Positions 1 to 64,000 of a stretch of 64,000 nucleotides of DNA are shown here, one piece after another (within the stretch, counting starts at the first letter, position 1; each line of letters begins with the position of its first letter). Origin of the DNA: an uncultured archaeon (GTDB taxonomy: Archaea; Asgardarchaeota; Hermodarchaeia; Hermodarchaeales; Hermodarchaeaceae); assembly GCA_964347045.1 (NCBI GenBank), contig CAYFXC010000001.1, positions 160,001-224,000 on the forward strand, read 5' to 3'. Made by a program: the position numbers and the translations under genes. The notes beneath the pieces were generated by a model. The model ran no database searches, had not been told where the DNA came from, and was given only the letters and a program-made list of their open reading frames with translations.

Positions 1-1337
1 ATTAACTCATCATCTCTTTTTTCTAGTAGTTTGGCGATCTTGGTGTCTGTGTCTTTTATAGCAATTAACGCGCCTTTCACCTTTTTTTCTAGCTGTTTGC
101 TTCGTTGAAATAATTGGTTCGCATTATCTGTCGCTGATAATCGAACATCTAAGGTTAACATCAATTTATCCAACTTAATATGGACACGCCCTGCATGCTG
201 ATCAATTTTTAAAAAAATCATAGCAGCTGGAATTTCTTTTCGTTTACCTTCTTCAAGGCGATTAGTAATTTCGTTCCAAGATAGACCTTGTTGGCGCGCA
301 TCTTGGATAGTTGAGAGAAGCTCTCCGACAACATCGAGATATTGATAAATTGCATTGGCAGCCTCGCGACTTTGTGCTGCACGGGTTTGCATAGTGTCCA
401 GATGTTCTTTCTGCTGTTCTCGTAAACGATGAAGTTTTGCGAGATTACTTTGATATTTGTCCTCAACCTCATCAATGGCTGCTTCCTCTATTCGTGTCGA
501 ATAGAAGCTATCCAGCGCCTCGTTGAATGTTGAAAATTTCTTCACTGTTGCATCGGGGTAAAGGGAACTTTTTGTGGGAATTACCCTAAAGGGGTCTTCA
601 TTTTCATTGAGAATAATCTGAGGGCTCAGTGGTTCCTTTTCAAGAGTTTGAAAATACTTCAGCAAACCCTTATGAAGCTTTTTTTTCTGATTGGTGGAGA
701 GCTCCGAGGCTATGAATGTAGGTTTCAGGTTCACAGTCGCAAGTATTTCTTCTGCGGTCGTTCCACTCATGTTCAAGTTTCGTGCAATTGTTCGAATCAA
801 CTCATGAGTTGATTCATCAAGAATTTTGATTAGGCTCTCCAAAGAAACTTCGCGGGGGTCTACAGCTCTTAGTGGTGGGAACTTAAACGGTGCTCCCCGA
901 ACGATATCACGATCTCTCATTCGTCGAAACGTCATAGCTGAAACAATTCTATTCTTCGGGTCAAGTAGAATAGCATTTCCACCACCAAATAGTTCTATCA
1001 CTAAGGTAAATTGCTTCTCAGGAGGTCCAGCTCGAAGATATACTACCCGATCAAAATCGTGTTGTTGAATATCCGTCACTTTATGATTGCGTAGTTGTTT
1101 TCTTAAAGCCTTACAAAAAGCTCGGAGTTTGGCTCCTCGCTCATAGGAAAATGACGTAAGATGCATCCGTTTTCCTGGCTCAATTAATAGCCAAATCTTA
1201 TTTGGTGAATCAGAACTGAATTTAAAAAGCAATGTACCGTTAAGTTGATAAACATTCAGAATCCATCTCCCGATTAATATATCCTTGATTTCACGTAACA
1301 TGACTAATATATCGGAAGCTGACATTCCAGAACTCAC
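1..1337 (-). CDS. rqcH: Ribosome quality-control protein Rqc2/RqcH (NFACT, NEMF-like), 3' end runs off the window
   Basis: Hand translation from GTG at 1337: MSSGMSASDILVMLREIKDILIGRWILNVYQLNG...LLIEPGKRMHLT...FCKALRKQLRN...QQHDFDRVV...IELFGGGNAILLD, typical of the NFACT-N domain. Absent from the ORF track because it has no stop in the window. Confidence 0.88.
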   Translation of the reverse strand, partial: MSSGMSASDILVMLREIKDILIGRWILNVYQLNGTLLFKFSSDSPNKIWLLIEPGKRMHLTSFSYERGAKLRAFCKALRKQLRNHKVTDIQQHDFDRVVYLRAGPPEKQFTLVIELFGGGNAILLDPKNRIVSAMTFRRMRDRDIVRGAPFKFPPLRAVDPREVSLESLIKILDESTHELIRTIARNLNMSGTTAEEILATVNLKPTFIASELSTNQKKKLHKGLLKYFQTLEKEPLSPQIILNENEDPFRVIPTKSSLYPDATVKKFSTFNEALDSFYSTRIEEAAIDEVEDKYQSNLAKLHRLREQQKEHLDTMQTRAAQSREAANAIYQYLDVVGELLSTIQDARQQGLSWNEITNRLEEGKRKEIPAAMIFLKIDQHAGRVHIKLDKLMLTLDVRLSATDNANQLFQRSKQLEKKVKGALIAIKDTDTKIAKLLEKRDDEL

Positions 1338-1349
1338 GGAGGTTCACCT

Positions 1350-1706
1350 TTGTCTAAGAAATCGTTACCTGAAGAATCATTGCCATGGAATCAACTTTGG
1401 CGTCATCGAGTTACTCCTGAAGATTTAATCTACTTCACAAGACTTATCTTCGCACTTATTTCAGCAGCAATTGCCTTAGCCTTTAACCTTTCGGGTCCCC
1501 TCGGCCTGGTGGGATTTATTCTAGGGATAGTTTTAGTTGTTGTATCTTACTTCATTCCAATCTATGTCCTAGGCGTTAATCCTCAAGAAGTGGGGGGGAA
1601 CGCTAAAGGACTTATGAAGGGATTAGGCACGGGAGTTCTAATTTTCATTGTAATTTGGTTCGCAGTGTTTAATTTCGTTTACTATTACTCGGCTTTGCCT
1701 CCCTGA
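1350..1706 (+). CDS. Three-TM membrane protein resembling EMC6 / OPTI (RAB5IF)
   Basis: DLIYFTR...L-GPLGLVGF...EVGG...KGL...FIVIW pattern matches RAB5IF/EMC6-family spacing as recalled (DVIYWFR...L-GFLGIAGF...EYGG...EGF...FMVIW). Confidence 0.7.
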   Translation: MSKKSLPEESLPWNQLWRHRVTPEDLIYFTRLIFALISAAIALAFNLSGPLGLVGFILGIVLVVVSYFIPIYVLGVNPQEVGGNAKGLMKGLGTGVLIFIVIWFAVFNFVYYYSALPP

Positions 1707-1810
1707 ATTCCATTAAGGATTTCGCTTAAAAACCGTTCAATCTTTGAGGAAACCTTAATAGGTAACCTTCCCTATTTTCGTTTTAGACATTTTTTCATCG
1801 AGGGAGTTTA

Positions 1811-2338
1811 GTGAAACTTGATGATAAGGATCTGCATATTCTCTCATTGCTCCATAAGGATGGACGAGCGAAGTATACACAAATCGCAAGAACATTATCG
1901 AAAGCGATGAATCAAAACATCCCGGATACAACAATTTTGTTCCGAATTAGGAAACTTCAACAAGCCGGGGTGATTAAACGATTTACAGTGAGCATTGATC
2001 AAGAGATGCTTGGGTATACCGTCTCTGGTGTAATGTTTATTGAAATTGGTGGCCATATCCTTCGCGATATTACGATAGAACACACTCAGAAAATTAAGAC
2101 AGAACTTGAAAGCCGATCTAATGTCATTTTTCTTGCATTGAATGAGACTGAAACTGGCATTTTTGCATTTATTCTCGGTAAACAGACAACGGATCTTGAA
2201 GAGATTTTCAACAAATTAAAAGACAACCCCGATGTTGTTGATGCGAGATTGTGGTTTCTGAAGCAACCAACGAAGGGTGATAGCCTAATAGGAACGAGCT
2301 TACCTATCACCGAAAAGGAGGAAAATGATGATGTCTGA
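1811..2338 (+). CDS. Lrp/AsnC family transcriptional regulator
   Basis: LDDKDLHILSLLHKDGR...RIRKLQQAGVIKRF N-terminal HTH followed by a RAM-like domain. Confidence 0.9.
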   Translation: MKLDDKDLHILSLLHKDGRAKYTQIARTLSKAMNQNIPDTTILFRIRKLQQAGVIKRFTVSIDQEMLGYTVSGVMFIEIGGHILRDITIEHTQKIKTELESRSNVIFLALNETETGIFAFILGKQTTDLEEIFNKLKDNPDVVDARLWFLKQPTKGDSLIGTSLPITEKEENDDV

Positions 2339-3068
2339 GACATCTGAACGAGTTAAGACGGGAATTCCTGGGTTAGACGGGATTCTTCATGGAGGGTTTA
2401 TACCTGGAAGCAATGTGCTTGTCTCTGGTGGGGCAGGTACAGGAAAAACTATCTTTTGTATGCAATTTATCTATTCAGGAGCGATGAAATACGGTGACAA
2501 CGGTGTGTTTGTCACTTTAGAAGAGCGACCAAAGGAGTTGCGTCATGAAGCATCGCGTTTTGGATGGAATTTTGAAAAATTGCAAGAAGAAGAAAAACTC
2601 ATCATCGTTGATGCAGCTTCTAGTAAAGCTGGATTACCGACAACAGAGCCTCATGCAATACGCACGGGGCTTGATATCAATGCTCTTGCACAGGAAATCT
2701 ATCGTGTCACAAAACGAATAAATGCGCGACGTATTGTCATTGATTCTGTATCCGGTCTTGGCATACGCTTTGAAGGAATAGCCGCAGTACGAAATGCCAT
2801 ATTCAAACTATCGAGCTTATTACGTGAACTTGGAGCAACATCAATTATGACTTCGGAGGTAGCCGAAGGGTCAACTGGGTTTAGCCGGTATGGAGTAGAG
2901 GAATTTATCGCTCAAGGGCTGGTCATTCTTTCACTCACTGAACAAGATCGTGAACTTCGACGAAGTCTTGTGGTTCGCAAGATGCGTCAAACTGGTCACA
3001 GTCTAAAACGATTTCCCTTTGAAATTAGCAGTTCTGGGCTAGTCGTCATGCCTGGTGGCGAACTTTAA
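2325..3068 (+). CDS. KaiC-like (RAD55/aRadC) RecA-superfamily ATPase
   Basis: RVKTGIPGLD, Walker A GGAGTGKT, TLEE, IVIDS, VRKMR motifs. Confidence 0.9.
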   Translation: MMMSETSERVKTGIPGLDGILHGGFIPGSNVLVSGGAGTGKTIFCMQFIYSGAMKYGDNGVFVTLEERPKELRHEASRFGWNFEKLQEEEKLIIVDAASSKAGLPTTEPHAIRTGLDINALAQEIYRVTKRINARRIVIDSVSGLGIRFEGIAAVRNAIFKLSSLLRELGATSIMTSEVAEGSTGFSRYGVEEFIAQGLVILSLTEQDRELRRSLVVRKMRQTGHSLKRFPFEISSSGLVVMPGGEL

Positions 3069-3081
3069 ATCTTAGCGGAAT

Positions 3082-3663
3082 TTACTGCAACAATCCTATT
3101 AGTATTAACAAGAGCATGTAAATGATGAACAAATAGACAATCAGGGGAACATCAACCTCTTTCCATTCATTACTTTGTGATGGTAGAATAACTAAGGTTC
3201 TAGTTAACCAATAGAATTTCTTTTCTGGCTTTTGCATAGGATCTTGATTTTTTGAGTTTCTTTTCCAGACTAATAGGTTTCCTAACAGAAGCCTCAGGCT
3301 ATGAAATCCCACCAATAAGAACGCCCCAATTAACACCGTGACTGGTGCAAGTGCTAGCCAAAGTGGTTCTAATTTTATCCAGGGATAGATCAACGAGATT
3401 AAAAGAACTGCTTTCCCATCCGCACCGCCAAGAACTCCTAGTTGGAATCCACCTATAACTAGAACAAATACTAACAACACTTGCAAACTATACAAAAACC
3501 ACAGCCCTACAATTACTACACGAAAAAGGGTGAGAGGCAGAACAAATATTCCAACTATCCAAACCCCATTGGACACTTCTTTTCTCTGATAGTCTCTAAT
3601 TGCTGCGTACAGCAAAAGAAGAAAGATGAAGACTGTTGTTACAATTCCGAGTAGAATGTCCAC
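3082..3663 (-). CDS. Prepilin peptidase, A24 family
   Basis: YAAIRDY...EV and GGADGKA aspartate motifs, multiple TM segments. Confidence 0.8.
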   Translation of the reverse strand: MDILLGIVTTVFIFLLLLYAAIRDYQRKEVSNGVWIVGIFVLPLTLFRVVIVGLWFLYSLQVLLVFVLVIGGFQLGVLGGADGKAVLLISLIYPWIKLEPLWLALAPVTVLIGAFLLVGFHSLRLLLGNLLVWKRNSKNQDPMQKPEKKFYWLTRTLVILPSQSNEWKEVDVPLIVYLFIIYMLLLILIGLLQ

Positions 3664-3723
3664 TAAATACCCTCAAGTATACAATTACTTATTCACCTTA
3701 TAGAGTCCACAGAAATTAATGGA

Positions 3724-3984
3724 TTATTCAGCGGTGATGCTTCTTCGTAGAAACCGAAAATAGAAGTAGAAACCTAAGAGAATTAGCGCGACTATTTGAG
3801 CCACTAAACCTATTGTGAGTAAGAGCAGTCCTCCACCAACTACTCCTGAGGCTTTACCAATAAATACGACCCCGATACCGCTAAATAAGAGAATAAAAAT
3901 AAAAACTGCCTCAATAAGAGTCCCAAAACGGCTGAGTAATGTTCGAATACGCGAACTATCAGTTGACAAGTTTTTTAACACCAT
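3724..3984 (-). CDS. Small two-TM membrane protein, unknown function
   Basis: 86-aa ORF with two hydrophobic segments, co-oriented with neighbours. Confidence 0.6.
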   Translation of the reverse strand: MVLKNLSTDSSRIRTLLSRFGTLIEAVFIFILLFSGIGVVFIGKASGVVGGGLLLLTIGLVAQIVALILLGFYFYFRFLRRSITAE

Positions 3985-4096
3985 ATATTCGGGAATTTAT
4001 TTTTTAATTGGAGGAGTTGAGCAGTATTCAGATTAGCATATAAATGTACGCCAAGCGGCTAGACATTGTTCGGTTCTAGACAAGGCTACTTGAGGA

Positions 4097-4378
4097 TTAC
4101 TTCACGGCATTAATTATGACTTGTTTAACAGCAGGTTCGCATACCTTACGAACACCATGCTCGCCTGGTTCATAGTGACTTTTGATAAGTCCTGCTTGTT
4201 CAAGAATTTTAACCTGTGCGCTGATATTTGCTTCAGTCTGTTTAAGCGCTTTCGCGATTCGGCTGACATCCATACTCTTGTCACGAAGAAGAGAAATGAT
4301 GTTCCACCTTGTTCTACTGGAGAGCGCCTTAGCCACACGCGGCACTTCTTCATCGGGTACTTCAAATCGTTCATTCAA
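4097..4378 (-). CDS. ArsR-type winged-helix regulator
   Basis: KALSSRTRWNII...IAKAL.QTEANISAQVKILEQAGLI...G.RKVC. Confidence 0.85.
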   Translation of the reverse strand: MNERFEVPDEEVPRVAKALSSRTRWNIISLLRDKSMDVSRIAKALKQTEANISAQVKILEQAGLIKSHYEPGEHGVRKVCEPAVKQVIINAVK

Positions 4379-4628
4379 TTTTATGGACTCCCGCCACAGC
4401 AGTACGATGAAACAGTAGGCAATTCATCGGCTCTCCCTAATATACGTTTCCCAATTTAATTAAGCGGAGAGCTATCTAAACATCTAATCACCAAATGGAA
4501 GCGTTCTTCATTAGATTCGGATGCGAATGATAGAGGCTCGTTAAAGTCGCCTGATAATTGAATCTTTAATCTGGTTGGATGTGCCCAATAGTTTTTTTCG
4601 GCACCAAATAATATTTAAAGTGATCAAT

Positions 4629-5528
4629 GTGCATCGTCTAGCCAAAATTCTACCTGAAATTCAACCCGAAGAAATTCAAGTTCTTCAAACGCTCGAAGAA
4701 ACAGCTCACCGTTTTGAATACGTTCCACTCGATGAGGTCAAAAAACGAACCGACATTGATGCTGAAGATGTTTTATTTCTTCTGGGGCAACTAAATAAGA
4801 AAGGTTTAGTCCAAAGGAAAAAAGAACGCTATCTTGGCTATCGAATATCTCAAACAGGTTATGACGCTTTAGCACTCTATGATTTAGCCTTGAATGATGT
4901 CATTCTGTCCTTAGGACAACCTTATGGTGTCGGCAAAGAAGCGACGGTATATCGTGCTCTTGATGCAGAAAATAAAGAAGTTGCTGTTAAATTCCTCCGG
5001 TGGGGTCGAACAAGTTTTCGACGAGTTAGACGGCTTCGCACGTTGAAAGATGAGCCATTATACTCATGGATGGATTTCAGTAAGCGCGCGGCAAGCCGTG
5101 AGTTCACCGCGCTGCGAATATTGCAAAAGGTAGGAGGTAAAGTTCCTCATCCAAAGGAAGTCAACCGACATGTTATTGTGATGTCAAAAATGTCTGGTGA
5201 ACTTTTGTTGCACCTACTTGAATTAAGAAAGCCAGAAAAAGTATTTGAACAGATTATCCAACAAGTTCAGCTTGCATATCAAAAAGCAGAATTGATTCAT
5301 GGCGACCTTAGTGAATACAATGTGTTTGTTGATGACAAGGAGCAAATTACTCTCTTTGATTGGCCGCAATGGCAGCCTTTAACACATCCCAATGCTTTAT
5401 GGTTGCTGAAACGCGACATCACAAACGTTACAACGTTCTTTCAACGCAGATTCCGTATCCTAAGCGATGTTGACGAAATTCTGGCAAGAGTAACAGCTAG
5501 TCCAAAAGGGAAGAAAAAGAATGTCTGA
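4629..5528 (+). CDS. rio2: RIO2 serine/threonine kinase (SSU biogenesis)
   Basis: N-terminal wHTH (GYDALAL), GVGKEATVY, GRTSF, IHGDLSEYNV, FDWPQ. Start refined to GTG 4629 (ORF track gives 4575). Confidence 0.92.
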   Translation: MHRLAKILPEIQPEEIQVLQTLEETAHRFEYVPLDEVKKRTDIDAEDVLFLLGQLNKKGLVQRKKERYLGYRISQTGYDALALYDLALNDVILSLGQPYGVGKEATVYRALDAENKEVAVKFLRWGRTSFRRVRRLRTLKDEPLYSWMDFSKRAASREFTALRILQKVGGKVPHPKEVNRHVIVMSKMSGELLLHLLELRKPEKVFEQIIQQVQLAYQKAELIHGDLSEYNVFVDDKEQITLFDWPQWQPLTHPNALWLLKRDITNVTTFFQRRFRILSDVDEILARVTASPKGKKKNV

Positions 5529-7593
5529 GACGACCACACCATTGATTATTGGCTTTGATATTCTTCCACAAAAGTCTCCATCAGCTCTAAAATCACTTCG
5601 ATACGCTATGGCAATTTTAAAAGGAGAGACCATTGAAACGCGTGATTCAATTCGACGAACAGAGTTACTGAAGAATGTTCGTCAAATTAAACCTGACATT
5701 CTTGCGACTGATAATTTACTTGAGTTGGCTTCCACTGAGAAGGGAGTAATAGATTTTCTTTCAAAGGTTCCCTCAAAAACTCGGGTCATACAGGTTACCG
5801 GGTCTCCGGTTTATGGTATGACATCAATAACGAAATTGGCGAAAAGACATGGACTGCGGATTAAAAGACATCCCACTCCGATTGAAACAGCAACACTACT
5901 CACACAGTTAGCTGCCCTAGGTGTCGGTACAGAAATTTCAGCAATAGCACGGGAAACGCGAATTTCGGTGTCGAGAGCCCGTAATGTTGGACCAGGTGGT
6001 TTTTCGCAAGCGCGATTTCAAAGGCGAATGCATGGAGCTATTCAACAGGTTGCTCGTAGTATTATAGAAAAAATTACAAAAGCTCAAATGGACTTTGATC
6101 AATATGAGACGCGAACATCTTATGGTTGGTCACGATGTTTGATACATGTTTATGATTCATTTGATAATCTGACTAAGATTGTAAAATCAGAAATTAATCG
6201 AGTTGCAGGTGTTGCAGTTCGAATTTCTCCAGTGAAGCATCGTACGATTTTGTATCTCCAAAGTAAGGATAAAAAAGATCAGATCAGTCCACGTAGATTA
6301 TTAGTCGTTGGTGTTGATGCAGGAACAACGGTTGGGATAGCAATTTCAGATGTCGCAGGACGAGTAATTGCCATTCATAGTGGGCGTGGCTTGTCCAGGG
6401 GAGATGTGATACGGTATCTCGTTGATTATGGAAAACCCGTTCTGATTGTTGCAGATGTTTCTCCCGCACCTAGCTTTATTGAAAAACTAAGTACATCACT
6501 TCAAACTCCACTCTTTGTGCCTGAGAAATTATTGTCAGTTGCTGAAAAACGACAGTTGGTAAAATCATTTACTAACGATTCTGGTGTGCAACATCAAAAC
6601 TCACATCAGCGAGACGCCTTAGCGGCTATAGCGAATGTATTTCATGTCTATGATCGAAAATTGAATCTTCTACGAAATCGACTTGCTGAAAGTGAAAAAC
6701 AACACAACGTATCAGAGGCCTTAAAGGTCGTTCTTCAGGGCGGTTCGGTTCATGATGCCATTGACCAATCCCTAATCTTTGAAGGTACTATGAAAATTGA
6801 ATCCCAACCTGCTGAACCATTAAAAGCAACAGAAAAATCATCCACTAATGAAAATCTACAGGAATATATTAACCGGTTGAGACGCCAAGTTGAATCGCTC
6901 AAACGTCAACTGGAATTTGAAAAAAATAAATTTCTTCATAGCCAGGAATCATTAAACCAACTGTGGAAAGATTATCAGAAAACTAAACGACAACTGAATC
7001 GAGTATTAAATATCGAACAACGTGAGAAACGTCGTGATGAACATATTAGAAGAAAAAATGAGGAGATCACACGCCTTCAGAAGACACTCAAGAAAGCCAA
7101 TGAGAAGATTGAAACCGCGGAACATACGATTTCAAACCTAAAATTGATGCGGCAACTTGAAACCCGTGGAGAAGTTCAGCCCATTCTCGTACTTCACCAT
7201 TTTTCGCAAGAAGAAATAAGACGAATAAAAACACGCTATTCAAAGAAAAAAGCAAAAATCGTTCTGATTCAAGACCCAAGTGGTGGAGGAAGCTCAACAG
7301 CAGAGCATCTAATTCAAAATGGCGTTCAAATCATCATTACGAAAGGAACTATGTCGCATTTAGCGCTCAACCAATTTACCTCTGCGCATATTCCTGTGAT
7401 TGAAGCGAAAAAACTGCGCATAACAATGGTTGATGAATTTGCAGTTGTTAATGTTCAGCAGTTGGATGAAGAAATCAGGAAATGGCAGGAAAGGCATAAA
7501 GTCGCTGAACGCGAAGCGGCAGCAGATTCCTTAGAACGTCTTATTGAGGAATATCGCCAAGAAAGGCGGAGTGAAGAATCCGAACGAAAATAA
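5521..7593 (+). CDS. DUF460 / COG2433 protein (RNase H-like fold plus coiled coil)
   Basis: IIGFDI, PDILATDN, GPGGFSQARFQR, VGVDAGTTVG, HQRDALAA and a C-terminal coiled coil. Confidence 0.85.
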   Translation: MSETTTPLIIGFDILPQKSPSALKSLRYAMAILKGETIETRDSIRRTELLKNVRQIKPDILATDNLLELASTEKGVIDFLSKVPSKTRVIQVTGSPVYGMTSITKLAKRHGLRIKRHPTPIETATLLTQLAALGVGTEISAIARETRISVSRARNVGPGGFSQARFQRRMHGAIQQVARSIIEKITKAQMDFDQYETRTSYGWSRCLIHVYDSFDNLTKIVKSEINRVAGVAVRISPVKHRTILYLQSKDKKDQISPRRLLVVGVDAGTTVGIAISDVAGRVIAIHSGRGLSRGDVIRYLVDYGKPVLIVADVSPAPSFIEKLSTSLQTPLFVPEKLLSVAEKRQLVKSFTNDSGVQHQNSHQRDALAAIANVFHVYDRKLNLLRNRLAESEKQHNVSEALKVVLQGGSVHDAIDQSLIFEGTMKIESQPAEPLKATEKSSTNENLQEYINRLRRQVESLKRQLEFEKNKFLHSQESLNQLWKDYQKTKRQLNRVLNIEQREKRRDEHIRRKNEEITRLQKTLKKANEKIETAEHTISNLKLMRQLETRGEVQPILVLHHFSQEEIRRIKTRYSKKKAKIVLIQDPSGGGSSTAEHLIQNGVQIIITKGTMSHLALNQFTSAHIPVIEAKKLRITMVDEFAVVNVQQLDEEIRKWQERHKVAEREAAADSLERLIEEYRQERRSEESERK

Positions 7594-7624
7594 CATTCTT
7601 CTGAGTATGTCGCCTTTTTTCGTT

Positions 7625-7885
7625 CTATTCTTTATTTTCCCAAATAATCTGTGTGAGATCGGGTTTAATATAGAGTATGTTATTCCCCCGAATTAAGACC
7701 TCACCAAATTTCGCAGTTGGGTTTCCTTCCATGAGTTCCTCGGCCCCTTCAAGAACAAGGTTCATATACACATCTATCTCCTTAAGGCGACCACGGTATT
7801 CCGTTCCATCTTTGAGTTTAATCAAAACAAGATTAGTAATCGCTTTTTGTAAGATTTTTATTGGCTGGTTCTCCACGGGTTTCAA
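7625..7885 (-). CDS. Sm/Lsm family RNA-binding protein
   Basis: VLIKLKDG.EYRGRL...DVYMNLVL...IRGNNI (Sm1/Sm2 motifs). Confidence 0.93.
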   Translation of the reverse strand: MKPVENQPIKILQKAITNLVLIKLKDGTEYRGRLKEIDVYMNLVLEGAEELMEGNPTAKFGEVLIRGNNILYIKPDLTQIIWENKE

Positions 7886-7969
7886 CCTCGAAAGTATCTC
7901 TGCTAATTGTAAAATGCCACTTAAAGCTAACGGTCAGATAAAAAGCTAGGAGAAGTTAAATAGCAAGTT

Positions 7970-8503
7970 TCATGACAGCTGGATAACTAGACCGTCATCT
8001 TCATCTGCGAGATTTTCAAATTTTTTTATAATATTATATCTTGTATTAAGATTTGCTTCAAGTTCATGAAGAGGAAATTTCTTTGAAAGGCTGGTTACAG
8101 CTAACATACCATCTTTATGCAATATGCGGATGAGTTCAACTAGCCCCTGGTGAATATCTGCCAGGTTTTGAATCACTGTAATGCAAACCACAGTGGGGAC
8201 ACAAAAGTCTCGAAATGGCAAAGCTTCAGCAAAGGCACATACCAAAGAAACAAATTCCCTTTTTTGTTCTAAGTCATTGATCTGCTCTGATGCAACTCGC
8301 AGCATCTCAATCGCTCCGTCAACACCAACAATTGGTAAAAAATCAACTAAAGAAGCTAATCCAATTCCGGTTCCTACTCCTACATCAATAATTGGACCTT
8401 TACATAGAAATGGCGTAATCGCTTGATATTTTACCTTTTGAATTCGACGATATCGTAGATTGTATATTGGTGCTGATTCGTCATATAATCGAATTTTTCG
8501 CAC
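7970..8503 (-). CDS. Class I SAM-dependent methyltransferase
   Basis: IIDVGVGTG motif I, GVD, AEALPFRD. Confidence 0.85.
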   Translation of the reverse strand: MRKIRLYDESAPIYNLRYRRIQKVKYQAITPFLCKGPIIDVGVGTGIGLASLVDFLPIVGVDGAIEMLRVASEQINDLEQKREFVSLVCAFAEALPFRDFCVPTVVCITVIQNLADIHQGLVELIRILHKDGMLAVTSLSKKFPLHELEANLNTRYNIIKKFENLADEDDGLVIQLS

Positions 8504-8543
8504 AATTTCTACCTACGAGTGAATACTTATTTAGAATTATGGG

Positions 8544-9368
8544 GTGACATCGACAGGAAAGAAATTGCCTGACCATAAGTTTTCGATGAGTGACAAAATT
8601 TGGCTTCTCCAATCCCCAACACTCAAAACAGCGTACGCTGTACTTGAAGATGCAATTTCTCAGAAACGATTTATCCAAATAATCGGTAGTTGCTTTGTTG
8701 AATATCAAGGACGGGCACGATCAGTTCTTACTGAAGGAGAACGTCTAATTCTGCTGAAACGTGATGGAACAATTCTGGTTCACAAAGAGAGTGGTGTTGA
8801 ACCAGTTAACTGGCAGCCACCTGGCGCAACAATTAAAGTGTTTTTCGAAGATGATGCCCTTTTTCTATTTGCAAATCGCGCTAAACCCCGTGAAACGGTT
8901 CGTATCGAATTCTCTTCTCTCACGATGGTGAGTGCAAGCCTTGTTGACGATCCTGGCGAATTCAGTATGTACTTGACGGAGGCTGAAATGCAGCAAGTTC
9001 TAAGCGCTCATCCTGAACTGATTGAACCGGGTCTTCGAACAATCAGTAGAGAACGACAGGTTGTACCAGGATTCATCGACATATTTGCACGTGATAGTGA
9101 AGGTCGGTTGGTAATCATCGAAGTTAAACGGCGTCGAGCCAACAGTGACGCCGTGCATCAACTTCATGGTTATATTAAGAGTTTTCAAACCGATGAATCA
9201 ACCAAACTCCGAGGCATTCTCGTTGCGCCAAGTCTTACTAAAGGCACCCAAACGTTACTCGAACAACTCAAGCTAGAATATCGGAAAATTGAGCCACAAC
9301 AATGCGCAATTTATCTTCATCAAACAAGCTCGCGCAAGCTAACTGATTTTCTATCGGATATAGATTAA
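8544..9368 (+). CDS. nucS: Mismatch endonuclease NucS/EndoMS
   Basis: YQGRARS, K.DGTILVH, EPVNWQPPG, GFIDI, IIEVKR, AVHQL.GY. Confidence 0.95.
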   Translation: MTSTGKKLPDHKFSMSDKIWLLQSPTLKTAYAVLEDAISQKRFIQIIGSCFVEYQGRARSVLTEGERLILLKRDGTILVHKESGVEPVNWQPPGATIKVFFEDDALFLFANRAKPRETVRIEFSSLTMVSASLVDDPGEFSMYLTEAEMQQVLSAHPELIEPGLRTISRERQVVPGFIDIFARDSEGRLVIIEVKRRRANSDAVHQLHGYIKSFQTDESTKLRGILVAPSLTKGTQTLLEQLKLEYRKIEPQQCAIYLHQTSSRKLTDFLSDID

Positions 9369-9376
9369 CAGTTAGG

Positions 9377-9892
9377 CTAACTAATACACGACCATGCTAT
9401 TTGTCGGAAAGCATCTGTGACACCTTGCCCCTCCTTAGCACTGGTTTCGAAATATCCCCATCCAAGCTGCTGAGCATAAGCCATACCCTCCTCGGTTGTG
9501 GCTTGCCGTTGATCCACCAAATCCACTTTGTTTGCTAATAAAACAGTGGGCACAGTACCAGTTACCTGCGAGACCTCTGAAAACCATTCAGGAATAGCTT
9601 CAAACGTTCGACGGCGCGTAACATCATAGACTAAAATTACACCAGCGGCACCACGATAAAAGACAGGACGTACTGAACTGAAATGCGGTTGTCCAGCCAG
9701 GTCCCATAACTGTAACCGTACTAATGTATCACCGAAATTCAACTCTTTCACTGCGAACGAAGTACCCACAGTCATGATGTAGGATTCTCGAAAGTGCCCT
9801 TCGGTGTAGCGTATAATGAGACTTGTCTTCCCAACTGCACCATCACCGACGACACAGACTTTGAGTACGTATTGGCGTTGTTGCATACTCAT
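9377..9892 (-). CDS. Rab-like small GTPase
   Basis: G1 GDGAVGKT, G3 WDLAGQ, G4 NKVD, G5 ETSAK; RabF-like motifs RLQLW, FYRGA, LVYDVT. Confidence 0.93.
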   Translation of the reverse strand: MSMQQRQYVLKVCVVGDGAVGKTSLIIRYTEGHFRESYIMTVGTSFAVKELNFGDTLVRLQLWDLAGQPHFSSVRPVFYRGAAGVILVYDVTRRRTFEAIPEWFSEVSQVTGTVPTVLLANKVDLVDQRQATTEEGMAYAQQLGWGYFETSAKEGQGVTDAFRQIAWSCIS

Positions 9893-10042
9893 GTAGCTTG
9901 CTCCTTATGAGGGCTCGGTTTGTCTGACTTTCGTTTGTGAACATATATTGGTTTCGTTTACCATGGGCTTTTAGGCTTAGGTAATTAATTTCGCCCAATG
10001 ATTTTTATCCTGCTGAAGGTTGTTAGGGCAGGCTAGGAACTT

Positions 10043-13033
10043 ATGGAGTGTATACTTACAATGCCTGTTTCAGAGCTTCCCAAAAAATTTGATCTTCCCT
10101 CCTTAGAAGAGGAGGTGCTAAAATTCTGGCAAAAACATCGCGTGTATGAGCAAGTAACTGAACTGCTTCTTAATCGTCCTATCTTCAAGTTTTTGGATGG
10201 TCCTCCCTACACTACTGGCGCGATTCATTTGGGTACTGCATGGAACAAAATTATGAAGGACTTGGTCCTACGGTATCGTCGGATGCAGGGGTTTCGCGTA
10301 ATCGATACTCCTGGGTTTGATATGCACGGATTACCAATTGAGGTTCATGTTGAAAAAGAACTCGGCATAAAATCAAAGCTGGAAATTGAAACGAAAATTG
10401 GCGTTGATAAATTTATTTCACGGTGCCAAGAGTTTGCTCTTTCTAATTTGGGAATTATGACAGAACAATTCCAAAGGTTAGGTGTCTGGATGGACTGGAA
10501 TCGTCCTTATCGAACGATTGATAACCCATATATTGAAGGTACATGGTATTTGATGAAACGAGCCCATGAACGGGGATTCTTGTATCGTGGATTGCGTTCG
10601 ATTGATTGTTGTGTTCGCTGCGAAACAGCTCTAGCGAAACGTGAACACGAGTACCGGACAATTGTAGATTATTCGATTTGGGTCAAGTTTCCGGTTATTG
10701 ATCGACCAAACGAGTTCATTGTTATTTGGACTACAACACCTTGGACATTACCTGCTAATATGGCCGTAATGGTGAATCCAGAGTTTGATTATGTTCGCGT
10801 TCGTGTTGAAAACGAAGTATGGATTTTGGCGAAAGGATTAGCAAATATCATTTTACAAGGGCTATTAAACAAGCCTTATGAAGTCATAGAAGTGGTCAAT
10901 GGATCGAAACTTCTTGGTCTCCGATATGAACATCCTTTGGTAGAAGAAGTCCCTCGCCAAGCTGAACTCCACAAAGATTCAAAGAAAGTTCATTCCGTGG
11001 TTTTAAGTGATGAATATGTTACTTTAGAACAGGGTACAGGTCTTGTTCATATGGCACCAGGACATGGTCCCCAAGATTTCGAAGTAGGTGAAAGGGAAGG
11101 AATACCAATTTTTTGTCCGGTAACATTTTCTGGAACTTTTTCTGAAGATGGTGGAAAATACGCCGGGATGAAAGTTCAAAAGGTAAGTGAAGTTGTTCTT
11201 GAGGATCTACGTAGGAAGGATTTGTTAGTTCATCAAGATACTATTGAGCACGAATATGCTCATTGTTGGCGATGTAATAGCCCGTTAGTCTTTCTTGCTA
11301 CTGATCAATGGTTCCTACGCGTTAGTGATCTTAGGAATGATATTATCAAAAAGAACGAGGATGTTCGGTGGGTTCCGGATTGGGCTGGTCATACATGGTT
11401 TAGAAATTGGGTACAAAATCTTCGTGACTGGTGTATCTCACGTCAGCGTTACTGGGGTGCCCCTCTTCCCATATGGACCTGTGATAAATGTGATGAAATA
11501 GAAGTGATTGGGAGCATTGAAGAATTAAATGAAAAAACTGGCAAGGTTTTCGAGAACCTTCATAGGCCATGGGTTGATGAAGCGAATTGGACTTGCATGA
11601 AATGTGGAGGTAAAATGTCGAGAGTTCGCGATGTTCTTGATGTTTGGTTAGACAGTGGTGTTGCTCCTTGGGCAACACGATGGGCGACTTTTGGCACTAA
11701 AGATTTTGATAATTGGGAAACGGCTGAATTTGTTATTGAAGGCAAAGATCAAATCAGCAATTGGTTCAACACCCTCTTCAATTCGACCATGTTAGTTGCA
11801 GACCGAGAACCGTACAAAAATGTGTATATGCATGGATTTACGAGTGACGAACAAGGTCGGCCTATGTCCAAATCTAAGGGCGTTGGAGTTCTTCCAGAGG
11901 AGATAGTGGAAAAAGTTGGAGCAGAGACTCTTCGGATTTATAGTATCAAAAGCACTGGTCCTGGCGAGGATATGCATTTTCTCTGGAAAGATGTTGAAGA
12001 TACTCGGCGTGTTCTTTTGATTTTATGGAATGTATACGTTTTTGCATCAACATTCATGAAAGCAGCGAATTTTGATCCAAAATTACACAAAATGGAGCCC
12101 AAAAATCTTCAGTATGAGGATCGCTGGATTCTTTCTCAGTTAACCTCGCTCATTAAACAAGTCACCGAACGACTAGATAAATATGAATTACCATACGTGC
12201 CTCGTTTAATGGAAGACTTTGTTGTAAAAGATCTTAGTCGGTGGTATATCAAACTCATTCGGCCTCGAACTTGGGTTAGTTCTCAGGATGAAACAAAGAT
12301 TCAAGCATTTACAACACTTTATAATGTGTTACGCACTCTTTTGGCAGTCTTAGCTCCAGTTTTACCTTTCCTAACTGAAAAAATGTATCAGGCTCTCATT
12401 CGTTCGGTCGAACCTGATGCTCCGATTAGTGTTCATATGCTTCCTTGGCCTTCTGTGGATGAGCATCTTATAGATTCTGAATTAAGCCAAGAAATGGAGT
12501 GGGTATCTGAAATCGTTGAGTCAGTACAATATGTTCGGCAGGAAGCAGGTATTAAACTTCGATGGCCCTGTCAAAGATTGATTATTGTTCCATTGAAGAA
12601 GGAATTTCAACTAGATCACTTCAGCGACGTTGTCGCTAGCCAAGCAAATGTAAAAACCGTTGAGATTCTTAAAAAAATCAAGGGTGAATCTTTACTAGAA
12701 AAGGAGCTGGCCTTTGCTACGATTTATCTCGATATTTCAGAGACTCCTGAACTTCGTGCGGAACGCCTTGCACGAGATTTGATTCGTCAAATTCAATCTA
12801 CACGGAAAAAAGAGGGTTTACATGTTACACAGCGTATCAAACTTCATGTGGCAACTAAATCACCGGAACTACGATCGGCAATAGAAAATACTTCTGAGTC
12901 TATATCCGCAAAAGTGGGGGCTTCGGTGTTAAATATCTATGAAAATTTACCAATTATGAAGGGCGCTGCCAAGGGCAAGGTAAAATTCGCTGATGGTGAA
13001 ATCCAATTTGCATTTCTTGTGCAAGATGAATAG
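10043..13033 (+). CDS. ileS: Isoleucine--tRNA ligase (archaeal/eukaryotic type)
   Basis: DGPPY...HLGT, GFDMHGLPIE, WTTTPWTLP, GTGLVH.AP.HG, DWCISRQRYWG, PMSKS. True start may be ATG 10061. Confidence 0.97.
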   Translation: MECILTMPVSELPKKFDLPSLEEEVLKFWQKHRVYEQVTELLLNRPIFKFLDGPPYTTGAIHLGTAWNKIMKDLVLRYRRMQGFRVIDTPGFDMHGLPIEVHVEKELGIKSKLEIETKIGVDKFISRCQEFALSNLGIMTEQFQRLGVWMDWNRPYRTIDNPYIEGTWYLMKRAHERGFLYRGLRSIDCCVRCETALAKREHEYRTIVDYSIWVKFPVIDRPNEFIVIWTTTPWTLPANMAVMVNPEFDYVRVRVENEVWILAKGLANIILQGLLNKPYEVIEVVNGSKLLGLRYEHPLVEEVPRQAELHKDSKKVHSVVLSDEYVTLEQGTGLVHMAPGHGPQDFEVGEREGIPIFCPVTFSGTFSEDGGKYAGMKVQKVSEVVLEDLRRKDLLVHQDTIEHEYAHCWRCNSPLVFLATDQWFLRVSDLRNDIIKKNEDVRWVPDWAGHTWFRNWVQNLRDWCISRQRYWGAPLPIWTCDKCDEIEVIGSIEELNEKTGKVFENLHRPWVDEANWTCMKCGGKMSRVRDVLDVWLDSGVAPWATRWATFGTKDFDNWETAEFVIEGKDQISNWFNTLFNSTMLVADREPYKNVYMHGFTSDEQGRPMSKSKGVGVLPEEIVEKVGAETLRIYSIKSTGPGEDMHFLWKDVEDTRRVLLILWNVYVFASTFMKAANFDPKLHKMEPKNLQYEDRWILSQLTSLIKQVTERLDKYELPYVPRLMEDFVVKDLSRWYIKLIRPRTWVSSQDETKIQAFTTLYNVLRTLLAVLAPVLPFLTEKMYQALIRSVEPDAPISVHMLPWPSVDEHLIDSELSQEMEWVSEIVESVQYVRQEAGIKLRWPCQRLIIVPLKKEFQLDHFSDVVASQANVKTVEILKKIKGESLLEKELAFATIYLDISETPELRAERLARDLIRQIQSTRKKEGLHVTQRIKLHVATKSPELRSAIENTSESISAKVGASVLNIYENLPIMKGAAKGKVKFADGEIQFAFLVQDE

Positions 13034-13043
13034 GTGTGCCAAC

Positions 13044-13053
13044 ACATTTAAGC
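13044..13053 (+). promoter_or_regulatory. Candidate TATA box of the tRNA-Ile gene
   Basis: acatttaagc about 30 nt upstream of tRNA G1. Confidence 0.45.
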
Positions 13054-13079
13054 CACAATAAATATCACTCACTCGATAC

Positions 13080-13225
13080 GGGCACGTGGCTTAGCCTGAT
13101 GGAGCGCCGAACTATCGTGCATTTAGCGCGAAGTGTGTATGCCTTATATGGTGTCGCTCTGAACATTCGTTTGCGAAGCCTAGGTTAGCCGGAGGTCGCG
13201 GGTTTGAATCCCGCCGTGCCCACCA
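13080..13225 (+). tRNA. tRNA-Ile(UAU) with two introns (29/30 at 13110-13140; 37/38 at 13149-13186), CCA encoded
   Basis: Spliced product GGGCACG-TG-GCTT-AGCCTGATG-GAGC-G-CCGGC-CT-TAT-AA-GCCGG-AGGTC-GCGGG-TTTGAAT-CCCGC-CGTGCCC-A-CCA forms a full cloverleaf. Both introns fold into BHB-type motifs. Confidence 0.88.
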
Positions 13226-13228
13226 TCT

Positions 13229-14767
13229 TCATTTAGTTCTTCCTTTCTTTTCAAATTTCTTAGTCATAGTTTCAAAATCTTCTCCAAAAGCCGTTTCTTT
13301 AGTTGTTCGTTTTCGGACCTGAATGAAAACTGGAAACCGAGTAGCCTGGCCAACTACTAATGCTTCTCCAACACTAAGGCTTGAAATAGACGTCAAAGTT
13401 GCTTTTGTGATTTTTTCTGATGTAGCTCTAATGTGATCTAAGTCATAGGGGTTAGTAATTCTAAGAAATATGTTAGATCCACATTGTGAGAGAACTGTGG
13501 TTGAGAGTCGAACTGGTCGTTGTGAAATAATACACAAAGAGAGGTTATATTTACGACCTTCTCGGGCAATAGTTTCAATTATTCCCTTTGAAAAAGCTAG
13601 GGCACGGCGTGCTTCAGGACAGAATTGATGAGATTCCTCGAGAAACACAATTGTAGGAGGTATTTCCTCATCTCGTCTCAAGTCGAATAAATGTCTAAGA
13701 ACAGCATCGACAATGATTTGCTTCTTTTGAAGACTCACCGTTTCACTCATATCAAGTATAACTCCATGGCCAGATTTCATTAACTTCTTCCATTCTGGTG
13801 TCGAAGTCTTTCCGAAGAGATTGAGACTTTGGAGATTATCTAACCATCCCAATAGTGCTTCACGCGTTCGAGTGTTTATCGAAGGATCCTTTTCTAGCGC
13901 TTCAATCAAATCTCCTAAATCATAGGGTCTTCCTTTTCGAACACTACGTAGTGTTCGAATAATACGTGTCAGTTCACGAACCTGGATTGTTCCCATATCT
14001 GGAGAATATATCGCAAAGGATTTTGCACTCATTCGTGGTGTTGCTATCTCAACTAGAGGGCTCCGAATTACTACGAGGCGTTTTTCAATGTTTTTTCCTT
14101 TGATTTCTTGAGTGTCTGCAAACCCTGTGTATTCACCATGAACGTCAATTACAAGTAATGCTGGACGCCCTTGAGCCACTCTTCTTGATAAGAGTTCTTC
14201 GAGCATAACAGAAGCGGCATAACTTTTTCCAGCTCCACTCATTGCCAAGAGTGCAACGTGCTTTTGATACATTTTTGTCAAATCAAAAGTCGCAGGAATA
14301 TTATGAAATAGTAAATGACCAAGCTCAATTCCCTCTTCAGCAAATCCAAGAAAACGTGACAAAATTTTTGGGTCTGGTGAAGAAACAATAGCGCCTGGCG
14401 AGGGAGGATACGTAATTCGGTGAATCTGCCCATTATCAAAAATCCCTAAAGGATTTGCTTCGGCTAACACGTATTCCCATCGGTCAATAGGAAAAATCGC
14501 TCCAAAGGGTCTTCCTGACCGTGTAAATTCATGTACGGCGTCAACTTGCGAAAAATAGCGGTTCGTCTTGAATACATGCTCAACATGAGCGATGACTAAT
14601 CCTTCTTCAGTTTCAACAGAAACGTATTGTCCTACGTGAACGGGTATCTCATTCTTAGTGTTTTGTTCATCACGTTTTCCAATGACAAAGGAAATCTTTT
14701 CTGTTGACGGGCTATCTTCAGTGCATACAACAGTTCCAAGCGATTCAGAGTTCATTTGAGTCTTCAC
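13229..14767 (-). CDS. herA: HerA ATPase/helicase
   Basis: N-terminal HAS barrel, HVALLAMSGAGKSY, IDVHGEY, EESHQF, IAREGRKY, ISQRP. Confidence 0.92.
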   Translation of the reverse strand: MKTQMNSESLGTVVCTEDSPSTEKISFVIGKRDEQNTKNEIPVHVGQYVSVETEEGLVIAHVEHVFKTNRYFSQVDAVHEFTRSGRPFGAIFPIDRWEYVLAEANPLGIFDNGQIHRITYPPSPGAIVSSPDPKILSRFLGFAEEGIELGHLLFHNIPATFDLTKMYQKHVALLAMSGAGKSYAASVMLEELLSRRVAQGRPALLVIDVHGEYTGFADTQEIKGKNIEKRLVVIRSPLVEIATPRMSAKSFAIYSPDMGTIQVRELTRIIRTLRSVRKGRPYDLGDLIEALEKDPSINTRTREALLGWLDNLQSLNLFGKTSTPEWKKLMKSGHGVILDMSETVSLQKKQIIVDAVLRHLFDLRRDEEIPPTIVFLEESHQFCPEARRALAFSKGIIETIAREGRKYNLSLCIISQRPVRLSTTVLSQCGSNIFLRITNPYDLDHIRATSEKITKATLTSISSLSVGEALVVGQATRFPVFIQVRKRTTKETAFGEDFETMTKKFEKKGRTK

Positions 14768-14775
14768 CTTTAATT

Positions 14776-15954
14776 TTAATGAAATGGCATCCTTTCACGG
14801 CGGAGTTTTAATACACTCTGGGGATATCCTAGCCGATTGGCTAATTGTGTAAAAAGAAAATCAAGATCATGTTCAATTAACCGGGCTTGAGAGTCAGCAT
14901 CGATTAGCACAGTAGGAAGCGCAAAGCCCTCATTATTTGAAGACATTGGAAATAACATCGCGCTAACTTTCTCAACAATTCGAATTGGGTCATAAGCTCC
15001 AGTGAGAATTTCAATTCGTAAAGGATAATCAAACTTGGCCGTTCGGAGATAAATACAAACAATATTTTTGCTAGTCTGTATGCTCTCGTCGCCGGATTCA
15101 AGTGAATCATCGATATTTAATTCGTTTAATCGGAGAATTGGCGAACGTTCTCCCACGTCTAGGATTCTGAAAAATAAATCTGTGTCGTAACTGGTTCGCA
15201 AAATCGATCGATAATCCATCTGTAACAACGGTTTCAACGCGGGATATTTATTTATCAAATGTGGAAGAATTTCACCTAGAATCTTAATGAACCGTTGACT
15301 TCGACTATCTTTCACAACACCAGCAAGAAGCGTCCCAGTTTCTTGAGCTTTTTTATAGAGCTCTTCATACAGCTTTGAAATCAGTTGAAACTTGGTTGAA
15401 AACATTGACTGACTTGGTGGGCGGTCACTTAAATGTGGACTCAGAGAGCCGTCTAGTAAAAGGAGCTCTACTGGATGGTGATCTTGGACACGGATTGCCA
15501 ATTCAAGTTCTGACTTGAGTCGTTCAAGGGAAGCGCTTACGTCTGCTTCGCGCCAAGAGATGGGATTGAATTCTGCTTTTACGGTTGGGGGCGTTGTTTT
15601 TTCAGGGAAATAGATTGCTGCTACTCGGTTTGATGGAGTATATTCAAAAATAGTGGCACAAGCTCGAGTAATTACTAGCTCGATACCTCGTAGGGTTTTT
15701 TTGAGTAATCCTCCATCAACTCCACCTACACGAAGTCCGGTTAAATCTATAGGCTTCACTGAATTGGCTAATTGATTATCAACAAGATAGTTTTGGGCTA
15801 GTGGTAGGTTCTGATGAAGATTTAGCTTGTTTCGTTCACTTCGAAGAATTGAAGCAAAGGTATTTCTTTTCTTTTCATAGGCTTGAATTTGCTCAGCGAT
15901 TTTCTGAATTGCTTTATCTAGCGGCCAAAGCTCCTGAACTGATTTCATATACAT
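14776..15954 (-). CDS. nurA: NurA 5'-3' nuclease
   Basis: GVDGG, LLLDGSL, GVVKDS, P.VLIDAD; directly upstream of herA. Confidence 0.9.
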   Translation of the reverse strand: MYMKSVQELWPLDKAIQKIAEQIQAYEKKRNTFASILRSERNKLNLHQNLPLAQNYLVDNQLANSVKPIDLTGLRVGGVDGGLLKKTLRGIELVITRACATIFEYTPSNRVAAIYFPEKTTPPTVKAEFNPISWREADVSASLERLKSELELAIRVQDHHPVELLLLDGSLSPHLSDRPPSQSMFSTKFQLISKLYEELYKKAQETGTLLAGVVKDSRSQRFIKILGEILPHLINKYPALKPLLQMDYRSILRTSYDTDLFFRILDVGERSPILRLNELNIDDSLESGDESIQTSKNIVCIYLRTAKFDYPLRIEILTGAYDPIRIVEKVSAMLFPMSSNNEGFALPTVLIDADSQARLIEHDLDFLFTQLANRLGYPQSVLKLRRERMPFH

Positions 15955-16032
15955 TATCCCCGTCTAAATATTCTCATTTAGACTTATCAGAGTCTAAAAT
16001 TAAATCATGGTAACACACTAAAAACACCACCA

Positions 16033-16599
16033 ATGTCTATTGTTGTTCCCTCTATCCAGAAAGCTAGAATTCTGCTTAATGAATCTGTATCAGATCTAAA
16101 TATACGAAAACATTGTGAAGCCACTCGAGAAAAAGCGCTTCAAATCGCAATAATGGTTTCAGTAAAAAAACAAATCAACTTTCAATTAATAGAGGTCAGT
16201 GCATTGCTTCACGACATTGGACGAGCGCGCGTCCATGATGTAACACATGGGTATGTTGGTGGGAAGATTTTACAGCACCATTTGTATCCTTGGAGCGTTG
16301 TTAGGATCGTGGAAAGACACGTTTTGGGTGGATTTTCAGATATTGAAGCTGATATGGTTGGGCTTCCGAAACGTGATTTTGTACCTCAAACATGGGAAGA
16401 AAAGATTGTGTGTGTTGCCGATAAATTGGGAGTATTCGAATGGGCAGGAATTCGCCAACCACTAGGATGGTTAGCAGAGGTGAATGATCGCTTTGCTAGG
16501 CTTTCTAAAAGGTATGGGCTGGTTGAACCTTTCAAAGCTTCAATGAAACGTGCAAGGCGCTTTACTGAGGAATTGGCAGCTCTTGCCATATTAGACTGA
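16033..16599 (+). CDS. HD-domain phosphohydrolase (TIGR00295-like)
   Basis: KHC, ALLHDIGR, HG, IVERH, EEKIVCVADK. Confidence 0.85.
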   Translation: MSIVVPSIQKARILLNESVSDLNIRKHCEATREKALQIAIMVSVKKQINFQLIEVSALLHDIGRARVHDVTHGYVGGKILQHHLYPWSVVRIVERHVLGGFSDIEADMVGLPKRDFVPQTWEEKIVCVADKLGVFEWAGIRQPLGWLAEVNDRFARLSKRYGLVEPFKASMKRARRFTEELAALAILD

Positions 16600-16603
16600 A
16601 AAG

Positions 16604-17392
16604 TTAGGGAAAAAGAATCATTGACAACATTGGTGGATAAATCAGCAACGCGCAAAGAAAAATTATCACAGCTGTAAGAAGTGGAACTGTAACATTGTCA
16701 AAACCTGCTGGACTAACTCCTTCAATTAAAGTTGCCGTTAAAGCACAAATCAGACCAAGAATGGCTATCTGCACTAAATTGAAAATTGGAAACCCACCTG
16801 TGGAATAAAAGTCTAAAACAACCCAACAAATCCATGCTCCTACAAATGATGCAAAAAATACAGCTATGGACCCCTCAAGGCTTCTGGTTGATTTGCCAAC
16901 CATATATTGATGCCTACCATATCTTGCTCCAATGATGGGGGCAATCCCATCACCTAGATACATTGCCGCGAGTGCCATCGCCGCCAAGACAAAGAATGGA
17001 GTTAGAATGGGGATTAGTGTGAAGGTCGAGACGAGGATTGTAATTGAAATGGCGTAAAGAAATGGCCCCCAAATATGTCCTGAGAGATAGTCTTCCTCTC
17101 GTGCCATTACTTCAAACATAGTTTTGAGACTCTTTATAGGACTTTTTGGTGAGGCAAGTAAAATAAGAATAACAAAGGAAAATGCCACAATTATTGCCGC
17201 CCAAGAATGTGTATAAAAAGGAACTGTAAACACTGAGAAACCAGCGAATAGATGAATAAATTTACGCGTCATGGCTGGTGGATAATTTCGCCAGCGGCGC
17301 AAGCCTTCTCCGATAACCAGAACTGCGATAACCCAAATGAAGGCAATTGCTAAAACTATTAAATCAATTGGGGTAGGAAACGGTTGTTGCAT
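16604..17392 (-). CDS. Phytol/dolichol kinase family (Sec59/Dgk1/Vte5) membrane protein
   Basis: TRKFIH, GDGIAPIIG..YG, RSLEGS, DNVTVP. Confidence 0.88.
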   Translation of the reverse strand: MQQPFPTPIDLIVLAIAFIWVIAVLVIGEGLRRWRNYPPAMTRKFIHLFAGFSVFTVPFYTHSWAAIIVAFSFVILILLASPKSPIKSLKTMFEVMAREEDYLSGHIWGPFLYAISITILVSTFTLIPILTPFFVLAAMALAAMYLGDGIAPIIGARYGRHQYMVGKSTRSLEGSIAVFFASFVGAWICWVVLDFYSTGGFPIFNLVQIAILGLICALTATLIEGVSPAGFDNVTVPLLTAVIIFLCALLIYPPMLSMILFP

Positions 17393-17488
17393 GTAAAACC
17401 ACCTGGTTTATCGCCTCGCGTCTTATACTTCCATCTATTTATAGTCCGTGTGAGTCATCAAAGATGCTTTAAGGTGAGAGGTGTTTCT

Positions 17489-18235
17489 ATGGTTATAATG
17501 GACCAAGATACACGTGAAGACTTACTCCGAAGTATTGCTGGCGAAATCACGCTAGCTGAGAATCCAGGAAAGGTAATGCGTAAATGGCGCGAACAGTTTA
17601 GCGTAGCTCAACGTGAATTGGCGCTTCATCTTGAGATTTCTCCTTCAGTGATTAGTGACTACGAAAGTGGACGAAGGAAATCACCTCGCGTCGAAACAAT
17701 TCGAAAATTTGCTGAAAGCCTAGTAGCGATTGATGAAAGCCGGGGAGGTCAAATCGTCAAAGCTTTCATCCGGTTACTTGGACGGGATATCCCCTCTGAT
17801 ATTCTCTTAGATATTCGAGAATTTCCTGCCGCAATTCCTGCTAAACTCCTAATAGATCATCTTGAATGCAAAACCATAGTTCAGGACATCATTCAAGATC
17901 GTGAAATCTTTGGTTATACGACAATTGATAGTCTTCGTGCGATTCTTCAACTTACACCGGAACAAATGATCAAACTTTATGGGGCTACCCCGCATCGTGC
18001 CGCGATTTTTACACGTGTTAGTACAGGGCGATCACCAATGGTTGCTATTCGAACATCGCAAATGGGATTAGGTTCTGCGGTTCGTCCTTCAGTTGTCATT
18101 CTTCATGGGCCCAAAAAGGTGGATTCTGTTGCTTGTAAAATTGCCGAAGTTGAAAAAATTCCGTTGTATTTATCCCTAATAAAAGAAGCCTATGATCTTA
18201 TTCGAAGACTAAGAAACTTTAAGCCAGAGGTGTAA
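17489..18235 (+). CDS. XRE-HTH transcriptional regulator (COG1709-like)
   Basis: IAGEITLA.NPG, SVISDYESGRRKSP, FT.VSTGRSPMVAIR. Start refined to ATG 17489. Confidence 0.88.
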   Translation: MVIMDQDTREDLLRSIAGEITLAENPGKVMRKWREQFSVAQRELALHLEISPSVISDYESGRRKSPRVETIRKFAESLVAIDESRGGQIVKAFIRLLGRDIPSDILLDIREFPAAIPAKLLIDHLECKTIVQDIIQDREIFGYTTIDSLRAILQLTPEQMIKLYGATPHRAAIFTRVSTGRSPMVAIRTSQMGLGSAVRPSVVILHGPKKVDSVACKIAEVEKIPLYLSLIKEAYDLIRRLRNFKPEV

Positions 18236-18242
18236 AACACAA

Positions 18243-19010
18243 TTGCACGCTCTCTATTTTGTTGGCACAGCTGGCTCTGGAAAATCAACCCTTACACATA
18301 ATTTTGCGCGTTGGCTGGGAGATGCGAAACTAAGTGTAGGTACAATAAATTTAGATCCTGGGGTTTTACAGCTACCTTATGGACCTGATATTGATGTTCG
18401 AGATTTCGTTTCTCTTCAAGGAATTATGGAAAAATACAATCTAGGTCCAAATGGCGGATTGATTGCATCAATAGACCTAATAAGTTCTCATCTTGAAACA
18501 ATTCAAGAAGAAATTAAAGATCTTGGCGTTGATTTTCTCCTCTTTGATACTCCAGGGCAAATCGAGCTATTTGCATTCCGAGAGACAGGACCCATAATTG
18601 TTTCCAGCCTTGCTGAAGAGAGCCGAATGCTAATCTATTTAGTTGACGCAGCCTTGGGAAAAACTCCTGCAGGATTGATTTCTTCGCTCTTGCTTTCGGC
18701 ATCAGTTTTAGTACGATTCAATTTACCACACCTTAACGTCCTCTCAAGGGCTGATCTACTCAATGAGCACGATATGGAACAATTGACCGACTGGCTTGAT
18801 GACCCAACTCAGCTCATTTACTCCCTTCAAGAATCGCGTAATGAATTACAAGCCGAATTATCCGGCGAATTGGTAAATGCTATTCACAAGATCTTTTCGG
18901 GTCTTGATGTAGTACCCGTGTCTGCATTGAATATGGAAAACCTAGACTTGTTATTCTCTCATGTTTCAAACACTTTAGTCGGGGGAGAAGGCTTTGAGAC
19001 GTTTAGATAA
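18243..19010 (+). CDS. GPN-loop GTPase
   Basis: GTAGSGKST, NLDPG, LGPNGG, DTPGQIE. Confidence 0.93.
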   Translation: MHALYFVGTAGSGKSTLTHNFARWLGDAKLSVGTINLDPGVLQLPYGPDIDVRDFVSLQGIMEKYNLGPNGGLIASIDLISSHLETIQEEIKDLGVDFLLFDTPGQIELFAFRETGPIIVSSLAEESRMLIYLVDAALGKTPAGLISSLLLSASVLVRFNLPHLNVLSRADLLNEHDMEQLTDWLDDPTQLIYSLQESRNELQAELSGELVNAIHKIFSGLDVVPVSALNMENLDLLFSHVSNTLVGGEGFETFR

Positions 19011-19052
19011 CTTTGTTTTACTAAAAGATTTTAACTTGGCTAATCTTGTTGT

Positions 19053-19787
19053 ATGAAGCACTCGGTGAACTCTATGCCTAAAGTCAATGATATTATTTCA
19101 ATGGCGCGTTCCGAAAAGCGTACCTATCTACTGGAACATGAATCCAAGACAATAATGAAAATTTACAAACTTCCAGTAATGCAGTTTACGGTGGCTGAAA
19201 CAGAAGACGAAGCAGTAAAGGCGGCGGATACGATTGGCTATCCTGTGGTTTTGAAAATTCTAAGCCCCGATGTGATTCACAAAAGTGATGTTGGTGGCGT
19301 GATAATTAATGTCAAAGATGCTGATGAAGTTCGAGAGGGTTTCAAGACTATAGTTGCCAACGTTAAGAAACATAAGGAAAATGTACAAATTCGTGGAATA
19401 TTTGTTGAAGAGTTTGCCCCGAAAGGGGTCGAGGTTATCATAGGAGCAATAAAAGATCCTCAATTTGGTCCCGCACTCATGTTCGGATTGGGTGGCATTT
19501 TTGTTGAAGTACTTAAGGATGTGAGTTTCCGAGTAGCTCCGATTACAAGTTACGATGCTCAGGAGATGATTCAAGAAATCAAGGGTTATCCTATTCTAAC
19601 AGGAATTCGAGGGCAGGAAGCCCGTGACATAAAAGCGTTGGCTAATATTTTGCTTCAGGTCTCTAAGTTAGTAACAGATTATCCAGTTATTAACCAACTC
19701 GATTTGAATCCTGTCTTTTCTTATCCAAAAGGTGCAAAATGTGTCGATGCACGGATAATTTTGGAAGAATCTAATGAATCTGAATAG
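19053..19787 (+). CDS. acdB: ADP-forming acetate/acyl-CoA synthetase beta subunit
   Basis: GYPVVLKI.SPD..HKSDVGGV, DPQFGP.LMFGLGGIFVE..KDV, LDLNPV, VDAR. Confidence 0.92.
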   Translation: MKHSVNSMPKVNDIISMARSEKRTYLLEHESKTIMKIYKLPVMQFTVAETEDEAVKAADTIGYPVVLKILSPDVIHKSDVGGVIINVKDADEVREGFKTIVANVKKHKENVQIRGIFVEEFAPKGVEVIIGAIKDPQFGPALMFGLGGIFVEVLKDVSFRVAPITSYDAQEMIQEIKGYPILTGIRGQEARDIKALANILLQVSKLVTDYPVINQLDLNPVFSYPKGAKCVDARIILEESNESE

Positions 19788-19915
19788 ATTCATATTCTTT
19801 TATCAAGGATTTGCCTAGGAGGTGTTAGTGCTCCGTTAGTTTTAAAAATCCCTCTTGCATACTCCCTCTCACTTTAAAAAATCGCATTAGACGTTTTCTT
19901 GTATAAGGTGGTATA

Positions 19916-20785
19916 GTGGCCGAGGACGCGGTTCTGCAGCTTGCCGAAATTAACCGGCTCGCGACTTCATTGCGTGAGAAGCGTGATGAGCTAAATACTG
20001 AAGCTCAACAGCTAGTTAAAGAAAGGGATAAACTCAATGCACAGGTTGCTGAGTGGCTCTCAAAGGCTCGTGAGCATCGTGAGAAACGTGATGAGTATAA
20101 TCAGAAAGTCGCCGAATTCAAAGTTAAACGAGACGAAATCTATACGAAATTAAAAAGCAAAGTAGATGAGCGTCAGGACAATGAAGATGAGGTAGAAGGA
20201 ATTCAGAAGAAGACTTCGGCGCCATCACATGTTCTTCGCCGAAAAATTCGAGAACTCGATTGGTCTCTACAAACGCAAGTTTTAGATTTAAAACGTGAGC
20301 GGGAAATTATCGAAAACATTTCAGAACTTGAAGCGGAACTAAGAGTTGCAGAAGAGGCTGTAACAAAAAGAAAAGAAAGTGCAAAGGCGCGAACAGAAAT
20401 TGAGGACTTACGATTGCTAATGAATGCGCACCATAATTCTGTTCTTGAGTTTGCAAGACTTTCTCAAGAAGAGAACCAGTATATGATTGAAGCATATGCA
20501 GAGGTGGATGCACTTCGAAAACGGGCAGATGAAGCACATCGCAAATATTTAGAAACTCGACGTGAAGCTGATGAGACTCATCGACGATTTCTAGAAGCTA
20601 GACAAGAAAATACTCGCCTGAGAAAAGAACTAGGAGAAATCCGCATTCGAAGGCGTGTGGAGAAAATCCAGGAAATCGGGGAACGACTTGAAGAGAAAGC
20701 GTCTGTGGCTCTTGAGAAGCATAAACGTGGGGAACGTTTGACTATGGAAGAATTCTCTCTTCTCATGAAGCGTGGATTGCTTTAG
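19916..20785 (+). CDS. Archaeal coiled-coil protein (COG1340-like)
   Basis: REKRDELN repeats, LQTQVL, C-terminal GERLTMEE. Confidence 0.85.
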   Translation: MAEDAVLQLAEINRLATSLREKRDELNTEAQQLVKERDKLNAQVAEWLSKAREHREKRDEYNQKVAEFKVKRDEIYTKLKSKVDERQDNEDEVEGIQKKTSAPSHVLRRKIRELDWSLQTQVLDLKREREIIENISELEAELRVAEEAVTKRKESAKARTEIEDLRLLMNAHHNSVLEFARLSQEENQYMIEAYAEVDALRKRADEAHRKYLETRREADETHRRFLEARQENTRLRKELGEIRIRRRVEKIQEIGERLEEKASVALEKHKRGERLTMEEFSLLMKRGLL

Positions 20786-20791
20786 AAAATC

Positions 20792-21211
20792 TCAACTAGC
20801 GATTGGAAGAATTATGTCTGCGGCGTTTTGTAAACCTCTATTTATCTTAGCCGCAGTATATAACAAAATCACTTCTTTTCCAAGTTCCCTCGCGCGACTT
20901 AATAGTGGTAAAAGGTTTTCATTTTCGGTTGTAAGGGCAATCGTTGTGATTTTTTCATTATAAATGAACTCCATTGCCTCTAAAGCAAAATGGATATCGA
21001 GGTCATCGTGGACGATAACCGGAACGAATCCTTCCTCAGCAATAATTTTGGAATACTCAACAGCTTGATGTTGTAAAATGACTACCTTTCCAACCTTTAT
21101 GTCGCCAATTTCTTCTAGGAGTGGTCGAAGTTTGGGTAAAATTCCTGAAAGATCTGAGGAAACGCCGCTGTCAACCAATAACGCTACAGCGTTCTTCTTT
21201 TTTCGCCTCAT
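20792..21211 (-). CDS. NYN-domain protein (TIGR00288-like, degenerate)
   Basis: VALLVD, GDIKVGKV, DLDIHFALEAME, ARELGKEV, LQNAAD. Confidence 0.75.
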   Translation of the reverse strand: MRRKKKNAVALLVDSGVSSDLSGILPKLRPLLEEIGDIKVGKVVILQHQAVEYSKIIAEEGFVPVIVHDDLDIHFALEAMEFIYNEKITTIALTTENENLLPLLSRARELGKEVILLYTAAKINRGLQNAADIILPIAS

Positions 21212-21222
21212 TTCAGCTTCTC

Positions 21223-22014
21223 CTAGTTTCCAAACCGACGGTCTCTCTGTTGGTAGGTTCGTAGCGCACGCCAGAAATCAATTTTCCTAATCTCCGGCCA
21301 AAAAACATCTGCGAAATATAATTCAGAGTAAGCGGATTGCCAAAGTAAGAATCCGGACAACCTTTCCTCTCCCGAGGTTCGAATGATAAGTTCAGGATCA
21401 GCAATACCTGCGGTGTAGAGGTGTTTTTCAATTGTAGCATCTGTGATCTCGGATGGATTAAGTGTTCCTTTTTGAACTTTTTTGGCTATGCTTTTAACGG
21501 CGTCTACAATCTCTGTACGGCCGCCGTATCCAATTGCCACGTTTAGGTTAAAATTATCATAGTCAGCTGTTGCGTTCTCCGCTTCTTGAATTGCATTAAG
21601 CACACTAGTTGGGAGTAGAGTTAGTTGACCAATGGCACGAACTTTAACTTTGTGACGATGGACGACTTCTGATCGAGCTACAGTTTCAAATCTTTCTTGG
21701 GCTAAAGCCATGATATGTTGAACCTCTTCTTCTTTTCTGGTAAAATTCTCCGTGGAAAAGACGTAAATGGTTACAACTTTTACTCCGGCTTCAAAGCACC
21801 AGTCGAGAACTTCATCGATACGTTGAGCACCAACCGAATGTCCGAAGGTACTGTCTTGGTTCTGCTGTTTTGCAAATCGCCGATTTCCATCTAGAATAAT
21901 ACCTACATGCATGGGCATTGGGTTATCCTTGATTTGGCGCCAAAGATACCACGAGTATAGATGATAGATCGGTCCTACAAGGTTTGTCACTGATAAGTCT
22001 CCGGATAGAGCCAA
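21223..22014 (-). CDS. uppS: cis-Prenyltransferase (polyprenyl diphosphate synthase)
   Basis: HVGIILDGNRR, FSTENF, YGGR.EI, IRTSGEERLSGFLLWQ, RRFG. Confidence 0.96.
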   Translation of the reverse strand: MALSGDLSVTNLVGPIYHLYSWYLWRQIKDNPMPMHVGIILDGNRRFAKQQNQDSTFGHSVGAQRIDEVLDWCFEAGVKVVTIYVFSTENFTRKEEEVQHIMALAQERFETVARSEVVHRHKVKVRAIGQLTLLPTSVLNAIQEAENATADYDNFNLNVAIGYGGRTEIVDAVKSIAKKVQKGTLNPSEITDATIEKHLYTAGIADPELIIRTSGEERLSGFLLWQSAYSELYFADVFWPEIRKIDFWRALRTYQQRDRRFGN

Positions 22015-22059
22015 ATGCTCTAGGTATTTAACCTTTGTTTTTAAGAATTTTCGAAGTAA

Positions 22060-22443
22060 TTATCGGATCAACTTTTTGGCGATTTTCTTTGCCGCCCGTT
22101 CCATATTAATAAAAACTAATCCGAGACCAGCAAGAGATTCAGTATTGGTGCTCACCATTAACACTGAATCCGATCCAACTGCAACCATAATAACTGCTCC
22201 AGATCCTCCTTGAGCATAAACTTGGTGTAAGGCGCCTTTCTCTAAATCTGATGCTGCTCTTTCTCCAACGGTTAGTAAAGCTGCACTCATTGCTGCTAAA
22301 AGGGTTTCATCGTATTCTTCTGGAAGTTTGGCTGCAATGGGTAGTCCATCAATACCAACGACGACAGCGGCTTCTATTTCTTCAACTGTCTCTGTTAAGC
22401 TCTCCAAAATTTTTTCAATTTCTGGGGAACTTGATATCATCAA
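22060..22443 (-). CDS. Roadblock/LC7 (MglB-like) protein
   Basis: AAVVVG.DGLPIA, LAAMSAALL..GERAA.DL.KG, LGLVF. Confidence 0.9.
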   Translation of the reverse strand: MMISSSPEIEKILESLTETVEEIEAAVVVGIDGLPIAAKLPEEYDETLLAAMSAALLTVGERAASDLEKGALHQVYAQGGSGAVIMVAVGSDSVLMVSTNTESLAGLGLVFINMERAAKKIAKKLIR

Positions 22444-22450
22444 TTTTAGT

Positions 22451-23038
22451 CTAACTCGCGGATGCTTTTGCAGAGGTTTTAGGATACAAATGATACATCA
22501 AAATATCACGAGTTACTTGGCGAAACGCACGTTTAACATTTTCACCTGTAAGGGCACAGGTTGTGAAATTTGGGGCGTTCCCTAACCCCAATTTAGCCAA
22601 CATGATGTCTTTTTTCATAGCATTTTGTAAATCTTGTTTGTTCAACATTACTACAAGACTGATGGAATGTCCGAGGTCCTCACTCACAAACGATCGAAGC
22701 TCTGCCATGCTCTCAATATTTGCGTCCATTTGATCAGGTGACGAGTCTGCAACAAAAATAATTCCATCAACACCGCTTAAGATAACCTTTCGTTGACCCC
22801 TGTGTCGACGCTGACCAGCAACAGTGTAAACATCAAATACTACCTGGGCTGTTGCCTGCATTGGTGTATAATCAAAAAATAGTGTTCGTCCAGTGTGATC
22901 CGCAACCGAAGTGAATCCGCCTTTATTTAGCCCCTCAACGTGATCGTAAATCCAACGTAGTGCTGTTGTTTTACCAGATAACGAAGGTCCCCAGAAGACG
23001 ATTTTAAAATGTATTCTTCCCTGCGTGTCTTTCTTCAA
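22451..23038 (-). CDS. MglA-family small GTPase
   Basis: KIVFWGPSLSGKTT, RTLFFDY, TVAGQ, GVDGIIFVADS, NKQD, CA..G. Confidence 0.92.
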   Translation of the reverse strand: MKKDTQGRIHFKIVFWGPSLSGKTTALRWIYDHVEGLNKGGFTSVADHTGRTLFFDYTPMQATAQVVFDVYTVAGQRRHRGQRKVILSGVDGIIFVADSSPDQMDANIESMAELRSFVSEDLGHSISLVVMLNKQDLQNAMKKDIMLAKLGLGNAPNFTTCALTGENVKRAFRQVTRDILMYHLYPKTSAKASAS

Positions 23039-23084
23039 AGTAGGACGGCTCCTTTGTGTTCGCGTTGCTTCTATCCCGTCCCCA

Positions 23085-23555
23085 CTAACCCTTCTCGAGT
23101 TCTCCCAATGCAGCTTTAAGCTCTTCCCGCTCAGCGTCGGTCTTCCCTGCTGCTACAGCAGGCTTTTCAGCCATAAACTCATCAAGAACTTTCGCTAGCT
23201 CAGCAGCGGCCTTCATCATGGTTAAGCGTATCATTCCAATATTTACTTCCTTATCAGTAATTACACACAATACGCCTTTTCCTGCACCGGCTGCAAAAAT
23301 TTTACCATCACCAAACTCTGATGTCACGATTGTTAAATCACCGACATCTAAACTCTTCCCTTGTTCTTCACTAGCACAAAACACGGCACTCGCTATTGCG
23401 CCAATGCCATCTACATCCACTGGATAATATGAGAACTTAGAGACGTGAGCGATGGTTAGTCCTGTTCTATCGACGAGGATGGTCTTCTTGATTCCTGGTT
23501 CGGATTTGATGACATCGGAGAGGATTTCATCAAATTGCCGTACGGTTATGGACAC
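23085..23555 (-). CDS. Roadblock/LC7 protein with C-terminal helical extension
   Basis: ILVDRTGLTIA, IGAIASAVF, NIGMIR, tail AEREELKAALGELEKG. Confidence 0.88.
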   Translation of the reverse strand: MSITVRQFDEILSDVIKSEPGIKKTILVDRTGLTIAHVSKFSYYPVDVDGIGAIASAVFCASEEQGKSLDVGDLTIVTSEFGDGKIFAAGAGKGVLCVITDKEVNIGMIRLTMMKAAAELAKVLDEFMAEKPAVAAGKTDAEREELKAALGELEKG

Positions 23556-23636
23556 GGTTTATCCCTTTCCATGGGGCTAGCTTGGCTTTATCTTCGGGAG
23601 ATGACTTTTAATTCTTGTGTGGAGAACGTGGGAGTC

Positions 23637-23936
23637 TCATCCTCTCATGACGATGAGAATGTAGTCTTCTTCAGGGGCTACCATGACTTCTCCTTTGGGT
23701 GTTGAGATGGTAAGGAAGTTCATGCCGCCTTCTCCTAGTTCATCAACAACACGTTTGGCTTTGCCTACCAGCGATGTGACAAGTGCTGCAATAACCTCAG
23801 TTGTTTCAGCACTTAGATTGGAGCTAATTGGTAGACCTTCCATATTTGTAATAATGACGCCACGAACTCCTTCATGGGCGCCAAGGCGTTTGAGTGAGTC
23901 TTTTAGTGCTTTTCCGCCGATCATTGTACTCCACAC
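23637..23936 (-). CDS. Roadblock/LC7 protein (dynein LC7-like)
   Basis: [17 protein letters not shown]...[23 protein letters not shown] resembles DYNLRB-type roadblock. Confidence 0.88.
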
Positions 23937-24123
23937 TCTCTAGCCACTGACTAGTGGTCTCTTATAGATGTTATAAAAGTTCCCTCTTGTTCGGAGATAA
24001 TGTAGAAGTTTTGAAAAAAACTATTGCTTCCGTCTTTCTGACGGACAGTTTTTAAACATTGACACCAAATCCTTTCTATCGCAACCATTATTGCCATGTT
24101 CACTGGCGATGGGTGTGGCTTTC

Positions 24124-24489
24124 ATGCTCGGAAAGAAAGAAGTTGAACAGATTCTTGCAGACATCATGGATACTATTCCTGAACTTGAGGGGATCATCGC
24201 AGCCTCTCAGAGTGGGAAGGTAATTGCAGGACAGACCTTGCGAGATATGGACCATAGTGCAATCACTTCAAGCGTTGTTGCCCTCTTAAAAGAAACAAAG
24301 ACGGTAAACAAGGCTGTCGATCAAGGCCCTGTGCAATCTATCTATTTGGAAACAGACAAAGGTTATACTGTGGCCGTTACTGCTTCAAAAACACTGGTTG
24401 TTGCCATCGCCGGAAGGGATGCGGCTCCCAGTTTGGGTCTTATAATCAGGAGCCTAAGATCAGCAGTTGATAAGATTGGAAAAAGCTAG
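24124..24489 (+). CDS. Roadblock/LC7 protein (divergent orientation)
   Basis: IPELEGIIAASQSGKVIAG...DQGPV..IYLE...SLGLI. Start refined to ATG 24124. Confidence 0.8.
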   Translation: MLGKKEVEQILADIMDTIPELEGIIAASQSGKVIAGQTLRDMDHSAITSSVVALLKETKTVNKAVDQGPVQSIYLETDKGYTVAVTASKTLVVAIAGRDAAPSLGLIIRSLRSAVDKIGKS

Positions 24490-24847
24490 TAAAACTTTTT
24501 TTGGTTCTAGCTATCCTCCAAGTTTCGTTCTTTTTCCAATCTAAAGTCGGCGATCGTTTCTAGGTGGAGTTGTTTCTGGGCACGTCAGAGAAAACTGTGA
24601 ACAACTTCGCCTTGAAGTTTGGAGTTTCCTACTTTATTCCATCGACTCGTACCAGTTGAGCCGAAGGCTATACTTGTCGTTCCGATGGTGTTACCAGTCA
24701 TAGGAGTTTATTGCTATTTGAAAACAAACTAGAACCTATTCAATAGCATATCAACGAATTTTTTAAGTTCCATAATTCATTTCCATTCTGTAGTACCAAG
24801 ATTTTAACTGGGTTAAAGATAAAAGGAAGAGAGTAGGCGTTTTTCTC

Positions 24848-27800
24848 GTGGCTTATTTACGTCAAATTTCAATTCAAGGGTTTAAAAGTTTCAGTCCAAA
24901 AAAAACCACTATTGATCTAAGTAGGGGTTTTACTGCAATCGTTGGTGAAAATGGCTGTGGTAAAAGCAACATTTTGGATGCTGTTTGCTTTGTACTTGGT
25001 CGTTTGAGTAGCAAATCTTTGCGTGCTGAGAATTTTGCTTCATTGCTATTTAATGGTGGTTCTGGTAATTCTCCCGCAAAATTGTGCCGTGTTAGTCTCG
25101 TTTTTGATAATACTGATCGCCAATTTCCCATTGATGCAAATGAAATAACAATAAGTCGAGAAGTCGATGAAACTGGAATTAGTGCATATCGAATAGGTGG
25201 CAAACGGGTTACGCGTACCGAAATGATTGATACAATAGCAGTTGCTGGGTTACATCCTGAAGGTCATAATATTGTAATGCAGAATGAATTAGCAAATGTC
25301 ATTACTATGACGCCAACCGAAATTCGTCAAATTGTTGAGGGAGTTGCAGGTATTTCCGTTTTCGACGAAAAGAAGCAGCAGATTGAAAGTGAATTAGTGA
25401 AAGTCGATCAAAACCTACACATGGTTCAAATGCGTACCGAAGAAATTCGTCAAGAATATTCTCGGTTGGAAAAGGATAGGAAAGATGCTCTCCGATGGCG
25501 GGAAATTACTGAAAAACTAACACAATTCGAAAGAGATTTGATTTTTGCGGAACTAGCCCGAGTTGAAGAACGTCTTACCGAAATGAAAAAAGAGTTTGTT
25601 TCATACTCTGATAATATTAAGGAACTTGAAACCAAACGCCAACAGGCTAAGAATCGTAAACTCGAACTTGAACAAATTGTAAAAACGGACGAACAAAAAA
25701 TCAAACAATTAGATCAAAAACAACGAAAAAGGGAAATTGAGGAAACGCGTATTCGAGAAATTTTGAAAGGACTGCAATTAACTTCTGAAAAACTTTCTCA
25801 AAATAAAAAATTACTTGCAGCAAGTGTTGAGCATCTCGAATCAGAAGAATCGAAGGAAAAGAATCAGTCCGCACAACTAGAAATGGAAATTGCAGCTCTC
25901 AACACTGACCAAGCTTCACACCGAGAACAAATTGAACCTATTCGAACGCGTCTCTCAAAATTATCTGAACAAACTGACTCTCCAGACACCGAATATGTAT
26001 CACTCAGAGAACAAATCTTAACACTAACTGAAACTATCGAAGCAAAAAAGAGTGCAATTGGCGAAACCACGGCATTAAACCAAGTTACTGAAAAAGGGAT
26101 TATTGAACTCATGGCGCAGATTGAGGATAGCTACGCCCTTCTTCCTGAGCAGGAATATTCCTTAGATAAAACAAAAACCCAGTGCCAAAGCATCGAAAAC
26201 GAACTCCACGATCTCCAAGCAGAGGTAACCACCCTTGAAAAACAAAAGAGCGAATTTCAAACTTCGATGCAAGAAAAACAAAACAAACAAGAAGAGCTCA
26301 ACCAATTAATTCAAGCTTCGAAAGAAGAACTCCTTGAAGCGCAAACTAGGCTAAAGACAATACGCGAATTCAAAAAGTATGGGCTAACGCGAAAAGCAGC
26401 AACTGATGCGGTTCTAAAATATGCAAAAGAAAACAAAGCTACAGGTGTTTATGGTACTCTAGGTAGCTTAGGTAAGACTTCCACCAAACACGCGACCGCT
26501 CTAGAAGTAGCAGGTGGGGGAAGACTTGATTTTATCGTTGTTGATAATGAAGAAACTGCTTCAAAATGTATTGAATATCTAAAAAAGAGCCATATTGGTC
26601 GTGCAACCTTTATCCCACTCGACACAATCAAAACCAATCCATACTCGTACAAAGGTGAACAAAAAGGCGTTGTAGGAAACGCACTCGAGCTTCTTACTTT
26701 TGAAGATCAATTTCGACCTGCATTTGAATTTGTATTTGGTAGAACTCTAATTGTGAAAGATTTGAAAATCGCACGCAATGTCAAAGCGGCTGGCGTTCGA
26801 AAAATCACAATTGACGGTGACATAGTTGAGCCCAACCGTACGTTAACTGGAGGGTTTTACAAAGGACTCTCCTCATTGACTTTGGAAGAAGAAGCAAGAA
26901 TTCCAGAGTTGCAGAAAAAACTCAAGGAGCTCCGCACACTTCATTCTAAAGAAGTGATTGAGTACCAGAAATGGACAGAAAAAACAAACCAATTAGAAGA
27001 TCAACTAAGAGAAAAGCAGAAGATGCTTGATGGTTTGAAAATAAAGTACAATAAAGCAGATGAAATGGCAACGGCTCAAGAAGAAGCTCTCATTGATTTC
27101 AAAGAGAGTATTTCAAAATTGCGTGAATCCTTGAAAGATAAAGAAAAAACCAAACAAACATTAGGACAGAAATTACAGACAGACCAATTAGAAATTCAAG
27201 AGCTAATCAACAAACGGGAAGAACTTCAACAAAGCCTTTCAACCTTAGAAAGAAGCAGCCTAGACCCCAATCTTACTGGGCTTCGTAAACAACTAGACAA
27301 GTATGAATCTCAACTACAGGAAACACAACTCAAACTAACTGAAAAAACAAGCGAAGCTAGACACACAAAAGGTGAAATCAATCGTATTTCTCAAGATCTC
27401 ACAAGTACGAAGACAGAGTTGGAACAAAAAGATAAGGAACTAATAGCTACAACTAAACAGATTGAACAAAATCAAACAGCTCTGACCAAAATTGAAGAAG
27501 ACGTCGTTAATCTAAGCGAACAGATTAGGGAGCTTGAAAATAAGATTATAACATGTGAGGCTGAAAACCGGCAAATAAACAATACAATTGATGAACTTCT
27601 TGATAAGATAAACGACGAAAAAATGAATCGCTCCAAAATCGAAGGGCGGATTGAACACTGGCAAGAACGGTTTACCGCTCAAAAAGAGAAGACAGTGGGA
27701 TTAGAACCACCATTACTTCCTATGGAACCTGCTCAAGTACAAAGCCTGCGTAGACAAATTTCAACTTTGCAAGAAGAAAGAGATCAAATGGGTCTTATTA

Positions 27801-28411
27801 ACCAAAAAGCCGTTGAACGTTTCGAAGAAATTCGTCACGCTTACGATGAAATCTTAGAAAAAGAAAGCAGAATTCGGGAAGAACGCGAAGCCATTCTAGA
27901 TGCGATGCGAAAGGCAGAGGAAGAAAAATTCCGCGTTTTTATGGCTGCATTTACAAATATCTCTAACAACTTTGCCGACGTCTATCAACAACTTACTCAA
28001 GGAGAGGGTCAACTCGAATTGGAAAATCCTGAAAATCCATTTTTAGGTGGCATTCGAATGAAAGTACGACCAGCTGGAAAACGCGTCCAATACCTCGATG
28101 CTCTTTCTGGCGGTGAAAAAGCCCTCACTGCCTTAACCTTTATGTTTGCACTGCAACTACATCAACCGGCGCCTTTCTATTTCCTCGATGAAATCGATGA
28201 GGCACTCGATCCCAACAATACAGATAGAGTCGCTCGATTAATTGTAAACCTTTCTGAAAACTCACAATTTATTGTTATCTCACACAACGAAATTTCAATT
28301 CGATTAGCAAAAACGCTTCTTGGTGTAGCATTAGCAGATGGTATATCACAGGTCTTTTCAGTACAATTTGAGGAAGGCCTACTCATGATTGAAGGAACAA
28401 GCAAAACCTAA
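24848..28411 (+). CDS. smc: Chromosome segregation protein Smc
   Basis: GFKSF, GENGCGKSN, coiled coils, hinge (GVYGTLG, GRATFIPL), LSGGEK, FLDEID. Confidence 0.97.
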   Translation: MAYLRQISIQGFKSFSPKKTTIDLSRGFTAIVGENGCGKSNILDAVCFVLGRLSSKSLRAENFASLLFNGGSGNSPAKLCRVSLVFDNTDRQFPIDANEITISREVDETGISAYRIGGKRVTRTEMIDTIAVAGLHPEGHNIVMQNELANVITMTPTEIRQIVEGVAGISVFDEKKQQIESELVKVDQNLHMVQMRTEEIRQEYSRLEKDRKDALRWREITEKLTQFERDLIFAELARVEERLTEMKKEFVSYSDNIKELETKRQQAKNRKLELEQIVKTDEQKIKQLDQKQRKREIEETRIREILKGLQLTSEKLSQNKKLLAASVEHLESEESKEKNQSAQLEMEIAALNTDQASHREQIEPIRTRLSKLSEQTDSPDTEYVSLREQILTLTETIEAKKSAIGETTALNQVTEKGIIELMAQIEDSYALLPEQEYSLDKTKTQCQSIENELHDLQAEVTTLEKQKSEFQTSMQEKQNKQEELNQLIQASKEELLEAQTRLKTIREFKKYGLTRKAATDAVLKYAKENKATGVYGTLGSLGKTSTKHATALEVAGGGRLDFIVVDNEETASKCIEYLKKSHIGRATFIPLDTIKTNPYSYKGEQKGVVGNALELLTFEDQFRPAFEFVFGRTLIVKDLKIARNVKAAGVRKITIDGDIVEPNRTLTGGFYKGLSSLTLEEEARIPELQKKLKELRTLHSKEVIEYQKWTEKTNQLEDQLREKQKMLDGLKIKYNKADEMATAQEEALIDFKESISKLRESLKDKEKTKQTLGQKLQTDQLEIQELINKREELQQSLSTLERSSLDPNLTGLRKQLDKYESQLQETQLKLTEKTSEARHTKGEINRISQDLTSTKTELEQKDKELIATTKQIEQNQTALTKIEEDVVNLSEQIRELENKIITCEAENRQINNTIDELLDKINDEKMNRSKIEGRIEHWQERFTAQKEKTVGLEPPLLPMEPAQVQSLRRQISTLQEERDQMGLINQKAVERFEEIRHAYDEILEKESRIREEREAILDAMRKAEEEKFRVFMAAFTNISNNFADVYQQLTQGEGQLELENPENPFLGGIRMKVRPAGKRVQYLDALSGGEKALTALTFMFALQLHQPAPFYFLDEIDEALDPNNTDRVARLIVNLSENSQFIVISHNEISIRLAKTLLGVALADGISQVFSVQFEEGLLMIEGTSKT

Positions 28412-29186
28412 TGAAAATCAGATAATACATCAGGTTATATATGATGCATTTACCAGATACTACGAAAATGTGAAACAAAGGGAGAACAAAAAGCCGTTGA
28501 CAGAAAGTAGCCCTGAGCCATTCTGGTTTCATCAACCGTGGCGAGTCCTTACTGACATTCTTGAATTACAAAAAATTAGTCCATGGGAACTTGACTTAGC
28601 TGAGCTCGTTAATGGGTTTATTGGTCGATTACTTACTGCTGAATATATAGACTTTCGTATTTGTGGTCGTGCGCTCCTATCCGCTGCCATACTTCTTCGA
28701 CTGAAAACGGAATATCTGCTTGAATTTGGTCGAGAGGAAGAAGAAATTATTCGTGTAATCGAAGAAGACATCTTCCTTCCGCCAATCCGGCCTCCCTTTC
28801 GGCAAAATATCCGTCCAACATCATCAGCAGAATTTTTTGAAGCATTACGTGAACTTGTTTTCCCTCCACAAAAACGAAGAAGAAAACTTACCGTGACAAG
28901 TGATTCTTTACTTTCAATACCTCAATTTGGCGGCTCACAAATTGAGCTAAACAAATCAATGAAACAGATATACGCGCAATTAACCAAAGCAAGTCTTGAG
29001 CACAATCCAATCTCTTTTATTAAATTTGTACATGGAATGTCACACATCGAAATCATCCGGGTTTTTCTCACCCTCCTCTACTTGTTAGGTGATGGTAAAG
29101 TTCGTGTTAATCAGGATCAACAATTTGGAAATATTATGATCTGGGTTCAAGAACCTCACAGTGAGGAGGCCAGTACTGGTGGATGA
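28389..29186 (+). CDS. scpA: Kleisin ScpA
   Basis: ISPWELDL, GRALLSAAILLRLK, FLTLLYL...Q..FG.I; follows smc. Confidence 0.88.
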   Translation: MKEQAKPNENQIIHQVIYDAFTRYYENVKQRENKKPLTESSPEPFWFHQPWRVLTDILELQKISPWELDLAELVNGFIGRLLTAEYIDFRICGRALLSAAILLRLKTEYLLEFGREEEEIIRVIEEDIFLPPIRPPFRQNIRPTSSAEFFEALRELVFPPQKRRRKLTVTSDSLLSIPQFGGSQIELNKSMKQIYAQLTKASLEHNPISFIKFVHGMSHIEIIRVFLTLLYLLGDGKVRVNQDQQFGNIMIWVQEPHSEEASTGG

Positions 29187-29730
29187 CGCTACACGATTAG
29201 TTGAAGCCGCGCTCTATATAGCTGGACGACCTCTCACCATTCATGAAATTCAACAAGCCACGTTAATATCTACTATAAAGAAAGTTCGGGAAAGTATTCA
29301 ATTCCTAATTGATGAATACGAAATTCGTTCTGGAGCTTTAGAAATTGTACGACTTCCCCACCAACGATTTGTTCTCCAATTAAAACCAAATCTAAGTGAA
29401 CACGTTGGCAATCTAGCCCCTCAAGGTTTACTTTCTTTAGGGGAGTTAAAAACCCTCATCTATGTTGCTCTTTCTCAACCAATTCTCCAATCAGACGTTG
29501 TTGTGTACCGCGGTTCCCATAGCTACAAGCATATTAAAAACTTAGAACGTCATGGCTTCATTGAATCCACTCCATTTGGACGAACCAAAGAACTCACAAC
29601 AACAGAATTGTTTGCGGATTACTTTGGCTTCGATTATGAAGTTGACAAGCTAAAAGGTCAGCTCCGAAGAATGATTAGGCAAATTCGGATAGAACAATCT
29701 GAATTAGCCGCCGCAGCAGAGGAAAAATAA
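29179..29730 (+). CDS. scpB: ScpB
   Basis: VEAALYIAGRPL, TL.YVA..QPI, RG, TTELFADYFG. GTG 29179 follows GAGGAGG. Confidence 0.92.
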   Translation: MDDATRLVEAALYIAGRPLTIHEIQQATLISTIKKVRESIQFLIDEYEIRSGALEIVRLPHQRFVLQLKPNLSEHVGNLAPQGLLSLGELKTLIYVALSQPILQSDVVVYRGSHSYKHIKNLERHGFIESTPFGRTKELTTTELFADYFGFDYEVDKLKGQLRRMIRQIRIEQSELAAAAEEK

Positions 29731-29831
29731 TCAGCAAATAATCGAATCAATTCGATGTTTACCGCACACTTTGTAAGTTTATATCTTCTTCTATAAATCC
29801 AACAGAAGCCAAATAACTCGAGGTCCGTAGT

Positions 29832-30308
29832 GTGGTTCGTCCTCCTCAATCTTCTTTATCTCAATCTACCCATAGAAATGAAACTTCTAGCATTGCTCCG
29901 CCTGAAGGAATCTACTCATTATTTATTCTCAAGGAATCAGGATGCCCATTTTATTATCGCATATTTACACCAAAGGAAGATCATCCTGACCCCGCCATTC
30001 TTGGAGGGTTTTTCATTGCGCTCTCACTTTTTGCTAAAGAGGTTACTGATGGACAAATTGAAACTGTTACAACTGAGCCCTGCAGATATACCTTTCATCC
30101 ACTTCAAAATGGGCTATTAGTAATTAGTAGTGCAAAAACGTTCAACCCAATATTTATTGAAGCAATTGCTAAGCGCATCGCAAAGTTATTTCTCACCAAA
30201 TATCGTGATCGACTTATCAAACCTCAACCGGCTTCTATTTGCGCACCTGATCTCAATCAGCAAATCGAACAAATATTCGGTGAAACATCAGTGAAAACCT
30301 CGCAATAA
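29832..30308 (+). CDS. Longin-like domain protein
   Basis: IYSLFILKESG.PFYYR.F...DPAILGGFFIAL..FAKE...IE pattern typical of Asgard longin folds. Confidence 0.72.
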   Translation: MVRPPQSSLSQSTHRNETSSIAPPEGIYSLFILKESGCPFYYRIFTPKEDHPDPAILGGFFIALSLFAKEVTDGQIETVTTEPCRYTFHPLQNGLLVISSAKTFNPIFIEAIAKRIAKLFLTKYRDRLIKPQPASICAPDLNQQIEQIFGETSVKTSQ

Positions 30309-30327
30309 TGCTAGGGTGTAACTTGAG

Positions 30328-31368
30328 CTAACAGACACGAGGAATAGCTTCTGCCCACGGGTGTTGAATAATTCTAGAACCGCCAACTTCTGTTCGCATC
30401 ACTACAAGACCTGGGCGGTCATCTTTTGCCTCTCCAATGATTTGCGCATCTTTTCCATATTTGTTGTTACGAATAACTTTTAGAACGCTCTCAGCTTTCT
30501 CGGCCTCCACTGCTATTAGGGCTTTTCCTTCACAAGTTACTTGCAAAGGGTCAAGACCAAGCATTTGACTTGCTGCTAGCACTTCTCGTTGATATGGCAG
30601 TCTAGTCTCATCTATTACCAAACTAACATTCGACTTTTTTGCGAATTCATTTAGTGTTGCTGATAGTCCTCCACGTGTAGGATCCTTCATGGCATGAATG
30701 CCACCTACTTGTAATGCTGAATTAACTAATGACCACAGTGGCGCAATATCAGATTTTAGATCAGTTTCAAAGGAAAGTCCTTCACGGCTTGCTAACAACG
30801 CAATTCCATGATCCCCTATGGTTCCGGTCATTATCAGTTTGTCACCGACTTTTACACCGCTATCTGTGATTGCCTTTCCTTTGTCAATTACTCCAAATCC
30901 AGTGGTACATATTATCATTTCATCAAGCCCGCCAGTTGGTATTATCTTCGTGTCTCCTGCAACAACTGCTACTTGGTCTTCTGCTGCAGTTGAAGCCATT
31001 GATGTTAAAATCGTGTGAAGTGCTTCGATGCTAAATCCCTCTTCAATTACCAAAGCACTAGTCATGGCCAATGGTCGGGCACCCATCATCGCCACATCAT
31101 TAATTGTACCTGCAGCGGCAAGGCTCCCAATATTTCCACCTGGAAAAAACAACGGTGATACCGTATGACTGTCGGTAGAAACCACAACCTCACATTTTTC
31201 TAAAGGAATTGAAGCTCCGTCATCTGCTTCGGGTAATCCAATTCCCGTTTCAAAACGATTGAGCGTGAAATGGGGAAAAATAATATCCGCTAGAAATTGA
31301 GCCATTGCACGACCGCCAGCTCCATGGGCTAATTCAACAAGGGGCGTTCCTTTTGACATTGTAATCAC
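30328..31368 (-). CDS. hypE: Hydrogenase maturation protein HypE
   Basis: HGAGG, TDSHTV.PLFFPGGNIG, GDTK, DPTRGG, C-terminal PRVC. Confidence 0.96.
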   Translation of the reverse strand: MITMSKGTPLVELAHGAGGRAMAQFLADIIFPHFTLNRFETGIGLPEADDGASIPLEKCEVVVSTDSHTVSPLFFPGGNIGSLAAAGTINDVAMMGARPLAMTSALVIEEGFSIEALHTILTSMASTAAEDQVAVVAGDTKIIPTGGLDEMIICTTGFGVIDKGKAITDSGVKVGDKLIMTGTIGDHGIALLASREGLSFETDLKSDIAPLWSLVNSALQVGGIHAMKDPTRGGLSATLNEFAKKSNVSLVIDETRLPYQREVLAASQMLGLDPLQVTCEGKALIAVEAEKAESVLKVIRNNKYGKDAQIIGEAKDDRPGLVVMRTEVGGSRIIQHPWAEAIPRVC

Positions 31369-31430
31369 TACTGATTGACTATATGAAAGTCAAAGCGCTA
31401 GAACCTAAAGTCTTTACCATTATCGGGTTG

Positions 31431-31445
31431 GCGAAACGTTTATAG
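31431..31445 (+). promoter_or_regulatory. Candidate BRE/TATA of rps8e
   Basis: gcgaaacg-tttatag about 40 nt upstream of the likely ATG. Confidence 0.5.
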
Positions 31446-31485
31446 CTCCTTGTCAGTGTCTCGTCTCAAATCCGAGGTCACAGAA

Positions 31486-31866
31486 ATGCCCCTATGGCAA
31501 GGTAAATCAAAACGGTACCACAGTGGTGCTAGACGGCGGTCGTCGCGCAAGCACCGTAAATTCGAAAGAGGTAGTCAAGCCACAGAAACCATAATGGGAG
31601 AAAAGAAGCTCCGATTTAAGAGAGCGCTAAGTGGGGATAATAAACTTCGTTTATTAGCTGCCTCTTATGCTAATGTTACTGATAAAGCCACAGGGGAATC
31701 AGAAAAAACAAAAATTATCCAAGTCCTCCAAAATCCGGCAAATGTTGATTTTGATCGTCGTGGAATCATAACAAAGGGAGCTATCATTGAAACCGAAAAA
31801 GGGAAAGCCGTCGTAACCAGTCGTCCAGGTCAAAATGGAGTAGTGGACGCGATTAAAATTGAATAA
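31486..31866 (+). CDS. rps8e: 30S ribosomal protein S8e
   Basis: WQGKSKR..SG...RKFERG...NPAN..F.RRGIITKGAIIET...VTSRPGQNG. Start refined to ATG 31486. Confidence 0.96.
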   Translation: MPLWQGKSKRYHSGARRRSSRKHRKFERGSQATETIMGEKKLRFKRALSGDNKLRLLAASYANVTDKATGESEKTKIIQVLQNPANVDFDRRGIITKGAIIETEKGKAVVTSRPGQNGVVDAIKIE

Positions 31867-31875
31867 ATAAATCAG

Positions 31876-32253
31876 CTAGCTATTTTTTACTTCAGCTTGA
31901 ATATCCTTGATGATGCATTCTCTTCCCTGAATTACATCTACATCCTTAGTTTTACATTTTGAACAAGCCAAAGATGATAAGATTTCATAAAGGGCCCCTT
32001 TTTGGGTAACCGCGGATTCAACACCGCATTTTCTACAACGTATCTTTGTTGCTAGTGGCTCAATAGTTACTACGGCTTCTTCTGCAATTGAATCCTTCGA
32101 CGCCATTTCAATGCCAAAGATTAATTGGTCATGATTTAGCATTGATAATTTTCCTATTTGAAGTGTGATTCCTACTACCTTCGTTGCACCATAGCTTTTT
32201 GCAGCACGTTTCACTGCTTCCAGGATACTAACTGCAGTCGAAAATTCATGCAT
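31876..32253 (-). CDS. hypA: Nickel metallochaperone HypA
   Basis: MHEFS start, CRKC and CSKC zinc site, GRE. Confidence 0.95.
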   Translation of the reverse strand: MHEFSTAVSILEAVKRAAKSYGATKVVGITLQIGKLSMLNHDQLIFGIEMASKDSIAEEAVVTIEPLATKIRCRKCGVESAVTQKGALYEILSSLACSKCKTKDVDVIQGRECIIKDIQAEVKNS

Positions 32254-32352
32254 GATATCTCAATCCCTCTATTCAAAACTTTTCAACCTTGCTCCCTTAC
32301 AAAAAAAGCAAAACTTTTGTGCTACGAATGGTGGCTATGAAGGCGGTTTAGA

Positions 32353-32655
32353 ATGCGTAAGTCAGGAAATTACTATATTTATCCCGCGTACTTCGAGGCA
32401 AATCGAAGTCGCCATTCTGGACGGCGGGTTCCAAAAAAACTCGCCTTGACAGTAGTAACTACATCGATGATAGCGAAAGCCGCAGAGCGACTTGGTCTAA
32501 AATATGCCGTAGAATCAAAAGCGCGATACCCTGCAAGTTGGTGGAGTGCATCTGGGGTTGTGCTCATTCAGAAACTTGATAATCAGACCAAAACTCAGCT
32601 TCTAAAAGAACTAGCAAAAATCATGAGAACTTTGAAAGTAGTAAGCAAAAAATAA
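32353..32655 (+). CDS. srp19: Signal recognition particle 19 kDa protein
   Basis: IYPAYF..NRSR.SGRRVPK, ARYP..W...G, KTQLLKELA. Confidence 0.93.
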   Translation: MRKSGNYYIYPAYFEANRSRHSGRRVPKKLALTVVTTSMIAKAAERLGLKYAVESKARYPASWWSASGVVLIQKLDNQTKTQLLKELAKIMRTLKVVSKK

Positions 32656-32756
32656 TTTTTGCAAGAAAAAGGGTCTTTACAAACGGAAAAAATAATCAAA
32701 TGAATTACGTTTTTTATGGGGTTACAAACGTCAACTGTTTTACACAGAAAAGCAGG

Positions 32757-32770
32757 CAAACGTTTTTAAG
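32757..32770 (+). promoter_or_regulatory. Candidate BRE/TATA for gar1-tfb
   Basis: caaacg-tttttaag upstream of gar1. Confidence 0.45.
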
Positions 32771-32833
32771 TGACGGTCTGTTTCTCCAACGCTAATCTCC
32801 CACGACCTAATTCTAGCCTTCCCAGGAGTCGAT

Positions 32834-33103
32834 CTGCTGCAAGGAATTGGTCATGTTATACACATTTCCGCGCAAGGAAATGTCATTGCGCGTCTAAAGC
32901 AAGCTATACGAATAGGAACGCTCGTTTTCTCAACCCACTCTCAACTGATTGGAAGAGTAATTGATATCTTTGGACCAACTATTCAACCGTTTGCTACTTT
33001 AAAGCCTGAAACAAAATTAACAAACGCCGTAGTGCCTCCTGGGACAACTCTATATCTAAAGAAGGCTCCAAAAGGAGGCGTAGGGAAACGACGAAAGAAG
33101 TAA
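32834..33103 (+). CDS. gar1: H/ACA RNP protein Gar1 (CTG start, missed by ORF track)
   Basis: Hand translation [20 protein letters not shown]...IGTLVF...[20 protein letters not shown]...LYL; CAGGAG just upstream; usual position before tfb. Confidence 0.85.
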
Positions 33104-34017
33104 GTGCTTCTACGCTCGCTAACTGTCCTGACTGTGGTACTACCCGTCTAGTGAAAGATTATTCAAGAGCTGAAATTATTTGCATGAACTGTGGACTCGT
33201 GCTCACAGATCGGATCATCGATGAAGGCCCTGAATGGAGGGCTTTTGACCAAGAACAACGTGATAAACGTGCGCGTGTCGGCGCTCCCCTTACATTTACT
33301 ATTCACGATAAAGGGCTGTCAACAATGATTGATTGGCGAAATCGTGATAGCTATGGCAAAGATTTGGCTCCAAAACGTAGGGCACAAATCTATCGACTAC
33401 GCAAATGGCAACGAAGAATTCGTGTGTCCGATGCCACAGAACGCAATCTAGCTTATGCTCTTTCTGAACTGGATCGAATGGCATCAAGCCTTGGTCTTCC
33501 ACGTAATGTTCGCGAAATTGCTGCAATGCTTTACCGCAGAGCTGTTGAACAGCGCTTGATACGAGGTAGGTCAATTGAAGGAGTTGCTGCTGCAGCCCTT
33601 TATGCTGCTTGCCGGCAATCTCGTATCCCTCGAACACTCGACGAAGTAGCTGAGGTCTCAAGAGTCGGTAAAAAGGAGATTGGACGGAGTTACCGTTTTA
33701 TCGCACGTGAACTTCGTCTTTCAATTCCTCCAACCTCTCCAATAGACTACGTTCCCCGATTTATCAGTGAACTAAAACTACTTGGTGAAGTTCAAGCTCA
33801 AGCCATTCAAATTCTTAAAATGGCTTCAAATAAGGGACTTACAAGTGGACGAGGACCGACCGGTGTAGCTGCTGCAGCTATCTACGTTGCTAGCGTTCTG
33901 GCAAATTCAAGACGAACACAACGTGAAGTAGCTGCTGTTGCCCGAGTCACTGAAGTAACAGTACGCAATCGTTACAAAGAGCTCGTTGAAAAATTAGATC
34001 TCGAAGTCCCTCTCTAA
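33088..34017 (+). CDS. tfb: Transcription initiation factor TFB (start uncertain; zinc ribbon begins upstream of the ORF-track start 33151)
   Basis: CPDC...CMNC zinc ribbon, GPEWRAF, cyclin repeats, [23 protein letters not shown]. Confidence 0.95.
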
Positions 34018-34028
34018 CGGGTATTCAT

Positions 34029-34064
34029 AGGGCGAAACGCTTCGCCCTTTTTTCTTTTCTTTTT
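34029..34064 (+). terminator. Stem-loop plus U-tract after tfb
   Basis: AGGGCGAA-acgc-TTCGCCCT followed by a long T-rich tract. Confidence 0.7.
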
Positions 34065-34118
34065 CATTGGCTTTTGAAAGGCTTTTTATTCAGTGGACAA
34101 GCATCCTAGAATGATGTC

Positions 34119-34454
34119 ATGGAATCTGGTACTATTGAAGTCCTTAAGGACGCAGGAAAGCAGGGCATCCTTCTTGCAGAACTAGTTAAAAAAATAAATC
34201 AACCAGAATCCGTAATTCTTCAGATTATTGATTCATTGAGTAAAAATGGTCAAGTCAAAAAAGTTGAAGAAAATCATGATGGTAAATCTATGTTTCGGAT
34301 AATCTGGCAAGGTATAGATAAATCAGAATGGGACACGCTTGAAGGATGTCCCTGCTTTGTTTGTCCTGATATTGATCAATGTGGAGCTGGTCAACCCACT
34401 AGTCCGTGGATATGTGAAAAATTAAATTCTTGGATTAAGGACCGCTTGGACTAA
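34119..34454 (+). CDS. TFE-beta / RNA polymerase III C34-like protein
   Basis: N-terminal wHTH plus C-terminal PCFVCPDIDQC.....SP..C..L..W Fe-S motif. Confidence 0.82.
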   Translation: MESGTIEVLKDAGKQGILLAELVKKINQPESVILQIIDSLSKNGQVKKVEENHDGKSMFRIIWQGIDKSEWDTLEGCPCFVCPDIDQCGAGQPTSPWICEKLNSWIKDRLD

Positions 34455-35055
34455 CAGACTCTGATACTCCACAAAATCCCTTTGCAATGAGATACATCTC
34501 TGGGCTCCGTTTAAAGGAAGATTGTGGTTTATAGGTTTTCACAGAATGGAACTGTTCTTTAGCCTGTGAAATGAATTTTTGAAATTCGTCTGATTGAAAA
34601 ACCTTCGTAACAAAATGTCCATTTTTATCAAGTAACTTCGTAGCAAGTTGAAAGCTTAATTTTGCCAACCACAGTTGTCGCTCTCTATCAAGGGACTTAT
34701 TTCCTGATAGTTTTGGTGAACAATCACTAAGTACAACATGTGCAGGCTTTTCTAGAAGCTCTAGTAAATGAGTGACCAATTCAGGTGATTCAATGGAACT
34801 TTGCAGAATATGCACACCCGGAATTGGTTTTACAAATGCAACATCAATACCAATGATAACTGCATCGGAATCAACACGTTCTTTCACAACTTGCAGCCAA
34901 GAACCAGGAGAACAACACAAATCAACAATCCGGGTTGCTTTTTTTAATATCTCAAAACGCTGATCGATATCAAGTATCTTAAATGCCGCTCGCGAACGAT
35001 AGCCTACCTTACGTGCTTTCTTTCGATAGGCTTCGTCTTTTTTCCAGCGCTTCAT
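34435..35055 (-). CDS. rlmE: 23S rRNA Um2552 methyltransferase RlmE/FtsJ
   Basis: YRSRAAFK, DL.CSPGSW.Q, LSDCSP, KVF, KP.SS...S.EMY. Confidence 0.93.
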   Translation of the reverse strand: MKRWKKDEAYRKKARKVGYRSRAAFKILDIDQRFEILKKATRIVDLCCSPGSWLQVVKERVDSDAVIIGIDVAFVKPIPGVHILQSSIESPELVTHLLELLEKPAHVVLSDCSPKLSGNKSLDRERQLWLAKLSFQLATKLLDKNGHFVTKVFQSDEFQKFISQAKEQFHSVKTYKPQSSFKRSPEMYLIAKGFCGVSESVSPSGP

Positions 35056-35059
35056 GATA

Positions 35060-36232
35060 TTAATTCTCCTTATTTAGCATCAAAAGAAGCTGCTTTATTT
35101 TTTGTTCATTAGCGGAGGTACGAATGGCATGGGAAGAATAATGGGTTCGAACACAAAACTCGCCGGTGTCACGTAATTTATCGATTATGACACGAAAAGG
35201 AGGAACTGGGATATTTAACGTATCCGCTAATTGATGGAGGTCATAATAGGTTGGAGGACCATCTACTTCTTCCTTTATTGTGGTTAAAAGCGATAAAACT
35301 CGGCGTTTTTCACCAAGATGGAAGCTATCCAGATTTTGAGCCATTTTTCCGATGAATGTTTTATCACCAAGTTTACCAGTCCAGAGAGGACCTATTAGCT
35401 GGGTGTTGTCAGTTTCACATTGCTCGCAAAATATAACATCAGGATTCAATCCCTTAGTAATTGACCGATGACCACATTGATTGCAGTGAATAATGAATCC
35501 CATTTGTGATACTGCCTTCCAAGTATTATTGTCTCCCTCTTTCGCCAAACAATACAATCGAACATAATGATCAACTGAAAAGGCTAGCAAAGGAGTGAGT
35601 CCAATATTTTGAGATGAAGCCTCTCGTATTATACATCCTAGCAAGATGCGTACGGCTAGCTCATGTGCATACGTTGTTTTCATAGGCACAGCCGCATATC
35701 GTTTGATGCATGTTCGTCGACGGATTCCAACCAATACAGGCATATCCGTTGCTGTAAGGCAGAGTAGTGCAGGAGGCTTCAACGCTCGAATCGCCGAATT
35801 GAAAAACGCACGAGGGGAACCAAACGGATCGATGTCGATGATATCAAATTTGCTATGAAATGACACAAACTGACTCAATAGCTGATTCGCTTCGCTATGG
35901 TGAACCTCTAGCAAGTCTTCGACTTCATTCAGATCTCGGTTTTTTTCAATAAGCTTAATTGCCTGGGGGTTTGCATCTCCTACAATCACTTTTTCGATTT
36001 CCGATACCTCTTTGGCAATCCGAATTGGTCGTACGCCCGTTCCGGCTAATGGTGTACAAACTCGAACTCTAGTTTTATCATATCGCGTAATAAAGGTCTG
36101 GAGAGCAACAATAGTCATGTCACGATTGAGCTCAGATTGAGGATTGAAGAAAACTGTCATTCCCGTGGTTGGAACCTTTTGTAATGGTGGTCGTAGAAAG
36201 GTTATAGTTCCTTCTTGGTGTTTTTCATACAA
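35060..36232 (-). CDS. trm1: tRNA G26 N2-dimethyltransferase Trm1
   Basis: VFFNP...NRD, GTGVR.IR, DIDPFGSP, LTATD, DHYVR, GPLWTG.L. Confidence 0.94.
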   Translation of the reverse strand: MYEKHQEGTITFLRPPLQKVPTTGMTVFFNPQSELNRDMTIVALQTFITRYDKTRVRVCTPLAGTGVRPIRIAKEVSEIEKVIVGDANPQAIKLIEKNRDLNEVEDLLEVHHSEANQLLSQFVSFHSKFDIIDIDPFGSPRAFFNSAIRALKPPALLCLTATDMPVLVGIRRRTCIKRYAAVPMKTTYAHELAVRILLGCIIREASSQNIGLTPLLAFSVDHYVRLYCLAKEGDNNTWKAVSQMGFIIHCNQCGHRSITKGLNPDVIFCEQCETDNTQLIGPLWTGKLGDKTFIGKMAQNLDSFHLGEKRRVLSLLTTIKEEVDGPPTYYDLHQLADTLNIPVPPFRVIIDKLRDTGEFCVRTHYSSHAIRTSANEQKIKQLLLMLNKEN

Positions 36233-36233
36233 A

Positions 36234-37205
36234 TCAAGCGCCTCGACGGCTTTGGATTAGCGCGATGAATTCGCTTGGGTTCTCAAGTGATAGGAGTTCT
36301 TTAAGACAAAAACACGGTATGCCACTAATTGCTTCAACGGTGAGGGAATCTGACGCGATTATTGCTGGTTCTTCATTGAGTATGTCAGCTAGTTTTGCCA
36401 GGAATTCAAGTCGGTTTTCATCAAGCCGTTCAAGACGCTGTTTCAAATAACTCAAAACAACATGGTGTTGAAGGGAGGTAAGCAAATTAAATGGGGCGTC
36501 ATTAGCAATTGTAGAATTGAATCCTAAACGAGAAAAGATTTCTAGCGTTGTTTTTGTAAGTTGCGTTTGGTTTCCAAGAGATTCATGTGTAATCTCAGAT
36601 TTACTTGGTGTTGAGATAGTTTTCAAAAGATTTAGTGGATCGATTAGGATTGTATCAAGTAGTTCTTCTAAACTTAAAACCACATCAATTGTAGGGCTCA
36701 TAGTTCCTCTTTCGTATTCGTATATTGCTCGCCGTGAAAGTCCAATTTCATCAGCGATGTCTCCACGGGAATAGCTCTTTGCTTCTCGAGCTTTCTTTAG
36801 CTTATTACCATTCATAATAACATATATTCCGCCTTTTTTGGCAAGAAGAAATGGGAACACTTTATCTTCCAATATTCCGCGTAGCGTTTCAAGCGTAATT
36901 GCAGGAATTGAGCCTCTGATATGAATTACTCCATCTATGAGAGGGCGTTTCCGAGTACGTTCACCAATAATTATTGGTGTGCATCGAAGGATAGAACATA
37001 TCTTACTCAGTTCTTCTCGGACATGAGATTCAACGTTATCAATCGTTACACTGGTCTTAATTGCGATACGTGTATCGCCCTCGTCAATAATACTATCAAA
37101 ACAATATTCTGGATTAAAAGAAGTGGCGTGTTCTCTTGCAGCTGTATCTAATACATCCCGAACGTCATCCAGATACTTTTGTTTTGTCAGCATATTATTT
37201 GCCAA
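36234..37205 (-). CDS. Archaeal HTH regulator (COG1395-like)
   Basis: CFD, PIIIGER, GG.YV...G..L..AR, LSRRAIYEYERG. Confidence 0.85.
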   Translation of the reverse strand: MANNMLTKQKYLDDVRDVLDTAAREHATSFNPEYCFDSIIDEGDTRIAIKTSVTIDNVESHVREELSKICSILRCTPIIIGERTRKRPLIDGVIHIRGSIPAITLETLRGILEDKVFPFLLAKKGGIYVIMNGNKLKKAREAKSYSRGDIADEIGLSRRAIYEYERGTMSPTIDVVLSLEELLDTILIDPLNLLKTISTPSKSEITHESLGNQTQLTKTTLEIFSRLGFNSTIANDAPFNLLTSLQHHVVLSYLKQRLERLDENRLEFLAKLADILNEEPAIIASDSLTVEAISGIPCFCLKELLSLENPSEFIALIQSRRGA

Positions 37206-37629
37206 ATCCTATTGTTACGGTAGTTGGTAATTTCTTTCTTAAGAGAGCCACTTCAGGCGAATAAATAATTCGGGGTAGACGCGCTGAACGCCATGTCTCA
37301 AAAGGAGCACTAATTTTTCCTAAGATGTGTAAAACTGTAAATTGATCGATTTTTGAACCGCCAATAGTATGTGCGCCTGGTCCTAATGAGGTTCTTCTTA
37401 AAATTGTAAATGGTATCATTATTTTGTTATGATACTTGGGGGGAACTATTTCTGCAAGCTCTTTTAATTCTTCAAAACTAACTGCACTTTTTTTTCCATC
37501 TCGAGTCGTAAATCCTGGTGCGGGTTCACTAAGCAATTCAGATAATGATTTCTTTGTTTTGGGCATATGATCGTTAATCTGAGCGATTTCTCGTTCAAGG
37601 CCTGATAAAAACCCATTATATTTCTTCAC
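37195..37629 (-). CDS. DUF61 / UPF0216 protein
   Basis: INDHMP...KSL.ELL.E..P....RDG, ELKEL, LRKKLPTT. Confidence 0.8.
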   Translation of the reverse strand: MKKYNGFLSGLEREIAQINDHMPKTKKSLSELLSEPAPGFTTRDGKKSAVSFEELKELAEIVPPKYHNKIMIPFTILRRTSLGPGAHTIGGSKIDQFTVLHILGKISAPFETWRSARLPRIIYSPEVALLRKKLPTTVTIGFGK

Positions 37630-37631
37630 TG

Positions 37632-38327
37632 CTAAACTTCACCATAAATTGCACTTAGAAAAACATGGTCTGCTGAAAAGGGGTCTAAAGATATCCTGTC
37701 TACCACAGTAAATCCTGATTGTGCTAAGGTCTTTTCTTCACGATTAAATATTCGGGTTGGCTTTGCGGTAACATCTATGCTTCGCGCTTTGATTGCCACA
37801 TATGCCGTTCCTCCCGGTTGAAGAAACCTTTTCGCATTTTGAACCAAGATTCTGGCCTGATTAGGCTGTGCGACGTCCTGGTATAGAACATCCACCAACT
37901 GTGGTACTTGAATATAGGATTCTGGATATCTTGCATCTGCCATTATTGGTATCATGTTCTTTCGGCTGGCACAGACTTGAATCAGGTCACGCATCACTCG
38001 AGGAGCAAACTCAATGCAGTATACACGGCCATCAGAACCTATAAGATCCGATACATGACTAGCTGTTGTTCCTGAAGATGCACCCAGATAAAGGACTGAA
38101 CTGTTGGGCGCAAAGGCAAACGCTTCTACACCTCGAATAAGTGCTGCAGAGAGTTTACTTCGGTACGGGTCCCAAATCCGGTACTCGTGAGATTTTTGGG
38201 TGACAATTTGCTCGTTGTAAACGCTAGTTCCTGGGGCTAAGTTTTTAGTAGCTGGTCGTTTTGCACCTGCATCTAGTTGTGCCCAATAAACACCAGGTTT
38301 TTTTGGATCTTCTGTAATGTGAATCAA
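37632..38327 (-). CDS. flpA: Fibrillarin (C/D RNP 2'-O-methyltransferase)
   Basis: YRIWDPYRSKL, VLYLGASSGTT.SH.SD, QDVAQPNQ, IKARSID. Confidence 0.97.
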   Translation of the reverse strand: MIHITEDPKKPGVYWAQLDAGAKRPATKNLAPGTSVYNEQIVTQKSHEYRIWDPYRSKLSAALIRGVEAFAFAPNSSVLYLGASSGTTASHVSDLIGSDGRVYCIEFAPRVMRDLIQVCASRKNMIPIMADARYPESYIQVPQLVDVLYQDVAQPNQARILVQNAKRFLQPGGTAYVAIKARSIDVTAKPTRIFNREEKTLAQSGFTVVDRISLDPFSADHVFLSAIYGEV

Positions 38328-39568
38328 GATTTCTTCCTCCTTGCATTGGTTCGACGTTTTTTCGGTGCGTGAGGTTTGGTTCTTTTTCTATGCTGCTTCC
38401 GCCTTGGAGGGCGTTTTTGGGGTTTAGATGGCACTGTTTTTGGAGCTATAGGATATTTTCGTTTAACTTCTGCAACACGTGAAAGAACATTTTGTTTAAG
38501 ATCATCAGCCACATACTGGCCTGAATACAAATCAATTCGTGCTGCAATAGCGATTTTCCCCGCAAGGATTCGCGCGATTTTTCCTCGTTGCCACCAAGGA
38601 GCCGAATGTATTAGGGTGTGCTGGAAAATAACACCATGTTTTGGAGGTTTTGCTCCAGTTTTTAAAGCACGAAAGAGGGCTTGTTCTGCGCCAAGCACCT
38701 GAATAGTACTTGCTGGAAATCGGGCAAGTTTCTCTATTCCTCCAGCTAATCCAATTAACCGGGCACCAATTACAGGACCTATCAATCCTCTCATGTTTGG
38801 TGCCAGAGCTTGCATCGATTTATCCAGATATTTTTCCAATTGTTCCCTGAATTTGTGAAGGTTTAGAATCTGTTGAGCCAAAGATTGAATCATTTTCATA
38901 TCCTTAACAGAAATTTCTGCGCCCATTGACTGTTTGAGCGATTCTATTTTCACAGATGATTCTTCAATCAACCTAACGAGATCTAAATCGTTTTCAATTT
39001 GATCTCTAGAACCACCATCAGCAACAACCCGTGCTAGGGTTTGACCATTCTCGATAGCATGGGCAGCCTCTGGAAAATGTAAACCATACCACTCTCGAAG
39101 TCGAGACACCATCAGATTTTGCACTTTCTCAACATCATCCAAGGAATTCATCGCCTGGATGACAACTTGGTCACTTTGTTCGGATGCCTCTCGGATTGCG
39201 AGACGAGAAATCCCAATTGCTACTTCATGAAGTAATTTCTCCTCTTTTGAAGACATTATGCGACTTATGAAATTTTGACGCAATTGTCGCCATATCCTTA
39301 CATCTTCATATTCTTGTACGGTAACTTCATATATTCTCGAAAATTCATCCGCAACAATTGGTGATTCAACAAAGAACCGATTTACTTCCTTTGCTCCTAA
39401 AACACGAAAGAACTCCGTAAGTTGAAGATCTTTTTCTCCACGGCGAATTCGATCATGAAATTGAATAATTTCATCCACGGTCTTACCTAGGGATATCTCA
39501 GAGATAATTGAAAACTGCTCGTCAACACAATATAATTTTCCAATACTAAAGACGAGAAACCCATCCAT
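38324..39568 (-). CDS. nop5: C/D RNP protein Nop5 (Nop56/58)
   Basis: RLREWYGLHFPE, APN, PASTIQVLGAE.ALF, PPKHGVIF, RGKIAR.LA.K..IAARID. Confidence 0.96.
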   Translation of the reverse strand: MDGFLVFSIGKLYCVDEQFSIISEISLGKTVDEIIQFHDRIRRGEKDLQLTEFFRVLGAKEVNRFFVESPIVADEFSRIYEVTVQEYEDVRIWRQLRQNFISRIMSSKEEKLLHEVAIGISRLAIREASEQSDQVVIQAMNSLDDVEKVQNLMVSRLREWYGLHFPEAAHAIENGQTLARVVADGGSRDQIENDLDLVRLIEESSVKIESLKQSMGAEISVKDMKMIQSLAQQILNLHKFREQLEKYLDKSMQALAPNMRGLIGPVIGARLIGLAGGIEKLARFPASTIQVLGAEQALFRALKTGAKPPKHGVIFQHTLIHSAPWWQRGKIARILAGKIAIAARIDLYSGQYVADDLKQNVLSRVAEVKRKYPIAPKTVPSKPQKRPPRRKQHRKRTKPHAPKKRRTNARRKKS

Positions 39569-39716
39569 TTTCTTTCACCTATTCGCGTGTGCCTACCAGT
39601 TCAACCCCCTGTAAAAAGATTCCTGAAACCAAAGAGCATGCAAAACCGTCATTTTTCCTTACGGCAAACGGAAATCCTTAAAGCCTAAGATGCAAACACC
39701 GACTCAGTGATACGAA

Positions 39717-39890
39717 ATGCCAGGATCACACGGAAGCTTAACTAAAGCCGGTAAGGTTCGGAGCCAAACCCCCAAGGTTAAAGGTAAAGTACGTGTTACT
39801 CCGATTCCCCGACTACGCAATCGTAGAATTTACACAAAACGCATCTTAAACCAGACTCCTGCTGGACAGCCCAAAGCTGTTCGACGCTAG
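39717..39890 (+). CDS. rps30e: 30S ribosomal protein S30e (below ORF-track size cut-off)
   Basis: Hand translation MPGSHGSLTKAGKVRSQTPKV...PRLRNRRIY.KR. Confidence 0.95.
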   Translation: MPGSHGSLTKAGKVRSQTPKVKGKVRVTPIPRLRNRRIYTKRILNQTPAGQPKAVRR

Positions 39891-39955
39891 TACTTGTGTA
39901 CTGTAGTCTAGCCCTTCTCTTCACGCTTTTCATTTAATATGCGAATTCTTGTCAG

Positions 39956-41551
39956 GTGGCAATTAGGTTGCAACGCGTTGCAGACGAAATACTTCAAGCA
40001 GCATTGTCAGGTAAGATTCAAAGTAAGGTTGACCTTCAGAAACTAAAACGCAAATTGAGCCGAAAATATAATCTCTCACGGTTTCCTTCTGATGTCGAAA
40101 TATTAGGGTACGCAACAGAAGAGGAGAAAGAACAGGTAGGTCATATTTTGCGTAAGAAACCAACCAGAACTCTATCCGGCGTTGTTGTCGTTGCCGTGAT
40201 GGCTGAACCAATGGAATGCCCTGGTCAGTGTATCTACTGTCCAACGAATATCCCTACTGCTCCGAAGGCATATGTTGGAGAAGAACCTGCCACACTAAGA
40301 GCGAGACAAAACGAATATGATCCATATCTTCAAGTAGCAAGTCGCCTAGAACAACTCCAGGCCATGGGTCATAGCATCGATAAAGTCGAATTAATCATAA
40401 TGGGTGGGACATTTCTTTTCGCTTCAGATGAATATCAGCAAGAGTTTGTAAAGCGCTGCCTTGATGCCATGACTGGCCGTGAAGCCCATGATATCGAAGA
40501 AGCAACGAAATTGGCTGAAAAAGCCCCTATTCGCCCGGTTGGAATAACTATTGAAACGCGTCCTGATTACTGCAGAACAACACACGTTGATAGAATGTTA
40601 AATTTAGGAGCAACAAGAGTTGAATTAGGCGTTCAAACCATCTTTGATGACATATATACAGCAATATATCGTGGACATACCGTATCTGATGTTATTAGCG
40701 CGACGCAATTAGCTAAAGACGCGGGGTTGAAAGTGTGTTATCATATCATGCCAGGACTACCTGGATCTTCAAAGAAACGGGATCAACAAGTTTTCAAAGA
40801 TTTATTTTTACGCGAAGAATTTCAACCTGACCTACTCAAAATCTATCCATGTTTAGTATTACGTGGTAGTGACTTGTTCGACCTGTGGCACCAAGGTAAA
40901 TACGTTCCATACTCAACGAATGAAGTGATTGATCTTATCGCGGATGTGATGCCTTCTATTCCCCGTTGGGTACGCATTCAACGTATGCAACGTGATATTC
41001 CTAAACGTCTAATCGTGGCAGGCCCTAATGCAGGAAATTTAACCCAACTCGTTTTCCAACGTGCTGAAAAAAAGGGATACCAGCTACAAACTATCCGATA
41101 TCGCGAGATTGGGTATAAGCAGAGAGCTCAGATATTTCGAAGCCAAAAAGTGCCTGATATCGAATCCTTAGAACTTAGAGTTGATGAATATCCAGCATCC
41201 CAGGGCAGGGAGATATTCCTTGCCTACGAAAACCCCGATCTTGATTCATTAATCGGTTACTTGCGACTTCGGATTCCAAGCGAATTCGCTCATAGACCTG
41301 AAATTAAATTCCACAATGCGGCGCTGCTTCGTGAACTCCATATATATGGTCAGTCAGTTAATCTTGGAACAACTAAAGAGGGTGCATGGCAGCATCGCGG
41401 GGTTGGCGCCCAACTCTTAGGTGCAGCTGAAGAATACGCTCAAAAATATGATCGCCAACGGATTGTCTGTACAAGCGGTATTGGTGCAAGAGAATATTAT
41501 CATCGGCATGGTTATCGGCACGATGGACCATATATGACAAAACGCTTATAG
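39956..41551 (+). CDS. elp3: tRNA uridine(34) acetyltransferase Elp3
   Basis: KPTRTLSGV, CPGQCIYCP, ETRPD, RVELGVQ, KIYPCLV, R.QRDIP, LRELH.YG, WQHRG.G. Confidence 0.96.
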   Translation: MAIRLQRVADEILQAALSGKIQSKVDLQKLKRKLSRKYNLSRFPSDVEILGYATEEEKEQVGHILRKKPTRTLSGVVVVAVMAEPMECPGQCIYCPTNIPTAPKAYVGEEPATLRARQNEYDPYLQVASRLEQLQAMGHSIDKVELIIMGGTFLFASDEYQQEFVKRCLDAMTGREAHDIEEATKLAEKAPIRPVGITIETRPDYCRTTHVDRMLNLGATRVELGVQTIFDDIYTAIYRGHTVSDVISATQLAKDAGLKVCYHIMPGLPGSSKKRDQQVFKDLFLREEFQPDLLKIYPCLVLRGSDLFDLWHQGKYVPYSTNEVIDLIADVMPSIPRWVRIQRMQRDIPKRLIVAGPNAGNLTQLVFQRAEKKGYQLQTIRYREIGYKQRAQIFRSQKVPDIESLELRVDEYPASQGREIFLAYENPDLDSLIGYLRLRIPSEFAHRPEIKFHNAALLRELHIYGQSVNLGTTKEGAWQHRGVGAQLLGAAEEYAQKYDRQRIVCTSGIGAREYYHRHGYRHDGPYMTKRL

Positions 41552-41611
41552 AATTCCCAAACGGGAAAACTTATGCTACCAATTAGCTGTCTTTCATAGG
41601 GGCTACCAACA

Positions 41612-43444
41612 GTGTGTGGAATTATTGGCGCAATTCATACGAAAGGCAATATTGCCTCCTTATTGCGTCAATCTTTGAAGAGATTAGAGTATCGTGGCTA
41701 TGACTCCAGTGGGATCGCTACAGCTTTTGAAGGCGTTTTGTTCATAAAGAAAGATAAGGGCAAAATAGACGACATTCATCACCGCTTGAATTTTGATACA
41801 CTGCCCGGTAGCATAGGAATTGGTCACACTCGATGGGCTACTCATGGAGCGCCTTCTAAATTAAACGCGCATCCTCATACCGATTGTCATAATCGCATTG
41901 CCGTTGTTCATAATGGAATCATTGAAAACTATCAAGAATTACGTGCAAAACTTCTTGCAAATGGACACCAGTTCCTATCTCAGACTGATACAGAAGTAAT
42001 TCCGCACTTGATAGAAGAAGCACTTGAACAAACAAATCATCTTAACGAGGCAGTGGCACAGGTTATTCCACTATTGGAAGGAAGCTATGCCATTGTCGTC
42101 TTGGGGGCTAATGGCACGGAACTAGTGTGCGCCCGAAAAGAAAGTCCATTAGTAATTGGATTGGGTTCCCGCGGGGTCTATTGTGCCTCAGATGTACCTG
42201 CATTCCTACCGATGACACGAAAAACAATCGTAGTTGATGATAACGAGCTTGCTCATCTAACAACCAATGGTGCACTTTTTAGCCGAATGAGCAAATCGGG
42301 TTCGCTTTCCCCGCTTCCTCTTCGTGAACCGACTGTCGTGAAATGGACTATTGACATGGCACAAAAAGGCGGATATCCACATTTTATGTTGAAAGAAATT
42401 CACGAACAACCTCGCGCACTCAGTGATACACTTCGAATTCGAAAAGATGCCCTTGAAGCTTTTGCTGAAATCCTTTACAACCACAGAAATATCATAACCT
42501 TCGCGGCGGGAACCTCTTATCATGCAACTCTTGCAGCCAGATATATGTTCTCACATATCGCAAATCAACTCATACATGGTGTAATCGCCTCAGAAGGATC
42601 AGATACAGTTGCGAAAAGTTTGGGAGAAGACACAGCCGTTTTAGCTGTAACTCAATCCGGAGAAACCATTGATACTTTACATGCTGTTAAACACCTTAAG
42701 AACCAAGGAGCCACGATTTTAACCATAACTAATACTGTAGGCAGCTCAATTACCCGACTTGCTGATACAGTACTCTATACACAGGCTGGTCCTGAAATTG
42801 GTGTAGCGGCTACGAAGACCTTTGCAACACAACTAGCAACACTCGCCTTACTGTCAATTTCATTAGGCACAATGACAGGGGCGCAAACGAAAAAAGAAAG
42901 CCAAGAACTGTACGGAGCACTTGACCAATTTCCAAATCTTATCCAATCCATTATTCGTAATCAAGAGAACATGATTAAACAAACCGCCCAAGAATACATC
43001 ACAGAACCCAGTTTCTTCTTTCTCGGTCGGGGTATTAGCACATCAACCGCAATGGAGGGCGCACTAAAAATAAAAGAAATTGCTTATGTCCATGCGGAAG
43101 GATATCCTGCGGGGGAATCCAAACATGGACCAATTGCCCTTGTTGAACCTGGTTTCCCTGTTGTATTTGTTGCTCCCAATGACCTTACGCGTCGCCATCT
43201 AGAAGGCAATGTTATGGAAATGAAGGCAAGAGGGGCTCAAATCATATCCCTCTGCTCAAATAAAGATCAACAACTAATCGATCTCAGTGATCAGGCAATA
43301 ACCCTCCCAGTACTTCCTTCAATTCACTTTTCGCCAATTAGCTATGTCGTGCCGCTCCAACTTTTAGCATATTATGCAGCCATTTTACGTGGACACAATC
43401 CAGACCAACCGAGAAATCTAGCCAAAGCTGTCACAGTCCTTTGA
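41612..43444 (+). CDS. glmS: Glutamine--fructose-6-phosphate transaminase
   Basis: MCGIIG, LEYRGYDS, GHTRWATHG, QSGET, PRNLAKAVTV. Confidence 0.97.
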   Translation: MCGIIGAIHTKGNIASLLRQSLKRLEYRGYDSSGIATAFEGVLFIKKDKGKIDDIHHRLNFDTLPGSIGIGHTRWATHGAPSKLNAHPHTDCHNRIAVVHNGIIENYQELRAKLLANGHQFLSQTDTEVIPHLIEEALEQTNHLNEAVAQVIPLLEGSYAIVVLGANGTELVCARKESPLVIGLGSRGVYCASDVPAFLPMTRKTIVVDDNELAHLTTNGALFSRMSKSGSLSPLPLREPTVVKWTIDMAQKGGYPHFMLKEIHEQPRALSDTLRIRKDALEAFAEILYNHRNIITFAAGTSYHATLAARYMFSHIANQLIHGVIASEGSDTVAKSLGEDTAVLAVTQSGETIDTLHAVKHLKNQGATILTITNTVGSSITRLADTVLYTQAGPEIGVAATKTFATQLATLALLSISLGTMTGAQTKKESQELYGALDQFPNLIQSIIRNQENMIKQTAQEYITEPSFFFLGRGISTSTAMEGALKIKEIAYVHAEGYPAGESKHGPIALVEPGFPVVFVAPNDLTRRHLEGNVMEMKARGAQIISLCSNKDQQLIDLSDQAITLPVLPSIHFSPISYVVPLQLLAYYAAILRGHNPDQPRNLAKAVTVL

Positions 43445-43506
43445 TACAAAGAGTTAAAGGACTACATTGGTTAGTTCACAACACCTCAAAAAATAGGTGA
43501 AAAGAT

Positions 43507-43737
43507 TTGGCTCGCTGCCCTGAATGTGCTGGGACGATGAAATTCGATCCTAAGAGCAGCCGTCAAGTATGTCAGCGATGTGGCCTTGCCGTATCCCGTG
43601 CCGAGTTGGATCGGTTATGGGATGAACAACGTTCCTCTTTTCGCGAAGAGGATAAAGAACGAGAAAAGTCTCAACGTCGCCGCGACTATCTTGATTGGTG
43701 GCTTGGAAAGAAAGAAAAAGGCAAACGAAAGAAGTAA
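43507..43737 (+). CDS. Small zinc-ribbon protein
   Basis: CPEC...CQRC and a charged tail with YLDWW; AGGTGA upstream. Confidence 0.7.
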   Translation: MARCPECAGTMKFDPKSSRQVCQRCGLAVSRAELDRLWDEQRSSFREEDKEREKSQRRRDYLDWWLGKKEKGKRKK

Positions 43738-43866
43738 ATACACTTCTCTGGGGTTCTAACCTACTCAGTTTTACGTGAGTGTGGAAAATCCTTTTATGGG
43801 CAGCAACTTCATTTCGTGCAGTGAAGCGGCTAGTCTTCACTGATTGACTGTTTCGAGGGTGCGTAC

Positions 43867-45072
43867 GTGGGCGAGAATATCATCGAAAAGGCATTATTAG
43901 GTGCTTCGGTTTTTAAAAACGAAGAGACTCTTCATCCCGCATTCATTCCCCCTGAACTTCCCAAACGCGAGAATCAACTCGTACGGCTTAGCCATACTTT
44001 TAAGTCTTTACTCAACAAGGATGGAGCCTATGCAGTGAACGTTGCTGTTGTTGGCAAACCGGGAACTGGAAAAACGGTTTCTATCCGATATTTTGGGCGT
44101 GGACTAGAAAAAGCTGCTGCGAAGCGTAGCATCAAAGTCCGGTTCGAATATTATGACTGCTTTATGTTTAGAACAAAAAGTGCGATTCTCCGAGATTTAC
44201 TCACTGAACGTTTCAAAGTCACAAGTCGTGGTTTTTCTGATGAGGAAATTACAACAATGATTAATCGACGTCTAACTCGGGAAAATATTCGATTAGTGTT
44301 GTGTCTTGACGAAGCCTATTTACTTGGACAAGATCTTCTCAGCCTTATTCATGCTAGTGAAGTAGCCAAACATGGACAAGCATTTATCTCAACCCTAATA
44401 GCTTGCCGCGTAGTTGATTGGCAAAACACCTTGAGTTTTCCACTTTCAGGTCGACTTCATGACCGAATTGATATGCCATCCTATGATCAAGATGAACTCT
44501 ATAACATCTTTAAATATCGATCAGAGCTGGCGTTTCACAAAGACGTCGTGACCGATGACATTCTCCACATGGTTGCGAACATAGCTGCATCCACGCAGAA
44601 TGCACGTCATGGTATTGAAATGCTGTATTTAGCTGGGAAGGCAGCTGACCGGTACAACGTTCGCCCAATAACTCCTGAACTAATTCGAAGGGCCAAACAA
44701 GAAGTCTATTCAGAATTACGTTCTGATGTTCTCTATGGTCTCCGTGACCAAGAAATACTCGTACTCGCGGCACTTACCCGGGAATTGAAAGCCGAAACGG
44801 CTAGTTCAACTATTATTGCAAAGATCTATGAACGCTATCAGCTAATTTGTGAAGAATTTGGGGTAAAGAAGCAAGCCCTACCAACGTTTCGAAAAACCGT
44901 TGATGCATTAGTGGCTCTAGGTATCATTGGAAAAGTAGTAGAAGGCATCGGAACTGGTCAACGTGGACGACGTGCACGCTTAACTCTCATGGATATCCCA
45001 GTCGAAGTTTTTGATGAGCGCGTTAGTGAAATCTTACAACGCCGTCAATCTATGGAAAGTAATATCGACTGA
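43867..45072 (+). CDS. cdc6: Orc1/Cdc6 replication initiator
   Basis: VFKNE..L.P.F.P..LP.RE, GKPGTGKT, LCLDEA, NAR, C-terminal wHTH with G.RGR. Confidence 0.9.
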   Translation: MGENIIEKALLGASVFKNEETLHPAFIPPELPKRENQLVRLSHTFKSLLNKDGAYAVNVAVVGKPGTGKTVSIRYFGRGLEKAAAKRSIKVRFEYYDCFMFRTKSAILRDLLTERFKVTSRGFSDEEITTMINRRLTRENIRLVLCLDEAYLLGQDLLSLIHASEVAKHGQAFISTLIACRVVDWQNTLSFPLSGRLHDRIDMPSYDQDELYNIFKYRSELAFHKDVVTDDILHMVANIAASTQNARHGIEMLYLAGKAADRYNVRPITPELIRRAKQEVYSELRSDVLYGLRDQEILVLAALTRELKAETASSTIIAKIYERYQLICEEFGVKKQALPTFRKTVDALVALGIIGKVVEGIGTGQRGRRARLTLMDIPVEVFDERVSEILQRRQSMESNID

Positions 45073-45098
45073 ACACAAACGGATATGAGGGAACAAGG

Positions 45099-45656
45099 AT
45101 GGAAACTCAAAATATGAAAGAAACACTTTGGTTTCAATACGAAAATGCTACAGTGACACTAATTGCATCAAAGACCCTCGAGGAGTTCACAATCAATGAC
45201 TCGACGTATGGTCCTGTGGAAAAAGGTCGGGAATTCGATGTGCCACTGTGGGTAGCCGAAGTATTGGCCTCTAATAACATGGCTCGTTTGAAAGCCCCTG
45301 CATTAGGTGTACCAGACCTCCAAAAGGCCCTTTGGCGGGAAACTGGAGAACCAGTGCTTCAACCATTAACTCCCAATTATTATTTTCAAGTTCGAACCGC
45401 AATAAAACATCTCGCTCATCAAAACAAGAAGTCGCCTAATGATGTTCGATTAGCGGCCCAAACAAAAATGGAAACTTTACTCCGTGACCTTATTGACAAT
45501 AGGTTACTGAAGCTCATGAAATTATCTCTTCGGGAAGAAAGAATACGAGAAACGAAAAAGAAAATGACGGAAGAAGAACGCTGGCTTTTTGACAGACTCG
45601 TCATTCTTTTACGTAATTGGCAAATAGAAGTAATGGAGATTGACATTGGTGACTGA
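45099..45656 (+). CDS. GINS subunit (Gins23/Psf2-like)
   Basis: YGP...G..FDVPLWVAE.L, R..KL..L, MTEEER.LF; directly upstream of mcm. Confidence 0.87.
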   Translation: METQNMKETLWFQYENATVTLIASKTLEEFTINDSTYGPVEKGREFDVPLWVAEVLASNNMARLKAPALGVPDLQKALWRETGEPVLQPLTPNYYFQVRTAIKHLAHQNKKSPNDVRLAAQTKMETLLRDLIDNRLLKLMKLSLREERIRETKKKMTEEERWLFDRLVILLRNWQIEVMEIDIGD

Positions 45657-47715
45657 AGAAATCGACTACATAACCCGATATGAAGAGTTTCTAAAATCTT
45701 ACAAAACAGAAGACGGCGAAACTCCTTACAACGATGCAATCGCGCGGCTTAGTTTGGAAAAACTCATCTCAATATCCATTGATTTCAATCAACTGCTTAC
45801 ATTTGATCCAGAACTAGCCGCTGCAACAAAAGAGAACCCACAAAGATCAATTGAAGCTGCTTCTGCCGCCATCCGTCGCATTCTTCGGGTCGTTGATTCC
45901 GATTATTCTGAAACCATCGAAAACTTACACGCACGCTTCAAAGAAGTCCCTGATCGTGTATCAGTTCGCTTCATCCGAGCTGAACACATTGGTCAATTAA
46001 TCATGGTCGACGCACTTGTCACCCGCGTCAGTGATGTAAAACCGCTTCTCGTGGAAGGTATTTTCCAGTGCCGACAATGTCAAGAAATCCTCTACGTCCA
46101 GCAAGCCAATCAATTCATTCTCCCAACTCTTTGTACTAACGATGCTTGTCGAAGTAAAGGACCATTCGACCTTATCCCTGAACGCTCAAAATTCGTTGAT
46201 TGGCAAAAAATCCGACTTCAAGAGAAACCTGAAGAACTTCCACCAGGCGCCCTCCCGCGAGCGCTTGATTGTGTACTTCAAGATGATTTGGTCGATATCG
46301 CCCGTCCTGGCGACCCCTGTCGTGTCGTTGGCATCTTACGATCAACACAAGACACCACCGCTCGTACACGACGTAAAGCCCCCACCTTCAGCGTCTTCTT
46401 AGCCACCAACTACGTCGAAGTCTCAGAAAGAGAAGCTGATCGTGTCGAAATCGACCCTAAAGAAGAAAAACAAATCCAAAAACTCGCCCAAGACCCACTC
46501 ATCCACCGAAAACTCGTCAACTCCATCGCCCCCTCCATCTACGGGCTCACAGACATCAAAGAAGCCGTGTGCCTCCTCCTTTTCGGTGGAGTTAGCAAAG
46601 TCCTCGCCGATGGCATCAAAATACGTGGCGACTCCAACATCCTTCTCGTAGGAGATCCTGGAACAGCTAAATCGCAACTTTTGAAGTATGTAGCTCAGAT
46701 TGCGCCACGTGGGCTCTATACTTCTGGAAAGGGATCAACCGCTGCGGGTTTAACTGCTGCTGTTCTTCGTGATCCTGATACTGAAGGGTTTGCCTTGGAA
46801 GCAGGTGCTCTTGTTCTCGCTGATCGTGGAACTGCTTGTATCGATGAATTCGATAAGATGCGGCCTCAGGATCGTACGGCAATACATGAATCGATGGAAC
46901 AGCATACTGTGAGTATAGCCAAGGCAGGGATTGTTGCGACGCTGAATGCGCGTACGGCGATTTTAGCTGCCGCGAACCCGAATCTCGGGCGTTATGTGCC
47001 AGAACGGTCGTTTGCGGAGAATGTGAATTTGCCGGTGACCCTTTTGTCACGGTTTGATCTAATTTTTACGCTGACCGATTTGCCTGAAGCAGAACGAGAC
47101 GAACGGACTGCTGAACATATAATCTCTTTACATCAACAGAAGGGTCAATCTAAAGATCCTCCAATTCCAGCGGATTTGCTTAGGAAGTATATCGCGTTTG
47201 CTCGGCGTAGTTTATCACCTAGCCTCTCTGATGAGGCATTGAGTGTGTTGAAAGATTTCTATTTGGGGATGCGGAAATCTGGGGAACGTGAGAATGCACC
47301 AGTACCAATTACAGCACGGCAGTTGGAGTCGCTAATTAGGCTAACGGAGGCACATGCGAAGATGGCGCTTCGTGAAAAGGTTTTGGCTGAAGATGCACAG
47401 GCAGCGGTTCGTCTTGTCCAAGTCTCATTGCAACAGGTTGGGTTTGATGCGGAAACGGGTCAATATGATATTGATAATATTATGATTGGACGTGCCAAAT
47501 CGCAACGGGATAAATTGCAGGCGATTTTGACGATGATTCGAGAACTCGAAAAAGAATCTCCCGGGGGTGTTCCTATCGAGAAGTTGGAAGAACGGGCTGA
47601 GCTAGACGGGGTTTCTGCAGACTTTGTTCGGCAAGCGGTGGTTCAACTTCGTGACAAAGATGGGTTGGTCTTTGAACCTCGTCCCGGGCGTCTGAAGTAT
47701 ATCAAAGGTGCCTAA
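45640..47715 (+). CDS. mcm: Replicative helicase MCM (no intein)
   Basis: CRQC/CTNDAC zinc finger, IAPSIYG, GDPGTAKS, IDEFDKM, AAANP, SRFD, ITARQLE. Confidence 0.98.
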   Translation: MTLVTEEIDYITRYEEFLKSYKTEDGETPYNDAIARLSLEKLISISIDFNQLLTFDPELAAATKENPQRSIEAASAAIRRILRVVDSDYSETIENLHARFKEVPDRVSVRFIRAEHIGQLIMVDALVTRVSDVKPLLVEGIFQCRQCQEILYVQQANQFILPTLCTNDACRSKGPFDLIPERSKFVDWQKIRLQEKPEELPPGALPRALDCVLQDDLVDIARPGDPCRVVGILRSTQDTTARTRRKAPTFSVFLATNYVEVSEREADRVEIDPKEEKQIQKLAQDPLIHRKLVNSIAPSIYGLTDIKEAVCLLLFGGVSKVLADGIKIRGDSNILLVGDPGTAKSQLLKYVAQIAPRGLYTSGKGSTAAGLTAAVLRDPDTEGFALEAGALVLADRGTACIDEFDKMRPQDRTAIHESMEQHTVSIAKAGIVATLNARTAILAAANPNLGRYVPERSFAENVNLPVTLLSRFDLIFTLTDLPEAERDERTAEHIISLHQQKGQSKDPPIPADLLRKYIAFARRSLSPSLSDEALSVLKDFYLGMRKSGERENAPVPITARQLESLIRLTEAHAKMALREKVLAEDAQAAVRLVQVSLQQVGFDAETGQYDIDNIMIGRAKSQRDKLQAILTMIRELEKESPGGVPIEKLEERAELDGVSADFVRQAVVQLRDKDGLVFEPRPGRLKYIKGA

Positions 47716-49963
47716 CATTAGGTGGGAACAAGCTATAAGACAGATCGCTCGGTTACCGCTTGAAAAATCAATTAAGACCTATTTCAAAGAGAAAGGCATT
47801 ACAACATTATATCCTCCTCAAGAAGCGGCTCTTAAAACCGGTGTCCTTGATGGAAAAAATGTGGTGTTAGCGATTCCGACCGCTTCTGGGAAAACGCTCA
47901 TTGCTGAGTTATGTATGTTGAAAGCAATCGTTGAACGAGGAGGAAAGGCCTTGTACCTTTGTCCACTCCGTGCACTAGCTTCGGAGAAGTTTGATGAGTT
48001 TCGTCCTTACTCTGGGCTTGGGGTGAATGTGGGTATTACTACCGGGGATTATGATACAATTGAAGAAAAATTCGGTGCTTATGATCTTCTCATCTGTACA
48101 AATGAACGCGCCGACTCGCTACTGCGGCATCGCGCAAAATGGATGTCAGACATCGCCATTGTTATTGCTGATGAGGTTCATCTAATTAACGATCCAAGTC
48201 GAGGTCCTACACTTGAAGTGGTACTCGCTAGATTACGGCAAATTGCCCCCAACGCCCAAATTCTTGCGCTTAGTGCGACTGTAGATAACGCTGATGAACT
48301 TGCTGAATGGCTTAAAGGTCAAGCCGTGGTTAGCGACTGGCGTCCCGTTTCTCTACGTGAAGGTGTTTACTATGAGGGCAGTGTTTTTTTTGCTGAAGGT
48401 GACGAAGAAAGCTATACACCAGCAACCTCGTTTCCCATCGGTGATATCACTCGGCGAGTTCTCAAAAAGAAAGGCCAACTCCTCGCGTTTCTAAATACAC
48501 GGCGGTCCGCAGTTCGAACCGCCCAAAAACTCATTTCAGTAACCGCACCACGCTTGAAACAACGTGAACAAAAACAGTTAGGAGACTTGGCTGAACGATT
48601 GCTCCAACTGGGAGAAGTCACCCAGGTTACAGATACACTTGCCCGACTTCTCCGAGCCGGAGTGGCGTTTCATCATGCAGGGCTACGTTATTCCGAACGC
48701 AAACTTATCGAAGAAGCATTTCGCAACAATCTAATCAAAGTAGTATGCGCCACTCCAACCTTAGCCAGTGGTGTCAATCTTCCAGCCCGTGTTGTGATTA
48801 TCAGGGAATATCGGCGATATGATAGACTTGAGGGCTATCAACCAATTCCTGTGTTGGAATACAAACAAATGGCTGGGCGTGCTGGCAGACCAAAATACGA
48901 TACAACGGGGACAGCCATTCTAATTTCTCGAAATGAGGGCGAACGCGATTTTCTCCTAGATTACTATACTCTCGGAACTCCTGAAAGTATCATTTCAAAA
49001 CTGGCTACTGAATCTGCACTCCGAAGTCATGTGCTTTCAACGATTGCCATGAATTATGCCTCAGATAAAGCTGGTATCATGGAGTTCATCAGGCAAACCT
49101 TCTTTGGGCATCAACGCGACCCCGATGAAGTCGAATATATGATTGATTTAATTGTGGATTTCCTCAAAGACGAAACTCTCCTTGAGCAACAAGGAAGGCG
49201 ATTATTTGCCACTTCCTTTGGAAGGCGAGTATCCCAGCTTTACATTGATCCAAAATCTGCGGTTGTAATTCGCGATGGCCTTGCAAGAGCAATCAAACAA
49301 TTTGAGCACACCACAGACGTTTCTTTCCTACACCTAATCTGTCATACGCCTGATATGGCAAACCTCTATCTTCGGCGTGGAGACGATGAGCGGTATCATG
49401 ATTACGTCATCGAGCACATCGATGAATTTCTCACACCCATTCCTGATCCACGGTATCATCGAGAGCGATATGAGTTCTTTTTAGCGGAAGTGAAAACCGC
49501 GCTTATGGTAAAAGCTTGGATCGAAGAACTCCCAGAAGATCAAATTGTGAATCAGTTTAAAATTGGGTCTGGTGACCTTCTTCGATTAGTAGATACGCAA
49601 AAGTGGTTGATATATGCATGTCATGAACTCGCACCCATTTTTGGGTATCGGAAAATTGTTCCGGATCTTGAAGAATTGGAACTCCGTGTAAGGTATGGTG
49701 TAAGGCGGGAACTCACCGAGTTGGTTGAACTTCAGGGCATTGGCCGTGTCCGTGCCCGGTATCTCTTTCGTACTGGTTTTGTTTCAAAGAACCGAATACG
49801 CGATGCACCTTTAGACCAACTAGCGGCGGTTCCTACGATTGGGGCCCAAATTGCCATGTCTATTAAACAACAATGTGGTGGGGCTATCAATCCAGAAGAA
49901 GAACAAGCGTTAAAGGACACACGGCGGCAAACTACAAGACAAACCCAATTAACACTAGATTAG
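47708..49963 (+). CDS. hel308: Hel308/Hjm Ski2-like helicase
   Basis: LYPPQ, PTASGKT, DEVH, LSAT, FHHAGL, TPTLASGVNLPA, QMAGRAGRP, GIGRVRAR. Confidence 0.95.
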   Translation: MPNIRWEQAIRQIARLPLEKSIKTYFKEKGITTLYPPQEAALKTGVLDGKNVVLAIPTASGKTLIAELCMLKAIVERGGKALYLCPLRALASEKFDEFRPYSGLGVNVGITTGDYDTIEEKFGAYDLLICTNERADSLLRHRAKWMSDIAIVIADEVHLINDPSRGPTLEVVLARLRQIAPNAQILALSATVDNADELAEWLKGQAVVSDWRPVSLREGVYYEGSVFFAEGDEESYTPATSFPIGDITRRVLKKKGQLLAFLNTRRSAVRTAQKLISVTAPRLKQREQKQLGDLAERLLQLGEVTQVTDTLARLLRAGVAFHHAGLRYSERKLIEEAFRNNLIKVVCATPTLASGVNLPARVVIIREYRRYDRLEGYQPIPVLEYKQMAGRAGRPKYDTTGTAILISRNEGERDFLLDYYTLGTPESIISKLATESALRSHVLSTIAMNYASDKAGIMEFIRQTFFGHQRDPDEVEYMIDLIVDFLKDETLLEQQGRRLFATSFGRRVSQLYIDPKSAVVIRDGLARAIKQFEHTTDVSFLHLICHTPDMANLYLRRGDDERYHDYVIEHIDEFLTPIPDPRYHRERYEFFLAEVKTALMVKAWIEELPEDQIVNQFKIGSGDLLRLVDTQKWLIYACHELAPIFGYRKIVPDLEELELRVRYGVRRELTELVELQGIGRVRARYLFRTGFVSKNRIRDAPLDQLAAVPTIGAQIAMSIKQQCGGAINPEEEQALKDTRRQTTRQTQLTLD

Positions 49964-49992
49964 CACGCCAAAGTAATTGTGAGGTTGCCATT

Positions 49993-51057
49993 TTGCCAAC
50001 TGGTCTATTTTATCATACTGCCTTCCTTAAGCATGAAATGGGATTTAGCCATCCTGAACGCCCAGAACGCCTGACGGCCGTTATGAAATTCTTAGAAGAA
50101 AACCAAGCGTTCAAGAATGGACATATTGTATTACAAAAACCCTCTGCGGTCAACCTCGCTGATTTAGAACGAGTTCATCCGAAAGATTACATTGATTTTA
50201 TTCATAACGCGTCAGATCGGGAGGCTCGAATAGACGCGGACACTCGGACATCCAAAGGCTCCTACAATGCTGCGATTTTAGCCGCAGGAACGGGCATTAA
50301 AGCTTGGGAAGAGATACAAACAGGTACTATCAATAATGCATTCGCCCTCGTGCGTCCTCCTGGGCATCATGCAAATGAACAATCTGCTCGTGGATTTTGT
50401 TTATTCAACAACGTTTCCGTACTTGCCCGCTATATCACAGCAACTGTTTCCGACAGTCGTGTACTAATTCTTGACATAGATGCCCACCACGGAAATGGTA
50501 CCCAAGAGATTCACTATGCAGACTCTGACATCCTGTATCTTGGGCTTCATCAAGATGGACGTACTTTGTATCCTGGATATTCTGGGTACATAGATGAACT
50601 TGGAGAAGGGAGGGGAAAAGGCTTTAATGTAAATCTTCCATTGCCGCCAGGAACAGCCGATCATTCATTTTTACAAGGCTTATCTATGCTTTTTCCTCCG
50701 ATAGTTGAACAATTCCAACCCACTGCAATTCTTGTCTCTGCAGGATACGATGCACACTTCCGTGACTATCTCACTAACCTTCAATTCAGTGCCGATGCTT
50801 ATCTCAAATCTGCGCAATTAGTCATGGAAACTGCTGAGAAACACTGCCAGGGCCGGGTGATTATGTTCTTAGAAGGCGGTTATGATTTACAAGCCCTAGC
50901 CGAATCAATATACAACACATTGATCGCAATGAGTGGTCAGGGAGCCCCGATTCAAGAAAAAGCTCCCTCCGAGGATTCTCGTATCTCCAAATATATGCAC
51001 ACCCTCCTCAAAGAAATCAAGACGCTTCTTAAACCGTGGTGGAAAATTCCTGAATAA
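49993..51057 (+). CDS. Histone deacetylase-family amidohydrolase
   Basis: HPERPERL, RPPGHHA, GFCLFNN, DIDAHHGNGTQ, SAGYDAH, LEGGY. Start refined to TTG 49993. Confidence 0.93.
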   Translation: MPTGLFYHTAFLKHEMGFSHPERPERLTAVMKFLEENQAFKNGHIVLQKPSAVNLADLERVHPKDYIDFIHNASDREARIDADTRTSKGSYNAAILAAGTGIKAWEEIQTGTINNAFALVRPPGHHANEQSARGFCLFNNVSVLARYITATVSDSRVLILDIDAHHGNGTQEIHYADSDILYLGLHQDGRTLYPGYSGYIDELGEGRGKGFNVNLPLPPGTADHSFLQGLSMLFPPIVEQFQPTAILVSAGYDAHFRDYLTNLQFSADAYLKSAQLVMETAEKHCQGRVIMFLEGGYDLQALAESIYNTLIAMSGQGAPIQEKAPSEDSRISKYMHTLLKEIKTLLKPWWKIPE

Positions 51058-51075
51058 AATACTATTCGGAGTTAG

Positions 51076-51210
51076 TGGTGGGCCGGCCGCGATTTGAACG
51101 CGGGATCACCTGAAAGGGGATTACTACAAAAAATAGTAACCGCGCCCCAGGCAGGCATCATACCAATCTAGCCATAGGCAGTTGCCGGTCGGGATCTAGA
51201 CCACCGGCCC
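51076..51210 (-). tRNA. tRNA-Pro(GGG) with two non-canonical introns (D-loop 51166-51193; 39/40 at 51113-51142), CCA encoded
   Basis: Spliced product GGGCCGG-TG-GTCT-AGATTGGTA-TGAT-G-CCTGC-CT-GGG-GC-GCAGG-TGATC-CCGCG-TTCAAAT-CGCGG-CCGGCCC-A-CCA; BHB-type structures at both introns. Confidence 0.9.
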
Positions 51211-51318
51211 ACAGGCTTGTCTTAAGAATCTACAAGTCCTTTTAATGTCTTTTCTTGGAAGGTGATTTCATTACAAGCTAGAAATTAACTTTAACTCAAA
51301 AATTTACAATCCGAATTA

Positions 51319-52326
51319 CTATTGGCTTTTGACGTGTTTATTCTCAAGATATCCATTTTCATAATACCAGTGAATCGATTGGCTCAAACCGTCCTGCATG
51401 GTAGTTTTGGGAATCCAACCCAGTAGTTTTTTGGCTTTTGCATTTGAATATGAACGTTCTTCATCCATACTTTGAACAGTTTGCATATGCCACAAGAACG
51501 TCGTTTTTCCACGATTTTTGAAAGGACTTAATATTCCTATTCCAAATTTTGCTAGAGCAGTGGGAACTTTTCTGTGAGGGGGTTCCACGCCAAGTTTGGC
51601 TCCTAGGAAGTTGAATAACTCATTATAGGTCATGCCTTCATCGGGACAAAGAATTATTATTTGGTTTTTTGCAGCTTTAGATTCAATAGCCGCTAGTATT
51701 CCACTAATCACATCTTCGACATACGTGTACATGATGGTTTTTTGGCCATCACCAGGAAGCATTGGAATTTTTTGTTCATTAACCGCTTCAATGGTTTCAA
51801 AAACGGTGTAAAGTTCACCTTCTCCTATTACACCAGTTGGACGAAGAATAACATATTCAAGTGTAGTTCCAACTGAAGCGGCCCTTACAATTTCTTCTGC
51901 TTTCACCTTACTTTTCGAATATTCAAATTGTGGGCGAAGGGGTGAATCCTCGGTTCCAGGAGGATTTTCAACGGGTCCAATCACTTCTGTTGTAGATATG
52001 TAGATGAATCGATTAACAGCTGCTCTTACACACGCATTAACCAAATTTTGTGTTCCTTCAACATTCACTCTGTAAAGGAGCTTCTTGTCTTTAGGGTAGA
52101 AATTAAAATACGCGGCCAGATGAATAACAACATCAATGTCTTGGACCGCGGTTTCTAATGAAAAATTATCAGTCATATCTCCATCGATAAGCCGGAGTTT
52201 TTTGGGCAGGCTTTTTACGTCACTAGTTTTTCTGACTAGAGCTGTTACATCATGTTTCTCTTTGATTAATCTTGTCACGAGTTTCCGTCCGATAAATCCT
52301 GTTGCACCTGTGACAAGAATCTTCAT
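51319..52326 (-). CDS. NAD-dependent epimerase/dehydratase (extended SDR)
   Basis: VTGATGFIG, HLAA, NVEGT, YSKSK. Confidence 0.92.
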   Translation of the reverse strand: MKILVTGATGFIGRKLVTRLIKEKHDVTALVRKTSDVKSLPKKLRLIDGDMTDNFSLETAVQDIDVVIHLAAYFNFYPKDKKLLYRVNVEGTQNLVNACVRAAVNRFIYISTTEVIGPVENPPGTEDSPLRPQFEYSKSKVKAEEIVRAASVGTTLEYVILRPTGVIGEGELYTVFETIEAVNEQKIPMLPGDGQKTIMYTYVEDVISGILAAIESKAAKNQIIILCPDEGMTYNELFNFLGAKLGVEPPHRKVPTALAKFGIGILSPFKNRGKTTFLWHMQTVQSMDEERSYSNAKAKKLLGWIPKTTMQDGLSQSIHWYYENGYLENKHVKSQ

Positions 52327-52356
52327 TGACCTTACCGTTACATATTCGTAACTAAC

Positions 52357-52923
52357 TTATTTTTCATCAAAAGTCTTCACAGTTAAATCCTCATAGATCG
52401 GTCCCTTGGGGGTTAGCGTACTTTTCTTTAGCTTTATGTCTTTGACTTGGAATTTTCCAAATTCCATATTAGCATTCTGTTGAACCAATTTTATAAGATG
52501 ATCTCGATTCAAACCGCTTCGCACTCTCACTACAGTTAAATGTGGCGAATACTTGCGCTTCTCTGCTGGAAATCCTTGTAATCGAAGTTCTCGACCAAGA
52601 AATTTCTGATGTTGAATAAGTTGTTCTGCACCAGTTTTACACCCAATCCAAATTACCCGCGGTCTTTGTGGACGAAAGCAACCCAAACCTACGAGTTCAA
52701 CATCAAACTCAGTTCCCTTAACCTTTTGAAGAATGCCAGCTAATTCTGGTATTCGTTTTTCCTCAATATTTCCGAGAAAATGAAGTGTAAAATGCAGATT
52801 CTGTGGTTCGACAAGTTTCAGTTTTGCTCCACTTGATAGGAGGTCTTGCTGAATTTTTTGAATCTGTCGTATTACTTCTGAATCATTAACTTCTACTGCA
52901 ATAAAACTCCGAATCTCAGTCAT
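52357..52923 (-). CDS. thpR: RNA 2',3'-cyclic phosphodiesterase (LigT/2H family)
   Basis: RSFIAV, HFTL.FLG, PRVIW, PHLT, S.LTP.GPIY. Confidence 0.93.
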   Translation of the reverse strand: MTEIRSFIAVEVNDSEVIRQIQKIQQDLLSSGAKLKLVEPQNLHFTLHFLGNIEEKRIPELAGILQKVKGTEFDVELVGLGCFRPQRPRVIWIGCKTGAEQLIQHQKFLGRELRLQGFPAEKRKYSPHLTVVRVRSGLNRDHLIKLVQQNANMEFGKFQVKDIKLKKSTLTPKGPIYEDLTVKTFDEK

Positions 52924-53023
52924 CTTACATCAACACTTTGTTTTATCGATAAATCAGCAGGAAACTTTATATCATTCTCCATTACCAAAGGCGAACAGCT
53001 CGCTTCTGGGAGGCATTGATTGG

Positions 53024-54142
53024 TTGAAGACAAAAAAATCATCTCGTTCACGAAAACCGCATACTGAAATTTCACGAACACCTGATGACAGGCTGACCCA
53101 ACAAATCATTCCCGCCAAAGAAGTTGTTTTACGCCCTGCAGGTTATCCCCTTGAAGTTAATAGTGCTCCGGTAAATCCTTTACTTCGTATTCGGGATGAA
53201 AAGCTCTTTACCGCATATGCTGTTGACCAATGGCAAGGAATCCGAGTAAAACCAACTGATTATTTATTTGATCAACTGCTCCTCCCTGATTTTGCCTTTG
53301 AAGTCGTTTCAGTTATTCCAACAGAAGCCCATATCGTTTCTGATACTAAGATTCGGCTTATTGAACCCCCTGAAGTATTCCCGACAAAGGGTCGTAAAAT
53401 TAGTTTTAATGACGTTATTGGTCATGAAGAGGCAAAGGCAAAATGCCTTATTATTCAAAAATATATTGCTGACCCTTCTCGGTTCGCAGAATGGGCACCT
53501 CGACGAGTACTTTTCTATGGGCCTCCTGGTACAGGTAAAACAATGTTGGCCCGCGCGCTTGCTTGGGAGACGGAAACTGAATTTGCATATGTGAAGGCAA
53601 CTTCACTAATTGGACAACATGTTGGCGCAGGAGCTGACAAGGTCAATAAGTTCTTTGAAGACATTGTTCGGAAGAAACCATGTATTGTGTTCATTGATGA
53701 GATTGACTCAATCGGGCTCGATCGTGGTTTCCAATCGGTCCGTGGTGATGTCACAGAAGTTGTGAATTCTCTCATCTCCCAGTTTGATTTAATTGAAGAT
53801 CAAGAGGCCGTTGTTGTAATTGCAGCAACGAATAGTAGGGATTTCTTAGACCCTGCCCTACGAAGCCGATTCGAGGAAGAAATTATTTTTCCTCTACCCA
53901 ATTTTAGTGACAGACTGAAAATTCTAAAGAAATATTCATCAAGTTTACCAATGCGTGTTGATGCAGATTTGGACTCTATTGCTCGACGTACAGAAGGCTA
54001 TTCAGGGCGAGATTTGAAAGATCGTGTCTTGAAAGGAGCACTTCATCATGCCCTTTCAAAGGGGCTTTCGACTATCGATGAATCTACATTCCAACATGTA
54101 GAAATCCTTCACGACTCCAAGGATAAGCGCTTGTATAAGTAA
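53024..54142 (+). CDS. Archaeal AAA+ ATPase (COG1223-like)
   Basis: P.GYP, YA.DQW.G, DVIGHEEAK.KC, GPPGTGKT, FIDEID, RGDV.EVVN, LD.A.RSRFEEEI. Confidence 0.9.
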   Translation: MKTKKSSRSRKPHTEISRTPDDRLTQQIIPAKEVVLRPAGYPLEVNSAPVNPLLRIRDEKLFTAYAVDQWQGIRVKPTDYLFDQLLLPDFAFEVVSVIPTEAHIVSDTKIRLIEPPEVFPTKGRKISFNDVIGHEEAKAKCLIIQKYIADPSRFAEWAPRRVLFYGPPGTGKTMLARALAWETETEFAYVKATSLIGQHVGAGADKVNKFFEDIVRKKPCIVFIDEIDSIGLDRGFQSVRGDVTEVVNSLISQFDLIEDQEAVVVIAATNSRDFLDPALRSRFEEEIIFPLPNFSDRLKILKKYSSSLPMRVDADLDSIARRTEGYSGRDLKDRVLKGALHHALSKGLSTIDESTFQHVEILHDSKDKRLYK

Positions 54143-54158
54143 TCCTACATTTTGAATC

Positions 54159-54725
54159 GTGGTTATGTTGCCCGTGAAAAAAGCCGTAATTTTTTGTGGG
54201 ATGCCGGGTTCAGGGAAATCCGTCGGCGTTACCATAGCGAAAGATCTTGGAATTCCTGTCTTTGTGATGGGTGATGTGGTTCGTGAAGAAGTGACTTGTC
54301 GGCACCTTCCTCACAATCCTCAGACGCTCGGACAAGTCATGATTGAACTCCGCGAGCAGTTTGGACCAGCGGTTATTGCAGAACGAATTATTGAAAAATT
54401 CCTAGACATATCTGAATCAGATGTGATAATTGACGGAGCAAGAAGTGAAGCGGAAATCAAGGTGTTTCGAGAGACAATAAATCAAGTACTTGTCGTTGCG
54501 GTGCATGCTGCGCCACGCATTCGATTTGAACGCCTTCGTCAGCGTTGTCGTGAGGATGATGCAATAACTCAAACTACATTTCATGAAAGAGATATTCGCG
54601 AACTCGATGTCGGATTAGGTCGGATAATTGCTCAGGCAGATATAATGATTGTTAATGAAGGCGAATATGACGAACTCAAAGAAAATATACGCCAGGTTCT
54701 CACACAAATATTTGGTTTGGACTAA
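54159..54725 (+). CDS. Nucleotide kinase, dephospho-CoA kinase-like (UPF0200)
   Basis: GMPGSGKS, MGDVVRE, IDG.RS..E, RD.REL..GLG. Confidence 0.85.
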   Translation: MVMLPVKKAVIFCGMPGSGKSVGVTIAKDLGIPVFVMGDVVREEVTCRHLPHNPQTLGQVMIELREQFGPAVIAERIIEKFLDISESDVIIDGARSEAEIKVFRETINQVLVVAVHAAPRIRFERLRQRCREDDAITQTTFHERDIRELDVGLGRIIAQADIMIVNEGEYDELKENIRQVLTQIFGLD

Positions 54726-54745
54726 ATAACGGGGGGGCACTACTA

Positions 54746-55183
54746 ATTATCTCAGTTAGATTATGGGCGGACATTAAACCAACTGAGAATATCCAAAAAG
54801 TCAAGATGGCTTTTAAAAACCTGTGTCCACCAGTAGTTTTTGAGACCAAACAAGATCCTGAATTAGGGCTGGTTCTCATTGGAAAAGCCACTGGACCCGA
54901 ATCGATTGCAATGTTTGCAAAGAAGTTTCGTGAACAACGCATTCTTGAAGCTGTCAGACAACAACTACTCAAATCAATTCAAGACAATACAGTAAAATTT
55001 GGGATACAACGGCAAGCAGCCGTCGTGAATCGGTTTCATCTTTGTGACATCAGTGATTTTTCTGCGATGGGTCCAATACTGGTTGAAATTCAAGCAATCA
55101 ACATTCAAGATGTAATTGATTATGTAACCCCTCCAACTGTTAAAGGTAAACCTCAGGTGCGTAATAATCTCCAACTCAAATGA
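54746..55183 (+). CDS. UPF0201/DUF54 RNA-binding protein (probable ATT start; ORF track gives 54806)
   Basis: IKPTENIQKVK.AFKNL, REQRILEAVR, QAA, MGPI.V.I, P.T..GKP. Confidence 0.8.
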   Translation: MISVRLWADIKPTENIQKVKMAFKNLCPPVVFETKQDPELGLVLIGKATGPESIAMFAKKFREQRILEAVRQQLLKSIQDNTVKFGIQRQAAVVNRFHLCDISDFSAMGPILVEIQAINIQDVIDYVTPPTVKGKPQVRNNLQLK

Positions 55184-55196
55184 TGTTTTGGCTCCA

Positions 55197-56123
55197 TCAA
55201 TTTGAAGGCGTGAGTTCTATGCAATCTAAATCCTTGGGTGCGAAACTTTCAGGAAAGATTGACTTTGCCTCTTTTTCATGTTCTTCGCTGGACGAATATC
55301 GAGGGCTAATGTGAACTAATGCAAGATGAGTAGCTTTCGCTTCAGCAGCTATTTGAGCTGCCTGTGCTGCCGTAGAGTGTAGGTATTTGATCGCATTCTC
55401 CAGATGAGATGTAATAAATGTCGCATCATGAATCAATAAGCTGGCATTCTTAGCTGCCTTAGCTAAACTCTCGTTTGGCGCGGTATCTCCTGAAAACACA
55501 ATGATATGTCCTTTTCGCGTTGGTCCTAACACATCTTTAGGCGTGACAATCCTACCTTCACAAGTTTCGATTGATTGTCCTTGATACAGACGTTTGCGAA
55601 GGGGGCCTGAGGGAACTCCAAGTTGTTGGGCTTTTTTAACATTGAATTTACCCGGAATGTCTGCCATTTGCAAAACGTATGAAAGGGACGGAATATTGTG
55701 AAGAGCAGGCAGACATTTTACACGGTACTGCTCTTGATCTGAAATAATTCCTTTCTTCACGTCCTTAATTGATAATTCGAAATCAACATGTGTGTGAGTT
55801 AATTCCAAGGTGGTTTCGATAAATTTCTTCATACCTGCTGGTCCATTGATTGTTAGGGCGTTGGTTCGTTTGAGCAAAACCATCGTCGAAATAAGTCCTG
55901 GTAGTCCCCAAACGTGATCCCCATGGAGATGTGAGATGAATATTTCTCTAATCCGCTGTGGGCTGAGACCTACTCGTTGTAATTGTAGTTGAGTTCCCTC
56001 ACCACAATCGAAGAGCAAGAGTTTCCCCTGGAAATAAGTGGCGATTGCAGGTGGAGCTTGTGTTACTGAAGGAATACCTCCACCCACACCTAAGAAATGC
56101 ACTCTTACAGTTTTTTTAGTCAT
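55197..56123 (-). CDS. rnz: Ribonuclease Z (tRNase Z)
   Basis: LFDCGEGTQ, SHLHGDH..GLPG, GP exosite, SGDT, HDAT, HST, HISPRY. Confidence 0.95.
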   Translation of the reverse strand: MTKKTVRVHFLGVGGGIPSVTQAPPAIATYFQGKLLLFDCGEGTQLQLQRVGLSPQRIREIFISHLHGDHVWGLPGLISTMVLLKRTNALTINGPAGMKKFIETTLELTHTHVDFELSIKDVKKGIISDQEQYRVKCLPALHNIPSLSYVLQMADIPGKFNVKKAQQLGVPSGPLRKRLYQGQSIETCEGRIVTPKDVLGPTRKGHIIVFSGDTAPNESLAKAAKNASLLIHDATFITSHLENAIKYLHSTAAQAAQIAAEAKATHLALVHISPRYSSSEEHEKEAKSIFPESFAPKDLDCIELTPSN

Positions 56124-56124
56124 G

Positions 56125-57183
56125 TTATTTCCGCTCCAAAACAACAATGTGACGATAGAGACTTCGATGAATGCGCATGGTATGGGTCTCTTTGATAATG
56201 AACCTATCAGAAGGTATTAGGTTCTCCTTGTAATATTCTAACGGCAAGGCAAGACATAGATATCCTCCTGGTTTCAGAACTTTGGCAAACGATGTCAAGC
56301 TTGCTACAATCAGATTGACAATTGCAGTTCCTTTTGTCGAACTCGATCGCCCGTATGGTGGGTCGGTAGCGAGGGCGTCAAAACTTTCTTCTCGTATCGG
56401 TGGTTCCCGAGCGTCCGCCAAGCCTCCATAAAACGGTACTTCAAAATGAGCAAGATTTTGTTGACTTCCTGCAACCATGGAAACATCAATATCTAGCCCA
56501 ATTGGAATACACCCAATCTCGGCTGCCTCGAGAAGAAGACCTCCTGTTCCGCAAAAGGGATCGAGGAAATTGTTCCCAGGAGAAGCACGGCTTAGATTTA
56601 CCAGAACTCGCGCTATTTTAGGGTGGATAGCACTGGGAACAAAAAAGGGTCGGAAGGGGCTTCGTCGCTGTGAAAAACCTTTTCGACCACGTGAAGCTAG
56701 GTGTGGTCCAAAAAAGAACTGATTTCCGTTTATCACTCCAAAAAATAATACGTCAGGGGAAGTTAAGGAAATCTCGATTTCCCCATTCATTGCCTTCCAT
56801 ATTTCAGAACCAATTTTCCCTTGTAGTTCGTCCACATTGAATTCAGACGCTTCTCGTCTAATTCGTGTGACCTTTACACCGAATCGACTTTTAGGGCGAA
56901 TCAACTTGGTAAAATCCATCTTTTTGAGTGCTTGGAGAATCATAGTCTCTTCAGAAGTCGATTCGAACACCACAACACTTGCATGATTCACTAATCCTGC
57001 TCTTTGAACGGCAATTCGGGCCCCCTCCGAATCTACCTCCATCAATAGGATTCGTCTATCACGACTCTTAATTGAATACGAAAATCCCTCAGATTCTAAT
57101 ATTGCACAAAGTTCCGCCTGTGGTAGCGTTTCATGCTCACCTGACAAGATGAATAGACATAATTTTACCTCAGGCGGGGTCAC
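56125..57183 (-). CDS. THUMP-domain tRNA m2G10 methyltransferase (Trm11/TrmG10)
   Basis: LSGEH..LP.AE, RPFF.P....PKIAR.LVNL, DPFCGTGG, TDPPYG, H.SL.R.I. Confidence 0.9.
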   Translation of the reverse strand: MTPPEVKLCLFILSGEHETLPQAELCAILESEGFSYSIKSRDRRILLMEVDSEGARIAVQRAGLVNHASVVVFESTSEETMILQALKKMDFTKLIRPKSRFGVKVTRIRREASEFNVDELQGKIGSEIWKAMNGEIEISLTSPDVLFFGVINGNQFFFGPHLASRGRKGFSQRRSPFRPFFVPSAIHPKIARVLVNLSRASPGNNFLDPFCGTGGLLLEAAEIGCIPIGLDIDVSMVAGSQQNLAHFEVPFYGGLADAREPPIREESFDALATDPPYGRSSSTKGTAIVNLIVASLTSFAKVLKPGGYLCLALPLEYYKENLIPSDRFIIKETHTMRIHRSLYRHIVVLERK

Positions 57184-57638
57184 AATAGGTCCTCCAAATT
57201 TAGTACCATAATTATTGCATCTTCTCCATTCTCGTAGTATTTACGGCTTCGCTTTGTTTCTCGGAAATTGTGCTTTTGATAGAAGGCTTTCGCACTATGG
57301 TTCGAAACTCTTACCTCTAAAACTAATTCTCTACAATTATGCGCTCTAAGAACATCAATTAGCGCATGAAGTAGTTGCCGGCCAATTCCTCTACGGCGTT
57401 TTTTTCTTCTGACTGCGAGGGAAAGTAATTGGCCCCTATTGAATCCAGCTCTATGATTAATTTCTCCAACGATATATCCAAGAAGGACAGTGTTTTCAAC
57501 TGCAACTAAGAACAAAGCTGGCGCATAATCCGCTAGGTATTGAAAAAGATGGAGTGGGTAAGGGTCAGAAAAGGATTCGAACTCAATTTGCGCAATTTGC
57601 AATAAATCGGTTTTTTTAATTGGGCGAATTGATATCAT
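57180..57638 (-). CDS. RimI/Ard1-type protein N-acetyltransferase
   Basis: IE..SF..PY, LAV....RRRGIG, LEVRVSN, YYENGEDA. Confidence 0.92.
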   Translation of the reverse strand: MISIRPIKKTDLLQIAQIEFESFSDPYPLHLFQYLADYAPALFLVAVENTVLLGYIVGEINHRAGFNRGQLLSLAVRRKKRRRGIGRQLLHALIDVLRAHNCRELVLEVRVSNHSAKAFYQKHNFRETKRSRKYYENGEDAIIMVLNLEDLL

Positions 57639-57711
57639 TACAAGAATTCCTTGCAGTGGATTGAAATATGTGTGAGGTTCTGGGTCTTATGAAGTGCTGA
57701 GGCGACTGTTC

Positions 57712-58806
57712 GTGAAAATTGTTGCGAAAAGGTTGAAAATTGGTAAAATCGTTGTTGTCCCCGAAGATATGGATGACTTGTGGCACCTATATAATGTAAT
57801 TCTTTCGGGTGATCAGGTAGCTGCACGAACAGTTAGACGTGTCCGGCGAGATTCTGGGGACTCCTCGCGTCCAGATAAAGGCGAGCGTCGGCGAATGTTC
57901 ATTCGATTAACTGTCGAGGAAGTATCTTTGCACAAGTATTCCAATCGTCTTCGAGTAAAAGGAAAAATCTTAGAAGGTCCTGAGGATTTTGTGTCAATTG
58001 GAACCTATCACACCATTAATGTCGAACCGGGTCTTAAGGTTGAAATTGTTAAAGAACGGTGGTCCAATCTGCTCCTTCGCCGTTTACAAGATGCGGCTTC
58101 GCGGAAAGGACAACGACTAATAGTCATTGCTGTAGAAGAAGACCAAGCTTCTATTGGCATTATTGATGATTCCGGAATTGATGTTCGCGTTGAAGTTCAT
58201 GGAACCGCGCGCGGTAAATATGGCAAATACATTCAAACCGATGAGACGATGGATCAAATGTTCGCAGGCGTTGCTACACAACTGAAAGAACTACTTGAAC
58301 GGCTACCTGAAAATACCCGTGTAGTTATTGTTGGACCGGGATCAACAAAAGAAAAGCTTGCTGAATATCTGAAAAATAAGGTCCCAGCGTGTAAAGGAAG
58401 ATTGCTTTTAGAACATGTGAGTACAGGAACTGTGGCAGGGATATATGAAGCACTAAATCGGGGGATTGTTGAACGAATTGCTAGTGAAATTCGACTAAAT
58501 CGTGAAATTCGTCTTATGGAAGAGGTAATGAAGAATTTGGGCAAAGATACCGGAAAAACCGCATATGGCTGGGATGATATCGTCAGGGCTGTACAATTTG
58601 GTGCAGTCGAGACCTTACTAGTTCTTGATAAATTGTTCCGGGAGGCGCAGCCTGATTATCGGCGGGAATTAGAAAATATCATGCGCCAGGTGGAAAAGCA
58701 AGCGGGATCATTGGAGATTTTCAGTGCGGATCATGAAGCTGGGAAGCAACTTGAAGGATTAGGTGGGTTGGTCGCCCTTCTTCGGTTTCGTTTACCTGGC
58801 ACTTAG
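57712..58806 (+). CDS. pelA: mRNA surveillance factor Pelota
   Basis: PEDMDDLWHLY, TVR, RLRVKG, G.YHT, GPG, AYG, GAVETLL, H.AG.QL..LGG..ALLRF. Confidence 0.95.
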   Translation: MKIVAKRLKIGKIVVVPEDMDDLWHLYNVILSGDQVAARTVRRVRRDSGDSSRPDKGERRRMFIRLTVEEVSLHKYSNRLRVKGKILEGPEDFVSIGTYHTINVEPGLKVEIVKERWSNLLLRRLQDAASRKGQRLIVIAVEEDQASIGIIDDSGIDVRVEVHGTARGKYGKYIQTDETMDQMFAGVATQLKELLERLPENTRVVIVGPGSTKEKLAEYLKNKVPACKGRLLLEHVSTGTVAGIYEALNRGIVERIASEIRLNREIRLMEEVMKNLGKDTGKTAYGWDDIVRAVQFGAVETLLVLDKLFREAQPDYRRELENIMRQVEKQAGSLEIFSADHEAGKQLEGLGGLVALLRFRLPGT

Positions 58807-59888
58807 AGCGGGGAATATGACACTTGGAACCGAGTGTCGATGGGATATTCTTCTACTATTCCTACACTAAATCCTCGCGCTTTCAATCGGTTTGCTAATC
58901 GGCGTACAATACGAGTTGATGTTTCAATTTGTCTTTTAGATTCATTTACGTAAATTTGTTCTGTTGGAATGTCGTACTCATTTTCCAATAATTCTTGAAT
59001 GTCTGTTAAACTACCCGTAGTTGAAGGGGTTATGACGCCTTTCACAAGCAGTCCTTCCTTTGAAATCCTTTCAAAGGATTTTGCAATATTTTTTGCTCGA
59101 CGTTTGAAGCGATTTCGCAACTGTGTTCCATCTTTTAGTGAAAGTGGGCAATAATGGATATTCAATGAAGTCTTTAATGTAGCCCACTCAAGAAGTGTTA
59201 ACGCCGCTTCTTCACTGTTCTGGACTGCTGCAATAGTATCAGAATCTAATACGAATCCTCTTTTTCGTAATTGTTGGGCATTAAAGGAAGTGAATTCCAT
59301 TTCGTTTAAATTTATAAAATCAATACCAATCTCATCTAGTCGCCGAAACATGTCCTTAAGCTGTTCTAGCATGCTAGGAATAATCGGGATTTCAATGCCA
59401 AGCTGTCCACGACCTTTCATTAATTTCTGTAATTCTTGGTAATCTTTTCCGACCTCAAAGCGATGGAGTCGTAATTCATCTAACCCTGCATCTAAAAGTT
59501 CCTTTACTACGTCAAGAGGAACGGGTTCAAGACCAGTATACAAATGGATATGAAATGCTTCTCCAAATTCATTTTTGAATGCGCGAATGAATTTCAATGT
59601 TCTTTTTAATTTTAACAGCGGTTCACCACCAGTGATTCCCATTCCTGTGGCATTAATCATATGCGCTTCAGCTATTGCTTGTTCAACGGCACCTATCTCA
59701 ACTTCATTGGCGAAAACAACATCTCGATTATGTCGTTCCTCAGATATTGGACAATAATAACAATCCTTTGAGCAGTTACCAGTGACAAAGAGTACGAGTT
59801 TAGCACCCTTCATACACTGACGACAACCCTTTGTAAGGCGTCCAATATACGGAGAATTTCCATGTGAAAGGTGGATATCGCGGACCAC
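58803..59888 (-). CDS. Radical SAM protein (COG2108-like)
   Basis: GC..C..GAKLVLFVTG.C...CYYCP, GITGGEP, HIHLYT, GLDE.R.H. Confidence 0.9.
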   Translation of the reverse strand: MVRDIHLSHGNSPYIGRLTKGCRQCMKGAKLVLFVTGNCSKDCYYCPISEERHNRDVVFANEVEIGAVEQAIAEAHMINATGMGITGGEPLLKLKRTLKFIRAFKNEFGEAFHIHLYTGLEPVPLDVVKELLDAGLDELRLHRFEVGKDYQELQKLMKGRGQLGIEIPIIPSMLEQLKDMFRRLDEIGIDFINLNEMEFTSFNAQQLRKRGFVLDSDTIAAVQNSEEAALTLLEWATLKTSLNIHYCPLSLKDGTQLRNRFKRRAKNIAKSFERISKEGLLVKGVITPSTTGSLTDIQELLENEYDIPTEQIYVNESKRQIETSTRIVRRLANRLKARGFSVGIVEEYPIDTRFQVSYSPL

Positions 59889-59894
59889 ATCAGT

Positions 59895-60608
59895 TCAACC
59901 CTTTTGCACTCGACGGCGGACGACAGGATCGCGATCGCTAACGTGTTTAAGAACAGCTTCAAAGGTGTCCTCAGGAGCCAGTTGGCGCTTCAGGTACACT
60001 CCAGTGCGACCGACTTCGTCCCGACGCATTAGAATTTTGACTCTTTCTTTGACGATTTTAAGACTAACGCCAACTTTCTTTGCAACAATCAGTTCATTTC
60101 CAATAACTGGTGTTTCAACGTGTCCTTTTTCGGTTGGTTCAATTAGAATTAGACGTTTGTCTACACCTGGGACACGTATTTCCTTTTGGAGATCTGATTG
60201 ATTAAGACATCCACCGAACTGATAAAATTCAAGTTCAATCGGGGCAGGGCTTGTTAGAGGAAACGTCACCACAGAATTGTTGGGCAAATATATGTGGGCT
60301 TTAATAGCGTGAAATGGGGTTGCGTGTACTAGCTCTCGGTGGGTTATCTGGTAACCGGCCTCTGTTAATGCAAACTCAACAGAAAACGAGGGTATGACCC
60401 TTGGAAGGTAAACGTCGATATCACTTTGTTCAGTAACATCGCCTCTACAAATACTGCCATGGATTAAGGGGTCAACTCCAATGAGTTTCAATGTGTCCAT
60501 GATTTCAATGGCTTGTTGTCGTAATTTGGCGAGATGAGACCACCTTTCTTTGGAATATATGACATCATGGCTTCCAGTATCCCGGCGGGTTGTTTTCTCT
60601 CGGGGCAT
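59895..60608 (-). CDS. Pol-beta-type nucleotidyltransferase (COG2413-like)
   Basis: HGS..RGDV...SDID, EFY.FGG, RVPGVDKRL, RD..GRTGV. Confidence 0.88.
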   Translation of the reverse strand: MPREKTTRRDTGSHDVIYSKERWSHLAKLRQQAIEIMDTLKLIGVDPLIHGSICRGDVTEQSDIDVYLPRVIPSFSVEFALTEAGYQITHRELVHATPFHAIKAHIYLPNNSVVTFPLTSPAPIELEFYQFGGCLNQSDLQKEIRVPGVDKRLILIEPTEKGHVETPVIGNELIVAKKVGVSLKIVKERVKILMRRDEVGRTGVYLKRQLAPEDTFEAVLKHVSDRDPVVRRRVQKG

Positions 60609-60620
60609 TCTATATCGATC

Positions 60621-60947
60621 CTATTCAGGGGTTCTAACAGTCTCTTCAATCCATTGAAGGTAGGGCTTATGACCTTCTTGGATTTCGATTCTGACTATTT
60701 CAGGGACCTCATAGCTATGCATGTTTAGCACGGTTTCTCTTAGTTGGTTAAACATGTCTTTTCTTGTTTTTATTAAGAGCAAAATCTCGGCATCTTCTAC
60801 GATTTCTCCTTTCCAAGAATAAATCGATTTTTGGGGAATCATTCCAACACATGATGCAAGCGAGTCTTTAACCAGTTTACGTCCAATCCTTTTGGCTTCA
60901 TTCATTTTACCTACAGTAACGAATACAATACTGTACTGAGATGACAT
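60621..60947 (-). CDS. cutA: Divalent-cation tolerance protein CutA
   Basis: LASC, SIYSWKG, IKT, HSYEVPEI, YLQW. Confidence 0.93.
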   Translation of the reverse strand: MSSQYSIVFVTVGKMNEAKRIGRKLVKDSLASCVGMIPQKSIYSWKGEIVEDAEILLLIKTRKDMFNQLRETVLNMHSYEVPEIVRIEIQEGHKPYLQWIEETVRTPE

Positions 60948-61065
60948 GGTTTCACGCTCACCAATCGAGCCCCTGCCGTATCTCTTAAAAGCTTCTCTCT
61001 CATCGGTGCATCAAACATTTATACTCAATCCTTAAACTGTGGGCATTATCGAGGCGACATGTCGG

Positions 61066-62253
61066 ATGCTACAATTCGAATTCCTCCTTCCTTTACTTCC
61101 ATGGCTTCTCATTCTAATGGCATGGATGATAATCATTGGACTCGCCTCAGTCTTCAAGTTAGAAAAATATGGGGTTGAAGTCGGTCCCTTCATGCTTTTT
61201 GCACGAACAGAACGGTTCAACAACTTATTAGATTGGATCGGAAGATGGCATCCTCGCGCGTGGCGCTACATTTGGTCATTTTTCATCGGTGTCGCTTTCT
61301 TTTTCTCATTATTTGGGTTCTACTTCTTGGGATCAAATGCTTGGGAATTTATTAAAGCGCTCTTGGGGCAACCCGCTTCTCCAGGACCGGTAGCTCCTCT
61401 CATTCCGGGTCTCACCATGTCTTACAATTTCTTTTTGATGATCCTTTTTCCTTTAATTGTTGCAGTCATTGTTCATGAGCTCGCTCATGGAATTGCTGCC
61501 CGTGCTGACAACATTCCTGTTCAAAGTTCAGGGCTCTTCGTATTTTTGGTCTTTTTCGGGGCATTCGTGGAACCCGATGAAGAATATGTTAAAATTAAAA
61601 CTACACGGCGACAACGGGCTCGGCTTTTTGCTTCTGGTTCAGGTGCCAATCTTGCTGTTGCTGCAATCGCATTGATTCTCCTCATTTTTGTAATTATTCC
61701 TATCCCTAGTGGAGCGCTCATTAATAGTGTCGTTCCAGGCAGTCCAGCGGACGGTGTGCTTGCTCCTGGCATGGTTATCATCGAAATGAATGATACAACT
61801 ATTCAAACTAACCAAGATCTTAGTGCTTTCATGCTAAATGCAAGTCCTGGTGATTTGGTGATATTCACAGTGCTAGAAGGCACAATTCCGCTTGTAGTTG
61901 GTGTGAATCCCACTAACGCATCGCTTCCCTTTATCGGGATTTTCATACGGACATATGTTCCACTGGCTTATCCATTTAGCCTTCTCGGGCCGACATTAGG
62001 TACTCAGTTCTACGAAAGTCTAACTTGGTTCTTCATGATTACGCTCAGTCTTGCAATTATTAACCTCTTGCCTGTTCCTCCGTTAGATGGTGACAGACTT
62101 TGGAAAGATCTCATTGATGTCACAATCTCTCTTGAGCGAAGAGGTGGGAAAGCCCTCTTGTGGGGTCTCCGAATCACTGCACTTACCATTCTTGCTCTTA
62201 ACATTATATTCACAATTCTCACTCCCGGCCTTCTTGCTTGGTTCTTTCGGTAA
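61066..62253 (+). CDS. Site-2 protease (M50) with PDZ domain
   Basis: HELAH, GAFVEPD, PGSPA (PDZ), NLLPVPPLDG. Confidence 0.93.
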   Translation: MLQFEFLLPLLPWLLILMAWMIIIGLASVFKLEKYGVEVGPFMLFARTERFNNLLDWIGRWHPRAWRYIWSFFIGVAFFFSLFGFYFLGSNAWEFIKALLGQPASPGPVAPLIPGLTMSYNFFLMILFPLIVAVIVHELAHGIAARADNIPVQSSGLFVFLVFFGAFVEPDEEYVKIKTTRRQRARLFASGSGANLAVAAIALILLIFVIIPIPSGALINSVVPGSPADGVLAPGMVIIEMNDTTIQTNQDLSAFMLNASPGDLVIFTVLEGTIPLVVGVNPTNASLPFIGIFIRTYVPLAYPFSLLGPTLGTQFYESLTWFFMITLSLAIINLLPVPPLDGDRLWKDLIDVTISLERRGGKALLWGLRITALTILALNIIFTILTPGLLAWFFR

Positions 62254-62275
62254 ATGAATGGAAATTTATTACTAA

Positions 62276-63244
62276 ATGCGCACAATCAATATGACGTTTA
62301 TGACGAATGAATGTACCATGTGTGGGGCCACTTCGATTATTTCTCGACCATATTCAGGTGAGGTACTCTGTGAGAGGTGTTTTCGCGAATCTGTTATCAA
62401 CGCTATTCGGATGGCTATTTCGAAATTCAATATGCTGCAACGAACAGATCGAATCGCCGTTGCTTATTCGGGTGGCAAAGATAGTACTGTGCTCTTGGCG
62501 GTTCTTGTGGAAATCCAACAGCGGTTTCCTGAATCGGAAGTAATAGCAATTACTCTTGAAGAAGGGAGTAAACATGACCGTGATCGTCAAAAGGTGTTAC
62601 GAACCGTGACGAACACGCTCAACGTCGAACATGTGACTTCCTCATATCACGACCTGTTTTCACTTACCCTGGATGAGGTTGCCACACAAACCCAAGCCAT
62701 GCAATCACCCCTTTCCCCTTGTGCATATTGTGGAACTCTTCGGAGACAGGGATTAAATTTACTGGCTCGAAAAATCCAGGCTGACAAACTTGCTTTAGGA
62801 CATAATCTTGATGATGAAATTCAATCGATGCTTATGAACCTCATCCGTGGAGATTTGCTACGCCTATCACGAATTACGCCCTATCTTAAAGGAGTTCCCG
62901 ACTGGCTAATCCCTCGTATTAAACCCATGTATCACCTCCTTGAAAGTGATATTGCCTTATTTTCACAATTACTTGGATATCCCATATACCATCCTCCATG
63001 TTCCTACAAAGAAACATCTTTACGCTCAGAAATACGGAAGTGGCTCAACACCTTCGAAATCGAACATCCAGGATCCAAATACAACCTACATGCAACCATC
63101 ATGAAAATCATCGAATCCCTTCAAAATGATGAAGAGGCTCCATATCAGAAGTGTCAGGTTTGTGGTGAAATCACCTCTCAGCGAGTCTGCGCAGTATGTC
63201 TTCATAGAGAAACCCTTGGATACTCATCTACAAAAAAGGGGTAA
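62276..63244 (+). CDS. tRNA 2-thiouridine synthase NcsA/Ncs6 (TIGR00269)
   Basis: N- and C-terminal zinc fingers, PP-loop SGGKDS, CAYCG..RR, GHNLDD, RIKP. Confidence 0.9.
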   Translation: MRTINMTFMTNECTMCGATSIISRPYSGEVLCERCFRESVINAIRMAISKFNMLQRTDRIAVAYSGGKDSTVLLAVLVEIQQRFPESEVIAITLEEGSKHDRDRQKVLRTVTNTLNVEHVTSSYHDLFSLTLDEVATQTQAMQSPLSPCAYCGTLRRQGLNLLARKIQADKLALGHNLDDEIQSMLMNLIRGDLLRLSRITPYLKGVPDWLIPRIKPMYHLLESDIALFSQLLGYPIYHPPCSYKETSLRSEIRKWLNTFEIEHPGSKYNLHATIMKIIESLQNDEEAPYQKCQVCGEITSQRVCAVCLHRETLGYSSTKKG

Positions 63245-63248
63245 AGGG

Positions 63249-63596
63249 TGGACGGAAGCCCCGACGGTCGTCAACCCTCACTGATGCCGTACTCACCGCT
63301 AGGTCTCAGACCCGGATCTCGGAAGCATCAACAGTACAGGTTTACGCTGCTCCCTCCCGGGTCTCGCTGGGTTCACCTGATAAAGACGATTCAGCCCTTC
63401 CTACGAAAAGCCTACCGCCACCAGCGATCCTCCGAGGCGGATCGTCACTGCCTTGAACAGTGAGTCGTACAACAGGTCAGAAAGCCTAACGTCGGCATTC
63501 AGCCCGCCGTAGAGAGCATCTGCGGTACAGGGGAGCCTTAGCCAGCCCGTAGCGGTGCTGCGGGACTTCTAGCCCCCCGCCTAGGCTCACCGTCCA
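63249..63596 (-). ncRNA. ffs: Archaeal SRP (7S) RNA
   Basis: Minus strand: terminal helix GGACGG/CCGTCC, Alu-like CTAGGCGGGGGG...CCCCTGTAC, helix 6 with GTAG loop, helix 8 GAGACCC-GGGA-GGGAGCAGC; TATA-like GGTTAAATA upstream. Confidence 0.9.
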
Positions 63597-63628
63597 ATCA
63601 GCTCACACACTCTCGCGATATTTAACCT

Positions 63629-64000
63629 TTACTTAGTCCGCCCTTTTGAGCGCCAAATTTGGATAATGTATAGTGGAATTGCAACTATGAAACATACGAT
63701 GCTGAAGAATGTGATTGTCGAATAGGATGCGAACCCTAGGAATGGATTTCCCAATATTGGCCAAAATGGCTGCATTTCGGGGTATAAGAGCGCATCTAAT
63801 ACAATATGTGAATACGCGCCAATGAGCGTGGCTACGGTGATATTTAGCGGAGAGGCGATTTGAGGAAGGAGAAAGGCTGTCATTATTTTTTCCAAAACGC
63901 CTCTGAGAAGGAAAATTCCCACTGCCATAAGTAGAGCTGCTATTGTCGCTCCCAAGAATGTATGAAAGAATAAATGCAGCACCGGTGAATCGAGAAGAAG
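63629..64000 (-). CDS. DUF4184-like membrane protein, 5' end outside window
   Basis: Frame open to the window edge; H.FFHTFLG, SHIVLD, PFWP..GNP. Confidence 0.7.
   Translation of the reverse strand, partial: LLLDSPVLHLFFHTFLGATIAALLMAVGIFLLRGVLEKIMTAFLLPQIASPLNITVATLIGAYSHIVLDALLYPEMQPFWPILGNPFLGFASYSTITFFSIVCFIVAIPLYIIQIWRSKGRTK

Follow-up and report, generated by a model that had tools for sequence, protein, structure and literature searches.

A two-intron tRNA-Ile(UAU) gene with an 8-nt anticodon exon next to ileS, a probable reader of AUA codons in a Hermodarchaeaceae archaeon without detectable TiaS

Positions 13080 to 13225 of the window (the whole 64,000-nt stretch of archaeal DNA analysed here) are confirmed by sequence comparison as a real isoleucine tRNA gene with two introns. 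Its features are collected in Table 1. We consider it highly probable, judging from the sequence and its relatives, that the locus yields a functional pre-tRNA-Ile(UAU) with two BHB introns, most likely the only tRNA that reads AUA. The transcript would probably start from its own BRE/TATA-like promoter directly behind ileS, the splicing endonuclease would remove the BHB introns at 29/30 and 37/38, and an RNA ligase would join the exons, the 8-nt middle exon providing positions 30-37. IleRS would then charge the mature tRNA-Ile(UAU). Splicing, charging with isoleucine, the role as sole decoder and the avoidance of AUG misreading are what we infer from these data.

The source assembly comprises 2.58 Mb in 83 contigs, with 43% G+C and a completeness of 88.9%. 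Only 18 of its tRNA genes are free of introns, and 17 of these compact genes encode the CCA; many other tRNA genes of the genome need one to four introns removed.

Table 1. Features of the tRNA-Ile(UAU) locus, in window coordinates
Feature	Position	Strand	Basis
ileS, class I tRNA synthetase, 996 aa	10043..13033	+	Pfam tRNA-synt_1 (1.7e-115) and Anticodon_1
Upstream motif CCAACACATTTAAGC, probable BRE/TATA promoter	13039..13053	+	near-invariant in 14 genus genomes
Whole tRNA-Ile(UAU) gene	13080..13225	+	Rfam match; orthologues 83-93% identical in 16 other family genomes
Exon 1, tRNA positions 1-29 (acceptor 5' strand, D arm, G26, C27-G29)	13080..13109	+	invariant in 14 genus genomes
Intron 1, 31 nt, position 29/30, BHB type	13110..13140	+	hairpin covariation; missing in G018
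Exon 2, 8-nt micro-exon GCCUUAUA, positions 30-37	13141..13148	+	invariant in 17 of 17 family copies
Intron 2, 38 nt, canonical position 37/38, strict hBHBh'	13149..13186	+	read from sequence
Intron-2 5' module: nt 7-13 CGCUCUG, A, then ACA (13163-13165)	13155..13165	+	pattern search, pairing, folding
Exon 3, positions 38-76 (A38, anticodon-stem 3' strand, variable loop)	13187..13225	+	read from sequence
Exon 3, remainder (T arm with loop UUUGAAU, acceptor 3' strand, A73, CCA)	within 13187..13225	+	
Encoded CCA of tRNA-Ile(UAU)	13223-13225	+	read from sequence
Convergent HerA-like ATPase gene	13229..14767	-	Pfam DUF87/HerA central domain (4.2e-26)

The gene and its spliced product

The Rfam tRNA model RF00005 matches 13080-13222 from end to end with 39.6 bits, against a gathering score of 29, and its alignment places an 80-nt insert in the anticodon arm. 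Excision of 13110-13140 and 13149-13186 leaves a 77-nt tRNA with all four arms. The product has a 7-bp acceptor stem (GGGCACG/CGUGCCC), the anticodon arm CCGGC-CUUAUAA-GCCGG, the variable loop AGGUC, the T arm GCGGG-UUUGAAU-CCCGC, the discriminator A73 and an encoded CCA; the anticodon UAU occupies 13145-13147, within exon 2 (GCCTTATA). The cloverleaf score of this two-intron splice is 79, as compared with 76-82 for the compact tRNAs of the same genome and 68 for the next alternative. The closest paralogue of the spliced tRNA is tRNA-Ile(GAU), with 81% identity, and both A73 and A37 are present; together with the linkage to ileS, these traits indirectly favour charging with isoleucine.

In a loose search, about 80 candidate BHB motifs were found in the 146 nt, and 147 splice combinations passed ARAGORN as a tRNA; motif matching alone is therefore no proof, and this line of proof was dropped. 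These 147 tRNA-like products carry various anticodons, and ARAGORN itself, when introns are allowed, calls a tRNA-Asp(AUC) with one 51-nt intron at the locus. Splicing that yields another anticodon, whether this Asp(AUC) or Lys, Gln or Thr by other BHB combinations, is nevertheless extremely improbable: the alternatives score 68 at most versus 79, their cuts run through invariant blocks and retain freely varying ones, and exons 1 and 2 are joined in the predicted register in the DNA of G018, G019, G056 and others. Moreover, archaea have hardly any ANN anticodons such as AUC (PMC6000648).

The sequence-only reading from which this analysis started had proposed a cryptic tRNA built from three exons and bearing the anticodon UAU, and the Rfam score, the best cloverleaf score and the agreement of relatives uphold that proposal. 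Its exon borders hold as well, being backed by the covariation of the intron-1 hairpin and by the DNA of G018, in which the predicted junction is uninterrupted, and the geometry that it gave for both introns (sizes, central helices, bulges, hairpin) was borne out on the sequence. Its warning that standard scans may miscall the gene was likewise correct, since ARAGORN with default settings finds no tRNA anywhere in the window and in intron mode gives the Asp(AUC) call. For annotation this means that AUA appears unreadable in these genomes when tRNA genes of such a kind are missed or miscalled.

Conservation and intron turnover among relatives

The gene was found as a single copy in 17 of the 19 genomes of the family, namely in the source, in 13 of the 14 other genomes of the genus and in three of the four sister-genus genomes. 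All copies in the genus agree fully (100%) in exons 1 and 2, whereas identity drops to 69% in intron 1 and the flanks diverge; the few variable columns in exon 3 were traced to misalignment around an extra intron in G007. The sequence of exon 2 is common to the Ile(UAU) genes of families f2, f12, f15 and f20, those of f12 and f15 having been aligned by motif-free spliced alignment after a strict BHB solver gave no solution.

The inner hairpin of intron 1 changes in a compensatory manner: 8 of its 9 pairs vary on both sides and 94% of the cells are paired, a level reached by none of 500 shuffles and compared with 20-54% in slid controls, for sequences that are related to each other and come from MAGs of 72-91% completeness. 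The acceptor pair 5:68 is A-U in the genus and C-G in the sister genus.

Introns have been gained and lost among these relatives, and such natural experiments confirm the exon borders. G018 is without intron 1, its DNA reading ...GAGCGCCG-GCCTTATA..., and has a D-loop intron instead. The junction CGCCG|GCCTTATA is uninterrupted in G018 and in the Ile(UAU) genes of three other families; exons 1 and 2 are contiguous in the genes of f2, f15 and f20, with G019 and G056 among the genomes so joined. G007, G015, G016 and G018 have a further intron at 59/60, about 35 nt long and with the central helix UUUG/CAAR. The 37/38 intron, in turn, was present in all Ile(UAU) genes inspected, which come from five families.

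This pattern also bears on whether the locus could be the relic of a tRNA gene, decaying or without function, in which the inserts stay in place. Standard finders fail here, as they might on a relic, and U56 in the T loop and A19 in the D loop replace the near-universal C56 and G19. A19 and U56 can pair, however, so that the replacement is compensated, and we regard a relic as very improbable in view of the complete conservation of exons 1 and 2 over 14 species against the divergence of the flanks and of intron 1, the compensatory changes in helices, and the fact that most tRNA genes of this genome carry introns.

Genomic context

The end of ileS lies 46 nt from the 5' end of the tRNA, and the IleRS-type Pfam domains of its product bear out the earlier statement that the tRNA gene stands next to ileS. 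Within this short spacer, CCAACACATTTAAGC is kept in the genus while the remainder diverges, and a related motif is present in the sister genus. It includes a TATA-like TTTAAG at -33 to -28 from the tRNA 5' end, and we take it as the probable promoter of the tRNA itself. On the other side, the stop codon of the HerA-like gene lies 3 nt beyond the tRNA end. An archaeal SRP RNA is also located within the window.

The linkage extends beyond the family. In the TiaS-less families f2 (whose sample includes a closed 1.4-Mb genome), f12 and f15, the best IleRS match is followed by a multi-intron tRNA that shares the anticodon arm and has an intron at 37/38. No tRNA-Ile(UAU) was found behind ileS in the TiaS-positive families f4, f7, f14 and f18, nor in the TiaS-less f9, where ileS is followed by no tRNA at all. 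This synteny of ileS and tRNA-Ile(UAU) in four TiaS-less families is new here. In G029, of f12, an intron at 30/31 gives a 7-nt anticodon exon, so that micro-exons around the UAU anticodon recur.

Splicing motifs and order of intron removal

Both introns fit the BHB criterion of a 4-bp central helix with two 3-nt bulges on opposite strands. In intron 1 the central helix is formed by GCGC (13104-13107) with GUGU (13135-13138), the bulges being 13108-13110 and 13139-13141, and the inner hairpin spans 13111-13134 (ACU-UCGUGC / GCGCGA-AGU). The outer helix is weak, with 2 bp (G21-G22 with C31-C32) and a bulged A; the motif is therefore of the relaxed form, despite its strong, co-varying inner helix. 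In intron 2, CUUA (13143-13146) pairs with UAGG (13181-13184), the bulges are 13147-13149 and 13185-13187, and the inner helix joins 13150-13157 with 13173-13180. Given a formed anticodon stem, this motif is of the strict type. Among relatives the central helices are maintained, with a change from G-U to G-C in G016.

Two EndA paralogues, 26% identical to each other, are encoded in the genome, at C7:6355-6609 and C1:239537-239797; in one the catalytic Tyr-His-Lys is complete, in the other the His is missing. EndA of the alpha-beta type is described in PMC5829648 as cutting relaxed motifs, and the combination of one complete and one His-less EndA fits this broad-specificity type; the two paralogues may form a heterotetramer. 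Outside the locus, only short chance matches to either intron were found in the genome, and the lack of paralogous copies gives no sign of intron transposition.

The two motifs overlap. G30 is a bulge base in motif 1 and a stem base in motif 2, and the outer helix of intron 1 occupies bases that the intron-2 motif requires. The MFE fold of the whole precursor, which was used solely to judge which motifs can coexist, contains no cloverleaf (z = -1.8); motif 1 is formed in it and the central helix of intron 2 is absent. When intron 1 is removed in silico, the anticodon stem and the intron-2 hairpin form. Since the intron-2 motif uses the anticodon stem as its outer helix, and this stem cannot be completed before intron 1 has left, the overlap and the folding make stepwise splicing, with intron 1 first, likely in the model. 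Designed structures that hold both motifs are just a few kcal/mol worse, so that simultaneous cutting is possible; if both introns were cut at once, the 8-nt exon would be held by about two base pairs. Ordered intron removal has already been described for multi-intron tRNAs elsewhere.

Decoding of AUA

Discrimination between AUA and AUG is a classic weak point of the genetic code, which the three domains of life solve differently. AUA is well used in the source genome, with 13.6 per 1000 codons or 17% of the Ile codons, 10 of them in ileS itself.

The sequence-only reading had suggested that AUA is decoded here by the UAU anticodon, and had named an intact tiaS together with a tRNA-Ile(CAU) as the case that would speak against it. 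The TiaS_FLD domain (PF08489) was found in none of the 19 family genomes, the source (G000) included, at completeness values of 72-91%; the domain was detected in each of the four archaeal controls and in 184 of 400 sampled phylum genomes, and the 216 from which it is missing lack it by whole families. A tblastn search with two full-length Asgard TiaS proteins as queries gave no match (best E = 0.068).

The tRNA census, anchored on an encoded CCA and a perfect 7-bp acceptor stem and failing on relaxed motifs, returned two CAU tRNAs. One (C1:60607-60684) is the initiator, with A1-U72 and three G-C pairs in the anticodon stem; the other (C1:238246-238427) contains three introns and has an acceptor stem of the elongator-Met type. 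A third CAU tRNA, which would be the tRNA-Ile(CAU), was not found in this census of an 88.9% complete genome; expected isoacceptors, e.g., Gly UCC, Glu CUC and Lys CUU, were missed too, so the census is incomplete and the third CAU tRNA is to be read as not found rather than absent. The case named against the decoding proposal was not encountered: TiaS was found in 0 of 19 genomes, and the CAU tRNAs recovered by this census are of initiator and elongator type.

In a family without TiaS, tRNA-Ile(UAU) most likely reads AUA directly, and its role as AUA decoder is the most economical reading of these sequences. The view that it is probably the sole reader rests on AUA making up 17% of Ile codons without TiaS and without a detectable tRNA-Ile(CAU). 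A real UAU tRNA that is not the sole or main AUA decoder, its place being taken by an undetected tRNA-Ile(CAU) with a non-TiaS enzyme or by other wobble, is unlikely. The incompleteness of the genome and the isoacceptors missed by the census leave room for it, and unrelated C34 chemistries for AUA are described as continuing to emerge in bacteria and organelles (PMC11938285). Against this, TiaS is missing in 19 of 19 family genomes, strict purifying selection acts on the UAU gene, which 17 of 19 genomes carry as a single copy, and the published losses of TiaS are accompanied by tRNA-Ile(UAU) (PMC3575796, PMC8450103, PMC3239211).

The description of this decoding as eukaryote-like holds in part. 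It stands for the anticodon and the retained 37/38 intron, the only features to which the term applies; it does not extend to a modification pathway, given that the TruA/Pus1 family was not found and that the strategy is already archaeal. The pseudouridine synthase domain of that family (PF01416) was found in 0 of 19 family genomes versus 38 of 42 other sampled phylum genomes, and a Pus1/TruA route to pseudouridines 34 and 36 was accordingly rejected as a candidate.

Relation to known systems

Both the combination of a UAU anticodon with loss of TiaS and multi-intron tRNA genes are established, and the present gene therefore belongs to known kinds. tRNA-Ile(UAU) replaces tRNA-Ile2(CAU) and TiaS in Nanoarchaeum equitans and Ca. 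Korarchaeum cryptofilum (PMC8450103, PMC6000648; also PMC3575796), and ARMAN-2, -4 and -5 have a tRNA-Ile3(UAU) and no TiaS (PMC3239211). From their sequences, the Hermodarchaeota would join these archaea in reading AUA by a UAU anticodon instead of by agmatidine. The Ile(UAU) genes of Korarchaeum and ARMAN-2 bear introns too. The ARMAN-2 intron, at 37/38 and strict hBHBh', is cleaved in vitro (PMC3239211), whereas splicing in the Hermodarchaeota is predicted from sequence. Compared with Nanoarchaeum, Korarchaeum and ARMAN, the present gene differs in its Asgard host, its second intron at 29/30, its 8-nt anticodon exon and its linkage to ileS.

Multi-intron tRNA genes are reported for Thermoproteales (Sugahara 2008 and Fujishima 2010, as cited in PMC8450103) and for Asgard archaea (bioRxiv 10.64898/2026.10.13.758758; Valentin-Alvarado 2024, PMC11291895). 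They share with the present gene several BHB introns at non-canonical sites (D-loop, 29/30, 59/60), gain and loss between close relatives, and a tendency to be missed or miscalled by standard finders. The bioRxiv study focuses on Freyr-, Jordi- and Atabeyarchaeaceae, and its text does not contain the words Hermodarchaeota, UAU or TiaS. Among the searchable papers, none mentions TiaS together with Asgard archaea; in the single one that mentions agmatidine together with them, UAU is taken as a eukaryotic innovation.

Eukaryotes combine the UAU anticodon with an obligatory 37/38 intron. In the tRNA-Ile(UAU) of yeast and Cyanidioschyzon merolae (PMC9602550), as here, UAU occurs with a 37/38 intron that is always kept. 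The three-intron gene of C. merolae (PMC9602550) carries introns in the D arm, the anticodon arm and the T arm, as do G018 and the genes of f2, f12 and f15. Yeast forms intron-dependent pseudouridines at 34 and 36 by Pus1, unlike the present system, in which the TruA/Pus1 family was not found (19 genomes) and the introns are of the archaeal BHB type. Mycoplasma mobile tRNA-Ile2(UAU) (PMC3575796) is alike in that AUA is read by UAU after loss of the C34-modifying enzyme, but it is bacterial and intron-free, its U34 has been shown to be unmodified, and its IleRS shows adaptations (PMC3575796).

A conserved 5' module in the 37/38 intron

Within the genus, intron 2 is 92% identical, a value above those of the tRNA-Trp intron (87%), the tRNA-Asp intron (72%) and intron 1 (69%). 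Between families, alignment of intron 2 fails except over a gap-free module at its 5' end, which reads, from the splice site onwards, N G R Y N N C G Y Y Y N N N A C A. A search pattern derived from this module has exactly one match each in 28 of the 400 phylum genomes, all of them in f1, f2, f12, f15 and f20, and all five of these families are without TiaS; the reversed pattern, used as a control, gave 8 scattered matches. In f9, which is also TiaS-less (135 genomes), neither the module pattern nor a pattern for exon positions 24-37 had a match. The conserved module in the 37/38 intron of five TiaS-less families is new here.

The module is complementary to its own tRNA. In the source gene, CGCUCUG (intron nt 7-13) can pair with tRNA nt 20-26 (13100-13106), and all resolvable genes show such complementarity between intron nt 7-12(13) and tRNA nt (20)21-26. 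For the six core pairs, 59 of 60 cells hold standard pairs in the gapless alignment A3 of ten genes from five families, on which the pair counts are based, the MAFFT alignment A2 having misplaced exon 1 of the genes that bear intron 1. Double changes are seen at 23:i10 (A-U to G-C), 21:i12 (G-C to A-U) and 20:i13. The score for pairing and covariation was reached by 0 of 500 shuffles, and slid controls were 34-47% paired versus 85%; the independent events are few (about one per family), so the covariation support is good, though short of conclusive. This pairing with the 3' strand of the D arm may set the present gene apart from the published UAU genes.

Isolated 41-nt segments from six genes of five families fold into one shared hairpin, in the MFE and the centroid structure alike. 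In this predicted fold the anticodon is part of a 6-nt loop, and the N-ACA that follows the stem is unpaired. The hairpin crosses pairs of the cloverleaf and of the BHB motif, so that the two folds are mutually exclusive, and in the source genus it too requires that intron 1 be gone.

A U34 that is unmodified or xm5-modified is expected to allow misreading of AUG. One tentative idea from the modelling, which we rate as unlikely, is that the module may fold with tRNA nt 20-32 into this alternative hairpin and act on U34 before splicing. The hairpin would consist of a stem of 6-7 bp, a 2x1 internal loop, a stem of 3-4 bp and the loop U33-U34-A35-U36-A37-N, followed by N-ACA. Its layout is similar to that of an acceptor/T-arm minihelix, with 7+5 stacked pairs, a loop starting with UU and a 3' NCCA tail. 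It could present U34 to an enzyme of the pseudouridine-55 type (Cbf5 or Pus10, both of which are present), or it could shield U34 from xm5U modification. If true, archaea would have an equivalent, and perhaps the predecessor, of the anticodon modification that in eukaryotic tRNA-Ile(UAU) depends on the intron. The conserved intron-exon helix and the ACA may in any case offer a handle on why the 37/38 intron is always kept.

A box C/D or H/ACA guide in intron 2 was considered and rejected, as 38 nt do not suffice for one and a C box is lacking. The CUGA of the source-genome intron is CCGA or CAAA in relatives, while the ACA is conserved. The tRNA-Trp intron, for its part, carries box C/D-like motifs.

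Conserved features of the tRNA-Ile(UAU) gene

The 37/38 intron of tRNA-Ile(UAU) carries a conserved 5' module, consisting of G2, C7-G8-Y-Y-Y and ACA at nucleotides 15-17, which is kept in five Asgard families that lack TiaS. Within these genes, nucleotides 21-26 of the tRNA are complementary to nucleotides 7-12 of the intron, with compensatory changes at the pairs. This pairing would form a predicted alternative hairpin, mutually exclusive with the cloverleaf fold. The tRNA is also unusual at its elbow, where the near-universal tRNA pair is G19-C56. The D-loop and T-loop sequences together place A19-U56 at this position, and the same pair occurs in every family copy.

Features in the window and in the source genome (G000; C1, C5 and C7 are its contigs, L numbers are locus handles)
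Feature	Location	Loci
Conserved 5' module in 37/38 intron, tRNA-Ile(UAU)	window 13149-13186	L050-L052, L096-L131
D-loop AGCCUGAUG, tRNA-Ile(UAU)	window 13093-13101	
T-loop UUUGAAU, tRNA-Ile(UAU)	window 13203-13209	
Archaeal SRP RNA	window 63253-63592 (-)	
tRNA-Trp(CCA) gene, 58-nt intron	C5:86486-86630	L065
Elongator-type tRNA-Met(CAU) gene, introns at 30/31, 37/38 and 59/60	C1:238246-238427	L068
Second EndA paralogue	C1:239537-239797	
tRNA gene beginning AGCCCGG	C1:116118-116240	
tRNA gene beginning AGCCCGG	C7:29722-29845	

TiaS, IleRS and pseudouridine synthase across the phylum

In the phylum sample of 400 genomes, TiaS is distributed by family in an all-or-none manner: 216 genomes lack a match, and 12 families have none in any genome. 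Among these is family f9 (135 genomes), in which no Ile(UAU) gene was found with the sequence patterns used. When the IleRS sequences were compared (L050-L053 versus L056-L060), those of TiaS-less families showed 45-56% identity to the G000 enzyme (960-1280 bits), whereas those of most TiaS-positive families were much more distant (38-42%, 560-600 bits), the exception being f14 at 48%. This difference may stem from phylogeny or from a type of IleRS associated with U34.

Genome-wide, the 19 members of the Hermodarchaeota family f1 (G000 and 18 relatives) gave no match to the TruA/Pus1-family pseudouridine synthase (PF01416), which 38 of 42 other sampled phylum genomes carry; the gap may represent either true loss or divergence beyond detection.

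Other RNA genes

The tRNA-Trp(CCA) intron contains box C/D-like motifs (AUGACGA and CUGA) and is 87% conserved within the genus; it resembles the guide-RNA introns of euryarchaeal tRNA-Trp. The elongator-type tRNA-Met(CAU), whose gene lies close to that of the second EndA paralogue, bears its anticodon on a 7-nt exon, ACUCAUA. The 5' ends of the two AGCCCGG genes, labelled Phe and Leu by ARAGORN, imply an A1-U72 pair. The splice solver identified the C1 gene as tRNA-Gln(UUG) with two introns; for the C7 gene, probably tRNA-Gln(CUG), it gave no solution. The SRP RNA matches Rfam RF01857 with 119 bits.

Follow-up and report, generated by a model that had tools for sequence, protein, structure and literature searches.

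What does an abrupt reversal of strand composition inside a conserved replication gene record? In mcm of an uncultured hermodarchaeon, on the 64,000-nucleotide stretch of DNA analyzed here (the window), silent sites turn from C/A-rich to G/T-rich, and the initial annotation read this switch as a possible intragenic replication origin, one of many focal sites spaced every 7 to 25 kb along the chromosome. The hand counts of third codon positions behind that reading proved exact on recount (46381-46560, C35 A20 T4 G1; 46681-46860, T32 G11 A11 C6; Fisher P 5e-13, for two hand-picked windows). We scored each codon's C/A versus G/T ending, corrected for the genome's own codon usage, across all 2.58 Mb. 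The mcm switch reached z 6.7 at a width of 60 codons and z 8.5 at 100 codons, the genome maximum at both widths. Contig shuffles gave a maximum z of ~5.0, below the mcm switch, and 0 of 5,000 synonymous shuffles of mcm, the codon-shuffled control that had been proposed, matched the observed switch. The change point fell at codon 339 (range, 335 to 347), within one ORF and near 46660-46680 as described, and the skew indeed faded with distance (decay lengths of 524 ± 148 bp on the left and 924 ± 218 bp on the right). The C/A-to-G/T flip in mcm is real and is the strongest within-gene switch of that kind in the genome. The suggestion that such flips share one polarity held only for the strong tail: within ORFs at 100 codons, there were 3 flips versus 0 reversed at a z of at least 6, 16 versus 10 at a z of at least 4, and 107 versus 103 at a z of at least 3. 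Since only strong flips are polarized, a genome-wide spacing of 7 to 25 kb is not borne out. A gapped-pair scan did not discriminate between polarities (31 versus 22 reversed, threshold 3.5). The window contains four element-linked sites.

The gene lies in the run cdc6-gins-mcm-hel308 (Table 1), and the MCM matches of most relatives are interrupted at residue 345. Alignment placed the relatives' inteins after residues 344, 371, 399, and 422, the known sites MCM-a to MCM-d, all four of which are vacant in the source genome. MCM-a, directly after the Walker A lysine K344 (GDPGTAK/S), is a named homing site (PMC10643990). The MCM-a intein of one relative, G013, contains a LAGLIDADG domain. The initial annotation had asked whether mcm orthologs flip at the same codon. 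The empty allele of G006 nearly does (codon 346 versus 339 here); in relatives with inteins the change point is often displaced to the occupied site, falling at codon 399 in G011 (MCM-c filled), at 427 in G005 and 422 in G001 (MCM-d), and at 377 in G007 (MCM-a and -b). Those of G012 (338) and G017 (447) are misfits that lie off their occupied sites. The N-terminal flanks of the relatives' mcm genes are mostly 80-100% C/A and the C-terminal flanks 3-28%, and the intein interiors are mostly ~50% C/A (37-64%, with one at 73%). The mcm flip is very probably the cumulative footprint of homing-type recombination at MCM-a.

Table 1. Features of the window referred to in the text (G numbers denote genomes of relatives)
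Feature	Position	Strand	Basis or remark
nucS/endoMS mismatch endonuclease gene, proposed source of the bias	8544..9368	+	Pfam NucS_N, NucS_C; T. kodakarensis EndoMS 5GKE, E 1e-57
Empty site of a 30-nt bulge-helix-bulge (BHB) mini-intron, Ras-like gene 9377-9892	9768..9772	-	Insert at codon 41 in G013, G003, G008; BHB fold
herA-nurA	13229..15954	-	Pfam DUF87/HerA_C, NurA
Empty site of a 29-nt bulge-helix-bulge mini-intron, roadblock gene 23085-23555	23415..23418	-	Insert in G012 at codon 46/47; BHB fold
cdc6/orc1	43867..45072	+	Gene assignment; upstream gap without ORB-like motif or repeat
mcm, intein-free allele, 691 aa	45640..47715	+	Pfam MCM domains; collinear with intein-free G002, G006
Left footprint, silent sites C/A-rich on + strand	46180..46671	+	81-83% C/A at codons 225-344; decay 524 bp
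Empty intein site MCM-a, K344/S345, Ser codon TCG, flip center	46671..46672	+	527-529 aa inteins there in G013, G009, G007, G008, G017
Right footprint, silent sites G/T-rich on + strand	46672..47600	+	25-35% C/A at codons 345-604; decay 924 bp
Empty intein sites MCM-b (after codon 371), -c (399), -d (422)	46752..46906	+	Filled in various relatives
Empty intein site in hel308 (aa 352)	48760..48766	+	Intein in G015, G018; weak same-polarity flip, z 2.2/2.8

How an empty allele came to carry such a footprint can be approached through the codon for Ser345 (46672-46674). This codon is AGY in 26 of 27 MCM-a-occupied alleles and TCN in 32 of the 54 alleles scored as empty. The TCG found here, set against AGY in nearly all occupied alleles, makes simple intein loss unlikely; judged from the sequences, the mcm allele is therefore probably not a simple intein-loss allele, and flank exchange, reverse swapping, or cut-and-repair would be a more likely source of its footprint. 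The split in the Ser345 codon might reflect co-conversion of a marker or an allele that confers resistance.

A further 16 intein sites were identified solely from relatives, blind to the skew. Their occupied versions all show the same polarity (16/16; mean z 2.4), and the same sites, vacant in the source genome, have a mean z of +1.03 versus -0.03 at random positions (P 4.5e-5). Several vacant sites have no footprint in the source genome, such as the one in herA (13621, aa 382; z -1.4), which is filled in G008, G005, and G015. At 100 codons, intein genes hold the four strongest within-ORF flips (one in mcm, two in polD, one in polB); those that rank after mcm come from the source genome's own polD and polB inteins. 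In polD (contig C1 of the source genome, G000, 27291-32384), the C/A bias extends across the shared N-terminal half of the intein and ends at aa 1232, where a dimorphic C-terminal half starts (identity of 21-54% in G013 and G001 and 69-93% in G006, G008, and G009). Because the bias stops there, it acts on the homologous flanks of an exchanged non-homologous core. A third polD intein, divergent throughout, is found in G003, G011, and G014. The mosaic structure of the polD intein across the genus suggests that the nuclease half was swapped between occupied alleles.

Two more strong peaks adjoin LAGLIDADG-like ORFs, which we treat as tentative leads (Pfam and PHROGs were blank). At one of them, the actin gene (G000:C30:2903-5247) is 92-98% C/A in its middle and convergent with a 377-aa LAGLIDADG-like ORF that also lies beside actin in G013, with 76% identity. 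This ORF may encode a free-standing homing nuclease that targets actin; expression bias is another possible explanation of the actin peak. At the other (G000:C3:90560-93762), a 656-aa LAGLIDADG-like ORF with a C/A-rich N-terminal half and a neutral C-terminal part is followed by a G/T-rich hydrogenase gene, a layout like that of the polD intein. High expression of convergent genes was considered for both peaks and set aside, as both include LAGLIDADG-like ORFs.

The footprint is not limited to inteins. Of the other flips in the window listed by the initial annotation, those near 9750 (at 9776, z 3.1 and 4.4 at 60 and 100 codons) and 23430 (z 3.0 and 3.9) were confirmed at modest strength, and each lies at most about 15 bases from a mini-intron site that is occupied in relatives. 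The relatives' inserts at 9770 and 23416 form a 3-nt bulge, a 4-bp helix, and a 3-nt bulge, and the reading frame is restored on their removal. Genes carrying these 29-30 nt introns (L285:1831-1859 in G012; L294, L298, and L299 in G013, G003, and G008) would be annotated as broken. No endonuclease-bearing form of either intron was seen in the relatives, and no further such mini-intron was found among 139 genes with relatives' loci, most of them thinly covered. Two other flips fell away: that near 63130, in TtuA, has a z of 3.3/3.6 and is unconserved in relatives, and that near 17000 is non-significant (z of at most 2.0). A break in the TtuA gene of G009 is a run of N. A candidate at 15448, in nurA, was discarded as unconserved or non-significant.

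Elsewhere in the genome, two flips are conserved at sites where no insert was seen. A Ras-like GTPase gene (G000:C11:25969-26514) turns from C/A to G/T, with a mixed zone at codons ~27-64, in 13 genus and 2 family relatives, and no insert was found at this flip in 16 relatives (15 by another count). The mid-gene flip of a porB-like gene (G000:C1:20856-21767) is conserved in G013, G003, and G008, with no insert there in five relatives. In G006, a TnpB gene lies ~560 bp downstream of the C11-type Ras-like gene. Three tRNA genes at G000:C1:236283-238518 stand beside same-polarity skew patches, possibly an integration hot spot, and at G000:C12:22841-23773 a C/A flank is followed by a ~900-bp low-GC gap without a long ORF and then by a G/T flank.

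The distribution of mismatch repair genes offers a lead to the source of the bias. nucS is present in 18 of 19 family genomes, the source genome included, and the MutS_I domain was found in 0 of 19. Canonical mutS and mutL were not found in the source genome (89% complete), which has a MutS_V match without any MutS_I domain. The window also carries herA-nurA, which we take to be the end-resection machine. The mcm footprint has a z of 5-11 in Hermodarchaeia and 10.3 in Atabeyarchaeia-1; intein-bearing mcm genes of MutS-bearing genomes (n = 26) have a mean z of 0.46 and a maximum of 2.5, none with a strong footprint. Among the lineages surveyed, Thermococcales, Halobacteria, and Mycobacterium not included, strong footprints occur in three families that have NucS and in which MutS was not found, a comparison among related genomes set against few MutS clades. 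In the third of these (f14), G476 and G477 (91% complete; NucS, no MutS found) are saturated and G480 (complete; MutS and NucS) is unsaturated; the left four-fold sites of G476 (A37 C8 G0 T0) need a T-to-A transversion, as cleavage of T:T would predict and a model limited to transitions would not. NucS without MutS is insufficient, as Odinarchaeia and the sampled Thermoproteota intein carriers, in which no MutS was found, reach a z of 0.9-1.7 and Wukongarchaeum 2.8. The weak footprints in Odinarchaeia and Thermoproteota are perhaps due to rarer homing; among the Thermoproteota, three intein loci in all were found, of which one is clearly MCM, with no footprint. The position and polarity of the flips, their generality over insertion sites, the neutrality of the inserts, and the presence or absence of these genes were all observed directly.

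We propose that the strand flip is probably not an origin but a mark left by many rounds of cutting and copying in which mismatches were corrected unevenly, and as to mechanism we lean slightly towards homing conversion filtered by NucS. The LAGLIDADG nuclease of the intein would cut the empty allele, and the ends would be resected 5' to 3', so that the 3'-ended strands (top on the left, bottom on the right) could pair with a slightly different donor allele. These 3'-ended strands are the C/A-rich ones, the top strand to the left of MCM-a and the bottom strand to its right. EndoMS/NucS has strong activity on G/T, G/G, and T/T mismatches, weak activity on T/C and A/G, and almost none on C/C, A/C, and A/A (PMC4838380, PMC6159521). 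In the heteroduplex, a recipient T or G facing G or T makes a G:T, G:G, or T:T mismatch that NucS would cut, so that donor C or A would be copied in; a recipient C or A (A:C, C:C, A:A) would go uncut and could survive. The recipient/donor combinations T/C, G/A, G/C, and T/A would each yield a cuttable mismatch and end as donor C or A, and the reverse cases would stay uncut. With cutting one-sided in this way, C/A would win on the strand whose 3' end faces the site. Many repeats would saturate silent sites over a few hundred bases, the fade would reflect the length of the conversion tract, and non-homologous inserts would stay neutral. MutS would repair both mismatch classes alike and create no bias. 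Of these steps, we infer the frequency of cutting, the geometry of the heteroduplex, and the resolution of the NucS cut towards the donor.

Several results bear on this model. As expected of biased conversion, the bias is centered on recombination sites and fades with distance, and it is confined to homologous sequence (the neutral inteins and the polD boundary), a feature also compatible with a mutational rival. In G035, a transition-only model fails (P 1.5e-9) and the NucS model fits (P 0.07). When C:A ratios were compared with predictions, which are rough (the background substitution rates approach saturation and were carried over to other lineages), conversion was favored in G035, both models fit G029, only the transition model fit the source genome, and neither fit G009, G011, or G012. 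The C:A ratio in Hermodarchaeia is 1.3 in the source genome and 5, 30, and 33 in G011, G009, and G012, versus a predicted 0.6; ratios so far above the prediction mean that a further bias is needed. A short MutY-like gene encoding only the catalytic domain occurs in the source genome (G000:C9:45023-45628) and in G009, G012, and G017 and was not found in G011; G477 has a similar gene, yet without the C excess. MutY as the cause of that excess is suggestive and inconsistent across genomes, and we did not adopt it. Mycobacterial NucS performs short-patch repair without homologous recombination (PMC11551744), which counts against the model.

The same footprint might instead be mutational. Repair synthesis running outward from the break could misinsert G and T by wobble pairing, and without MutS these errors would go uncorrected and leave the new strands G/T-rich. 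Such synthesis would give the correct polarity, neutral inserts, and a dependence on MutS absence. G/T errors dominate the replication errors of Corynebacterium (PMC6159521), and a G-rich error spectrum could explain why C so outnumbers A in Hermodarchaeia. However, its transition-only version is the one rejected in G035, and T-to-A changes would need T:T errors; all three footprint families have NucS, the enzyme that removes these very errors. To saturate a flank, very many synthesis events would also be required, whereas conversion would sort existing differences in each event. Error-prone synthesis is the less likely cause but a serious rival.

Some other asymmetry of recombination or repair at exchanged cassettes, such as a glycosylase, 3' trimming by proofreading, or ends-out replacement, could also be at work, with NucS incidental. 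Footprints both on an empty allele with TCG and within the polD intein would fit swapping in either direction, and the C excess is unaccounted for by the NucS model. However, of the known enzymes only NucS, with its published specificity (PMC4838380), fits all four favored changes, T>C, G>A, G>C, and T>A, and we regard these other asymmetries as improbable.

We return to the origin, or site of helicase loading, proposed inside mcm. The polarity of the flip matches the G/T richness of leading strands, cdc6 is 1.6 kb away, and the C11 Ras-like and porB flips have no insert in view. Yet the center is the MCM-a homing site, in Walker A, the most conserved coding motif, and in several relatives it shifts towards MCM-c or -d where these are occupied; in relatives the switch is split by neutral 1.6-kb inteins; the skew fades within 1 kb; and the footprint is missing in MutS-bearing Asgard genomes with inteins at the same sites. 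Neither an ORB-like motif nor a repeat was found at the switch (four simple patterns plus a repeat search; Asgard ORBs may differ), nor an AT-rich unwinding element in what is coding DNA of 42-54% AT. The gap upstream of cdc6, described before as lacking a clear ORB, likewise yielded no ORB-like motif, repeat, or AT-rich element. An origin inside mcm is thus very unlikely; an origin may still account for the C11 Ras-like and porB flips. What survives of the initial annotation is its broader idea of fixed sites that leave a local footprint: there are several sites with one polarity, and a cutting or resection site was the right kind of explanation, whereas replication origins are not supported.

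Equally improbable is deamination of resection-exposed single-stranded DNA at the break, a kataegis-like process. Breaks and resection are expected at MCM-a, and strand-asymmetric flanks are known from human meiotic hot spots (PMC7615360). However, the exposed top strand on the left should lose C and gain T, and its four-fold sites have C at 0.57-0.78 and T at 0.07-0.22. The polarity contradicts deamination, except if exposure in these cells falls on the 5'-ended strand. Least credible of all is that the switch is an assembly chimera or a product of codon selection or an mRNA hairpin, as many assemblies made independently show the same pattern, identity to the proteins of genus relatives is unbroken across the flanks (84-96% before, 85-92% after), and the bias crosses gene strands; a hairpin between C/A and G/U tracts was rejected (RNA fold z 0.33).

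We judge the chances evenly balanced that the footprint belongs to a general process, a strand-polar biased gene conversion favoring C/A over T/G, driven by NucS/EndoMS at every recurrent break in MutS-less archaea. If so, it would rewrite silent sites around such breaks, base composition by itself would be enough to locate homing or break hot spots, both current and former, even where the element is absent from every sampled genome (the Ras-like gene, porB, and actin), and natural genomes would record the invading strand and the length of the conversion tract. It would also reveal NucS action on archaeal recombination intermediates, a question that the papers cited leave open, and provide a strand-polar counterpart to GC-biased gene conversion. 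Skew flips would serve as a sequence-only marker of homing hot spots; they have led to two mini-introns in protein genes that are visible only in relatives. The process would caution against taking local skew inversions in Asgard genomes for origins, and it would make silent sites in the mcm, polD, polB, and actin genes of Hermodarchaeia non-neutral and convergent, a concern for studies of codon usage and DNA-level phylogenetics.

A strand-polar C/A versus G/T footprint at homing sites was not found in the literature, in a search that mostly did not cover subscription papers. What is new is the footprint at an empty site, its occurrence at mini-intron sites, its boundary at the dimorphic part of the polD intein, its association with MutS and NucS status, and a specific conversion model from which the polarity follows. 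The flips share the polarity of skew inversion with archaeal ORB origins but, unlike them, are local, intragenic, and numerous, lack an ORB or unwinding element, and follow mobile-element sites. The closest homing system is that of the Haloferacales, in which LAGLIDADG inteins use the same four sites, MCM-a to -d, empty and occupied alleles coexist, and flanks are co-copied (PMC10643990); co-conversion there is donor-biased, not base-biased as here. EndoMS/NucS repair cuts and spares the mismatch classes given above and acts on homeologous recombination, and its gene is in the window, but these papers on it do not describe it as filtering conversion directionally during homing (PMC4838380, PMC6159521, PMC8228993). 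Human meiotic breaks leave a similar mirror-image footprint, 1-2 kb around recurrent breaks; that footprint is mutational and the exposed strand loses C and A, whereas here the 3'-ended strand gains both, with silent sites near saturation (PMC7615360). For GC-biased gene conversion, the proposal is that heteroduplex mismatches are repaired unequally and that this drives silent sites near recombination sites (PMC3649680). The bias described here differs in favoring C/A over T/G, in being tied to one strand, and in reversing across the break.
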